A stretch of DNA of 47,068 nt from a virus (Duplodnaviria; Caudoviricetes). Made by a program: the position numbers and the translations under genes. Position 1 is the first letter of the stretch, and every line of letters begins with the position of its first letter. Shown one piece after another: positions 1 through 47,068 of this stretch. The notes under the pieces were generated by a model. That model was not told the DNA's origin. It saw only the letters and a program-made list of their open reading frames with translations, and did no database searches. Where the stretch lies: positions 1 through 47,068 of IMG/VR virus record IMGVR_UViG_3300037722_000249. The stretch is one strand, 5' to 3'.

Positions 1-127
1 CCCCTCCGGTATCGGCCCCAGCCGCTCCGACAGCACCAATCGTTACGGTTTCTGTCGCCCCTAAAGCAGCGGACGCCTCCAAGACTTGAGAGAACCCACC
101 AGCACCCCCCCCACCACCACCACCGAA
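1..127. repeat. Terminal overlap identical to 46942-47068 (circular contig)
   Basis: First 127 nt match the last 127 nt; a reading frame runs through the junction; 127 is a common assembler k-mer size. Confidence 0.97.
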
Positions 128-685
128 TCCATTAGCCCCGTCAGAGTCCGCCCCACCACCGCCCCCACCAGGGGCCTGTACTTGAATGAGGGCTCTTACA
201 AGCCCGGCAGGCTTGGTCCAGGTATCCGTAGACGTGTAGACCTGAATGCTCCCGAGGATCCCAAAGCCCTTGGCCTTCTGGAATGAAACACAACGCCAGT
301 TGCCCGATCCCTCGGAGATGAACCAGCCAATATCTCCGTTTGCGGTAGTGATGTTGACCCCACCCGGGAGAATGAGCGACGTGGAGTTGTGGGTTAAAGT
401 AAGCGCCCCCTCGAACTTGACGATCTTGTGAATGCCAACAGAGACCGTTCCGAACGATTCGATATCCGTCGTCCCGGTGATGTCGTGCATGAGCCCGGCA
501 ACAACGCCAAGGTCCATGTTTTGCGCGGAGGCGATGTCAGCGCCCTTGTGGGCTAAGCCCGCACGGATGGACGCCTGGATTCCACGCAGGTAATCGTCCA
601 GGGAGCTGCCGACAGTCTCCGCCCCGGTGGGCGAGTTATTCGCCGCCGTGATGGACAAATCGGTAAGGATGGTGGGTACAGCCAT
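1..685 (-). CDS. Glycine-rich tail fibre protein, 5' part (continues across the junction to 46553; about 357 aa in total)
   Basis: ATG at 685 after a purine-rich RBS; reads MAVPTILTDLSITAANNSPTGAE...LDDYLRGIQA...WTKPAG...GGGGGGA, in frame with ORF 46553..47023. Confidence 0.8.
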   Translation of the reverse strand, partial: MAVPTILTDLSITAANNSPTGAETVGSSLDDYLRGIQASIRAGLAHKGADIASAQNMDLGVVAGLMHDITGTTDIESFGTVSVGIHKIVKFEGALTLTHNSTSLILPGGVNITTANGDIGWFISEGSGNWRCVSFQKAKGFGILGSIQVYTSTDTWTKPAGLVRALIQVQAPGGGGGGADSDGANGFGGGGGGGAGGFSQVLEASAALGATETVTIGAVGAAGADTGG

Positions 686-725
686 GAGGGTTTTCCCCTT
701 CTTCTTGTTGTGCTAGGCTAACTAA

Positions 726-935
726 ATGAGCCTGAAGGACATCCTTTCAGACTTCTCTTGGGAGACCCTAGTTAACCTCCCGCCGAGCGACTTGCTCGCT
801 CTATTGGTTCTTACTCTTGTGGCCTTGTTCCTAGTTCTTGTTCTATTGGGTGCCCTGGCTTTGACCTTCAGCGGTTTTCTTCGGGAGCGCCCATCATCAT
901 CCCGAGAGGAACACCCCCGAGCTGCCCAGCGGTAG
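726..935 (+). CDS. Small single-pass membrane protein, counter-oriented (moron-like)
   Basis: Long hydrophobic stretch LLALLVLTLVALFLVLVLLGALALTF; extended -10 TGcTAGGCT at 711-719, 6 nt before the ATG. Confidence 0.5.
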   Translation: MSLKDILSDFSWETLVNLPPSDLLALLVLTLVALFLVLVLLGALALTFSGFLRERPSSSREEHPRAAQR

Positions 936-2076
936 CTGGTATCTGTTCTGCGCCCTGATATAAACCACGCGCAACAAGAGACTTTGCAATCGGGCTGCGG
1001 TCCCACATCCAGAACGGCATCATCCAAGGTTGAGCCAACCACCCAAGACCTAATGGGTTCTTGTTGGCATCCATAAGCACACGCCTCTGAGCCACCTTTG
1101 CCGCGTTGATTAACTCTGCTTCCCTAGCAAGCGGTTTCTCTATCGCCGGGACAGCACTACCGATTTCTTTCCTGAGTCCGCGCACTAAAGCCTTCTGGGC
1201 CTCGCGCTCTGCTTCCGGTTTCAGCCCCATACCATAGGCTTTGTCCCCAAGCGCTCTATAGCTCCCTTGCTTGAGGGCTTGGGCTGTCTGTACCGGGAAC
1301 TCGATCTTGCCTTTCAAGAGCGGATGATTGGCAAAGTTCTCCCACGCCTTTCTGATGGTTGCAAGGTCCGATTGTGGATTGACTTGATTCTTGAACTTCT
1401 CCACTACCTCACGCAATTCCTGTCCGACCTTGGCCTTGTTAACCATCGCCTTCGATCCGGCAATTTCCTTGGCGACATCATCGCCTAATTGGTCAATCAG
1501 TTTTTGCATCTTCTCGACACCACCCTTGGAAACGTTGACATTTTCCTTAAGCATGGTCTCGATTGCCTTAACCGCCTTTCCGGTTCGGTGCTGCTCCATG
1601 GTCGGTTTCAAAGCGCTCTGCATGAGCGTCCTGGCACCAGTCTTCATGGCGGGAGCACCGGCACTCTTAGACGCCTGTCCGAGCAATAGCGACGGGAGAT
1701 ACTGAATCCCTACGTTAGTCGCAAAGCCAAGTTTTGCTGCTGTCTCAGGCTCGACATTTCCTGCCGCGAGGTCAGTGACAGCACCGCCAGCTTTATAAGC
1801 CACTCCCTTAACCGCTTCGTCGGTTTGCTTAGCACCTTCGCCAAAAATGCTCATCAATGGGTTCCCTGAGAATAGCCCCCTGGCAGCAGCTAGCCCAAGT
1901 CTCATCATTGGATCAGGTGGCGGCGCTTGCACGCCTTTCTCTGGAGTTGACGCCTTGAATTGCTCCCAAGGTCCGCTATTGGATTCAGCGGGTTTGTATT
2001 TCTCCCAAGGACCGGCCATTACTTCTTCCTCCGCCAGTTCATCCTGTTGCTGGGGTCGCCACCGATGAATTCCCAC
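868..2076 (-). CDS. Putative DNA ejection / internal virion protein
   Basis: GPWEKY/GPWEQF N-terminal motifs, Ala/Gly/Lys-rich, last of three genes after the nozzle; likely start at MAGPWEKY (2019), overlapping the upstream stop. Confidence 0.6.
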   Translation of the reverse strand: MGIHRWRPQQQDELAEEEVMAGPWEKYKPAESNSGPWEQFKASTPEKGVQAPPPDPMMRLGLAAARGLFSGNPLMSIFGEGAKQTDEAVKGVAYKAGGAVTDLAAGNVEPETAAKLGFATNVGIQYLPSLLLGQASKSAGAPAMKTGARTLMQSALKPTMEQHRTGKAVKAIETMLKENVNVSKGGVEKMQKLIDQLGDDVAKEIAGSKAMVNKAKVGQELREVVEKFKNQVNPQSDLATIRKAWENFANHPLLKGKIEFPVQTAQALKQGSYRALGDKAYGMGLKPEAEREAQKALVRGLRKEIGSAVPAIEKPLAREAELINAAKVAQRRVLMDANKNPLGLGWLAQPWMMPFWMWDRSPIAKSLVARGLYQGAEQIPATAGQLGGVPLGMMMGAPEENR

Positions 2077-3191
2077 CCATCAACAACATCTCCATTCTTA
2101 GGTTTTACTGGCGCAGTTTGCTGTGGTGCCACCGACCGTGGAGGCATCTCCAGCCTCTTCTTGGGAGACTGCGTAAGCTCGAAGTATCGGTCCAACTCCC
2201 CGGAATCTACGCGATCGTTCCACTTCTCCACTGCCCTGGATGCAATGTCGCGACGCAGCTTGGACATGCGGATGAGGGTTTCTTTGTTCAACGGCGTAGT
2301 ACCCGTCATCACGTTGCGCAAAAACTCTCGCTCAGCAGGAGTGTCCAGGCCACGAGCGCCGATGCCCAATGCTTTAATCATCGGGAACACGTCAGAGCCG
2401 AGCAGGGCATCAAGCAACTCTGTGTCGCTCACCTTTTTGCCGCTTGCCTCGTCCTTCATAACTAACTGCTTCGCCCTCTCTAACGAGAGCAGAAGCTCAG
2501 AACCCATGCCGGTAATGGCTTCTGATGTCTGAAGGTGATTCAGCACCATATCCAGCTTGGCTACGTTGTCGATAGCCGCAGTTGCAGACTCGTGCTGTCC
2601 AATGTCCCTTTCCGCGCTCTTGGTCCCGACTACCTCAGCGTATTTGTTGCCGGCGAGGTTGACGGGAACCTTGACCTGAGTTGCTCCAGACTTGGCTAAC
2701 TCACGAGCGTAGTCCTGATACGGGACATTCGCTTGCGGTCCCTGTGGCCCCATATTGAACGGCTTGTTGGGGTCCTGAAGTACCTGACCTGGCTGAACTC
2801 TGAATGGATCAAAGATCTGCCCGGCAGGCCCGACAGACATCGGCCTCGCAGGAACCAGGTCGGCCGGGTTCTGGGTCTGAGTGAACCTGGCTACCGATTC
2901 TTGCGTGTAGTCCTTTGGGTTGATCTTGGAGAATGGGTTTTCAGGCTGCGGCGGCTGTTGCATCTTCTGTATCTGGGCTTGCATGAACTGCTGCTGTAGG
3001 TTGCCAAGCTGGGTGTCTTGATACGTCTGCAGGCCCTGTTGCCCAGCCTGGCCAAAGATATTCCCCACAGATTGGGGCAGGCGCGACGGTCCGCTACCTG
3101 CCATCATCCCAAGACCAGTCTGCAGCAAGGCCGCATTAGTCGGGTCCAAAATCCCGTTTGGCATACCGCTAAGGATTCCGTTCATAGCCAT
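2019..3191 (-). CDS. Putative DNA ejection protein
   Basis: Gln/Gly-rich N-terminus, C-terminal GDVVDGWEFIGGDP..NW motif, podovirus synteny. Confidence 0.6.
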   Translation of the reverse strand: MAMNGILSGMPNGILDPTNAALLQTGLGMMAGSGPSRLPQSVGNIFGQAGQQGLQTYQDTQLGNLQQQFMQAQIQKMQQPPQPENPFSKINPKDYTQESVARFTQTQNPADLVPARPMSVGPAGQIFDPFRVQPGQVLQDPNKPFNMGPQGPQANVPYQDYARELAKSGATQVKVPVNLAGNKYAEVVGTKSAERDIGQHESATAAIDNVAKLDMVLNHLQTSEAITGMGSELLLSLERAKQLVMKDEASGKKVSDTELLDALLGSDVFPMIKALGIGARGLDTPAEREFLRNVMTGTTPLNKETLIRMSKLRRDIASRAVEKWNDRVDSGELDRYFELTQSPKKRLEMPPRSVAPQQTAPVKPKNGDVVDGWEFIGGDPSNRMNWRRKK

Positions 3192-3895
3192 CCACCAAGG
3201 TTCATGCCCGGAGTCATTCCAGTCCCCATCCCGAACGGAGCGCCGCCACCAGCACCACCGCCACCGAACATTCTTCCCATGCTCGCGCCGGTCAATGCGC
3301 CGCCGAGCACTCCCCCAGTGGGGTTGTTAAAGTATGGCTGAGTTTGCTGCGAGCCCCACCCCTTCAAGAGATTCGAGTATTGATTAAAGGGAGCGAAGGC
3401 CGAACCAGTTCCGCTAGTAGCGAAGTCAGGCCCGGCCGCCGTTGCGCCGAACTGGCGATTGCGCTCCTGGTTGTAGTTGTTCCCGTAGAGGTTGGTGGCA
3501 AAGTTACCCAGCGAACGACCCAGCGCCTGGTTGGCGCCCGAGTTACCCCCAAACGCTTGCATATGGCCGAAGCTGGGAGACATCGCTCCCCGGATCTCAT
3601 TCGCTCCCTGCTGGAAGGTCTCTTGTAAGAAAGGATTAGACCTCGGGTCGAGATACTGACCCTGAATGGTCTTCATCATCTCGTCCTGAGAAGCCCCCAC
3701 AACAGGACTCTGCCCCTGACCGGCCTGCTGGTTGAACATAGGCTGAGCCTGCCCCAGCATTCCGGTTACATACGGTTTTAACCAAGCAGGGATATCATTG
3801 ATGGTCGTGGTTGTTCCTGCCTGCTTGGAGCCTCCCATACCACCCAAAAGCCCGCCAGCCAAGCCCCCCAGCGCCATCATCGTCATCGGTTCCAT
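3182..3895 (-). CDS. Putative ejection/pilot protein
   Basis: Gly-rich hydrophobic termini (ALGGLAGGLLGG), Gln/Asn-rich core, position after tail genes. Confidence 0.6.
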   Translation of the reverse strand: MEPMTMMALGGLAGGLLGGMGGSKQAGTTTTINDIPAWLKPYVTGMLGQAQPMFNQQAGQGQSPVVGASQDEMMKTIQGQYLDPRSNPFLQETFQQGANEIRGAMSPSFGHMQAFGGNSGANQALGRSLGNFATNLYGNNYNQERNRQFGATAAGPDFATSGTGSAFAPFNQYSNLLKGWGSQQTQPYFNNPTGGVLGGALTGASMGRMFGGGGAGGGAPFGMGTGMTPGMNLGGWL

Positions 3896-3918
3896 ACTCG
3901 GTCCTTTCAGGACTCTTA

Positions 3919-4215
3919 TTAGTTACCTGTCAACCAACGCGCTTCTACAAACTGCCCACCAGAACTGGTGCAAATCCACCCGCCGACAACATACTTACCA
4001 CCCGTTGTCCCAAGCTCTGCAGGTTCAGAGTTGATGACGAAATCGCCCTTGGCAAATCCCGTCCCGGTTGGGGTTGCGCTCCTGGAGGTATAGCGAGCTG
4101 TGATCTTTCCCTCGGATAACGCATTGATCTGTTCTTCCAACTGTCTGAACAGCTCCTCCATCCTCTCGGCGTTGTAATTCCTCGGGACTTTCCACGTAAC
4201 CCCAACCTTACTCAC
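3919..4215 (-). CDS. Small virion-associated hypothetical protein
   Basis: GTG at 4215 overlaps the nozzle stop; PTGTGFAKGDFVINSEP..GWIC resembles tail-fibre domains. Confidence 0.55.
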   Translation of the reverse strand: MSKVGVTWKVPRNYNAERMEELFRQLEEQINALSEGKITARYTSRSATPTGTGFAKGDFVINSEPAELGTTGGKYVVGGWICTSSGGQFVEARWLTGN

Positions 4216-5692
4216 TGCCCTGTCTTTCCATATCCAGAACCATCCCAGGAGCCTCCCAAGCCCCAGAGAGTTCAAACGTCATGCGGTGCCACCGTGCTTC
4301 CCTTCTCACATCGAACCTGTTACTCGACATAGCCGTAGTAACGTCGGTCGTTAAATCTTCTCCGAGGTCATCCCTGTAGAAGTTCTGCATGGTCGCGGAA
4401 TCCGGCTTGGTGAAGAACCGGAATTTAGCTCTGGAGAAGTAGACGAAATTCGCATCGTCCCCATAGTCGCCAGTGGTAAAACTCGAGGTCTCAGGCGTTC
4501 CGTCCAAGGTCTGCAGAGCATGCGAGGTATTGAACACCGCTATCCTCGGGAAGCTGTCCAGAAGAAACGCGGTGTCATAGGAGAACTCCGGGAAATCAGC
4601 ATAGGTCGTATAAAGACTCCCGAGGTCGTCATACGCCGTCCCGGCGGTTATATAGTCAAGCACCGCCTCTATGGTCCTGTCGTCTCTCCCCCAGGTATTG
4701 GCCCTGTAGTTATATACGACGCACTTCTCCGGATTCACCGTATCCGACACCGGGTAGTAGAAGTAGATCAGCCCGTTGATGCGATCATGCAGAGAAGTGC
4801 ACTGTTCGGCCCTCTTTTTGTTCAGCTCGGAGAAGACCGAAATCTTGATCTTGTTCAACCCTAACGGAACTGGTCTGGATCCATCAAAGCTATAGAAGTC
4901 GTCGAACCCCATGAAAATATGACGTGGGTTATCAGGGGTTCCAACATCGACAATCGACTCGTGAGACGCAGCTCCTATGTTTCCAGGTAGTTCTCTGAAG
5001 TCCCAGGCTTGCGCACCCCCTTGATAAATCCCCTCGTAGACAGCCTTAGCTTTGTAGACCACCACCCTCTCGCCAAATCTCTTGATACCGACGATCTTCC
5101 CAGGGGTGCTGGTGAGTCTTATCGTCCCGCACTCGTTATCTATATCCGGGGTCCAGTCTGTGTGATCTCCCTTAGCACACCACCAAACCCTATCAGGGGA
5201 GTCTGCGGAATCCTCCAACCCACCTTGGTCAGACACATCCCCAGCAATTACAAACTGACCTACAGTCTCGATTACCCCGAACATCGGGATACTGGCCCCG
5301 ACGTTAGCAAATGCTCCAGTGGTAGAAGACTGGAGAATGTCGGATTTAGCAGCCGCCAGGGTCACATCCCCGAACTGAGCGAACCTCCATCTCGAATCCA
5401 CCGAAAGGCCGTAATCCCCACCTGATGCCCTCGTGCGGTCGGTCCACGTAGTACCGGAAGCGTTCTCGTAAATCTTCGTGATCGTGCCGGCAAATATCCG
5501 GTGGGACTTATCAAGCTTCTCGATAGCAACCGCACCCTTACAAGCGGCCGCCAGAGCATCCAACCCCGAAGCCTTCGGAGATGGAGCTGCCCTGAATCCA
5601 CGCAGGGTAGGGATGACCGCAGAACATGACGTGAAGACCCCCGGTTTAGTCGGATCTTCATCGGGCAATAGACCTAGGAACCCAACGTCCAT
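4208..5692 (-). CDS. Tail nozzle / head-stabilization (tail tubular B-like) protein
   Basis: About 494 aa, beta-propeller-like (WRFAQFGD, YNYRANTW), follows the adaptor; ATG at 5692 in a TAATG overlap. Confidence 0.7.
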   Translation of the reverse strand: MDVGFLGLLPDEDPTKPGVFTSCSAVIPTLRGFRAAPSPKASGLDALAAACKGAVAIEKLDKSHRIFAGTITKIYENASGTTWTDRTRASGGDYGLSVDSRWRFAQFGDVTLAAAKSDILQSSTTGAFANVGASIPMFGVIETVGQFVIAGDVSDQGGLEDSADSPDRVWWCAKGDHTDWTPDIDNECGTIRLTSTPGKIVGIKRFGERVVVYKAKAVYEGIYQGGAQAWDFRELPGNIGAASHESIVDVGTPDNPRHIFMGFDDFYSFDGSRPVPLGLNKIKISVFSELNKKRAEQCTSLHDRINGLIYFYYPVSDTVNPEKCVVYNYRANTWGRDDRTIEAVLDYITAGTAYDDLGSLYTTYADFPEFSYDTAFLLDSFPRIAVFNTSHALQTLDGTPETSSFTTGDYGDDANFVYFSRAKFRFFTKPDSATMQNFYRDDLGEDLTTDVTTAMSSNRFDVRREARWHRMTFELSGAWEAPGMVLDMERQGSE

Positions 5693-5850
5693 TACGCATC
5701 CGTCCAAGTAGTGGAGGCAGCAGCCTCATCGGTCCAAGGTCCCGAGGGTTCATGGCCGATGACGTAGTCGTCCTCCACGTAGTCAACCAGTACATAGCCC
5801 TTCCCCTCAGCCCATGAGGTCGAGGCAGCATTTACATCTACCCAGGTCAT
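5692..5850 (-). CDS. 52-aa acidic hypothetical protein (below the ORF track cutoff)
   Basis: MTWVDVNAASTSWAEGKGYVLVDYVEDDYVIG...TWTDA; coupled by ATGA upstream and TAATG downstream. Confidence 0.65.
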   Translation of the reverse strand: MTWVDVNAASTSWAEGKGYVLVDYVEDDYVIGHEPSGPWTDEAAASTTWTDA

Positions 5851-6461
5851 ACCGGGGTGATATCGGCCCTGATCGCAAGGGAATTACCGCTCCATCTGTC
5901 TCCCTTGTCTGCCTTCTCGATATCGTTTAGCGAAGTCTCGAACCGCCTCTCCCACACACCGATTCTCTTGTCGTTCTTCAGGAAAGGCTCGGCTTGCAAA
6001 AGGCTCCCATAGAGATACGCACTTGGAGCGTTCGTCAGCAGCCAGTTCGTGAGATCCGTGGCGATATCCCACTTCTTGTAGTAGTCCATCTCAGCCGTGT
6101 AGGAACCATCCGGAGCGGGCGCTAGTTGAATCTCTCCACCGATGAAGGAATAGAGCTTCGGTTGACCAGTGGTTGAGCCCGCCCAGAACGTGTCGATATA
6201 TTCCGGAGTGACTAACCGCAGCGTCTGCTTGGGGTTGGTGTTCAACTGGAAATTGCGCATCTCCAGGAACCCCGTCGGCAGGACAACGTACTCCGTGCTC
6301 ACCGTAGCCGTAGCCCTTTGCTCCATAGCTCGGATACGAAGACGTTTGTTTATCGTGTCCTCCGCAAGAGTAATGAACTCAGGAATCCGACTGGAAAGAT
6401 CAGCGCGAGCTAGCCAGTTCGTGCAAGCGGTTTGTAGCTCCGCATACGTCGAGATCGCCAT
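5847..6461 (-). CDS. Head-tail adaptor (tail tubular A-like)
   Basis: MAISTYAELQTA..WLARADL..IPEFITLAE; TNWLLTNAP.AYLYGSL, typical of this adaptor family. Confidence 0.8.
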   Translation of the reverse strand: MAISTYAELQTACTNWLARADLSSRIPEFITLAEDTINKRLRIRAMEQRATATVSTEYVVLPTGFLEMRNFQLNTNPKQTLRLVTPEYIDTFWAGSTTGQPKLYSFIGGEIQLAPAPDGSYTAEMDYYKKWDIATDLTNWLLTNAPSAYLYGSLLQAEPFLKNDKRIGVWERRFETSLNDIEKADKGDRWSGNSLAIRADITPV

Positions 6462-7836
6462 ACCTTAGCCTTAGCTTTGTTGTTAGTTCTTCTAGAGGCC
6501 ACGTTCCATCCTTGGCCTGGCGAAACATCTTTACCGATCGATACCACGGCAAATCGTCGCCCTTCACACCGTAGAAAAATCGTGGTTTGTTAGGAGCGAT
6601 GCACCAGCATTCCTTGCCCAAAGCACCTGACAGGTGAACAACCGCAGTCGTTACCGATACAACAAGATCCAGCTCAGCCACCAGGCCGGCGGCATCGTCG
6701 TAGTCCTGTGCTCTTGTGGCCCTTGGATAATCGAGGATCTTGATGCCATGCTCCAGTTCAAGCTCCTCTATTTCTTCTGACTTGTCCTTGTATTCCAGGC
6801 TCACCCATGTTGCGTCGATCGACTTGAACAACGGTAGAAACGCCTCCAGCGGAAGGCTTCGCTTGTTGCTACCTGTGATCTTTAACCCGCCACTCCAGGC
6901 AATTCCTATTACCGGCTTCTTGAAGGTATCGAACAAAGCCCTCCACTGAAGCCTTCTCTCCGGATCGGCCTTTAGAAAAGGCGTCCCAGGAAAGTCCTCA
7001 TCTTTCTCCCTGAACATGGCGGGGAGACAATCAGAGGCGATGGAGTAATCAATTTGGTGGTCCCACTCCCTCTCATTTACGAATCTGGTTCCGTAGACCC
7101 TTGCTTCCGGGAAGGACCTTTTAAACAACCCCGCCAGCCGAGCATCGCAATCTATGATGATGTCGGCTTTCCTAGAGGCATCTGGGATGCAGGAGGCAAA
7201 CGCTATTTCGTCTCCTATACCCTGGTTCCCATACACGACTACAGAGCCAGACTCCCCATTCCACATCGGCTCCTCAGGGTCGTTGTAGGTCCGGATCTCC
7301 CTCTGTTTAGTGGTCCCGACAGTCTCCCTGTATAGCTTCCAGCCCGACCAATCGCGCTTCATGAGAAGCGCCATAGCCCTAGTATCTTTGGAATCGAGAC
7401 TAGATTTTCCTATCTGGTCAACCTTCGCCAGCCACTTCAAAGCTTCTTCCGGATGACACCTGTTCACGCTTATAAGCGCCAGGTTTTCCAGTGCCTGGTA
7501 GTAATTGGGGTTCTTCTTTAGCGCCTCCTTGAAACAATCCTCTGCAGCATCAAGATCCCACGTCTCCTGATGGCACATGCCCATGTTGTTCCACAGCTCA
7601 GGTTTAGATGGGTTTAGCTGCGCCGCCCTTCGGAAGATGTTGTACGCCAAGCCGAATCTTCGGGTCTTCATGAGGGCGTAGCCGATGTAGAACAACGCCT
7701 CCGCATTCAGGAAGTCGAGACTTAAAGCGTCTCCAGCTAGCTTGATACCCTCCTCGTATCGCCCCTCTTTTATTACCTCCCCGGCTAGCTTTACGTTCCT
7801 AAGTGAATCTTGTTTGTCGTTTTGAGATATTTCCAT
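6400..7836 (-). CDS. TPR-repeat glycosyltransferase (GT-B, GT9/heptosyltransferase-like C-terminus)
   Basis: N-terminal TPRs (AEALFYIG, PELWNNMG, YQALENLA); C-terminal GNQGIGDEI, IGIAWSG, LDLVVSVTTAVVHLSGALG, PWYRSV. Confidence 0.8.
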   Translation of the reverse strand: MEISQNDKQDSLRNVKLAGEVIKEGRYEEGIKLAGDALSLDFLNAEALFYIGYALMKTRRFGLAYNIFRRAAQLNPSKPELWNNMGMCHQETWDLDAAEDCFKEALKKNPNYYQALENLALISVNRCHPEEALKWLAKVDQIGKSSLDSKDTRAMALLMKRDWSGWKLYRETVGTTKQREIRTYNDPEEPMWNGESGSVVVYGNQGIGDEIAFASCIPDASRKADIIIDCDARLAGLFKRSFPEARVYGTRFVNEREWDHQIDYSIASDCLPAMFREKDEDFPGTPFLKADPERRLQWRALFDTFKKPVIGIAWSGGLKITGSNKRSLPLEAFLPLFKSIDATWVSLEYKDKSEEIEELELEHGIKILDYPRATRAQDYDDAAGLVAELDLVVSVTTAVVHLSGALGKECWCIAPNKPRFFYGVKGDDLPWYRSVKMFRQAKDGTWPLEELTTKLRLRYGDLDVCGATNRLHELASSR

Positions 7837-8135
7837 TCCGGACTATTTAGCAGTCTGAAAAGTAACTTCGAATTCCTGGGGTGCATCGGCCAGTCTTCAA
7901 TTCCGTATTCGGTAAGCCATCGCAACTGAATCACTATAGGAATAAAAGAGTAATGCCACAGCTCGTTCTTGATGCCGTTCTTCGTATAGTCGTCGTCGTT
8001 CCTGTGCTCCGCGTTCTGATCGAGGATTGGCTCTACGTCCTGAATGGTCTCTATGTGAGAGTCGCCAGTCAGGTTGTCGTAATGGAAGATCTCCGTCACC
8101 CCAGTTAAAGGGTCTCGGTCGAATAGTCTTTTCAA
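7791..8135 (-). CDS. Conserved hypothetical protein downstream of the capsid gene
   Basis: QDVEPILDQN, IP.VI..W, LNSPEW.YLKT motifs; TTG start at 8135 is inferred. Confidence 0.6.
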   Translation of the reverse strand: MKRLFDRDPLTGVTEIFHYDNLTGDSHIETIQDVEPILDQNAEHRNDDDYTKNGIKNELWHYSFIPIVIQLRWLTEYGIEDWPMHPRNSKLLFRLLNSPEWKYLKTTNKIHLGT

Positions 8136-8166
8136 AGGAACAAGGGAGGGGTTGTTGGCCCCTCCC
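8133..8166 (-). terminator. Possible intrinsic terminator after the major capsid gene
   Basis: GGGAGGG-CCAACAAC-CCCTCCC hairpin followed by TTGTTCCTTT on the - strand. Confidence 0.4.
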
Positions 8167-8174
8167 ACCCTTTA

Positions 8175-9152
8175 CTAGATGGTTCCGTCTACGCCGGCAA
8201 GCTTCCCGGAAGCCGCCTCGTTCCTAGAAACGAGAGTGAGTTCCGCCAGAAGATGCCACTTGTCGGAGTCGCCGGTTTTCGCCAGCTTTTCCTTCGTCAC
8301 ACCGCGAAGCTGTGCGACCGCCCAATAGTCCATGTCCAGAAGGTGAACCGTCCGGTCACGGCTAAAGCGGCTTGGCACAACCAAGTGTTCCCCGAAGTCC
8401 GAGACATACACGTCAGCGCCACCGATGATCCTGGTAGCCCTCGCGGTATTACCGGCCTCTTTGGTAACGTCCGCGATACCCACGAAGCCAGAAATGCGCT
8501 TCTTGGAGTTTGGACCGACAAGAACGAGCCTCGGGTCTCCGCCTGCCGTCCAGATCTCCGAGATAACGTTCTTGAGGTCGGTTTCTGAAAACGATCCCAA
8601 GTGCGTCTTCTCGGTGCCAGCCGTTACAAGCGTACCGTTCCAGCCCCCGGAGGTATAGGCCCCCGTACCTGAAGACTTGTTCGTGTGGTTCGTGGAAAGC
8701 CACGATTCCACCGATGCAAGTTTCCGGGCAGAAGCCGCGTCACCAATTTCCGTCCCTTGGTTCTGAGTCAAAGCGTATTCGATATCACGCTTCAGCTCTT
8801 TACCGCGCTTCATCAGTTGGTAGGCGATCTCCGAGTCCCTTCCGGCCTTGTCAACGGTTTCCTGAGTTCCAGAGACCTGGATGGTCTTCTTGAAAATCTG
8901 GGTTACGTTGGAAAGGCGGGTGGTCGGAACTGCGGTGTCTACCGCCGAGTCATCGCCCTCAATGTGGGCGTTGGCAGCAGCGGCGGCGAGAGCATCGGTC
9001 TGCCACTCATGCGTACGAGCTTTCGCCTTGACTCTCGGCGCACGGGAGACAAAAGGCGTCTCCATAGGCGAGATGTTGAAAATGGCGTCGGTCAGGTCTT
9101 CCCTGTTGCCGATAGCCTGGTAAGTCTGGAGAGTTCCAGAAGGTACAGTCAT
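8175..9152 (-). CDS. Major capsid protein (DUF5309/SU10-like)
   Basis: GNREDLTDAIFNISPMETPF, HEWQTDAL, TQIFKK..VSGT, ELKRDIE, LAKTGD motifs; follows the scaffold. Confidence 0.88.
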   Translation of the reverse strand: MTVPSGTLQTYQAIGNREDLTDAIFNISPMETPFVSRAPRVKAKARTHEWQTDALAAAAANAHIEGDDSAVDTAVPTTRLSNVTQIFKKTIQVSGTQETVDKAGRDSEIAYQLMKRGKELKRDIEYALTQNQGTEIGDAASARKLASVESWLSTNHTNKSSGTGAYTSGGWNGTLVTAGTEKTHLGSFSETDLKNVISEIWTAGGDPRLVLVGPNSKKRISGFVGIADVTKEAGNTARATRIIGGADVYVSDFGEHLVVPSRFSRDRTVHLLDMDYWAVAQLRGVTKEKLAKTGDSDKWHLLAELTLVSRNEAASGKLAGVDGTI

Positions 9153-10162
9153 CGCTTATTCCCTTTTTGTTTTTGTAGATACCAATTAGCAGCGTCGTCC
9201 AGCGAACCGGACTTCTTGAGCCGGTTGAAGGCGTCGTCTGCATCACTGCGGGGACTTGGCTTTTCTGCACTTCCGGGTTTCACAACCTTGGGAACTGCCA
9301 CGACTCGCTTACTAACCTCGGGCTTGGCTCGTTGGAGCTGCCTGTATTGGTAGGCATCGTGGAAAACCTTGATCAACCTCGCGTCATACACACTCTCGAC
9401 ATCCTTGATGTCAAAGCCGTAGTCTTTAACCACGGTCCCCAACACCTTTTGATACACGTCCCCATTCCATCCCTGGATGTCTGCTTCTAAGGTCTGGCGG
9501 GACTTCTCGATTACCTGAGCTAGCGCGGCCTTCTGGTCAGTTTGTAGCTTTTCCTGGGCTTGGCGCTGCTCATTCTCGATAGCCTGTAAAGTCTGGGTTA
9601 ACTGGATCTGACGGAAGAAAAGCCGCTGAGCCTCTCCTGGGTCTTTCTGCGCCAGCTCGTTCAAATCCACGTTCTGGAGTTCTGGGGCAACGGTCTTCAG
9701 TACCAGTTGCTTATGGGTCTCCAGTTGCTTCAAGTATTCGTTCTGGGCCTGTAGGGAGGCTTGTTTGACCTTCTCCTGGATCTCGGCCTCTTGCTGCTTT
9801 ACCTTCTGGATGTTGCGGTGATAGTCCGCCTTCATCATCCGCTCTTCACGGAGTTGTTTAAGCGAAACCTTTACCGTCTTGGTCTTGTCCTCAGTGTCCT
9901 GAACCTCGAAAATAGGAGCCTCATCGTCTATTTCGATGGTCTCCGCTTCCTCGGTCTTTTCCTCGGGCTTTTCTTCTGCCTTCTGCTCTGGTTTTTCCTC
10001 CTGCTTTGGGGCCTCAAGGTCGGTTCCTGCGTGTGGGTCGTTATCCGGATTCTCGCCAACCCACTTGGTAAGAGCTTCTACCGTCGCTGTTTCTTCGTGG
10101 ATGGGGTGAACCGGCGCTTGGGCTTGGGATTGCTCCTGCCCTTGTGCTTGGGTCTGTTCCAT
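9149..10162 (-). CDS. Capsid scaffolding protein
   Basis: Acidic N-terminus, ADYHR, coiled coil, C-terminal LKKSGSLDDAA; directly upstream of the capsid gene. Confidence 0.8.
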   Translation of the reverse strand: MEQTQAQGQEQSQAQAPVHPIHEETATVEALTKWVGENPDNDPHAGTDLEAPKQEEKPEQKAEEKPEEKTEEAETIEIDDEAPIFEVQDTEDKTKTVKVSLKQLREERMMKADYHRNIQKVKQQEAEIQEKVKQASLQAQNEYLKQLETHKQLVLKTVAPELQNVDLNELAQKDPGEAQRLFFRQIQLTQTLQAIENEQRQAQEKLQTDQKAALAQVIEKSRQTLEADIQGWNGDVYQKVLGTVVKDYGFDIKDVESVYDARLIKVFHDAYQYRQLQRAKPEVSKRVVAVPKVVKPGSAEKPSPRSDADDAFNRLKKSGSLDDAANWYLQKQKGNKR

Positions 10163-10223
10163 GTTTCACCTTGTTATTAAGAGCGGCTTCTATGTCCGCT
10201 TGACTGCGCCCCTTGCTGGGTAA

Positions 10224-10487
10224 CTAGAAAATCCCGAACCTCTTTTTAGGGTCCTGGAAGTTGTATTCGATGATCTTCTCGGTCTCGATATGAGTACGGA
10301 TGCTGTCCCTGATAAGCTCGAATACCTGAAAGGCGATGGTCGCCTTGAGGGCTTCTGCATCCGTCTTAGCCACCCTTAAGGCTTGAAGTAAAGCGGTCTG
10401 GGCAAGCTCGAACGACTCCTTTAGCAAAGGATCGTTCAGTAGTTGCTTGGCTCTCTCAGCCCTTATCTTCGCTTCTTCTGGGTTCAT
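10224..10487 (-). CDS. Conserved small head-module protein
   Basis: RAERAKQLLNDPLLKESF, a type usually found between portal and scaffold. Confidence 0.65.
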   Translation of the reverse strand: MNPEEAKIRAERAKQLLNDPLLKESFELAQTALLQALRVAKTDAEALKATIAFQVFELIRDSIRTHIETEKIIEYNFQDPKKRFGIF

Positions 10488-10864
10488 GACAGCAGCAATA
10501 CCTCTTCGTCGTCTTCTTCTATTGCGTCCATGCCTGCGTTTATCATCGACATCAGCTCGGCAATCTTTGCCAACCTGTCGTCCATCTTCTGCTCGAACCT
10601 CTCGATTCGTTCTTCTGCCTGCCTGTAGAGAATCCCGGTTTTGGGAAGCTTCTTCGCCTGCTTCACCAGGATCTTTAGCTTCTTCCTCTCCCTGGCTACT
10701 GCCTTTTCTTCCTCCTGGATCTCCTCCAGGATTTCATCTTCTTCCCAGACAACCCGATACTTACTGCTCTTGTGACCGCCAACGAGCGTCGCGACTTGTT
10801 GTGCTTCTCCGCCCGTATCGAACGCATCTACACCGAATACAAGTATCGGTTCGACAACATCCAT
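10484..10864 (-). CDS. Hypothetical protein (coiled coil, acidic C-terminus EEDDEEVLLLS)
   Basis: Coupled to both neighbours. Confidence 0.6.
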   Translation of the reverse strand: MDVVEPILVFGVDAFDTGGEAQQVATLVGGHKSSKYRVVWEEDEILEEIQEEEKAVARERKKLKILVKQAKKLPKTGILYRQAEERIERFEQKMDDRLAKIAELMSMINAGMDAIEEDDEEVLLLS

Positions 10865-12409
10865 TTATGCCAGTTCTTCCGTACGGATTATCCGACCCGT
10901 GCCGTCATAGGGCTGAGTGCCTGCCACATCCTTGTAGGTCTGCGCCGAGAAAAGCGGCGTCGTGCCATCCGCGTCGTAGATGGTGAATATGCCGGTCGCC
11001 GGGTCAAGGACGCGCTTACGTTGTAGGAGGAATTTCGCGTTCAGGACTTCCGTCAACGTGGGCCCTCCTACGCTGAAATCAGCGATGACGTAGCCGGCTA
11101 CAGACACGCCATCGACGGTCCCTGCTGTCATGACCAAAGCGTACCTCGTAGAATTTGTATATCCGTTCGCGCTCGAGGCCACTACTTCCACATTGTTAAG
11201 TCCAGTGCGCCCGTCAAAATCAACAGCAAGAGTAATTCCGGCTGTTATCTCGGTAACACTATTCCCTGGATACGCAGCAATTGCACCACCAGTCAACGCG
11301 CTTGGCAGCCCAGATGAATTTCTAGTGGTGAACTTAATGTTCAACGTGTCTCCTAACCTGATGTCTCCTGCTGGTATTCCTATTACGATGCGAGATTCGA
11401 ATCCAGCACCCCCAGCCCCGGCGGTTACGGTCGGTGCAAACGTGGTGATGGTCAACGCCGCAGTGCCGGGCGTGACCGTCCGGTGATCTGTAGCCGACAC
11501 AGTTGCTGCAAATGTCTCCAACGTAAGTGCGGCGGTGCTCGGCGTTACGGTGACGCCTGCGCCACCAGTTACGGTAGGCGCGAAGGCTGTCAGCGTCAGA
11601 CTGGCGACACCCGGGGTAACCGTCTGATGTGCTGTCGAAGTTACCGTAGGGGCGAAGGTCGCCAGTGTCAGCGCCTTTGTGGACGGTGTTACTACCTGAC
11701 CGGCGCCTCCCGTTACCGTAGGTGCGAACGTGGTCAGAGACAGAGCCGCCGTAATTGGCGTGACCGTCTTGTGATCGCTCGACGTGACAGTCGGTGCGAA
11801 GGTAGTAAGCGACAGCGCCTTCGTCGTCGGCGTGACGACTTGGTTCTCTGTGGCGGTAACAATCGCTGCGAAGGCAGTGATTACTAGCGCCGCTGTAGTC
11901 GGCGTAACAGTGACGTTCGCGGCCGCAGACCACGCGCCGATCAGTTTGTCATTCGCGCCGTTGACGCTGATCGTGAGCGTCTGGTTGCCGTGGCTCGCTG
12001 CGCGAGATGCGCTAAGCACGCCCACCAGACGGTCGCCAGCGTTCGTCGTGATCGGCGAACCGATGGCGACTGTATGCGACTGCGGCCCGGTGCCGATCTT
12101 CGTGCCCGACGTGCCAAGCGTCTGCTGCAGCGTTCCCGCCGAGTTCACGCGGCGCAGCGACAGCGTGTAGGAGATGTCCGCGCCGGTGGCGTCGATGTCG
12201 CACGAAACCGTGTAGTCGCCAGCCGGCCATTGGGCCAGATTCGGAACGCTCGGCTCCGTGTACCACGCCGCCGATCCGGTGCCGCCGCCAGCCAGCGTAA
12301 TGTCGAGGCTCGTCCCACCTTCGGCCGCGTCCAGCGCCTTCTTGTTATGGACCGTACCCTGGCTCGTGAGGCCAGAATTGGTGTCGGTGAGAACGAAGGT
12401 CGTAGCCAT
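10865..12409 (-). CDS. Thr-rich repeat fibre/decoration-like virion protein
   Basis: 514 aa; seven 24-aa repeats; C-terminal TIYDADGTTPLF motif; lies in the head module. Confidence 0.65.
   Translation of the reverse strand: MATTFVLTDTNSGLTSQGTVHNKKALDAAEGGTSLDITLAGGGTGSAAWYTEPSVPNLAQWPAGDYTVSCDIDATGADISYTLSLRRVNSAGTLQQTLGTSGTKIGTGPQSHTVAIGSPITTNAGDRLVGVLSASRAASHGNQTLTISVNGANDKLIGAWSAAANVTVTPTTAALVITAFAAIVTATENQVVTPTTKALSLTTFAPTVTSSDHKTVTPITAALSLTTFAPTVTGGAGQVVTPSTKALTLATFAPTVTSTAHQTVTPGVASLTLTAFAPTVTGGAGVTVTPSTAALTLETFAATVSATDHRTVTPGTAALTITTFAPTVTAGAGGAGFESRIVIGIPAGDIRLGDTLNIKFTTRNSSGLPSALTGGAIAAYPGNSVTEITAGITLAVDFDGRTGLNNVEVVASSANGYTNSTRYALVMTAGTVDGVSVAGYVIADFSVGGPTLTEVLNAKFLLQRKRVLDPATGIFTIYDADGTTPLFSAQTYKDVAGTQPYDGTGRIIRTEELA
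11408..11911 (-). repeat. Seven degenerate 72-bp (24-aa) tandem repeats, consensus xVTPxTAALxLTTFAPTVTxxxxx
   Basis: Visible in the translation of 10865..12409. Confidence 0.9.
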
Positions 12410-12756
12410 CAGAGCAACCCCACGCTCCGCGCCACATCGTCACTCACCCACTGGCCGCGCCGCGTTGCCTTGAATGGCGGCAACTTCGCATTCGGCATGT
12501 ACGGCGTGCGCTCCTGCGCGCGACTAGGCCCAAACGTCCATACCATGCCATGCCCAAAGTACGGATCTGCTGGGTCGTCAGTCTTCCACACGCCGACAAT
12601 CGTGCGCCTACCCTTAACAACCACTCCGTAGTGGTCCCAGCCAGAGAAGGTTACGCCGTCAAAGATCACCTTGAGCACTCCTTTGCGCGGCGCAGAGGAG
12701 AACTTTGAGGGCGCCCCCTCCCACATCGACAAGTCCGAGAATAAAACGCGCATCAA
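12409..12756 (-). CDS. Hypothetical protein
   Basis: Overlaps the stop/start of both neighbours. Confidence 0.55.
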   Translation of the reverse strand: MMRVLFSDLSMWEGAPSKFSSAPRKGVLKVIFDGVTFSGWDHYGVVVKGRRTIVGVWKTDDPADPYFGHGMVWTFGPSRAQERTPYMPNAKLPPFKATRRGQWVSDDVARSVGLL

Positions 12757-13178
12757 GCCAGCGTGAACACTCCACTTGTGTGCGCGGCCACGGTGAACGT
12801 GTTCCCCGTGGTAGCCGTAACATCCGCTGGCGTGTCATCGACAAGGCAGTAGCACAGCACATCCCCGGTTACCTCGTAGATGACCGCGAATCGTGCCGTG
12901 ATGCTGCCGCCAGATGCCGTCCATACGGGATCGGTGCCGATATCCACCGTAACCGTAGTGGTTCCAGCGAGCGTCAGCGTGACCGCAATGCCGCCGGTCG
13001 TGTAGCCGTTCGCGTTCGCGTGCTCGTTCGTCAAACCCGCATAGGTCGTGCTCGACGCGCCGATGTTCGACGTTGAGAGAAACAAAGCGCACTTGTACGA
13101 GTCCGTGTCGATGTCGAACGTACCGTTTAGCAAGCGTGTGCGCCCGCCGTTGGTGAAGGTCCATACTCCAGCCGCCAT
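12753..13178 (-). CDS. Small structural protein (fibre/decoration-associated)
   Basis: DIDTDSYKCAL, NGYTTGG..LT, WTASGGSITARFAVIY motifs seen in phage structural proteins; RBS GGAGA. Confidence 0.65.
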   Translation of the reverse strand: MAAGVWTFTNGGRTRLLNGTFDIDTDSYKCALFLSTSNIGASSTTYAGLTNEHANANGYTTGGIAVTLTLAGTTTVTVDIGTDPVWTASGGSITARFAVIYEVTGDVLCYCLVDDTPADVTATTGNTFTVAAHTSGVFTLA

Positions 13179-13213
13179 ACTTACATCTCCCTATTCAATG
13201 ATTATTTGCTTGC

Positions 13214-15412
13214 TCACTCTATGCCCGCCGCCCTTCCAGACTTGTCGCGGATGATCTTCTTCGGTTTGGCTAAAGCCTCAGCAGCCTTAGCTAAAGCACT
13301 GGCAGCGGAAGTCAAAGACTCTCCTTGTTTATTCGCTGCCTTGCTTTCTTTTTCCTTGGACTTTTCCTCAGAAGCGACTTTCTCCCTCTCAAGCGAAGCC
13401 CCCTCGGCAGCCTTGTAGCGCTCCAGCTCTATTTCAAGCATTGACTTGGCTTTCTCAAGCTCAAGCCTTTCACGCTCCATCTGCATTTCCATCGCAAGCT
13501 TTTCACGCTCGAGATCGATCTTGGCCTGTTCCTTTTGCACATCCAGTTGAAACTTGGCTTGATCTCCATGAGCCTTCTGCATCATCTTCATCTGGTCGCT
13601 CTCGTTCTTCGCCTGGATCTTCATCTGATCCACTTGAGCGTCCATCTCAGCCTTTGCAATCGCAGGGTCTTGCTGAGGCGGTTGCGGAGGCATCTTTTCA
13701 GGATGGGTGTAGAACAAGTCCCCACCCTTGATGTTCTTCGCCTCCAAGGCTTTCATTCTCAGGTTATAGACGTTCTCCGGAGTGACGATGGGTAACCCGC
13801 CTTGTAAAGCAGCCAACTGGAATTGGGTTTCTTCGTTCAGCGCAGCGAGTTGCGTCTGCTTGGAGCCAGTACCCAACCCAACCATAACGGTGAGGTCGAA
13901 CTTGTTAGTCCATTCCCTCGGGTCCATCGGAACCCACTCGTTTCTCAGCCTGATGACCTTCGACTGGTCCTGGTACTTCTGGACGTTCTCCAGGATCGCG
14001 TAGAACAGGTCCTTAACCCCGGTCTCGGCAAACACTCTAGCGATCAGCTCAACCCTTGCCTGTGTGGCTTGGTCGATAATCGCCGCACCAGTTGCGTGCT
14101 TGCTGATGGAGTCAGGATCCAATGGAGCCCTGTTTACCCCGGTCCTGTTCTCTTTTATCTGGTCGATGTATTCCAGGAGGTTGAAGGCCGGCGCCCCTAG
14201 AAGAGCGGGCTGCATCGGCTTTACCGCATCGAACGTCTTGACCCTGACAATCCCTCCAGGACGACTTGTGAGAAGGTCGTCAATGTTGACCATCCCATCC
14301 AAAGCCATCCATCGGCCGTTGTTGTTCAAGTACATGTTGTCCAGGATCTGCCTGAACACCGTGGACTTGAGCAACTGAATATCCATCACCAGATCGGCAA
14401 CGGACATTCCGTAGAGCTTATGGGGGAGGATGATCGGGGTGAGGGTTACGAACGGGCAGGAATCCGCTTCTTCGTCCTCCAAGATCCTGTCCCCCGCCAT
14501 GATGGTGTGGCGAAGCTCCGCTATTCCATCCCCATCCCTGTCTATCCTCCAATACGCCTCAGCCAGCCAAACGTACCTGTTACCAGGAGTGGAATCCGAG
14601 CGGTCGCTCTGGTCGGTCTCATCGTAGGAATACCTTGCTATCCTCTCCTCGTTGAAGTTGTCTTCTTCGTAGGAGGAGACATCGTCAACATCCTCGAACC
14701 CCATTTCCTTTAGTTCCGAGATGGTGACTCTGCGACGATGGCAGATGAACCTGTTCTTGCTTAGCGGAGCTACCGGGTAGCGGTTGACAAGGACTTCTTC
14801 CGGTGGGACCGGCTCTACGCAGCACTTCCCTTTTTCCGTCTTTTTCCTGACCTTCAGAGAATGGGACTTGATCTCAACCCCGGTCATGGGGTCCACCGTC
14901 GCATCCTCGGTATGCTCTACGGGTTCTACGCCATCATCCTGCAGGATCATGGCGAATTCATCATCCGTCAGGTGCTCATAAGTCTCTGTTTTGTGTTCGG
15001 TGTACTTCTCCCAATAGACCTTTACGAAACCGTTTTTAGAGAGGAGGGCGTCCTTGAACCAGGTGTATAGGGTTAAAAACCCGTCGTTCTGCCTCTGGAA
15101 AATGTAGTTGACGTAGTCCGTAGCCTGTTGGGCGTTCTTCTCGTCTTCCGGACCTTGAGGCTCGAAGCGGACAATCGTGTCTCCCCCAGTGAAAATCCGC
15201 ATGAGGGAGGGCATGATCCATTCGATGGTGTCCGCCACGTCCCGGGAGACATACGAAGACCGACCTTCAACCTCGTTACCAAAAGGCTTCCCGTAGTAAT
15301 ACTCGAGAGCGGTTTGCCTTTGGTGGGAGAGTTCTGAGGAGCTGTAACCAACCGCCCCCCTTATCTCATCGTCAAGTAGAGCCCGAAGCTCGGTTTCCGT
15401 CAGTTTCGGCAT
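13214..15412 (-). CDS. Portal protein (podovirus type with C-terminal coiled-coil barrel)
   Basis: ALEYYYG.PFGNE..GRS..VS.DV, FKDALLSKNGFVKVYW, long Gln/Glu coiled-coil tail. Confidence 0.92.
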   Translation of the reverse strand: MPKLTETELRALLDDEIRGAVGYSSSELSHQRQTALEYYYGKPFGNEVEGRSSYVSRDVADTIEWIMPSLMRIFTGGDTIVRFEPQGPEDEKNAQQATDYVNYIFQRQNDGFLTLYTWFKDALLSKNGFVKVYWEKYTEHKTETYEHLTDDEFAMILQDDGVEPVEHTEDATVDPMTGVEIKSHSLKVRKKTEKGKCCVEPVPPEEVLVNRYPVAPLSKNRFICHRRRVTISELKEMGFEDVDDVSSYEEDNFNEERIARYSYDETDQSDRSDSTPGNRYVWLAEAYWRIDRDGDGIAELRHTIMAGDRILEDEEADSCPFVTLTPIILPHKLYGMSVADLVMDIQLLKSTVFRQILDNMYLNNNGRWMALDGMVNIDDLLTSRPGGIVRVKTFDAVKPMQPALLGAPAFNLLEYIDQIKENRTGVNRAPLDPDSISKHATGAAIIDQATQARVELIARVFAETGVKDLFYAILENVQKYQDQSKVIRLRNEWVPMDPREWTNKFDLTVMVGLGTGSKQTQLAALNEETQFQLAALQGGLPIVTPENVYNLRMKALEAKNIKGGDLFYTHPEKMPPQPPQQDPAIAKAEMDAQVDQMKIQAKNESDQMKMMQKAHGDQAKFQLDVQKEQAKIDLEREKLAMEMQMERERLELEKAKSMLEIELERYKAAEGASLEREKVASEEKSKEKESKAANKQGESLTSAASALAKAAEALAKPKKIIRDKSGRAAGIE

Positions 15413-15572
15413 TATTTTTATTCTTAGAAAGCCGTGCGTTGAGCATGCGGTACTTGTTCTCTAGTTCCTTGAGCCTGACTTCCACCCCCAAAACAGGACC
15501 AGCGGAAGTTTTCGAGAGTTCATTGACCCTATCCTCCAGGGCTTTGATCCGCTTCAGCATCGCCAAGCTCAT
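15372..15572 (-). CDS. Small coiled-coil hypothetical protein
   Basis: ATGA coupling to the upstream glycosyltransferase. Confidence 0.55.
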   Translation of the reverse strand: MSLAMLKRIKALEDRVNELSKTSAGPVLGVEVRLKELENKYRMLNARLSKNKNNAETDGNRASGST

Positions 15573-16189
15573 TTCCAGTTTTCCTCTATCCAGTCGGCTT
15601 TAACGTCCGTGAGCTTCGGAAGACCATGGAAACAAACGATGGACGTGTCTTCAGGAAGACCGCTCACGCAATGAAACTTGTAGGACTTGATGGTTTCCAT
15701 TGGCAAGTGGTCAACCCTTTGTCTTAGCGAATCCCATATAAATGCCTGATCTCCCAGGTAAGGACCGTCCCTCTTTTTCTCGTGGTAATCGATCCATTTA
15801 TATGGCTTCTCGCAGAATCTCAGGTACACCCTCTTTAGCGGTTTCCTGAACCACATCACCCCGGACCCCACAAACGAGGGAACGTGGAAATTGCTCAGCA
15901 TCGCAAAGTCCATGTCCAGATTCGACAGGTGATCCAGGCTTCCGGTGACTACCGTATCGAGGTCCAGATAAAGGGTGGGACCGTTTACCACCCTGAACAG
16001 CTCGATCTTCGACCACCAGCCCGGCCAGTTATGAACTAGTGGGATTCGTTCGCAGGGGACATCAACATCCGAAAGGCACTTGAACGTATGGGGAACCGTT
16101 AGATTCCTCGCTACGCCATCCCTTAGTTTCCTGACCCACTCAGGGGTGTATTCCTCTCCGGTCCTCAGGACACAAAGAACCGTCAGCAT
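15569..16189 (-). CDS. GT-A fold glycosyltransferase
   Basis: DxD motif YLDLD, GWWSKIELF, GDQAFI, CFHG.PK. Confidence 0.8.
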   Translation of the reverse strand: MLTVLCVLRTGEEYTPEWVRKLRDGVARNLTVPHTFKCLSDVDVPCERIPLVHNWPGWWSKIELFRVVNGPTLYLDLDTVVTGSLDHLSNLDMDFAMLSNFHVPSFVGSGVMWFRKPLKRVYLRFCEKPYKWIDYHEKKRDGPYLGDQAFIWDSLRQRVDHLPMETIKSYKFHCVSGLPEDTSIVCFHGLPKLTDVKADWIEENWK

Positions 16190-16722
16190 ACAAAGGCGCA
16201 GCGCCTGTATTTTTGCGCCGCAGATATCACAACGCCCCTTGGTTTTTCCTTCTCTATTCTCAGGTCTGCTATGCAGAAGCCTTTGACTTGGTAGGTACTA
16301 AGTGGGTAGTGAAATCCCCAGGAGAGCAGAGAAATCACCAGGTCAGACTGCAGTTCCTCTTTTGTTCCTACCTCGTGCCACTTGTCGCACTCGAAACCGT
16401 TTGCCTTCAGAAGAGCATCCGTAGCTTTACGGGAGTTGCCTATCGTGCTGGTGAACCCGTAACTTCCAATCCCCCCATCGCCATCAAGTAATTCGAGCCT
16501 GGCATGGGGAAATTTACGCTTCAGTAAGACATCAATTCCCGCCATGCCGCAACCGATGTCCAGTATGGATTCGACCCTATCCGGTAGGTAGGGCTCGATC
16601 ATCCGGAAGTCGTGTTCGACGTTGAAGCCGTCAGGCCGTTGCAGTTTTATCCAGCACCAGCATTCATCCGGTACTACTAATCCTGTCGCGGATATCAGGC
16701 CACTTCTCCCGTAACCACACAA
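16183..16722 (-). CDS. SAM-dependent methyltransferase (start uncertain)
   Basis: Motif I ILDIGCGMAGID; DLVISLLSWGFHYP. Confidence 0.75.
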   Translation of the reverse strand: MCGYGRSGLISATGLVVPDECWCWIKLQRPDGFNVEHDFRMIEPYLPDRVESILDIGCGMAGIDVLLKRKFPHARLELLDGDGGIGSYGFTSTIGNSRKATDALLKANGFECDKWHEVGTKEELQSDLVISLLSWGFHYPLSTYQVKGFCIADLRIEKEKPRGVVISAAQKYRRCAFVC

Positions 16723-17284
16723 GGTAAGCTTTTCGATCCGCCGGCATAGGTGGGCGTTCCATGTACGTCTTGTCCGGCGGCATCCTCCCCTTGTTCACAT
16801 GCTCGTGTGAGACCATTACCTCGTCAAGCCTCTTGCACCCGAATTCCTTGGCTATAAGCTCGTTAACGTCGTCCAGGTAAAAATGCCTCAGGTCCGGACA
16901 CGCAACCCACCCCAGCTTTCTAGCGAAGTCCCCACTCATCACTGGTGTGGATATGCGGTCGGCGTAGTTGTCCTGGGGCCATACTAATGGGCCTTTAAGA
17001 GCATCTACCAGCCTCGTATCCCAGTTCTCGGTCTTCGGTAGGTGGTCGTCATTCAGGACCCCATACCACGGCTCATTAGGCCGGTATCTAAATCCTTTAT
17101 TCAACTTGCCGGAGAGAAAGTCCCTCCTGAAAACGACCCTCTCCCATTTATCCGGGAGTCTTACCTTCTCGTACTGAGTTGAATCGTCGTGGCACAGAAT
17201 CAACAACCCGGGCGTTTGAAAGTTGCCCTTGTCGAACAACCTCTGTGCCAGGTGAGGTCGTCCCCTACTGGGTAGCAGCCACAT
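16664..17284 (-). CDS. GT2-like glycosyltransferase
   Basis: LLPSRGRP N-terminus, LNDDH (xDD), HFYLDD, HEH. Confidence 0.7.
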   Translation of the reverse strand: MWLLPSRGRPHLAQRLFDKGNFQTPGLLILCHDDSTQYEKVRLPDKWERVVFRRDFLSGKLNKGFRYRPNEPWYGVLNDDHLPKTENWDTRLVDALKGPLVWPQDNYADRISTPVMSGDFARKLGWVACPDLRHFYLDDVNELIAKEFGCKRLDEVMVSHEHVNKGRMPPDKTYMERPPMPADRKAYLVWLREKWPDIRDRISSTG

Positions 17285-17912
17285 ACACCGATAGATAATC
17301 CAAGGGGTCTAAACTGGTAGATGGCTTATCCACCCACTTTTTTTCTTTCGTGCTCCAAATAGCCAAATCTTGGATCTCCAACCCAGCCATCTCGCACATT
17401 CTCTGAGCTTCTTTAATGGTGTAGACGCGATGGAAATTCCCGACTCTTACGGGCAAATCCCCGTCCACCACTCCACCAAACGTAATTGCTCCAACTGCTC
17501 CGGGCTTCATCACCCTCTTAACTTCGCAGAGCATCTTCTCGTCACCATCCTTGACTATGGGGTCTCCATACCTCCCCAACCCAACATGAGTGAGGACACA
17601 AGCCGAACTCACCGCATCGAACGAGCTATCGGGTATCGGCATTGAGCTTGCATCGGCTTGGATGAACCTCGAGAAACCATGCGGGGGTTTCCTGATATCC
17701 AGGTAAGTTACCTCCCACCCGATCCTCTCAAGCGCAAAAGCCTCGAATAGCGGAGATCCAATGACGAGACAAGATCCCTTCCCCTTCCCAAGGTGCTCTA
17801 CAGCAAAGTTAGTAGAGGCCACGTACCAATGATCCTTGGAGGGGTGTTTCCCTTGCCACGGCGAGTTCACAGACCCAACATCTGGTGTTTCTACAACAAG
17901 CTCCTGCCTCAC
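17265..17912 (-). CDS. SAM-dependent methyltransferase (DUF268-like)
   Basis: LVIGS, YLDIR, QADA..MPIPDSSFDAV, HVGLGRYGD, RVMKPG. Confidence 0.75.
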   Translation of the reverse strand: MRQELVVETPDVGSVNSPWQGKHPSKDHWYVASTNFAVEHLGKGKGSCLVIGSPLFEAFALERIGWEVTYLDIRKPPHGFSRFIQADASSMPIPDSSFDAVSSACVLTHVGLGRYGDPIVKDGDEKMLCEVKRVMKPGAVGAITFGGVVDGDLPVRVGNFHRVYTIKEAQRMCEMAGLEIQDLAIWSTKEKKWVDKPSTSLDPLDYLSVYVAATQ

Positions 17913-18307
17913 GCTCTTATGCGCTCTATCAAAGATGTCGTCGTAATCGGAAGCGACGGAAGGTAAATGCTAGGAATCCCCAGTTCGCTTAGGACTTTGT
18001 CCTCTGGCTTTGGAACGCCTCTATACTCCTCCCCTCGCATCCACACATTCGGATGCACAAGGCCAATGTTGTGGATGGGTGTCTCGTCCTTAGTCAGCAG
18101 CACGTTATCAACTACCCGCAACGCCAAGAGAATGACCATGCGCTCACCCTGCGGCACAATCGGGCGTCCCCTCTTGGAGATAAAGGCATCTGCCACCAAA
18201 GAAACCACCAGTCTTTCGCAATGCTCCTTCGCTCTTTTCAGGTGCCATAGGTGCCCGGCATGGAAAAGGTCGAATACGCCATGCACCATCCCGACTTCGT
18301 ATTTCAC
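17909..18307 (-). CDS. Cytidylyl/adenylyltransferase (HldE domain II / TagD-like)
   Basis: GVFDLFHAGH (HxGH), KRGRPI..ERM, TTTSLIERI. Confidence 0.85.
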   Translation of the reverse strand: MKYEVGMVHGVFDLFHAGHLWHLKRAKEHCERLVVSLVADAFISKRGRPIVPQGERMVILLALRVVDNVLLTKDETPIHNIGLVHPNVWMRGEEYRGVPKPEDKVLSELGIPSIYLPSLPITTTSLIERIRA

Positions 18308-19446
18308 GCAAGAAAGTTGACGTTGGCTGGTGCCTGAGTGATCGGGAACGTCACCTTGCCATCGAGATATCTATAGAGCCAGTCGTTGGTCAGGTTCTGC
18401 ATGCAATCCGATGGACAGCGTTTACGGGGGTCAAACTCGTCAGATGCTATGTAGCGCATGACTTCCCAATAACGCTCACCGTGGAACATATCCTTGAATC
18501 TCTGGGTCGTGATGTTGCCGATGTGGAAGGCTCGCCACTTCTCGTTGAATAGCGGCCCGCAAGGGGCGATAAGGCCATTTCCCGACATCTGCAGGGCAAA
18601 TGGAGGGCCAAAACACCGCGAGTACTGTCGTTCCCCTTGGTGCTTCAGCTTGTTCCACTTGACTACGATCTTTGTATTTTCGTCGGACAGCGCCTCGCAC
18701 TCGAGCAGCGTTTCCTCGATTCTTCCATATCCCTTGTAGTCCACCTTGAGAATGCCGTCCATGTGGGTGTCCACCCAGCAATGCTTGATGATCGCATAGT
18801 GAACGCCCAGATCCTTGGCAAGTCTCGCAAACGGCAGCAACTGGTCGGACTGGTCGGGGTCGCACACCAAATTCATGTTTGTAATGCACGGCCAGTTGTT
18901 GTCTCGGACAAGTCTTACTGCCGTTCTTATGTTGCCGATCACGATGTCATAGACCGCTTGTTTCAGGCCCATGATCTCGGCGTAGCGCTTTTTTTCTCCG
19001 GCTGAGAAGTTGACCCTAAAAGACGAGAGTCTCGGTAGAATTCGCTCAAGTACCGGCTGCGTAGTGGCGATGCCGTTTGTTCCTACTCCGATAGCTATTC
19101 CCAGGTCGGTCGCCTTTTCTACTGACTCGGCATACCACGGAACCATAGTCGATTCGCCGTCAGAGATGTAGTTCATTGCCAGAACACCGATCTCTGCGGA
19201 ATCCTCGAGGAACGCCATCGCATGATCGCGAGTGATGACACCACCCTCCGAGGCTTGAGTCTGAGCCGCGCAGAAGTAGCACGCCGCCTGGCATTTCCTG
19301 GTCCACGCCACATCAATGAAAATTGGAGCTACGCGCTCACCGCGCGCCCAAGCCTCGACTCTTTCCCTGTGATAGCCGATATTGGAGCCATCTAGCGTCA
19401 GATCATGCTCACCTACATGGGTGGTAGTTGTGTAATCGAAGTTCAA
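18304..19446 (-). CDS. Radical SAM enzyme with SPASM/twitch domain
   Basis: CQAACYFC (CxxxCxxC), DGE, TNG; C-terminal C..P...G...PC...IGN...CPSDC. Confidence 0.88.
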   Translation of the reverse strand: MNFDYTTTTHVGEHDLTLDGSNIGYHRERVEAWARGERVAPIFIDVAWTRKCQAACYFCAAQTQASEGGVITRDHAMAFLEDSAEIGVLAMNYISDGESTMVPWYAESVEKATDLGIAIGVGTNGIATTQPVLERILPRLSSFRVNFSAGEKKRYAEIMGLKQAVYDIVIGNIRTAVRLVRDNNWPCITNMNLVCDPDQSDQLLPFARLAKDLGVHYAIIKHCWVDTHMDGILKVDYKGYGRIEETLLECEALSDENTKIVVKWNKLKHQGERQYSRCFGPPFALQMSGNGLIAPCGPLFNEKWRAFHIGNITTQRFKDMFHGERYWEVMRYIASDEFDPRKRCPSDCMQNLTNDWLYRYLDGKVTFPITQAPANVNFLA

Positions 19447-19640
19447 AGCTTATCCCGCTGTTGAATCGTCATCAGGCGGCGCAATTTGGAATCATCGCCT
19501 TTCAAGTCCTTTACCACTCTCACGTCCAGCTTGGTCAGGGTTCGCAATGTATGCTCCAGGAGCATGAGAGCAGGCCCCTGCACGTCCGTTAAAATCTCTG
19601 GCGGGAAGGTCACTACTACCTCAAGTCCTTTTTCAGGCAT
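19443..19640 (-). CDS. 65-aa hypothetical protein in the sugar cluster
   Basis: Overlaps both neighbours. Confidence 0.6.
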   Translation of the reverse strand: MPEKGLEVVVTFPPEILTDVQGPALMLLEHTLRTLTKLDVRVVKDLKGDDSKLRRLMTIQQRDKL

Positions 19641-20721
19641 GTGGAGACATCTGATCGAAGGTCACATAGACCTGTTTCCCGTCCACCATCTCGTACTCCA
19701 GCTTCGGGACTAATGTCTGTCTCGGGTTCATGTAGTACTCCAGCAAACACGCACCACCGGAATTCAACATAGCTGGTATGAGCCTTTGATAGTCCTCCCA
19801 GGTTCTTATTTCACCGGCTGTAATACCGAACGCCAAAGCAACATGCCTGTAGTTGGGAAATGAAACCCCGCTATCAGGAGCAACACCAGACTCTTTCAGT
19901 CCTGCCACTTTTTGGGTGCGGCGGATCATCAAATACCCTTCATTCCTGTAGACGATGATCTTTATCGGGAGCTTGTGATGAACGATGGTTTGCAGCTCCT
20001 GCAGGTTCAACATCATCCCGCCGTCGCAGTGCAGGCAAAGAACCTCACCCTTGTTTGTAGCGAAGCTCGCCCCTATCGCCGCCGGGAGGGCGCAGCCCAT
20101 CTCCCCCAAACCCCCGGAAGTCATGATCCTCTGCTGTGGTTTCAGCCTTAGCACCTGATGGGCCGTGATTAACGACGTGCCCATGTCGGTAACTATGATC
20201 TGGTTGGGTTTCAGGTACTTCTGCAGCCCAGAAGTGAACCTGTAGGCGTTGATATAACCATCAACGTCAGCATGAGTTGGAAATTCAAGCCAAGGGTATT
20301 TAACCGCCCAGTCCCTGCATTCCAGCATCCAGCTTGGAGATGGCTTCCAGTAAAAACTGTCTACAAAGTCCTTGGCATCCCCGGGGATCCACTTTGCATG
20401 CGGGAATTTCCTTACTTCCCTCTCATCTACGTCCACCATGTAGATGTCCTGCTTCGGGGCCTCATGCCCCACGTTCCATATCGCCATCCGATTACCGATG
20501 GCTAATATGGCTTCAGACTTGAACAGGATTTTGTTCGCTACCCTGTTGCCGTAGATCCCTGGACAACCGAAATAGTTCTCGTGGTGGTTGTCTACTAAAT
20601 CCTTGGCCTGCCAGCTCGTCAGAACAGGTATCCCAAGGCCCAAGAGTCTTTCTAGTTTCGCTCCTCTCGCCCCATGACCCAAAAGGATGACTGGCTTGCT
20701 ATACGACTTCACCCTGTACAT
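19633..20721 (-). CDS. ThDP-dependent enzyme (acetolactate synthase-like), middle and PP domains
   Basis: KPVILLGHG, G.YGNR.AN, SGGLGEMGCALPAAIGA, CDGGMMLNLQEL...RNEGY (GDG-x-NN variant). Confidence 0.85.
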   Translation of the reverse strand: MYRVKSYSKPVILLGHGARGAKLERLLGLGIPVLTSWQAKDLVDNHHENYFGCPGIYGNRVANKILFKSEAILAIGNRMAIWNVGHEAPKQDIYMVDVDEREVRKFPHAKWIPGDAKDFVDSFYWKPSPSWMLECRDWAVKYPWLEFPTHADVDGYINAYRFTSGLQKYLKPNQIIVTDMGTSLITAHQVLRLKPQQRIMTSGGLGEMGCALPAAIGASFATNKGEVLCLHCDGGMMLNLQELQTIVHHKLPIKIIVYRNEGYLMIRRTQKVAGLKESGVAPDSGVSFPNYRHVALAFGITAGEIRTWEDYQRLIPAMLNSGGACLLEYYMNPRQTLVPKLEYEMVDGKQVYVTFDQMSPHA

Positions 20722-21205
20722 CCTTTGGGATATCCACCCACACCGGCCCCATCGGGGGGGTTAGGGCGATTCTCGCCATTTCCTCCAACTCTCTTGGGTC
20801 TTTAAGCCTTATCGCTCTCTTGGTGAAGTTCTCTGCAACACCAGAGGAATCGTAACCCTGTATCCCCCAGACTATTGTGGGGGCGTACATATACTTGGAG
20901 GCTTCGTTTCCGGAGAGGATAAGGACCGGGATGCGGTCCATGTAAGCAGCCTCAACCCCGGTGATTGCATTTGTGCTTCCCGCTCCCGTTGTGCAAAGAA
21001 CCGCTGCCAGCACACCCGATGTTCTATAGAAGTAGGATGCAGCCATAACCGCAGCTTGCTCATGGTGCACGCAGACCACTTCTGTAAATCCACGCCTGAC
21101 AATCGCATCCCAGAGAACGAAATTTCCCCCACCTATGATCCCAAAAGCATGGGTTATCCCCTTGGCCTCCAGGAACTCCGCTATCTTTTCAGCTATCGTC
21201 TGCAC
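20699..21205 (-). CDS. ThDP-dependent enzyme, N-terminal Pyr domain
   Basis: FGIIGGG, HHEQAAVMAA (catalytic Glu), TTGAGSTNAITG, GPVWVDIPKDVQ. Confidence 0.88.
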   Translation of the reverse strand: MQTIAEKIAEFLEAKGITHAFGIIGGGNFVLWDAIVRRGFTEVVCVHHEQAAVMAASYFYRTSGVLAAVLCTTGAGSTNAITGVEAAYMDRIPVLILSGNEASKYMYAPTIVWGIQGYDSSGVAENFTKRAIRLKDPRELEEMARIALTPPMGPVWVDIPKDVQGEVV

Positions 21206-22046
21206 GCCAGATGGTGACTACGTTCCTGTTTACCTTGTGGTGCTCCAGGTTCTTTCTGTAAGCATCGGGCTCGCTTTTCCTGGGTAACATCCCGAGCCGG
21301 TTATCTCTAGCAGAGGTCAACTCAACTATGAAAGCCGCATCACTACCTCCAATTACCCTCTGCCTTTGCTCTTTTACGAGCATTTCCGGCCATAGGTGAT
21401 CCCACGCCCCGCCCAATTGCGCCTTCAGGAAATCCACGTCTTCCTTCTTGGGTCTTACCAGGTGACAGGTCGGAATCCTAGCCGTGACGGCATAAAGATT
21501 TGGCCCTATCTCCCTCCACCCAGCACCAGAGTCAAACGAGCTATTCATCGGCAACTCTATGTTCGAAGACTTCCACCCCTGGTGAAGGTGCTCCATCGCA
21601 AGTCTTACGAGCTTCGCGTTAGAGGTCGGTTCTTTCAACTCCGGGAAGGTCTCGGCAACAACCCTGGGATGAGGAACGGCAACGCAGGTATACGGATTCT
21701 CCGAGGCTATTTTGACCATCGTTCTGATGGTCCCCTCACCGAATATCAGATCCGGAGGGGCTACCAACAAGGCGGATTCGGTTTCCACCGCAGCCCTCAT
21801 CTCGCCGGCCAAGCACTTGACGAGATATTTTCCTATATTCCCCTGATGCTCGACCTTGTGGATTTCCAGGGGGATGCCAACAGGGCCTAAAGTTCTTCTG
21901 ACCCGATCCTCCTGTCCCGTACATACCGTCCACGTCGCACCCTCCAAAGCCTTTCTGTTTTCCGGCCAGTTGAGGGAGGCTGAGCTTCTTTTCAACCATT
22001 CCAGGTATTTATCGCCGTAAACCAGCGTGAAGATCCTAAGTTTCAC
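21189..22046 (-). CDS. Hypothetical protein, possibly GT-A-like
   Basis: N-terminal beta strand IFTLVYG, PPDLIFG motif, sugar-cluster context. Confidence 0.5.
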   Translation of the reverse strand: MKLRIFTLVYGDKYLEWLKRSSASLNWPENRKALEGATWTVCTGQEDRVRRTLGPVGIPLEIHKVEHQGNIGKYLVKCLAGEMRAAVETESALLVAPPDLIFGEGTIRTMVKIASENPYTCVAVPHPRVVAETFPELKEPTSNAKLVRLAMEHLHQGWKSSNIELPMNSSFDSGAGWREIGPNLYAVTARIPTCHLVRPKKEDVDFLKAQLGGAWDHLWPEMLVKEQRQRVIGGSDAAFIVELTSARDNRLGMLPRKSEPDAYRKNLEHHKVNRNVVTIWRADDS

Positions 22047-22446
22047 GCAATTCCTTCAGCACCTGATGACCTGTCTCCAACTGTCTTTCTTCTGACTGCT
22101 GCATATCCACCCCATTTAGATAGTGGGTGACTAGCACAGCCCTCATTCCTATATTTTCCGCAGTCCACACCGCAGAGAGGATGTTCGGGGACTTACCAGA
22201 CCCGGAGAGAGCTATTAGCAAATCTCCAGGTTCTCCTACTTTCTCGATCCACCGGGCAAAAACGGTTTCATACCCGTAGTCGTTGGCAAAAGCAGTCAAA
22301 GTCGCGGGGTCGAGCGTGAAAGCCTTTATGCCAACGGACAAAAGATCGTTCGCGATATGGACTGCGTTCGCGTAACTCCCCCCGTTGCCGATGAGATAAA
22401 CCCTCTTAGCCTTCCTGACAAGTTCCGAGAGCTTCGAAGACTTCAT
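22036..22446 (-). CDS. gmhA: SIS-domain phosphoheptose isomerase-like (GmhA-like)
   Basis: IGNGGS, TAFANDYGYETVF, GDLLIALSGSGKSPNI; short and divergent. Confidence 0.75.
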   Translation of the reverse strand: MKSSKLSELVRKAKRVYLIGNGGSYANAVHIANDLLSVGIKAFTLDPATLTAFANDYGYETVFARWIEKVGEPGDLLIALSGSGKSPNILSAVWTAENIGMRAVLVTHYLNGVDMQQSEERQLETGHQVLKELRET

Positions 22447-23218
22447 CTCTTCCCACTACGGCTGTTCCAAATCTACTTACCGCAACCCCAGCGGCCTTGT
22501 TCGCATATTTAGCCGCCTGATAGAAATCATGACCATCGTGAACGGCAACGGCAAAAGCCGCTATGGCGGTCTCTCCCGCCCCAGATACGTCAACCAATTC
22601 TCTGGGCTCGGCGTAGATCCTCACCGACCAGTCTTCGTACAAGGTCATGCCTTCAGAGGCCCTGGTGAGGAGAATCGCCCGGATATCCGCTTTTTCCTTT
22701 ATCGCCTCGACCTTGTTGGCCAAATCCTGCTCATCCTTCCACCCCCCGACCATGACCCTCATCTCATCCAGGTTGGGTTTAACCAGGTCCGCACCCCTAT
22801 AGCGTTCGTAGTCATAGCCTTTGGGGTCAACCAAGACTGTTTTCCCTTCTTTCCTGCACTGCGCAATCAAACTCTGGACGTTGGCTAGAGAGCCCTTCCC
22901 GTAGTCAACAAAGACGACGACATCTATTCCCGACAGATCCAGCCTGGTAATGGGTTCCTGGGGGAAGTCGAAATCAATCCGGAGCATCTGCTGCTTTTTA
23001 CTCACCACCCTGAGTTTTCGGATTCGCTCCCCGCTTCCAAAAACCCGTCTTACCTCGACCCCCATCGCTTCTACGTTGTTCGCGACGTTCGCGGCCGCGC
23101 CTTCTCGTTTTTCTATCCTTTGAACCGAGATAACAGGTACTGGAGCCTCGGGAGAGATCCTCGTTACCTCCCCGAACCAGTACTCGTCCAGCATCGCGTC
23201 CCCACAAACGAGGATCAA
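22406..23218 (-). CDS. PfkB-family heptose-7-phosphate kinase-like (HldE/RfaE domain I)
   Basis: GDAMLDEY, RISPEAPVPV, GAAANVA, DYGKG, VDPKG, KPNxxE, DVSGAGET. Confidence 0.88.
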   Translation of the reverse strand: MILVCGDAMLDEYWFGEVTRISPEAPVPVISVQRIEKREGAAANVANNVEAMGVEVRRVFGSGERIRKLRVVSKKQQMLRIDFDFPQEPITRLDLSGIDVVVFVDYGKGSLANVQSLIAQCRKEGKTVLVDPKGYDYERYRGADLVKPNLDEMRVMVGGWKDEQDLANKVEAIKEKADIRAILLTRASEGMTLYEDWSVRIYAEPRELVDVSGAGETAIAAFAVAVHDGHDFYQAAKYANKAAGVAVSRFGTAVVGRDEVFEALGTCQEG

Positions 23219-24627
23219 ACAATGCCTGCCTTCGGGTACTCGATTTTCTTTCCGAAGTCCTGAGCTGCGTGGTAGGTCTTGCTGAATAAGGCCATGTACT
23301 GAAGACCATCATGAGGGTGGGAGTAGTCGTTCTTCTCCGGAACGTCCCTGTATCTCTCGTCCCCCGTTACCTGGACCCTTTTGTAGTGATAGCCGCCGTT
23401 GAAACCTTTTCTGATGAATCTGGCGTTTGGAGAGACTGCCAGTCCTGGTGCTCCATCAATAAGTTTCGTGAGATAGGCAGCAACAGCCTCTCTGCGGGCG
23501 ACGAATTCATTGGTGATAGCCGGCATTGCAGGGATTCCTGCTTCTGCCAGCTCCATAAAGCAAGTTTTCTCGTCACTGTCCGCCCTTCTATTGCCCGCGG
23601 GATCTCCAGTAGCCTGGATCCTGTAACCTGGGAAATTCATCGCCAGAAACGGCTTGACAGCGTCTCGCGCAAATTGGCGAATCCCCATGTCATTACCAAG
23701 CAGATCAGCAAAAATACGAAGCTGACCCCTGGGAGTGACTTGACCAACCACACAAGCGGGCGTGAGGCCGTAGTCGAAACCCAGTAGAAGGGGGAGCCCC
23801 GCATAGGGTTTTACCTCCCTGCAATGCAGCTCATCGTTCCACTCAGGGTAGACCGGCTTGCCAGAGGCTATCGTCCCCCACTGAGCCAAGGCATAGACCT
23901 TGATCCACTCTTTATTCTTGCCCTGAATTTGTCTCAGGTAGTACTCGTGCCCACCTGGTAAATTGGGAATGTTTTCGGCTTCAGGATTTGGAACGTAAAT
24001 CCCGTTTCTATCTATCAACCCACCCGGTTGTCTGAAAAACTTGAACCCTTCCGGCTTTTCTTCCTCGAACAACCTGTAGATGAAATGGTCGTCATCGGGG
24101 AAGTTGGTATCTCCAAACATCCCATACCAAGTAGGCCCACCCCACCTTTGCGGTGGATATCTCCCGACCCTCTGGGAGCACATGTCGAATACAGCCTTTG
24201 GAACTTCCGACATCTCGGAAATCGCCGCCCAGGTCAATTCCAAAGACTTCAGCTTCCCAACATCCTCCGGACGATCCAAGGCTAAAAACAGAATCTCACA
24301 CCTCATCCGCGTCTTGTCAGGAAGCTCGATATCCAACTTCGCACTTATGGGAGAAGCCCAATTTATCGGCGCTACCTCCTCCGGGAACCACTCCTGAAAG
24401 CTCTTTATGACCGTGCTGCGTAACTCAGGGTAAGTGTTGCGGAGGATCATCCCCCTCGTGTACCTGGTCCGCTCGTAAGGCTCCTGGGCCATGCTTACGG
24501 CCATGCCCTTCATGATCGAGCCCACGGTCTTTCCTGACCCAACAGGGCCGGCGATCAGGCTTACAAAGCTACGGTCAACTAAATACTCGTTGCAAATGGG
24601 GCCCGGCGGGGTGTAGGAAATTTCCAG
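23215..24627 (-). CDS. terL: Terminase large subunit (probable CTG start at 24627)
   Basis: Walker A GPVGSGKT lies upstream of the first GTG (24525); RNTYPEL, nuclease GFDYG, GDPAG, HPHDGLQY. Confidence 0.9.
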   Translation of the reverse strand: MEISYTPPGPICNEYLVDRSFVSLIAGPVGSGKTVGSIMKGMAVSMAQEPYERTRYTRGMILRNTYPELRSTVIKSFQEWFPEEVAPINWASPISAKLDIELPDKTRMRCEILFLALDRPEDVGKLKSLELTWAAISEMSEVPKAVFDMCSQRVGRYPPQRWGGPTWYGMFGDTNFPDDDHFIYRLFEEEKPEGFKFFRQPGGLIDRNGIYVPNPEAENIPNLPGGHEYYLRQIQGKNKEWIKVYALAQWGTIASGKPVYPEWNDELHCREVKPYAGLPLLLGFDYGLTPACVVGQVTPRGQLRIFADLLGNDMGIRQFARDAVKPFLAMNFPGYRIQATGDPAGNRRADSDEKTCFMELAEAGIPAMPAITNEFVARREAVAAYLTKLIDGAPGLAVSPNARFIRKGFNGGYHYKRVQVTGDERYRDVPEKNDYSHPHDGLQYMALFSKTYHAAQDFGKKIEYPKAGIV

Positions 24628-24628
24628 C

Positions 24629-24838
24629 TCAAGCCTTCCAGAAGAACCCGACAGTAATCGAGAACTTCATAAACGGGCGGAACTCAAAAACGTAGTTCTT
24701 CGACCCAGACGGAAACGTAGTAACCATTAGCTTAAACGGCCACAACCCCCAAACCTGATAAACCCCAGTCGCGGCAATCTCTCTTACCGCCTCCGTGGCA
24801 TCAGCCGAAGAAAACGGCGGCGGAATCGGCGTCAGCAT
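24629..24838 (-). CDS. Hypothetical protein (69 aa)
   Basis: ATG at 24838, one base after the upstream TAG. Confidence 0.45.
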   Translation of the reverse strand: MLTPIPPPFSSADATEAVREIAATGVYQVWGLWPFKLMVTTFPSGSKNYVFEFRPFMKFSITVGFFWKA

Positions 24839-24839
24839 C

Positions 24840-24908
24840 CTACTTCTTCTTCCTGCCTGGATGACCAGGTTTAGACGGGTAAGACGGCTTCTTGCCTTTG
24901 TGCGGCAT
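24840..24908 (-). CDS. 22-aa basic peptide MPHKGKKPSYPSKPGHPGRKKK
   Basis: RBS AAGGGAG; fills the gap between two ORFs exactly. Confidence 0.45.
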   Translation of the reverse strand: MPHKGKKPSYPSKPGHPGRKKK

Positions 24909-24909
24909 T

Positions 24910-25068
24910 TCAAGCTCCCTTAGGCTTCCCTAGAACGACGATTACGAGTACGGGTTCCAACCCGAAGTCCGCCCCCAGAACCAACTCCCTCTGCCGAATC
25001 TTCATCAAGTGCAACAGTGGATCTCCAAGCGGCTTGTTCGTCAGCAACTCATCCACATTCACTTTCAT
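24910..25068 (-). CDS. 52-aa hypothetical protein
   Basis: ATGA overlap with the upstream ORF. Confidence 0.45.
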   Translation of the reverse strand: MKVNVDELLTNKPLGDPLLHLMKIRQRELVLGADFGLEPVLVIVVLGKPKGA

Positions 25069-25371
25069 TTAGCCCTGCGCTTTCTCATATACTCCCGCTG
25101 GTAGGCGTTGTAAGCCTCACGCGAGCGCCGATTCTTCGTTTTAGAACCACAACCCGCCTGGTGAGGCGAAGACTCAACCGAAGCCTCGGAGAGACATACA
25201 CCCCATATAACGGCAGGCGAAACCCGACCCTCATCTCGTCCGGTGTTAGTCGCTGCCATATCCGGCTTGTTAGTCGCTGGTGCCTTGTTAGTCGCATTCC
25301 TGTTAGTCGCAAAGACGTGCGCTTGGTAACTCTCGTGGCGCGTTACCGCAGAGGTCACATAGGGGCTTCAT
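25065..25371 (-). CDS. Small basic protein with ATN repeats; N-terminus possibly frameshifted
   Basis: C-terminal REAYNAYQREYMRKRR; CxxC (frame from ATG 25371) and H-x5-H (frame of ORF 25065..25358) are offset by 1 nt. Confidence 0.45.
25244..25310. repeat. Four exact copies of TGTTAGTCGC
   Basis: At 25244, 25268, 25286 and 25301. Confidence 0.9.
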
Positions 25372-25507
25372 TTAGGACCTGGAATGCGTGGGAGGGGAGG
25401 AGCCGTCAACGGAAGCCTGCCCCCGGGGGTCGTTTTTCGGACCCCCACCCCCGGCCGACGAAAAAGGGAGCCCTCAAGCATGCTTTTCTCGAACTACGGA
25501 TTTCTAA

Positions 25508-25957
25508 TCAGTCGCGAATCACTGTGCCATCAATGACTTGCGCGTCGTCCTGTGCAATCCGAGCTGCACCAGGGCCGATGTTGAGGGTGATCGATACTCG
25601 ACCGGTCATGTCTGGTGGCTGATCCTGGCCGTAGATGCGGCGACATACGCGCTCCAGATCCCACTGTGCGGCTTTCAGGCGCTCTCGACCGCGCGCGAGC
25701 GACAGCACGTCTTGCGCGGTGTCTAGCTCATCCTCAGCCTCTTCCTTGCGCTTTAGAGCCCTGATTACCTGAGTTGCCTTCCACTGTTCTTCTGCGGTGT
25801 TCAGGAGCCATTGGTTTAGGGCTGAGCGTGTTACACCGAAGCTAGCGGCGATATCCTTTGTGCTTTCCTCGTTTAGCACTCGGTTTAGCACCTCTAGGGG
25901 GTTTGCTTTCTTTAGGGGCTTTAGAGCGCCTTGTCTGCTTGCTAGGGCGTTTGTCAT
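25508..25957 (-). CDS. terS: Terminase small subunit
   Basis: HTH (TKDIAASFGVTRSALNQWL), ARERLKAAQW.LER..R.IYG, upstream of terL. Confidence 0.75.
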   Translation of the reverse strand: MTNALASRQGALKPLKKANPLEVLNRVLNEESTKDIAASFGVTRSALNQWLLNTAEEQWKATQVIRALKRKEEAEDELDTAQDVLSLARGRERLKAAQWDLERVCRRIYGQDQPPDMTGRVSITLNIGPGAARIAQDDAQVIDGTVIRD

Positions 25958-26186
25958 GTTCTAGGTTGTTTAGTCTCATGGCGAGTTCGGCGATGATCCT
26001 GGTGAGGCCGGTGTTCTGCGAACCAAGGAATTTAGCTGCCTGGCTCTGCAAGCCCATGCTGATAAAACCGAAGAATTGATCCTGCACTACCTGTGACTCG
26101 TAATCCTTGACGGCTTTCTCGCGCTCAGACTCTCGCCGTACATCGCTCTTCGGCCTTCTAAACGGCAGCAACCCGAGTAAGCTCAT
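25842..26186 (-). CDS. Hypothetical protein
   Basis: ORF with upstream CAGG RBS-like sequence; basic tail overlaps terS. Confidence 0.5.
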   Translation of the reverse strand: MSLLGLLPFRRPKSDVRRESEREKAVKDYESQVVQDQFFGFISMGLQSQAAKFLGSQNTGLTRIIAELAMRLNNLEHDKRPSKQTRRSKAPKESKPPRGAKPSAKRGKHKGYRR

Positions 26187-26206
26187 TTGTCAGGCAACCT
26201 GCCTGT

Positions 26207-26473
26207 TCACACAGCATCCGAGATCATGCCGGCGATGCGCTCGTAGTCGTCCATACTCGGCGGGATGTACTTCAGCGCATCCGGACTGCGCATCCTCACA
26301 ACCTTTCCGGGCCTGTTGGGAGACACTAGATCGTCTAGATTCACCATGCCATCCAACATAAGCCAGCAGCCATCAAGGCTTACGCCATCAGGCAGTGGTA
26401 AATATTGGTCGTGTAGATCGCTCACGTAGGCGATCTCGTCTTGGTCTATCACTAGTTCAGTCATCAGGCTCAT
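26207..26473 (-). CDS. 88-aa protein containing a portal-like segment
   Basis: GCWLMLDGMVNLDDLVSPNRPGKVVRMRSPDALK matches portal GRWMALDGMVNIDDLLTSRPGGIVRVKTFDAVK. Confidence 0.75.
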   Translation of the reverse strand: MSLMTELVIDQDEIAYVSDLHDQYLPLPDGVSLDGCWLMLDGMVNLDDLVSPNRPGKVVRMRSPDALKYIPPSMDDYERIAGMISDAV

Positions 26474-26663
26474 GTCTCTTGTACCATTCGAGATCGTGGG
26501 CTAGCGCCTTCATTGTGTTTCTGGCCTTGCGAAGCTCCTCCAGACTTTGGAGGTAGGCTTCAGCCAAGCCTGTTAAGCTCTCTCTCGCAACACTTAGTTT
26601 CATGTGCTTCCGAGCGGTTTGGCTCTCACTCAGTACCTGGTTCGCGAACTCAACCGCTTCCAT
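26457..26663 (-). CDS. Hypothetical protein
   Basis: Helical ORF overlapping neighbours. Confidence 0.5.
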   Translation of the reverse strand: MEAVEFANQVLSESQTARKHMKLSVARESLTGLAEAYLQSLEELRKARNTMKALAHDLEWYKRHEPDD

Positions 26664-26832
26664 ACTTCAGGTCTCTCGCTCTCCATCCCAGTCGCTTTGC
26701 AAAGAACTCAAGCTCTGCAGCCAAGGTGATTAGCTCATCAGGTGAGCCTTGGGCTATGGTCTCGTTTAGCCTTCTAGCGGCTTTGGTGGCTGATACGCAG
26801 TACTGCGCTATTTCACAGTCGTTTAGCTTCAT
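26650..26832 (-). CDS. Hypothetical protein, first ORF after the putative late promoter
   Basis: ORF position and overlap. Confidence 0.5.
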   Translation of the reverse strand: MKLNDCEIAQYCVSATKAARRLNETIAQGSPDELITLAAELEFFAKRLGWRARDLKYGSG

Positions 26833-26984
26833 CTGCCAATGCTTTGCCCTGCTGTTCGTAGCAGCTATCGCCCGGGCCAGGCGCTCACATGGAGAAATTG
26901 TCGAGTTTCCGGGCCTTCAGAGAATAGAAGGCCGCTATTTAGTCGAACCGGCCGAGGCCGATAACTGCTCGAATTGACCTACAG

Positions 26985-27020
26985 ACCAATATACTGTGCT
27001 AAAGGTTCCTGAGATGTCAA
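26985..27020 (-). promoter_or_regulatory. Putative late (pR'-like) promoter
   Basis: Perfect TTGACA (27020-27015) with AT-rich CAGTATATT 18-21 nt downstream, just after the Q-like gene. Confidence 0.45.
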
Positions 27021-27029
27021 TGGGTTGTG

Positions 27030-27045
27030 CTGTATATCCACACAG
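27030..27045. promoter_or_regulatory. LexA (SOS) box
   Basis: CTGTATATCCACACAG matches CTGT-N8-ACAG with an AT-alternating spacer; intergenic. Confidence 0.65.
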
Positions 27046-27147
27046 TTAGTGGTTGGGTGGGGCGGCGTCCGGGTTTCACGGATCGCTTCCAACCATGGTT
27101 CGCGCCAAGGCACCACGCTTGCCGGCGTAGCCGCGCCGCCCCGTAGG

Positions 27148-27330
27148 TCAAAAGGTTGTGTTCCTGCCAAGCCAATACGCTGCCAATGCCAAGCACAAGA
27201 GGTTATTGACGCTCGTGTAGCTAGATCTGTCACCTGACTCGCTCGCCTCGTCCTCGGCATCATCTCTGTACTCCTCAACCAGAGCTTTTAGCTTAGCCAA
27301 AACCTCAGTGGCTACCTTATCCTCGCCCAA
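27148..27330 (-). CDS. Hypothetical protein
   Basis: Overlaps the end of the Q-like gene; C-terminal hydrophobic segment. Confidence 0.4.
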   Translation of the reverse strand: MGEDKVATEVLAKLKALVEEYRDDAEDEASESGDRSSYTSVNNLLCLALAAYWLGRNTTF

Positions 27331-27719
27331 ACCCTCACCCTCGCAATCTCTAAAACATCTAAATACCCGTTCCAGCTAAATCTCCGGCCGGTGTACTTCT
27401 TCATCAGCTTCAAAACCCTCCACCTGTTTAGCGCTGGGTAGCAATAGCTAAACGTCACCGCCCACTTGTAGCGCCTCTCCAACTCCTGCACCGCCTGATG
27501 GGTCCCTAAGACTCTACGAAGCTCTACAGGAGGTTTTATTGGCTCTGGTGGTACTTCCCCCTTATCCCCCCAGCCAGTGTCCCAGGAGCCCGGAGAGAAG
27601 GGATTAAACTGACCCTCGAGAGATTTAGTTCTCTCCCACACCTTGCAGTCCCGGAAGTGGCGAGCCCATTCCTTCAGCAGCTCATCCAGCTCTGGCGGGC
27701 AGAGGTCTTGCCTTTTCAT
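27312..27719 (-). CDS. Putative late-gene antiterminator/activator (Q-like)
   Basis: LDELLKEWA N-terminus, C-terminal helical domain, last sizeable gene before the late module. Confidence 0.5.
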   Translation of the reverse strand: MKRQDLCPPELDELLKEWARHFRDCKVWERTKSLEGQFNPFSPGSWDTGWGDKGEVPPEPIKPPVELRRVLGTHQAVQELERRYKWAVTFSYCYPALNRWRVLKLMKKYTGRRFSWNGYLDVLEIARVRVWARIR

Positions 27720-28013
27720 TCTAGAGATTTAGCTTCAGGCTCCACCCCGGCGCGCTCGAGCTTCTTTCTCATCCGATAGGCTTGCCCCTTGGGACCAAAG
27801 TACCAGCGTGCCCAACGCTCGTGCTGCTTTCGCTTCTTCTCGGCTTTTTCTTCTTCCGTCATCTCAAGCTCCAGTTTGCTTTCTTCTTCCCGTAGAACTT
27901 ACCAATTCCACAACGCTTCTTGCCCCTGGCTGCAGGCACTGGCCTCTCATGCACCATTACCTTTCCTTGCTCCCGGGCGCGCTCTAGCAAGCTAAATGCG
28001 GCTTGTAGGGGAG

Positions 28014-28322
28014 TCATGACACGTCAACCACCTTTGCTTCCCAGCCACTTTTTAACTTTCGCCAGCCCCAAGCCTCCAACCGCCAGCCAGCGTCCCGCAG
28101 CTTCCCAGTCATAGCGCTTTCTGAGAACTTCTGGATCCTTGGGCCGAGGTTCGATAGGGTCGTGCATTGGACTCCGAGCGTTTGCCCCCCACGTATCGCG
28201 AGGATGTCGAGCAAGCCAAATAAGTCCTGACGCACCCGTGCGTGGTAATTCCACTTTTCGACTATCGCGCAGTCCCATCCATCACCCCTTAACTGCTTTA
28301 AAGTCCGCCTTGTCGGACTCAC
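28014..28322 (-). CDS. Restriction-endonuclease-fold nuclease (resolvase-like)
   Basis: QDLFGLLDILAI...GVQCT, a PD-(D/E)xK-like pattern. Confidence 0.6.
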   Translation of the reverse strand: MSPTRRTLKQLRGDGWDCAIVEKWNYHARVRQDLFGLLDILAIRGGQTLGVQCTTLSNLGPRIQKFSESAMTGKLRDAGWRLEAWGWRKLKSGWEAKVVDVS

Positions 28323-28642
28323 CTAATGTTTGCCTCGGCACGTCGGGTGCTCTCTTGTGTTCTTCGCATCTCAGCCAGCACCTTGCCCGAGTCGTATCTA
28401 ACCTTCGCCCTGTTCGCTTCCTTCCTCGCCGCAACCATGTTCGTTAGGTGGAGCTTGTAGGCGGGGTTCGCTAAGGCCCTTCGCTCCCTATCCGCGTTTG
28501 TTCCCTGCTCGCTAGACATCAGCTCTGCAAGGACTGTTTTCTTGGTTTCCTCCAACAACTCGGCCGCAGCCTCTTTGTCGGCCCAATCCTCGCCGGCATC
28601 GGAAAGCATGCGATAAATACGGTCAGGGTCGAAATCGCTCAC
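28319..28642 (-). CDS. Helical hypothetical protein
   Basis: Coupled ORF; AERRALA.PAY-type motif. Confidence 0.55.
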   Translation of the reverse strand: MSDFDPDRIYRMLSDAGEDWADKEAAAELLEETKKTVLAELMSSEQGTNADRERRALANPAYKLHLTNMVAARKEANRAKVRYDSGKVLAEMRRTQESTRRAEANIR

Positions 28643-28893
28643 TAGCGTCCTTTACCAAGTCAACACTCAACGCCAAACCAAGCTCATCCAACACCGCCCT
28701 TAGCATCGGCTCCCCGTCGTTCTCCAGCACCGCCAGAAGTGCGTTCATCCGATAATTTAGCTGGCTCGCCTTGTAGTACCTCACCCACTCTCCAACTCGC
28801 TCCCTCGGGGGCCCGGTCGAGCCTTTTCGCAATCTCAAGCTCCTCTTTGCTTAACGGGCGATTCCAGTCGCAGGGCCATTTGATGGGACTCAC
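28623..28893 (-). CDS. Hypothetical small protein(s); two overlapping frames
   Basis: ORFs 28684..28893 and 28623..28838; the real frame is unclear. Confidence 0.35.
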
Positions 28894-29312
28894 GCAGCCT
28901 CAAGCGGGGTCTTTTCTAAACTCCACTCCCGGAAGATCACAACCATGCTTGGGAACGGCGCATTGTTCTTAGAACCCCCAAACCTTAGCCGGCCACGCAG
29001 AAAGCGGATCTCGCCTTTCGTGCAATAGTCGTGGAACCACGCGGTATCAGTTCTGGCCGGGATTAGATACACAACCAATTCACAATCCCCATTAGCAAGG
29101 TGGTAAAGCCCCTTCTTCATAAATTCTTTAATCCTGCTATATGGAGGGTTACAAAAAACCCTACCAGACCATTTCACCTTACGCCCATCCTCACTAGCCA
29201 TCAACGGGCACGGATCGAAAGTAAAACCAAACTCACGGTTAAGCTCTCCATAAGTCTCTTCTGGCGTGCCCCAATGGTCAGAAGCGCTGCTAAAAAGAAC
29301 GTCTCGGTTCAT
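28890..29312 (-). CDS. Phage DNA N6-adenine methyltransferase (Dam-like)
   Basis: W.TP, F.FDPC, FCNPPYS, LIPARTDTAWFHDY, FLRGRLRF, APFPS. Confidence 0.9.
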   Translation of the reverse strand: MNRDVLFSSASDHWGTPEETYGELNREFGFTFDPCPLMASEDGRKVKWSGRVFCNPPYSRIKEFMKKGLYHLANGDCELVVYLIPARTDTAWFHDYCTKGEIRFLRGRLRFGGSKNNAPFPSMVVIFREWSLEKTPLEAA

Positions 29313-30226
29313 TTGGCTTTCTGGAATTCTTCGCCTTCAATAAGCTTGAGAGTTTTTGTCTTTTCTCCGCCTCGCCTCTTATTCCACGCCTTGAATACCA
29401 GCATCAACACAGCGCCGCGCTGCAGCTTATGCGGTGACGCCATATTCGAGATTAAGCGCTCTCGCAACCAGTAAACAGGATCACTCCCAGAAAGGCCAAC
29501 CCCCTCGAACAAGTCCAGGAAAAACCTCTCCGCATCAGTTTCTGACTTCTCAGAAAAGATAAAGTAGCAACCAGCTACCATTCCACGGCTAATGAGTTTC
29601 CCTGCCTTGATGTTTTCCGCAAAACGGACTGCAGCAATGATTCTGTCTTTGACAGGTTCGGCGAAACTAAGCAGTTCCTCCTTTGAAGCATCAGCGCTCT
29701 TAATCGGAAGATTGCCTAGCTTTTCGAGAAGCTTCTTAGAGCCCTTGACGTGTCTCCGCGAAGCACCCCCGCTTGGTTGAATCAGATTGTTCCGATACTG
29801 ATAAACGAGAAGTGCCGCTCCCGAGGCTAGATTCGCACTTGGATAGCCAGCGATATGAAAGATGTCTGCGTGAGACCTCGTTTTTCCTACGTCCACCGTG
29901 GCGAAGGCTGTGTCATCCGTGATCCCATAAACCACCAGACAACGAAATGATTTATCAGCCAAGACTGCCGCTTGGCAGCGGTGTTGACCGTCGATCATCG
30001 TTCCATCAGCCATGAACTTAATCGACTCTCCATTCTCCGACCACTTACCCTCGTCCATCGCAATCGCATAGTCCACCGCCTTTGATTGCGATAGTTTTCT
30101 GTTGATGTGCATTTTCTCCAGCCACTTTTTGGCCATAGCAGGAGTTACTGTTTCCATCACTGCATAAACGCCCTTTTGCTGGCGTAGCGCATGGACAGTG
30201 CCATTCACGTGTGATCTCCTTTTCAA
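29309..30226 (-). CDS. ParB/Srx-like N-terminal domain protein
   Basis: VTPAMAKKWL..NR, M.EGKW..NGE, IDGQHR..A, D.GK.RS. Confidence 0.7.
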   Translation of the reverse strand: MKRRSHVNGTVHALRQQKGVYAVMETVTPAMAKKWLEKMHINRKLSQSKAVDYAIAMDEGKWSENGESIKFMADGTMIDGQHRCQAAVLADKSFRCLVVYGITDDTAFATVDVGKTRSHADIFHIAGYPSANLASGAALLVYQYRNNLIQPSGGASRRHVKGSKKLLEKLGNLPIKSADASKEELLSFAEPVKDRIIAAVRFAENIKAGKLISRGMVAGCYFIFSEKSETDAERFFLDLFEGVGLSGSDPVYWLRERLISNMASPHKLQRGAVLMLVFKAWNKRRGGEKTKTLKLIEGEEFQKAK

Positions 30227-30684
30227 TCGCGTCCCGATAATGGTTTAGAAACTATCATTCTGGGTCTCTCATCCATCGCATCCGTGGTATGCGCTCGGCA
30301 ATGCTCGATAGCGTTTACCGAGCCCGTGGCAATCTGGTCGCAGTAGGCGCATAGCTTCTTCGGCTGAAAATCTTGCTTGGCAGGAATGGATCTCAGGGAG
30401 TTCTGATTCTGCTGACGGGATAGCCAGGTATTCAGGAACCTCCCATGCTGGGACTTCGGGCCTAAGTTTGGATTGCTCACAATCCAGGCAGCCGCCCGCT
30501 TTAGTTCGGACTCTATGTCCACAGCTCCGTAAGCTTCCTTCCACGCTTCCATCTGCTCTTTCGTTAAATTCGTCCAGCGACCATTTTCAAATCCAAGCTT
30601 TGGTTTCTTTCCCAACCCAGCCAGTTCTTCCCTCACCACCCTTCTTACTATCTCCTCTAACCTTGCCCACTTGTCCTCCACCAC
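30223..30684 (-). CDS. Replication protein resembling the C-terminal (helicase-loader-interacting) half of phage initiators
   Basis: W.EAY.AVDI..EL..AAAW...NP...RFLNTWLSR.Q, C-terminal CxxC..C..H; RBS AAGGGAGAAG. Confidence 0.6.
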   Translation of the reverse strand: MVEDKWARLEEIVRRVVREELAGLGKKPKLGFENGRWTNLTKEQMEAWKEAYGAVDIESELKRAAAWIVSNPNLGPKSQHGRFLNTWLSRQQNQNSLRSIPAKQDFQPKKLCAYCDQIATGSVNAIEHCRAHTTDAMDERPRMIVSKPLSGRD

Positions 30685-30689
30685 CTTCT

Positions 30690-30945
30690 CCCTTGGTGAA
30701 TCGTTGAGCTAGAAGCGGGCAGAGTCATCCCCTTACCCGCTTCATGTTCTCCCTCGGAGCCATCGCGTCGCTCTCGCGGGCAGGGACTTACGCTGTTACC
30801 CTGTCGGCCAGACTGTCCGGGATCTCGCGTCCCGCTTAGTGCGCTCTAGCCTTTCGCATCCACGCTGCGGCTGTACTGTGTTCCCCTGGTAACCGCCCTT
30901 CGACTCGCCGCGCCAAGCGTGTTATCCCCGCCCACGTCGAGCCAT
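30690..30945 (-). ncRNA. Candidate structured RNA / replication-control element
   Basis: No ORF of 60 aa or more; at least six stems, several with GNRA loops on the - strand. Confidence 0.5.
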
Positions 30946-30950
30946 TTCCC

Positions 30951-30970
30951 TGTGCAAAACCTGGTGCAAA
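30951..30970. promoter_or_regulatory. Putative integrase arm-type sites (left arm)
   Basis: Tandem TGTGCAAA / GGTGCAAA, mirrored by tandem GGTGCA at 31153-31169. Confidence 0.55.
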
Positions 30971-31052
30971 TCCCGGCAGGACGATGCTGTTTGCGCCTTT
31001 CCTGCCGAGCTGTTTAGCTATAAGCTCCTGTTCTCAATAAATGCCGAAACTC

Positions 31053-31098
31053 ATTCGTAATCAGTAGGTCGCCCGTTCGAGTCGGGCCACCAGCACCA
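31053..31098 (+). mobile_element. attP: attP core: 46-bp 3' half of tRNA-Thr(CGT)
   Basis: ATTCGTAATCAGTAGGTCGCCCGTTCGAGTCGGGCCACCAGCACCA holds the anticodon loop, T-arm and CCA but no 5' half; 16 bp from the integrase stop. Confidence 0.92.
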
Positions 31099-31104
31099 AT
31101 TAAG

Positions 31105-31117
31105 AATCAACTCTTTA
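31105..31117 (+). promoter_or_regulatory. IHF binding site in attP
   Basis: AATCAACTCTTTA is an exact match to WATCAANNNNTTR. Confidence 0.7.
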
Positions 31118-32089
31118 CGCAGCGTTCTCCTTACCCTTATCCACAGGCTGTTGGTGCACTCGTGGTGCAGATCTCCCGAGTTTGCTGACCGCTTCCCTGA
31201 GCTTTCCTACCGCCAAATGGGCGTAGCGCATCGTGGTCCTGATGTCGCTGTGGCCAAGGATCGTCCCTACCTGATACAGGTCCACGTCATTGGCAATCAG
31301 GAAGCTGGCCGCGGTATGCCTGAGATCGTGGAACCTGACCCCTGGCATGGCTTTCTCGACGGCATGCGTGAGGGTGTCTGGGTGGGCGCCGAACGGTAAG
31401 CGCTTCAGCGCAAACCTGACGTGATGGACTACGGGAACATGGCGCGGCTTCCCGCTCTTGGTTGTCTTCAAGATGATCAGGTCGTCTTGCACGTTGATGG
31501 GCCGGAGCCTGGCAAGTTCACCGCGCCGTAATCCGGTGAACGCGGCCGCCAACACAGCTCGTCTAATATTTCGTTGAGGGATGTTTCTGATAAGTCGAGC
31601 GAGTTCTTTGCGCGAGAGGAAGACTTCGCGCGCCGGGTTCTCGGGGAGGAGTTCGATTTTCTGGCCGAGCGGCACGTCCAGCCATCCCCAACGACGGTAA
31701 GCCAGATTGGCCACCCTTCTAAGAACAGAGAGACGCCGGTTAATCGTCGAGTTTGTAACCAGCCTTCGGTTCGCTTGTTTGTAGGCTTCAGCGACAGAAA
31801 CCACGTCCTGCAGGGTCTTCCCTTTGACCCATTCAGCGAGAGCACGAGCATTTCCGCAGGTGGACTTTTTTGCTTTTTGGTGGGTAACTTCTTCTTCAAG
31901 CCATCTCCCGATAGCATCCGCTAGGAGGACCGTCTTTGATCCAATTCGACTAAAACTGCCGAGGATTTCGGCCTCTTTGCGTTTCGCGTCCCGCCACGTC
32001 GCACCTTGAGGGCAGATTCGATGTACGCGCGCCCCGCCTCGCTGTACTGAAACGTGATACCGGTCTTTCTTGTCTCGCCAGACAGACAT
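31115..32089 (-). CDS. int: Tyrosine integrase
   Basis: TGLRRGE, TKSG, FHDLRH, LGH, RYAH catalytic residues. Confidence 0.95.
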   Translation of the reverse strand: MSVWRDKKDRYHVSVQRGGARVHRICPQGATWRDAKRKEAEILGSFSRIGSKTVLLADAIGRWLEEEVTHQKAKKSTCGNARALAEWVKGKTLQDVVSVAEAYKQANRRLVTNSTINRRLSVLRRVANLAYRRWGWLDVPLGQKIELLPENPAREVFLSRKELARLIRNIPQRNIRRAVLAAAFTGLRRGELARLRPINVQDDLIILKTTKSGKPRHVPVVHHVRFALKRLPFGAHPDTLTHAVEKAMPGVRFHDLRHTAASFLIANDVDLYQVGTILGHSDIRTTMRYAHLAVGKLREAVSKLGRSAPRVHQQPVDKGKENAA

Positions 32090-32241
32090 TTCTTCCTCCG
32101 CTGTAGGTAGTCCTGAAGATCGGACTCGGAGACTTTAATCCCTCCCGGGATTTGGTAGAACGGTAGACCGTCCTGAATCATCCTGTACACGGAGCGCAGG
32201 GACGTGTTTAGCTTGGCGGCTAGGGCTTTGGGGCTGAACAC
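31921..32241 (-). CDS. xis: Excisionase-like HTH protein
   Basis: FSPKALAAKLNTSLRSVYRMIQDGLP..I.V.ESDL..YL; GTG in a TAGTG overlap; overlaps the int start. Confidence 0.75.
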   Translation of the reverse strand: MFSPKALAAKLNTSLRSVYRMIQDGLPFYQIPGGIKVSESDLQDYLQRRKKCLSGETRKTGITFQYSEAGRAYIESALKVRRGGTRNAKRPKSSAVLVELDQRRSS

Positions 32242-32486
32242 TATTTGGAGTTGCTTTCGCTGGACAGATGAACGAACTTGGGAACCAGCACGGCCTTGAG
32301 GATGCTGATGACGATGAACAGTCCAACGCATGCCCAAAACCCCGGGGCTTGGTAGATCACCGGCAGCCAGTAGAAATAGGTTTGCCCGATACCGCCAACA
32401 GTCCAGATCAGCCAGAATGGAATGGACATGCTGATGGACACCACAACCGATAGCAGCCACCCGAGAAGCGGAATTGCGTTAATCAT
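32241..32486 (-). CDS. Small two-TM membrane protein
   Basis: Two hydrophobic segments; coupled to neighbours. Confidence 0.6.
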   Translation of the reverse strand: MINAIPLLGWLLSVVVSISMSIPFWLIWTVGGIGQTYFYWLPVIYQAPGFWACVGLFIVISILKAVLVPKFVHLSSESNSK

Positions 32487-32677
32487 TTTCGTCCCCTAAT
32501 CCCGTATACCTTCGCCGGTCCCTTGCCTGTTTTCCTGCGCACCATTCTCTCCAGCGCAGCCTTTACCAAGTTCGTCGCCGCCTCGTCTTCCGTAATCCCG
32601 TCCCGGGCTGCTATGCGGGTAAGCAGTTCTCGCTCTCTCTTGCTCAGCGCGGTCTGCTCAGGACCGCGATCAGGCAC
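32483..32677 (-). CDS. Small ribbon-helix-helix-like protein
   Basis: LS.RERELL.RIA.RDGIT..EAA. Confidence 0.55.
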   Translation of the reverse strand: MPDRGPEQTALSKRERELLTRIAARDGITEDEAATNLVKAALERMVRRKTGKGPAKVYGIRGRK

Positions 32678-32903
32678 GATTCAGGGCCCTCTCCGGGCTT
32701 ATCCAAGCGCCTTCCTGTTGGCAGGACGTGCCCATAAACTCCAAGCCCATGTCCAATTGGGCTTGCTTCAGCAGCATCTCTCTCAGGAGCACAGCTTTTT
32801 GCTGGCCGGTGTACTTCACCCATGCGTCGATCAGATCGGCCTCGTTCTCGTTCAGCCGGATCTTGACTACGTGCTCGCGGATAAATGAGGGATCGGCGTA
32901 CAT
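32670..32903 (-). CDS. Regulator in the cII position (RHH-like)
   Basis: MYADP..IR.HVVKIRLNE.E..LI.A....GQQ.AVLLREM. Confidence 0.6.
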   Translation of the reverse strand: MYADPSFIREHVVKIRLNENEADLIDAWVKYTGQQKAVLLREMLLKQAQLDMGLEFMGTSCQQEGAWISPERALNRA

Positions 32904-32913
32904 GGTCAGGGAA

Positions 32914-32948
32914 GAAAAACCCCCGGGCGGTAACGAACCCGCCCGGGG
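32914..32948 (-). terminator. tR1-like intrinsic terminator after cro
   Basis: CCCCGGGCGG-loop-CCGCCCGGGG followed by GTTTTTCTT. Confidence 0.7.
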
Positions 32949-32994
32949 TAAACCAGCGCAGTCCAGAGGAGGAGGGGGAAACTGCGCGGGTAAG

Positions 32995-33192
32995 TCATGC
33001 AGCTCTCGTTTCGAGCCGACGACGAGCGCGTCTGATCCGCTCGTCAATGTTTGGGTGAATGCCACGAATTTCGTTCTCTCGGCGCTTCGGAACTTCTTCG
33101 CCCCATTGGGAAACCGCTGATCTGGAGATGCCGAATTGCTGGCCGATTCCCTCCATGCTTCCGAATACAGATACAAGGTCTCGCGTCTTCAT
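32995..33192 (-). CDS. cro: Cro-like repressor
   Basis: MKTRDLVSVFGS...IGQQFGISRSAVSQWGEEVP; divergent from cI. Confidence 0.85.
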   Translation of the reverse strand: MKTRDLVSVFGSMEGIGQQFGISRSAVSQWGEEVPKRRENEIRGIHPNIDERIRRARRRLETRAA

Positions 33193-33199
33193 GTCCCGA

Positions 33200-33265
33200 G
33201 AGTTAAGCATACTTCGCACTAGTTCGTCAAGAGCACTTAGCGACGGTCTTGTTAAGCTGGCTTAT
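33200..33265. promoter_or_regulatory. Switch region: three operators (TAAG-N4-CTTA consensus), pR and leaderless pRM
   Basis: TAAGCATACTTC (33204), CAAGAGCACTTA (33228), TAAGCTGGCTTA (33253); TTGACG on - at 33230-33225; TGtTAAGCT at 33250-33258, 7 nt before the cI ATG. Confidence 0.7.
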
Positions 33266-33697
33266 ATGGGAACATCCTCCTTGAGAGACAGGCTAATTGA
33301 GATAGCGGACGAGTTCGGAAATGACGCCGAATTCGCCAGGATCGCCAGGGTCTCCCGCAGTGCGGTAAGTCAATGGCGCAAGGGGGACGTGAAGGCGCTC
33401 AAGGCGCTAAGCGCGGTAAACATTCAAGAGCGTACTGGTTATTCCGTCCGGTGGCTGGTTCTTGGGATTGGTCCTAAAAAGCTGTCAGGAAAACTTGATA
33501 TTTCGTTGCTTCAGGACAATAAGACAAAAGATATGTCGAGGGTGCAGGAGCGCCACAAACTGCTTGTCATCGTCAAGGCATTTCTTGATACTGACGATGA
33601 GGGGCGAGACCAAATTGTAGCGGCCGTAGAATCCTTGACTGGAAATGATGGATCAACCGGACAGCCGGAACGTCGCCGAGCCGCTAAGCGTCGTTGA
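33266..33697 (+). CDS. cI: CI-like XRE repressor without a peptidase domain
   Basis: LRDRL...AEFARIARVSRSAVSQW...YSVRWLVLG.GP; the recognition helix SRSAVSQW is identical to that of Cro. Confidence 0.85.
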   Translation: MGTSSLRDRLIEIADEFGNDAEFARIARVSRSAVSQWRKGDVKALKALSAVNIQERTGYSVRWLVLGIGPKKLSGKLDISLLQDNKTKDMSRVQERHKLLVIVKAFLDTDDEGRDQIVAAVESLTGNDGSTGQPERRRAAKRR

Positions 33698-33839
33698 ACA
33701 AGATCTGATTTTCAATTTCCGCCGCTGTTCCCCTCGCCGTCAGGAGGCCGTAGCCAGCTTTGCTCGCAAAATGGCTGCCCTGCGGTGGCCATTCACCCAA
33801 GCCAACATCCTTCCTTTCCGCCGTCGCTGGGACGACTAG
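33645..33839 (+). CDS. Small protein resembling a repressor C-terminal domain
   Basis: LS..EQDLI.NFR..S..RQ.AV; NILPFRR tail. Confidence 0.55.
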   Translation: MMDQPDSRNVAEPLSVVEQDLIFNFRRCSPRRQEAVASFARKMAALRWPFTQANILPFRRRWDD

Positions 33840-33875
33840 TTCTGCAGTCGTAATACCGGCTCACGCCCCTAGTGT

Positions 33876-33916
33876 GCAGCGCACTTGACGATTACCCGTT
33901 AAGTGTGCTTTACTAT
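33876..33916 (+). promoter_or_regulatory. pL-like promoter with two operators
   Basis: TTGACG-N10-AAGTGTGCTTTACT, the same architecture as pR (TTGACG-N10-AAGTATGCTTAACT). Confidence 0.65.
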
Positions 33917-33921
33917 GCCTG

Positions 33922-34898
33922 ATGCGCGAATACGACTGGCTGGTTGGCGACGAGAACACCACTCCCCGGATGCGCCCAATGGAGGCGGTGTGGATCGTCA
34001 TTGCCTTGGGGCTGGTGCTCATCCTCATGGGGGCCGGCGAAGAACTCAAGTCCGCCGAGATTACCGCCAAGCATGTTGCGGAAATGCCCTCGGCTCACCC
34101 CTGCGAAGTCACCATCGCTCAGTACGGGGCGGTGGAGAAGTGGGCGCGGCTAAAGCACTCCGAGCAGTGCGCTTTATGGGCTAAAGAGCCACCGCCTTGG
34201 ATCATGTCCATGCCGATCATCGCGGGAAAGAGATGAGCGAGCAGATAAAAGTAGGGGATCTCGTTGTCGTAGTGCGCTGGCCGCACTCGTGCCAAGGCAA
34301 CAAGTTTCTCGGGAGTGTGTTTCGCATCGGGGCGCTGAGTAGCAGCGTGCAGTGTCCAAGATGCGGGGAGATATTCAAGACGCCAGTCGCGCACCCGGAG
34401 GAAAAGAGCCGGGCTATCCCTTTAGCGTGGCTCAAGCGCATCCCGCCCCTTTCCGAACTCGAAACCGAGAAGACCAATGAGCCTGCCACTGCTTAAGCGA
34501 ATCGTCGCCCCGCTGGACGCACCCCTAAAGCCACACAGGTTTGCGCGGCAGCAGATGATCGAAACCGAGATTGCGAGATTCGCCCCTAACTACTGCGAAG
34601 CGATGGAGCTGCTAGACGCCCTGCAATGCGGGGTAGTGGGAAGGATGGGCGATCTGAACCCAGATTTGGAAGCCGCGTTCAAGGAACTGCGAGAAGCGCT
34701 GGACGAGGCGGACGACAAGCTTATTCGGCCGGAGGTTTCATGACCGATTCACAAATGCTCATGCAGGAGCGAGAGCGAGAACTGTTTGACGCCTTGGACG
34801 AGTGCCACTTAAAGGGCGTCTCGACCGAGGCCATCAGGACCCTGATTTACGAAACCGGAGCCCGATGGGTTCCTACCAAGGAAAGGAAGGCTGCCTAA
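33922..34898 (+). other. Four coupled early hypothetical CDS (33922-34236 with a TM segment, 34233-34496 with CxxC, 34477-34743, 34740-34898)
   Basis: ATGA-type overlaps and RBS motifs. Confidence 0.55.
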
Positions 34899-35302
34899 TG
34901 GCAAAAGTAGGAGAGATGATCGAGTCGAAGTATCTCAAGCAGTCCGACGTGACCGACGACACGCCAATAACCATCGTGAAGGTGGGAAAGGCGAACGTCG
35001 CCAGGGAAGGTGATGAGCCGGAATACAAATGGCTCATCAAATTCGAAGAATTCAAGAAACCCATGGTCTTGAACGGCACGAACATCAAGCGTCTTGCCAG
35101 GGCCTGCAATTCCGACGATACCGACGATTGGGCCGGCAAGAAAGCCATCCTTTACGTTGACCCTGACGTGGAGTTCGCCGGCAACGTGGTTGGCGGGCTT
35201 CGCATTCGCGCCCCCAAGGGGTCGAAGGACCCCAACACCGAGGCGCAGCTTGCCTCCAAAAAAGGCAAGTTTAACGACATGGAAGACGACATTCCGTTCT
35301 AA
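34898..35302 (+). CDS. Single-stranded DNA-binding-like protein
   Basis: SKYLKQSD, LN.TN, W.GK...LY, GGLRIR and an SSB-type acidic tail EDDIPF. Confidence 0.7.
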   Translation: MAKVGEMIESKYLKQSDVTDDTPITIVKVGKANVAREGDEPEYKWLIKFEEFKKPMVLNGTNIKRLARACNSDDTDDWAGKKAILYVDPDVEFAGNVVGGLRIRAPKGSKDPNTEAQLASKKGKFNDMEDDIPF

Positions 35303-35941
35303 ATGGCCTACCACGTCTACAAACTAGCAGACGGAACCCGCGTCCCTTCGGTAACGACGGTCCTTGGGCGCTTCAAGGACGCAGGCCCGCTCATGTACTG
35401 GGCTTGGCAGTGCGGAGTGGATGGAAAGGACTTCCGCAAGGTCCGCGATGAGGCCGCTGACGCAGGAACTCTCGCCCATGCGGCTGTGGAGGCTTGGGTT
35501 AAGCGTCAGGACTTTGTCTTTACCGGAGAGCCATCCGTTGTCGAAAGGGCGCAGAAAGCCTTTGGCGCGTTCCTGGAGTGGGCCGACCAAACTAAATTGA
35601 CCGTGGACAAGACCGAGCTTCCCCTTATCTCGGAACGGTTCAAGTTCGGTGGCACGTTCGATGCCATCCTGCTCGGCACGAAAAGGGCGATGGGGGATTG
35701 GAAGTCCTCTAACGGGGTCTACGGGGAATACCTTGCCCAGCTCGCAGCCTACGGCCAGCTTTGGAAAGAGAACTTCCCAGACCAGCCCATTGAAGGCGGG
35801 TTTCACCTTCTCCGCTTCGACAAGACACACGGCGACTTTACCCACAAGTGGTGGGGCGAACTGGAGGCTGGTTGGGAGTACTTCCTGCGACTTCGGGAAG
35901 CCTACGAATTCGACAAGGAACTGAAGGCGAGGGCCAAATGA
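35303..35941 (+). CDS. PD-(D/E)xK exonuclease
   Basis: VPSVTTVL, GTLAH, E, GTFD, DWKSS, QLAAY. Confidence 0.85.
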   Translation: MAYHVYKLADGTRVPSVTTVLGRFKDAGPLMYWAWQCGVDGKDFRKVRDEAADAGTLAHAAVEAWVKRQDFVFTGEPSVVERAQKAFGAFLEWADQTKLTVDKTELPLISERFKFGGTFDAILLGTKRAMGDWKSSNGVYGEYLAQLAAYGQLWKENFPDQPIEGGFHLLRFDKTHGDFTHKWWGELEAGWEYFLRLREAYEFDKELKARAK

Positions 35942-36276
35942 GCGCCGCGCACAAAATCATTCCTCCCATGATGCCCTTCGATCAGGCATTGCGCTTCGGC
36001 TATACCGGCGAGATCCGCATGCCCAGGTATCTGGAGTGGATCAGGACGCTGCCATGCGACAAGTGCAAGCAGCAAGCGCCGAGCGAGGCATCGCACCCGA
36101 ATTTCTTCAAGTCGCAGAAGCGCAAGGCGCCGGACCCACTTGCTCTGCCATCTTGCCGTTTTTGCCATGAAGAGTACGAGCGCAATGGCTTTACGGATGA
36201 GGAGGAGTGGATGCAGCGCGCGGCTATCTACATGCTGCGGGCTATCTGGGAAGGGCGTTTGGTCTGGAAGCCATGA
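35938..36276 (+). CDS. DUF968/HNH-like zinc-binding protein
   Basis: YLEWIRTLPC..C, H, PSCRFCH. Confidence 0.65.
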   Translation: MSAAHKIIPPMMPFDQALRFGYTGEIRMPRYLEWIRTLPCDKCKQQAPSEASHPNFFKSQKRKAPDPLALPSCRFCHEEYERNGFTDEEEWMQRAAIYMLRAIWEGRLVWKP

Positions 36277-38248
36277 AGCCCAAGCTCTCCCCCGTCGATC
36301 TCATCGCCTACGATAACGCAAAGGCGATTCCCGAGGGCACGCCGATAACGCTGGACGGGAAGTCGGGCGTGATGATGGCGCCCACCGGCCACATGCTGAC
36401 CGTGAAAGTCGGGAGGAAGAACCTGTTTCTGCGAGCTGGCGATCCGAGGATAGACCGGATCGTTTCTGGTTACGCCAAGTGAGGAAATCATGAACCGATA
36501 TACCGACAAAGAACTGCGCCGCCTTCTGGCGCTTCACATGAAGTCCGAGAAGGGCAAGCCGGTCTCCGATCTGGACCGCGCTTACAAACGAGGTTGGCGA
36601 GACTGCATCCGTAGCCTTCGCGCGCACCTGAAGGCCCATAGGGAGAAAAGCCAATGAGAGATGGCGGAAAAGGCATGCGAGTAGCAAACCCGAAATGCCA
36701 GCACTGCAATGGCACCGGGAGAGTTTCGTTCGATGACATCCCGGGCGACATCTTCGAATGCCAGTGCACGGACTATCCCAGGTCGGCAAAGGAGATGCAT
36801 GACTTGCTGCGAGACTGTGCGCCCAAGGTAGAAACGTGAAGCTACAGGCCAAGCGCCTCAACGATCGTAAGCGCATCCCATGTCAGGGCCACGTCGGCCC
36901 ACTGTTCTCTGGCCGCTCTTGCCGAAAGTTGGCGACGTGGAAGATAGGCCGCGAGTGCCTGTGCGGGCCGCATGCAAACGCGGCGGCCATTCGCATCGTC
37001 AAGGACACCGAGAACTTGGCGAAGCTTCTGAGCGACGCCACACTGTAAAAGTGAGGAATTGATGGCCGACAAGAAACACGTGGACGAGTACCGCAAGGCG
37101 CTGCGGATGCTTTGCGACTTTGCCTATAAGCAAGGCTTTCACGAAATGGGCTATGACCCTCTTGAAGCTTTCGAGGCAGCTTTGCGCGACCAATTCAATG
37201 CAGCGCCGCAGGCGACACCGGAAGCCGCAGACAAGCCCTCTGGGAACTGCGCCGGACTCGGATCGCCTGCGGTTGCTGCTCCCGAATGAGCGACGCCTGC
37301 ATAGGTAAGTGAGGATGACCATGCAGACACGGAGAAGGCGATTGGGCACTACAGCCGAGGCGTGGAATGCCAAAAACCCGGTTGGCACGCTAGTGAACTA
37401 CTACACCGGGCTAGAAGTCGTGCCCACCAAGACGCGCAGCGAGGCGTGGGAGCTTGGGCACGGCGAGGCCGTCGTTCTGATCGAGGGTAAAAGCGGTGGC
37501 GTGGCCCTGTGGGCACTGACGCCGAGGAACGCGCCTCATGAACATAGCTAGTTCCTTCGGGTGCATCGTCACCGATTTCAACGTGTACTGGAGCGCCGTG
37601 CTGGCGGACTACGATGGAGCGCCGGATGCGACGGGGACGAATAGCCTGATCGGGCATGGCAAGACCGAGGACGCTGCGGTGGCTGACCTTCTCGACAAAA
37701 TACGTGACTTTGAAACGGAGAGCACATGACCTGGTACACGGTAGCCGAAATCAAGCCGCTGCGGATCATCTTCGACGGTGAGTGCTCTAAGGACGAGGCG
37801 ATACGCAAGATGCAAAAGACGCACGAGACTGGTCGATCCCATGTAGTCGTAACACGCGGGAAGACCGTAGGGAAGTTTGTCGCAGAGATTGGCGGTTCTA
37901 CCGAAATGAAAACGATCAATGGGGCAGAGATACCTGTTGCCGGACAGAGGCGTTGCCCGATGGCTACTCGGGGTGAACCGCCACACCATTTTGATGACTA
38001 CCAGGAGCGGGCCATTCAAAAGGCGCGCGCATGGCGAGTGATTGGCATGTATGCCCACTGACGAGTCTTGAAAGGTGACGATGATTCGCTCACTGACTGA
38101 AACTATCTATACGGACGAGGAGATCGAGAAGATGCGCGCCCAACTGGCGAAGACGTGGCGGCAATCGAAAAGCCAAGTCACCGATTGTGAAGCTAGGTTC
38201 TACCTCGACTTAGAGCGCGAGTTTATCCAGATGACGAGTCAGCCATGA
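36273..38248 (+). other. Array of about 9 small early hypothetical CDS (including Cys-rich 36654-36839 and 36836-37048)
   Basis: Consecutive coupled short ORFs with RBS motifs. Confidence 0.5.
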
Positions 38249-38278
38249 GCGACGCCAGAAGCACGGAGGGAGCCGTCA

Positions 38279-39181
38279 ATGGCTGAAGTCACCGGCATCG
38301 CGTGGTGCGACAGCACGTTCAACCCTTGGATCGGCTGCACCAAGGTCGGGCCGGGCTGCGACCACTGCTACGCCGAGGCGCTGGATAACCGGCATCGCTG
38401 GGGCGGCGCTACGCATTGGGGGCCGGGGAAGCCGAGGATGCGGACGAGCGCCGCGAACTGGCGCAAGCCAATTTCGTGGAATCGCAAGGCAGAGGCATCA
38501 GGCAAGCCCTGGCTCGTGTTCTGCGCCTCGCTGGCGGACGTGTTCGACAACGAGGTTCCGCGAGAATGGCGCATGGATTTATTCACGATGATTGAGCAGA
38601 CGCCGCATCTGACGTGGTTGCTGCTCACCAAACGGATCGGCAACGCGCATGGCATGGTTCCGTTCTATTGGCTGATGGACGGAGATGGATTTAGGCCGAA
38701 CGTCTGGATCGGGGCGACCATCGTGAACCAGGAGGAGGCTGACCGGGACGTGCCGAAGCTCCTCAAGGTGCCAGCGGCAAAGCGCTTCGTGTCATACGAA
38801 CCCGCCCTAGGCCCCGTGGACTGGACGCGCTTTCCCGGCATCGACTGGATCATCGTCGGCGGGGAGAGCACGCAGGGAGCGAAGGCGCGCGAGTTCCCGG
38901 TTTACCTCGCCCGCAACACCTTGCGCGCTGCCCGCCGGATCGGTGCGGCGCCGTTCGTGAAGCAGCTCGGCTCCAACGTCATCGACCGCAACGACTCAGG
39001 CTTTGAAGGCAACGGGGACGACTACTGGCCCGCCGGCACGGCCGACAAGGTAGAGCACAACCCGAGCGGCTACCTTGAGGAATGGCAGGGCGCGCCGGTC
39101 AGAGTGCATCTGGTGGACCGCGCCGGCGCCAACCCCGCCGAGTGGCCCGAGGACCTGCGCGTACAGGAGTTCCCGAGATGA
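38279..39181 (+). CDS. DUF5131 / Gp37-Gp68 family protein
   Basis: TGIAWCDSTFNPWIGCTKVGPGCDHCYA, LADVFD, LLTKR, SYEPALG, WIIVGGES, FVKQLG. Confidence 0.9.
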   Translation: MAEVTGIAWCDSTFNPWIGCTKVGPGCDHCYAEALDNRHRWGGATHWGPGKPRMRTSAANWRKPISWNRKAEASGKPWLVFCASLADVFDNEVPREWRMDLFTMIEQTPHLTWLLLTKRIGNAHGMVPFYWLMDGDGFRPNVWIGATIVNQEEADRDVPKLLKVPAAKRFVSYEPALGPVDWTRFPGIDWIIVGGESTQGAKAREFPVYLARNTLRAARRIGAAPFVKQLGSNVIDRNDSGFEGNGDDYWPAGTADKVEHNPSGYLEEWQGAPVRVHLVDRAGANPAEWPEDLRVQEFPR

Positions 39182-42100
39182 ACGACAACTCACACAGCTA
39201 TACAGCAGATCTTTCGCTGGCCGACGAGATCGACATGCACATGGGCGTAGCCAGCATGTACCGCCCAAACGAGATTGAAGTGCTGCGTAAGGCTTCGGAG
39301 ATCATTCGCCGCCGATACCCGCAGGCAAAGGCTTCCTGCAATGGGCCGAACAGCGATACCTGGGAGCGCCTACTCGATATCGAGCACGCGTGGGCCGAAT
39401 ACACTGGCGGGCATATAACGAGAAAACAATTCGACTCCAGACTTGTTGATGCTCTTTGGCCGGATCGAAGCCAACCTGCCACAAACGAGAATCGCAAATG
39501 AACTACGCCGACCTGATCCCTACTACGTGGCTCGACCCGCTACTGACCGGGCCTGGCGCAGTGCTGGATGGCTACACCTACACCCCGAAGGACATAGAGC
39601 GCCTGCTTCTTGCTCTCAAGGAGCGCATGGAGCGCGCCCAGAAAGCCGAGGCTGTATGACCACTACCCCACACGAGCAAGAGTCCGACCGCACTAGGTTC
39701 ATGCAATGGTGGAAGCGGGCTGGCGCTCCACAAGCCGAGCCGGCATATGCGGCGTGGATCGCTTGGCTTGAGCGGGGAAGATTAGCGCAGTCGGAGAAAC
39801 CAGAATCGAGCCAAGAGCGCGATTACTGCGAAGCTTGCGGTTACACGGATAGCCACGATCCGAATTGCCCCAGGCCACGCGCCGAGGATTCGCCCACCGA
39901 TAAGGGCGAACGTCGCTACACTGAGGCCGAGATGCGGCTCGTGCAGGAGGAGCTGCTGCGCGAGCAGCGGGAGGCCGAGCACTTGCAGGCCAAGATCGAC
40001 CGGCTGATGCTCGAGCATTGCCCGCAGGACATGACGCCAGAGCAGCTCGAGGAGTGGCGAACGCATCAGGTGCCGGCCGGGCCGGAAGCCGAAGCGGCGC
40101 TCGCATCGGCGGTATCCGCAAGTCGAGATACGTTGCCCCCGGAGAAACTTACACCGGCATGGCATGGACTGTCAGTGGATTGGGATCACATGCCAGCAGA
40201 TGTTGATGAAGCTATCGAAATGTTGCGTCGAGCAAAACGCGATCTGGTGAACGCTAAACCTGGGTGGATCTCAGTACCGACCGAGCCGACACCGGCCATG
40301 CTAGACGCCGGAGACGCTGCGGCCTATGCGGCATCGACTCACAGGCCAGCCATGAGGATATGGGAAGCCATGCTGCTCGCAGTCACACATACGTAGTGGT
40401 GAATCGCAATGGCTAAGGCGCCGACCATCGCGCAGCTCGCCGAAGAGATTTTCGGCTTGGTCGAGTATGACCAGGGCAAGGCGTTCATCTCTGACGGCAT
40501 CGAGGCATCGAAGTCTCGCCGTGAGCTATTCGCTGTCGTGCGCGGCAGCCTCAAGCACAGCGAGATTGTGGTGACGAAAACGCGGGCCTTCCTGCGGAAG
40601 TACGGGCAGCTATGAAACGCCTGTTCGACATAGGGAGCGATCGAAAGTGACGGACTTCTTGATCCTGTACGCAGGCGTAATGGGGTGCGCTATAGGCATC
40701 GCGTTCTTTCTGACGGCTGATCGCACGCCGCAGATCAAGTTCATCTGGTACGACCTTTGGGTTGGTGCGTACTTCGATCGGGCGAAACGGCTGCTCTACA
40801 TTCTGCCGCTGCCGTGCATCGTGTTCGTGTTCGCCTTCAAGCGACGCCAACCTGGAGATAACCAGCAATGATCGACAAAGAGCGAGTCGAGGACATCCTT
40901 TTGGCGAATGCCAAGTGGAAGCGGGAGCGCATAGGGCCGATGCCGTACACGGTTCTAGAGGTCGAGCTTGCTGCGGCCCTGCAAATAGCGCCCTCGGCAA
41001 ACATGGAAGAACTACCGATGCGCTGGCGAGACACGCATACCCTCGTGCCATGCGATGGTGATGACGTAATAGGGTACTGGACGCCAGACTCCAACTTCGG
41101 GAGGCGCGCCTGCCAGATAGTTCATTACTTTGCCGGTAAGTGGTGCGAACCGGGACAGCCACACCTTGGTTGCGGTGCCCCAGACCTCTGGATGCTGCTT
41201 CCGCCTTTGCCCACCGCCTAACTGGAGGATGTGACCAATGGCTAATTTGTCGGATCTGAACTTCGAGAACTACGAGGCCCTGTACAAGCAGGAGCTTTAC
41301 CGCGAGAAGGCAGAACCTATATGGGCCAGCGAACACGAGCGGGGAGCGCGCCGCAAGGTATACGAGGCCATCATTGCCGAGTGCTCGACGCCTTCCCCGG
41401 AAGGTGAGCCCACGGAGGAAATGCTCAACGCTGGCATCGACGCATTCATGGCAGCGGCCAAAGAGCAAGCAAACGCGGTGGGGCGGGTGCCGCAATCCGT
41501 CGCGCTCAAGGCTGCCTACAAGGCGATGCTCACCGCCGCATACGACAAAGGAGTGAAGAAATGAGTAAACGCGAAACCTACCCGGAATACGTGCGGCGCA
41601 AGGAGGCCGAGAACCCCGGCGATAAGGACAAGCGGGAGGCCGGCAAGGCTCTCGCTAGAAAGAAGATCGGCGTCCCAGCAAAGGGGAAGAACCGTGGGGA
41701 ACGGTAGTTCCCTGAATACTACCGATCAAACGTGCGGCAATTGCGAGCACTTTCGGGGCCATAAAACGCCGACAGGCCGTTGGAAAAAGAGGCTCGCTGG
41801 AGAATGCACAGCGGTAGCGGAACTGGGGGCTATACCGATAGCCTATAGGGTCGAACTCCACAAAATGTGGGTCTGGCCGTACAAGGATGCGTCCAAATGC
41901 CCGTGCCACAAACAATGAGCGAGCGAGCCGACCTGAAAGCCCCTTGCGTGTTCTGCGGGTACAACGGCCCCCGCTACTGGCAGTCCGGCACGCACCACCA
42001 CCTGTGCCCCTGGTATAAGCGCTCCGGCGTCCACGATCGCAAGAATGCGCTACGCGAAGTGATTCGCGCCCTGCTCGTGCAGGATGGCCTACGCGTAGCC

Positions 42101-43038
42101 GCTCTAGAGGCGCTGGAGCACCTTGAGGAACTGCGCGAGGCATGGCGACGTGGTGTCATAGACGAGCGCGACGGACAGGGCGGGACGCGCTCAAACCGCA
42201 ACGTAGAGATCAGCGTGAAGCTGCGAGATGCGCTACTTTTCTAGCACCATCGAGTGAGGAAAGGAACCACCAATGGACGATAGCATTCCAGCCGATAAGA
42301 ACTGCGATCTGGACGTAGTGAAGCGTCTGCGCGCCACCACCGACGCCGCAGTGTGGGCGCATGAGTTCAACCTGGCCTTCGCCGCCCTACACGAAGGCTG
42401 CGAGCTGGACGAGGGCTGGCTGATCGGTTGGTTCGCCAATGCTATCGAGGTCGGCCGCGACGCTGGAGCGAAAAAATGATCCCAGGATCAGAAGCGATGT
42501 ACAACTACCTGCGCCCACAATGCCGCTGCCGATTCCTTACGACCAGCGTTCAGGAGCAATGCGCGGAGTGCAAGTTCCACGAGGCATTAGAACTACTGCA
42601 ACTATGCGACTCATGCGATCTTTGGTATTCGGCAGCGGAGGCGCGCGGCCTTCCCTCAACTGACGAAACAATGGTAGGTGATTTGGTGCGCGCGTTTCTA
42701 AGACGCCACACTTAATAGAACAGGAGATTCAGATGCCGATCATTGCGTACAGGGGATTTGAAATCCACACTCGGAAAATCCCGCAAGTCCCGATTTACTA
42801 TGCTTGGGTCTATCACGTTGCTCGAGAAAAGCCTGGATTCAAGGTGTCGCGGGACGATGAGCCGCTATCGTGCGAGCGTGTCATCGAACTCGCGAAGTGG
42901 GAAATCGATAACCTGCTGACTGCAGAGCCCGCAGCACCCTTCTGCGCTCCCCCTGCAGCCCCCGCCCGCTTCAGTCGCCGGCCGAGAGTGACGCGGTGGC
43001 AGCCCAGGATAGCCGCGGCCTGTCCGATGTTGCCGTAG
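39178..43038 (+). other. Array of about 13 small early hypothetical CDS
   Basis: Coupled short ORFs, e.g. 39656-40396 and 41238-41564 with EPT..ML.AG motifs, 40647-40871 membrane protein. Confidence 0.5.
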
Positions 43039-43076
43039 GTGCGCTCGAGCAGCCGGCGCAGGGCGGCGCGGGTCAC
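42813..43076 (-). CDS. Fis-family HTH protein
   Basis: GTGA overlap with the holin stop; L.RTYGNIGQAAAILGCHRVTL.RRLK. Confidence 0.6.
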   Translation of the reverse strand: MTRAALRRLLERTYGNIGQAAAILGCHRVTLGRRLKRAGAAGGAQKGAAGSAVSRLSISHFASSMTRSHDSGSSSRDTLNPGFSRAT

Positions 43077-43486
43077 TTCCCGCCGCGCTTGTCCCAGGAC
43101 CGGAAAGCGGTGTAACCGAGATAGCCCGCTCCGAACAGGGCGTACAGCGGCTCGGGGATCGCGTCCAGCCACGCATTGACCCCTTGGGCGACCGCAGCCG
43201 CCGCTTCCGGCTTGAAGGCGTAGAGCACCCCCATCGGGATCGCGCAGAGCAGGTAGATGTAGATCACGTACAGGAACGTCGGCCGCGCCCGGGACGTGTA
43301 GGGGTCTGAAGACTGCGCCTCGGCCACGATCGCGGATAGCTGCGTCTGGAGCACGTCCAGCTCACCCTTTTGCGCGGCCTGCATTAGCTTGATCTTCGCC
43401 TCGGCCTTTTCCTCGTCGGACGTGAAGAACTTGTCGATCAGCTTTTCGCCGACACTGAAAAGTCCGGTCAGTAGCAGGGGGGCCAT
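43073..43486 (-). CDS. 3TM holin family protein
   Basis: EKLIDK, IVAEAQS, RARP.FLY, GYLGY...RS.DK. Confidence 0.8.
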   Translation of the reverse strand: MAPLLLTGLFSVGEKLIDKFFTSDEEKAEAKIKLMQAAQKGELDVLQTQLSAIVAEAQSSDPYTSRARPTFLYVIYIYLLCAIPMGVLYAFKPEAAAAVAQGVNAWLDAIPEPLYALFGAGYLGYTAFRSWDKRGGK

Positions 43487-43523
43487 TACACGCCTCCTGC
43501 GCCATCGGCTTCAATGGTAGTTT

Positions 43524-43934
43524 TCATCCGTAGTGTCTCCCAGTGATGGTTACAACGATCTCCTCCAGTCCTGCCGTCAACCGCATGAACTCGTCAAATC
43601 CCTGCTTCGACGCCACGATCCCGTCCTCGCCCTTCACGGGGTCGAACTGCTCGCCGACCAGGATGCAGCCGTGGCTGTCGTCGGCTATGTTCCCTTTGTG
43701 GAACAGGATCTCGGAGCGGCCCGGCACGTCCTGGACCCAGAAGGTCTCCCCGAACTTGGGCGAGACGTGGCGCTTGGCGATGTAGCGGCCGGTGTGGATG
43801 CAGGAGACGTTGCGCTGGTTGTCGCGCCACGGACGCTCGAGGGTCAGGGCGAAGGGGACGCCATCCTCGCGGATCAGCACGCCGTATGTCGGCTGGCTGG
43901 GCGAGCGCGTCAGGCGGTAGACGGTGAGCCTCAA
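43524..43934 (-). CDS. DUF5675 family protein, putative endolysin
   Basis: TLERPW..N..N.SCI..G.Y, VPGRSEILFHKGN, GCILVG; next to the holin. Confidence 0.75.
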   Translation of the reverse strand: MRLTVYRLTRSPSQPTYGVLIREDGVPFALTLERPWRDNQRNVSCIHTGRYIAKRHVSPKFGETFWVQDVPGRSEILFHKGNIADDSHGCILVGEQFDPVKGEDGIVASKQGFDEFMRLTAGLEEIVVTITGRHYG

Positions 43935-44347
43935 AATCGCCTCTTTAGCTGCAGCCCGATCACCCCGTTCGTCAGGTCGCCGCGCTTATTCGGGAACCAG
44001 ACGAGATTGACCCCGTAGCGCTTACCCTCGTAGGACGCCACCAGAGCCGCGGCAGCGGTCACAGGACTCCCGTAGCCGGTAAGCCCAAGCACTGCCCCGC
44101 CGGCGCACCAGGGGCCGCTGTAGGCCACGCAGTAGCGTCCCCCGGCGTAGAAGCTCCACGTGTCGCAGTGGCTGTTGAGATATCCGCCGCCCATCAGCCG
44201 GAAGCGGTCGCCGGATTCGACGCCGACCCCCGGGTTGAACTCGCAGTGGGAGCCCCCGTCCAGGTGCAGCGAGCCCACGGTAGCGACTCCCCACGTATCC
44301 GCGAGCGCTAGGCTTGGCAGCAGCAGCAAAATGGCGAATCTACGCAC
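43931..44347 (-). CDS. Small outer-membrane beta-barrel (PagP-like)
   Basis: Signal peptide, EFNPGVGVE, Y.NS, alternating beta strands, C-terminal Phe. Confidence 0.65.
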   Translation of the reverse strand: MRRFAILLLLPSLALADTWGVATVGSLHLDGGSHCEFNPGVGVESGDRFRLMGGGYLNSHCDTWSFYAGGRYCVAYSGPWCAGGAVLGLTGYGSPVTAAAALVASYEGKRYGVNLVWFPNKRGDLTNGVIGLQLKRRF

Positions 44348-44708
44348 CGTGAACCCGCTGGAAGAATTCGGTTGGAATCACCGCAACCGTCTTGTCGTCG
44401 AAGTACGCCATGACGACGCCGAATCGCGTGAGCCCGTAGCAGCCCTCGTACACCTTGCCCTTCTCGGTCCACGTCGCCCGGTGAGGCAGGTTCGTCACCG
44501 CTTCGAGCTTGCATGGGTCGTTGTGCAGCGTGATCCTGATGCCGCCGTCCTCGGCCTCGAATACGGGATCGGCGTAGGCGTAGCTCGCGATCATCACGAG
44601 CACAATGCAGATAAAGGCGGCGAGGACGGCACCGATGACCGGCCGCATCTCTGCGCGCTCGCGCTTGTGCTTCGGGTCGTCGAATGGATTTTCGAGCATC
44701 TCAGCCAC
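44340..44708 (-). CDS. Secreted or membrane-anchored hypothetical protein
   Basis: Hydrophobic segment ending AYA-D; two Cys. Confidence 0.55.
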   Translation of the reverse strand: MAEMLENPFDDPKHKRERAEMRPVIGAVLAAFICIVLVMIASYAYADPVFEAEDGGIRITLHNDPCKLEAVTNLPHRATWTEKGKVYEGCYGLTRFGVVMAYFDDKTVAVIPTEFFQRVHGA

Positions 44709-44976
44709 CGCCCTTCAGGGACCGTAGCCAGTCCCAGATGAGGTATCCAATGCCCGTCAGGCCGGAGACGATCCCCCAGCCAATGACGTGCGTTTTGGTC
44801 TTCTCCAAGCGGTTTGTTTTTCGTCGCTCGCGCTCGATCAAGGCGGAGACGAACTCGTGGTGTACGCGGTGGACTTCTGCTGGTACGGACCTCGCCTTTT
44901 CCAGGATTTCGGTCAGGGCGAGTAGGTCCTCGTCGCTCAGAGTTCGGCGGCGGCGTTCGTTACCCTCGTATTCCAT
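44701..44976 (-). CDS. Single-TM holin-like protein
   Basis: ERRR N-terminus, C-terminal TM; first gene of the lysis cassette. Confidence 0.55.
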   Translation of the reverse strand: MEYEGNERRRRTLSDEDLLALTEILEKARSVPAEVHRVHHEFVSALIERERRKTNRLEKTKTHVIGWGIVSGLTGIGYLIWDWLRSLKGGG

Positions 44977-45098
44977 GGTGGACTCCCGGATAAGGTACTA
45001 GCCGGATGGCTAATACCGTTTTGCGGTGAGCCCGGTGTAGGCTGTCCGTCCCTGCAGGCAGGGGGAGGGGCCTCGTCCTAGCTCGCGTAATCGAGCAA

Positions 45099-45142
45099 AG
45101 GGGTCGTGGCGCTAGTAACGTCACGGTCGCCCCTCTTTTTTT
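45099..45142 (+). terminator. Intrinsic terminator on the + strand, antisense to late transcription
   Basis: AGGGG-TCGTGGCG-loop-CGTCACGG-TCG-CCCCT followed by CTTTTTTT. Confidence 0.65.
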
Positions 45143-45161
45143 CGTACTTCTGTTCCCTTGT

Positions 45162-45341
45162 TCATTGCGGCGCCGTTGATTCCGCCGGCTTCGCTTCAAG
45201 TTCGGCAACGCGCTTCTTCAGCGCGGCGTTTTCCTCTGCAAGAGCAGCATTTGACGCGGCAAATTGCGCAGCGCGATTGCCGAGAATAGCTCTCTGCATC
45301 TCCAACTCCTGCACCAGTGCGTTCAGGGCTTTATCGCTCAT
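45162..45341 (-). CDS. 59-aa coiled-coil protein after the tail fibre (chaperone-like)
   Basis: MSDKALNALVQELEMQR...LAEENAALKKRVAELE; ATGA overlap. Confidence 0.6.
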   Translation of the reverse strand: MSDKALNALVQELEMQRAILGNRAAQFAASNAALAEENAALKKRVAELEAKPAESTAPQ

Positions 45342-46549
45342 GGGGCGCTCAATACTCCGTTTTCATCTGCGACCACGGTTCTCGACCCGGTTCCGGCGAG
45401 ATTCGGGATGGTCATTACACCCGCGCTCGTGATGGTCAGCCTGTCGTTCGTCCCGAGTGCCGTTCCCTGGCTGATCTTGAACTTGTCTGAATCGCTGTTA
45501 TCCGAACCGGCTGACCACGCGATTACCGAGTTGTGAAATTGCACGTAGGGGTCCCCACCACTAGCCCCGCCGGTAAGAAGCTGCAGCAGCGCATGGGTGG
45601 TGGCCGTGGTGTTATCGCTGTGATAGAGGAGAATGCGGGCATCCAGATTCGTGGATTCTTCCTCGATATGCAGTGGGTAATCTGGCGTCGCGGCTCCACC
45701 GTCCCCAATGCCAAGGTATCCCTGGAACCAGTTGTAGGCGGTACCGGTAGCGATGAAGTTGTACCTTCCGGCAATTCCACCTTGGGCTATCTCTCCCCAG
45801 AACGCGCGAATGTTCGGGGATGTCGTAATGGGCGCTGCGTGGAACACCGAGGCTAAATTGATGTTCACATGCCCGATGTTCTGGTTGGAGAAACACGAAT
45901 GCGTTGCCACTAAACCCGCCCCGGTCTGCGACGGAACCATCGCTTTGAAATCGACAGCCCAAGTCGTTCCACCGTCCCCGGTGTTCCCGAGCCTTGACGC
46001 AAACCCGACCATATCGGTTACCGGCCCGGCGCCGTCTGCGCTTACCCCTGCAGACTGTCCCCTGAGATCGGCGCAAACATCCCCCGTAGCGGTTCCGTTC
46101 CAAGCGGCATTCATTCGCCCGCCGATTGCCCTCGCTATGGCTTCCGTACCGGTCCCGCTGACGGAGAATGTGTAGCCGATGATGTCGCTGTTGCCTGAGG
46201 GATCTCCAGTGAAAGCGATGTCGTTTACTGCTACGTTTACGGTGCCCGAGGCCGGCAATGCTCCGTAAACCATGTTCGCGACGAACGGCCCGCCTGCCGA
46301 TACGGTAGCTGGAGCATAAGCTGCCTTGGCTGTATTGAAGTTGGTCGCGTTGTCGTAGTCGGCACGGCTGATTATTTCCCTGCCCTTGTCCTGCATCGAC
46401 CTGGCGATAGCACCACTACCGGATTGAGTAAAGTCTAGGTTCGCGCTGTCCTTGAGATGAACGAAATTGGCGTCCAGCTCTTCATGGGTCAGCGTACTTC
46501 CCTTGTTGGTCGCCCCGGTCTCGTTTGTTTTTCTTAGGGTAAGGGTCAT
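45338..46549 (-). CDS. Tail fibre/spike protein
   Basis: KGSTLTHEELDANF anchor, FTQSGSGAIARS.QDK.RE, GYLGIG...P..PLHI motifs. Confidence 0.8.
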   Translation of the reverse strand: MTLTLRKTNETGATNKGSTLTHEELDANFVHLKDSANLDFTQSGSGAIARSMQDKGREIISRADYDNATNFNTAKAAYAPATVSAGGPFVANMVYGALPASGTVNVAVNDIAFTGDPSGNSDIIGYTFSVSGTGTEAIARAIGGRMNAAWNGTATGDVCADLRGQSAGVSADGAGPVTDMVGFASRLGNTGDGGTTWAVDFKAMVPSQTGAGLVATHSCFSNQNIGHVNINLASVFHAAPITTSPNIRAFWGEIAQGGIAGRYNFIATGTAYNWFQGYLGIGDGGAATPDYPLHIEEESTNLDARILLYHSDNTTATTHALLQLLTGGASGGDPYVQFHNSVIAWSAGSDNSDSDKFKISQGTALGTNDRLTITSAGVMTIPNLAGTGSRTVVADENGVLSAP

Positions 46550-46552
46550 TGT

Positions 46553-47068
46553 TTAGAAGAACTCATAGACGATTACGATTCCAGCGCCACCAGCCCCACC
46601 AGCAGCTCCAGTGGTGTTGATCCCGATTCCAGCACCCCCACCACCGCCCCCATATGGGTTACCAGCCAAACCAGCGACGCCAGCAGCAGCGCTCGTGCTA
46701 CCTCTACCTCCGGCGCCGAAATAGGAACTCCCGCCGTTCCCGCCCACGCCAGCCGAGGGGTTACAGGCAAGCCCGTTATGTCCATCCCCGCCTTCCGAAT
46801 TGACATCGCCGGAAGACCCAGCCCCACCAGCCCCACCGTGCGTGTTAGTGCCTACGGTTGACGTACCAGTACCCGTTCCACCAGCCCCGCCAGTGCATGA
46901 GGCATGAGCGCCGAATGAGGTAGTTACTCCAGCACCCCCGTCCCCTCCGGTATCGGCCCCAGCCGCTCCGACAGCACCAATCGTTACGGTTTCTGTCGCC
47001 CCTAAAGCAGCGGACGCCTCCAAGACTTGAGAGAACCCACCAGCACCCCCCCCACCACCACCACCGAA
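46553..47068 (-). CDS. Glycine-rich tail fibre protein, 3' part (starts at 685 across the junction)
   Basis: Gly-rich repeats ending GAGGAGIVIVYEF. Confidence 0.8.
   Translation of the reverse strand, partial: FGGGGGGGAGGFSQVLEASAALGATETVTIGAVGAAGADTGGDGGAGVTTSFGAHASCTGGAGGTGTGTSTVGTNTHGGAGGAGSSGDVNSEGGDGHNGLACNPSAGVGGNGGSSYFGAGGRGSTSAAAGVAGLAGNPYGGGGGGAGIGINTTGAAGGAGGAGIVIVYEFF

Follow-up and report, generated by a model that had tools for sequence, protein, structure and literature searches.

A predicted pseudoknotted RNA element upstream of headless replication initiators in tailed phages, and its possible role as a transcription-primed origin

The window, the whole 47,068-nucleotide stretch of DNA analysed here, is a viral record with terminal repeats and represents a whole virus, a temperate tailed phage. 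Profile searches identified a temperate-phage gene set that includes an integrase, a cI/cro-like switch, a portal, a scaffold, and a capsid. On the minus strand, the genes are ordered as an xis-like gene, the integrase, attP, a non-coding stretch, a gene for a 153-aa protein, a 305-aa unknown, and a Dam methylase (Table 1). An earlier note on this DNA described the non-coding stretch as a structured element of about 360 bp without ORFs, lying in front of a replication initiator that lacks its N-terminal half, and proposed that a folded RNA or ssDNA may replace the missing origin-recognition half. The stretch is indeed free of ORFs, as none of at least 40 aa lies within 30708-31114. Profiles for helicases, primases, polymerases, and initiators gave no matches among the 69 ORFs of the window, and no loader or helicase match was found in the genome; the earlier note had seen no helicase, primase, or DnaC gene. 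Searches of the whole record with the HTH_36, DUF1376, DnaB-type, and phrog_16167 profiles also gave no match; initiator profiles are insensitive to divergent proteins, with HTH_36 recovering 2 of 15 positive controls and DUF1376 1 of 15. The note had seen no iterons either, and no repeat family in 30223-30945 is among the 20 largest listed, though short degenerate repeats could escape such a list.

Table 1. Features of the locus, with positions in the window.
Feature	Position	Strand	Evidence and remarks
Tyrosine integrase	31115..32089	-	PF00589, phrog_1; upstream of attP and the element
attP, the 3' half of a tRNA gene, Thr(CGT) by eye	31024..31098	+	Weak Rfam tRNA match at 31024-31095, E 0.21; adjoins the integrase
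Whole structured non-coding element, class I, ~250 nt	30695..30940	-	73 distinct copies; boundaries from alignments
P1 stem closing a large loop	30900..30940	-	30936-30940 with 30900-30904; sequence; compensatory changes by eye in L030, L031, L034, L035, L114
P2 hairpin	30867..30896	-	30891-30896 with 30867-30872; at least 5 bp in 47/48 representatives; third and fourth best covarying pairs
Pseudoknot helix	30841..30865	-	30862-30865 with 30841-30844; outer pair varies, other three never
Core helix P3, with invariant U-G pair	30806..30851	-	30845-30851 with 30806-30812; two free pairs covary, z 19 and 17
P4 hairpin, within the pseudoknot	30818..30834	-	At least 5 bp in 43/48
P5 hairpin, immediately 3' of P3	30779..30805	-	At least 5 bp in 40/48
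Short conserved motif after P5, common to Betaproteobacteria-1-type loci	30756..30763	-	Motif counts
3' hairpin with G-rich run 30729-30738	30712..30743	-	Alignments
Conserved pyrimidine-rich 3' end, ~10 nt before the start codon	30695..30702	-	Sequence; adjoins purine-rich RBS 30688-30692
153-aa headless initiator, type A	30223..30684	-	Profile, homology, and model evidence
Type A protein layout			N-terminal helix; initiator C-terminal domain at aa ~25-95; putative Zn site C112, C115, C129, H132

The 153-aa protein is a member of a family of short proteins. A search confined to proteins of 84-268 aa gave 180 matches, and the 120 that were listed are 140-198 aa long, mostly 150-170 aa, and align end to end. 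Residues ~25-95 match the C-terminal part of proteins of 220-520 aa, several of which bear an N-terminal Phage_rep_org_N or DUF1376 domain. In the AlphaFold model (pLDDT 85), a helix at the N-terminus is followed by a beta-hairpin and three helices. The model also contains an invariant Cys/His cluster and leaves no room for a winged helix. The family lengths, the homology restricted to the C-terminal domain, and the model together establish that "headless initiator" is a correct description, and the earlier note correctly took the protein for the C-terminal part of an initiator only. The protein shares this C-terminal domain with the lambdoid-type initiators (PF09681, PF07120, phrog_270, and phrog_16167), but it has no N-terminal domain and no repeat-rich linker, and it has gained an N-terminal helix and the C-terminal Cys/His cluster.

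Two further headless types occur next to the element. Type B is the C-terminal half of phrog_270, with the profile match restricted to positions 141 and above in 16 records, and type C is the C-terminal half of phrog_16167. No alignment was obtained between the type A and type B profiles (hhalign probability 0.3). In fold searches, the best match of type A was a sigma-factor region (Z 5.2, rmsd 2.8, 71 aligned), which is not above background. For type B, SPP1 G39P (Z 3.9, rmsd 2.8, 57 aligned) and a DnaD domain (Z 3.1, rmsd 3.1, 57 aligned) were within background, and the searches of solved structures and folds gave no convincing relative above it. A structure search of the Atlas returned unnamed clusters only, with a Phg_2220_C cluster (0.89) as a lead for type B. 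A protein scan of bacterial genomes found no relative of the 153-aa protein. DnaT and DnaD are helicase-loading adaptors and provide an analogy for the headless domain.

Among the 12 loci found through the 153-aa protein, five have ~250 nt upstream in common. From these five, the family was extended by pattern scans of viral and bacterial collections. An initial search pattern was too strict and gave 0 matches, and a pattern for the P2 loop gave 1 member among 17 loci. A filter on motif and pairing removed 18 pattern matches, and L183 and L198 were restored by eye. The resulting family, termed class I, has 73 distinct copies, of which 49 representatives lie below 85% identity. It is found in temperate lambdoid-like phages, in Achromobacter and Verticiella prophages, and in T7-like phages. 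A class I copy is also present in the GenBank phage MW202713, the sole similar record in a search of GenBank phage DNA for three queries; two other queries gave none. In the plasmid collection, no similar DNA was found apart from one chance match of 34 nt. Neither the window nor 28 related loci match any Rfam family, and the element represents a predicted pseudoknotted RNA family uncatalogued in Rfam 15. No paper describing it turned up in a literature search, although it may be listed in the viral structured-RNA catalogue PMC10690425 or the supplement of PMC5737381.

The element is shorter than was first supposed. The stretch is structured and non-coding, as claimed, but the element itself spans only ~250 nt and not 360, because most of the sequence between it and attP is shared with L001, a close relative that has no element. 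The 371-nt stretch folds better than its dinucleotide shuffles (z = -2.5), with 1 of 100 shuffles as good. All six stems named in the earlier note are present at the coordinates it gave. Its list was missing the best-conserved part of the element, which is the pseudoknot helix together with core helix P3, and one of the listed stems, at 30769-30778, is not generally conserved across the family.

The predicted fold is supported by covariation. The covariation alignment omits L187 and L198, and the stem counts omit L187, which leaves 48 representatives. All five of the column pairs that covary best are standard base pairs, with two in P3, two in P2, and one in the pseudoknot; the signal below these five is noise. 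The outer pseudoknot pair is G-C in 33 representatives, A-U in 13, G-U in 2, and unpaired in 1 (n=49), a pattern that was reached by 0 of 20,000 permutations in which kinship was not controlled. Across 11 core pairs and 38 aligned rows, 418 of 418 cells are paired, in members selected beforehand for pairing at both free positions of P3. Three of the core pairs change on both sides and eight never vary, while slid registers pair only 17-46% of the time. Without the filter, the free P3 positions pair in 59 of 62 pattern matches that have the upstream motif versus 2 of 17 that do not.

Conservation extends into the 3' part of the element. The motif after P5, which was picked after the alignments had been seen, occurs in 29 of 49 class I representatives, versus 3.4 in shuffles, and in 48 of 63 loci of the related class II described below. 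The pyrimidine-rich 3' end is found in 22 of 49, versus 3.3 in shuffles. The G-rich run is kept across subfamilies and its pairing partner differs, a change that was read by eye. Long-range pairing between the linker and the 3' end scored 11.9 versus 10.9 by permutation (p 0.004) with several 3' anchors misplaced and kinship uncontrolled, and it is not claimed.

The structured strand can be assigned. Under strand-neutral scoring, G-U pairs outnumber A-C pairs by 48 to 11, and this excess fixes the structured strand as the sense (-) strand. The sense strand also has the lower folding z-score in 39 of 49 representatives. The G-U part of the earlier argument for this strand therefore stands; its GNRA part does not, as GNRA loops are not a consistent feature of the family. 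A decayed initiator N-terminus was considered and rejected, with 36 of 48 copies having stops in all three frames and the lengths of the core span falling 15/17/16 over the three frames, so that no frame is kept. As judged from alignments, the element is a covarying, strand-specific non-coding structure and a predicted pseudoknotted RNA.

A single DNA strand could fold in a similar manner. ssi and primosome-assembly sites are known ssDNA initiation signals, and an element of this type would be read by primase and restart proteins, host or phage, for initiation or helicase loading. The strand asymmetry fits one DNA strand equally well, the element lies directly after primase genes in five representatives and before a primase-helicase in one, and covariation does not separate ssDNA from RNA, according to PMC5737381. 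Nonetheless, two invariant core U-G pairs, frequent G-U pairs, and a multi-domain pseudoknot would be more typical of RNA. Contigs from four RNA libraries (three studies) also cover the Achromobacter-type element at a depth of 3-8, which weakly favors RNA given that level, strand, and ends are not readable and DNA carry-over is possible. We regard a folded ssDNA signal as quite improbable, and the element would work as RNA.

Class I resembles one catalogued motif. Betaproteobacteria-1 (RF02932), which is entered in Rfam as an sRNA, reportedly came from a 224-motif screen. A literature search found no function for it, a point on which the supplement of PMC5737381 may bear. Four headless type-B loci score RF02932 at 85-95 bits. 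A scan with an RF02932-type core gave 68 distinct loci among 80 examined (of 120), referred to here as class II. A headless type-B gene lies downstream in 21 of the 68 and a full-length one in 0 of 68; other loci precede ParB plus a helicase, or a T7-like primase-helicase, in a neighbor scan that took 42 of 123 ORFs. After 5 of the 68 loci were dropped, the pseudoknot was found to covary in the remaining 63; it is absent from the Rfam consensus line.

The two classes have the same stem order, with P1 and its large loop, P2, a short linker, and a core helix with an invariant U-G pair. Both have the X5'-Y5'-X3'-Y3' pseudoknot topology, and they have gene contexts in common. Four short motifs, chosen post hoc, occur at matching places in both classes, and in class I they are 6- to 20-fold over shuffles. 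Class I differs in having another pseudoknot helix, a longer core helix, and the extra P4 and P5 hairpins. RF02932 does not match the window at its gathering score (49.4 bits) or at E up to 10, nor does it match any of the 28 related loci. With a sequence HMM of the 63 class II loci, none of the 49 class I copies scored 3 bits or higher. A covariance model gave no significant single match, and 9 of its 25 weak matches (a hand count) lie on the corresponding 5' part of elements, which make up ~3% of the strands searched. By these comparisons, class I is probably a distant relative of RF02932 and not a member.

The gene neighborhoods of class I point to DNA replication. Within ~1 kb downstream of the element, 18 of the 49 representatives encode a headless initiator, which is of type A in 5, of type B in 12, and of type C in 1. 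The conserved, covarying structure that the earlier note predicted upstream of homologs is thus found before headless initiators of three families. Another 11 representatives have other replication neighbors: 5 lie directly after a helicase-primase, 1 lies ~1 kb after a helicase, 1 precedes a T7-like primase-helicase and polymerase, 3 precede RNase H-like genes, and 1 precedes a loader-like gene (weak, E 2e-4). In all, 29 of 49 have a replication gene within ~1 kb, by our own tally and with no control for early-operon intergenic regions generally. The loci are related, and the counts therefore overstate independence; neighboring ORFs were scanned selectively (101 of 143 in one round and 106 of 244 in another). 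In the contexts examined, the element is on the strand of the downstream genes.

Complete initiators provide a comparison. Ninety-eight loci with full-length initiators, a redundant set with flanks of up to 3-4 kb, have no class I or II element. Eighty type-B loci were fetched by protein and ranked by likeness to the seed, which biases the sample. Among them, 0 of 40 distinct full-length genes and 10 of 19 distinct headless genes have class I, with all 10 from the seed clade and with L255 reassigned by hand to the headless group as its frame reads through the element. The other 9 headless loci consist of 4 with RF02932, 2 with a third structured-looking segment (by eye), and 3 with nothing seen.

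One explanation for this association is an RNA-protein initiator, in which the RNA binds the headless protein and brings it to the origin instead of a winged-helix domain. The adjoining headless gene in 18 of 49 representatives, the invariant core nucleotides, which suit a binding surface, and the added Cys/His cluster of the type-A protein are all in keeping with such a complex. It would, however, require a single invariant core to bind at least two families without detectable profile similarity, 31 of 49 representatives have no such gene adjoining, and no guide-like segment was identified. We consider this explanation improbable.

The interpretation of the earlier note is partly borne out, but its one-for-one replacement of the initiator head is not supported as it was put. 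The element does recur before headless initiators, but it also occurs with complete initiators, helicase-primase pairs, and T7-like modules, and it is absent from 7 of 12 type-A loci. Four or five phages with the element also encode a complete initiator 3-17 kb from it, namely L078, L146, L108, L117, and probably L101. By genome, MW202713 has an unannotated complete initiator of ~300 aa about 4.5 kb away from the element, in G020 the initiator lies 5.5 kb upstream, and G011 and G015 have DUF1376 proteins 16-17 kb away. G042 has a probable complete initiator plus a DnaB-type helicase. Since the detection profiles are insensitive, further complete initiators may exist. Strict exclusion of element and full initiator is refuted by the phages that have both.

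The seven type-A loci without the element include the closest relative of the window, and four of the seven show 414 nt or less upstream. This closest relative, L001, has a 90% identical protein and has kept the integrase neighborhood. In L001 and L039, a G-tract and a 67-aa ORF occupy the slot of the element. Before L001, L003, L033, L036, L037, and L039, a search for diverged class I or II copies gave none. In Achromobacter-type prophages, a winged-helix protein is encoded by its own gene two genes upstream. L258 carries a comparable small gene immediately before the headless gene, with no element between them (by eye). These two arrangements make a split protein initiator possible. Taken together with the coexistence of element and complete initiator and with L001 and L039, they indicate that the slot is exchangeable and that the element is not confined to headless initiators.

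Such varied contexts also suit a regulatory RNA. HK022 put RNA acts by processive antitermination, and the element could be a cis-regulatory leader that controls the downstream early or delayed-early genes in this way, or that controls translation of the first gene, for which the ColIb-P9 rep pseudoknot is a precedent (PMC6380287, section 4). Element and downstream genes share a strand in the contexts examined, and in the window the element ends ~10 nt before a start codon. It coexists with full initiators, and the genes behind it are diverse, including a small HTH gene plus a Q-like gene, a terminase small subunit, and a ParB-like gene. Weighing against a leader, the next start codon lies anywhere from ~90 to over 350 nt beyond the core, a search of the region for intrinsic terminators gave none, and a leader alone would leave the headless neighbors in three families unexplained. 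A regulatory leader is unlikely in our estimate, though less so than the ssDNA signal or the RNA-protein initiator.

What the contexts share is placement on the transcribed strand within the early replication region, across three kinds of replication module, and a cis-acting origin fits this best. Headless initiators and primase-helicase pairs lack origin recognition, and such modules need an origin. We therefore put forward, tentatively and as a reading that falls somewhat short of an even chance, that the element is a transcription-primed origin of phage DNA replication; this role is deduced from positional association throughout. The element would be transcribed on the strand of the early operon, and the nascent RNA would fold into the pseudoknotted structure. 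The fold would then keep the G-rich 3' part of the RNA on the template, as an R-loop that also serves as the primer. The short protein encoded downstream would provide only the helicase-loading half of an initiator, with its C-terminal domain recruiting the host helicase. The RNA would be processed by restart proteins of the host and by RNase H, which would come from the host or, in three representatives, from the phage. In phages with a complete initiator, the element would serve as a second origin. ColE1 RNA II and the transcript of the lactococcal c2 origin are the analogies that suggest a persistent RNA-DNA hybrid at the element, and the conserved G-rich run and the G-tract of L001 and L039 would suit such a hybrid.

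Several observations count against an origin. The turning point of the cumulative GC skew is at 32856, where the divergent cI/cro switch lies, and not at the element. No match to a sigma-70 consensus promoter lies within 30150-31300, and read-through transcription of the element from an early promoter is possible. In addition, 20 of 49 representatives have no recognized replication gene alongside.

A transcription-primed origin has precedents in phages and plasmids. The origin of the lactococcal Ceduovirus c2 needs the non-coding PE1 transcript, which is thought to initiate replication, and it supports plasmid replication without phage proteins, according to PMC7150918. As described there, c2 is likewise a non-coding transcribed phage origin in which sequence or structure matters and in which interchangeable types occupy one slot. 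It differs in having its own promoter and in needing no phage proteins, whereas here a headless initiator adjoins and no promoter was found; the likeness is one of description. In ColE1 RNA II and the primer RNAs of MRB plasmids, a folded transcript hybridizes to DNA, and RNase H cleaves the transcript to yield the primer, as section 4 of PMC6380287 relates. The proposed mode is the same, and RNase H-like genes follow the element in three representatives. By that account, these plasmids use an antisense RNA I and have no initiator protein; no antisense promoter was seen at the element. Judged against ColE1- and c2-type origins, a structured non-coding region is present on the sense strand, and transcription is weakly indicated, in relatives. 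The ARRPOF, GEBRO, and PAGEV motifs are structured, 223-349 nt long, and tied to replication regions, with the choice between RNA and ssDNA left undecided in PMC5737381. They are plasmid-associated in that source and are set apart from the element by the lack of any Rfam match noted above.

The architecture of the core invites a further explanation. The helix order X5', Y5', X3', hairpin, Y3' recalls the P3-P7-P8 region of group I introns and HDV-like cores, and a ribozyme-like core might cleave or process the early transcript, or might spread into the replication region together with HNH endonucleases. Several copies are flanked by HNH genes (L147, L168, L225, and L078), and the distribution is patchy between close relatives such as the window and L001. 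A catalytic or mobile RNA nevertheless has no Rfam ribozyme or intron match here, and no gene is interrupted by the element; we judge it the least probable of the alternatives. The group I intron in particular was rejected. Group I introns are marked by a P4-P6 domain between P3 and P7 and by a conserved guanosine-binding pair in P7. In the element, the P4-P6 position holds only 5-12 nt in 47 of 49 representatives, Rfam gives no match, and the positions of the would-be guanosine site vary freely and pair in another register.

If the element is a transcription-primed origin, RNA-primed initiation would be a common route in tailed phages, having so far been known from ColE1-type plasmids and a few lytic phages. 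It would also explain how phages replicate without a helicase, a primase, or a complete initiator, and an RNA origin this small and portable would be useful in building vectors. The link to headless initiators offers a testable function for a large uncharacterized family and for RF02932. Should the element prove to be a regulator, it would remain a large, new phage RNA with a predicted pseudoknot. A broader and more doubtful proposal is that class I, Betaproteobacteria-1, and a possible third class form one superfamily of RNA-based origins used by hundreds of tailed phages. This superfamily might have enabled the independent loss of the origin-binding half of the initiator in at least three families, with the left-over domain and the R-loop loading the host helicase. 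In the viral collection, ~620 stretches match the RF02932-type pattern, an estimate that includes chance matches.

Phages are rich in the class II sister motif, Betaproteobacteria-1 (Rfam RF02932), which occurs at headless type-B loci (L260, L261, L264 and L265) and at loci from the scan for RF02932-type cores (L331-L410). In these phage loci, the RNA extends ~100 nt past the Rfam model and has a covarying pseudoknot that is absent from the Rfam line as drawn. Headless initiators are often found downstream of it. At two of the scanned loci, L340 and L342, the short proteins that follow resemble, by eye, type A and a fourth headless initiator domain type.

Features of the window and of related phage loci
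Feature	Location	Remark
RF02932	L260:2227-2440; L261:1708-1834; L264:2475-2598; L265:369-575; also L331-L410	
RF02932-type core	L340 ~2627-2968; L342 ~2625-3000	short protein directly after
G-run tract and short ORF	L001:3730-3995; L039:440-700	in the element's place
Other hairpin-rich non-coding stretches	L003:3630-4000; L036:1-207	before type-A headless genes
Third non-coding segment, structured-looking	L259 ~700-930; L262 ~2330-2580	
Hairpin	window 31000-31012 with 30971-30981	between attP and element
Short direct repeat	window 30951-30970	between attP and element
Complete replication initiator, ~300 aa	L230 ~2390-3295 = MW202713.1 ~7390-8295 (-)	

Some type-A loci without a class I or II copy carry other sequences. 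In L001, the closest relative, and in L039, a conserved G-run tract and then a conserved short ORF (~55-67 aa; no match in Pfam) precede the same headless protein. The stretches in L003 and L036 fit neither class I nor class II. The hairpin between attP and the element, with one copy of the repeat, is also present in L001, which is without the element; hairpin and repeat (window 30951-31012) are possibly integrase arm sites.

At two type-B loci, L259 and L262, the third segment lies a few genes 5' of the headless initiator, directly preceded in L262 by a cro-like gene. An Rfam search with it returned no match, and its 3' end is similar to that of some class I copies.

Elsewhere in the window, glycosyltransferase-like and unknown genes are clustered between terminase and portal (15572-22046), and a structural-region ORF contains a 36-nt repeat in five copies at 72-nt spacing (11424-11819). 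In GenBank phage MW202713.1 (L230), the complete initiator is without annotation, and the class I element is entered as a hypothetical CDS.
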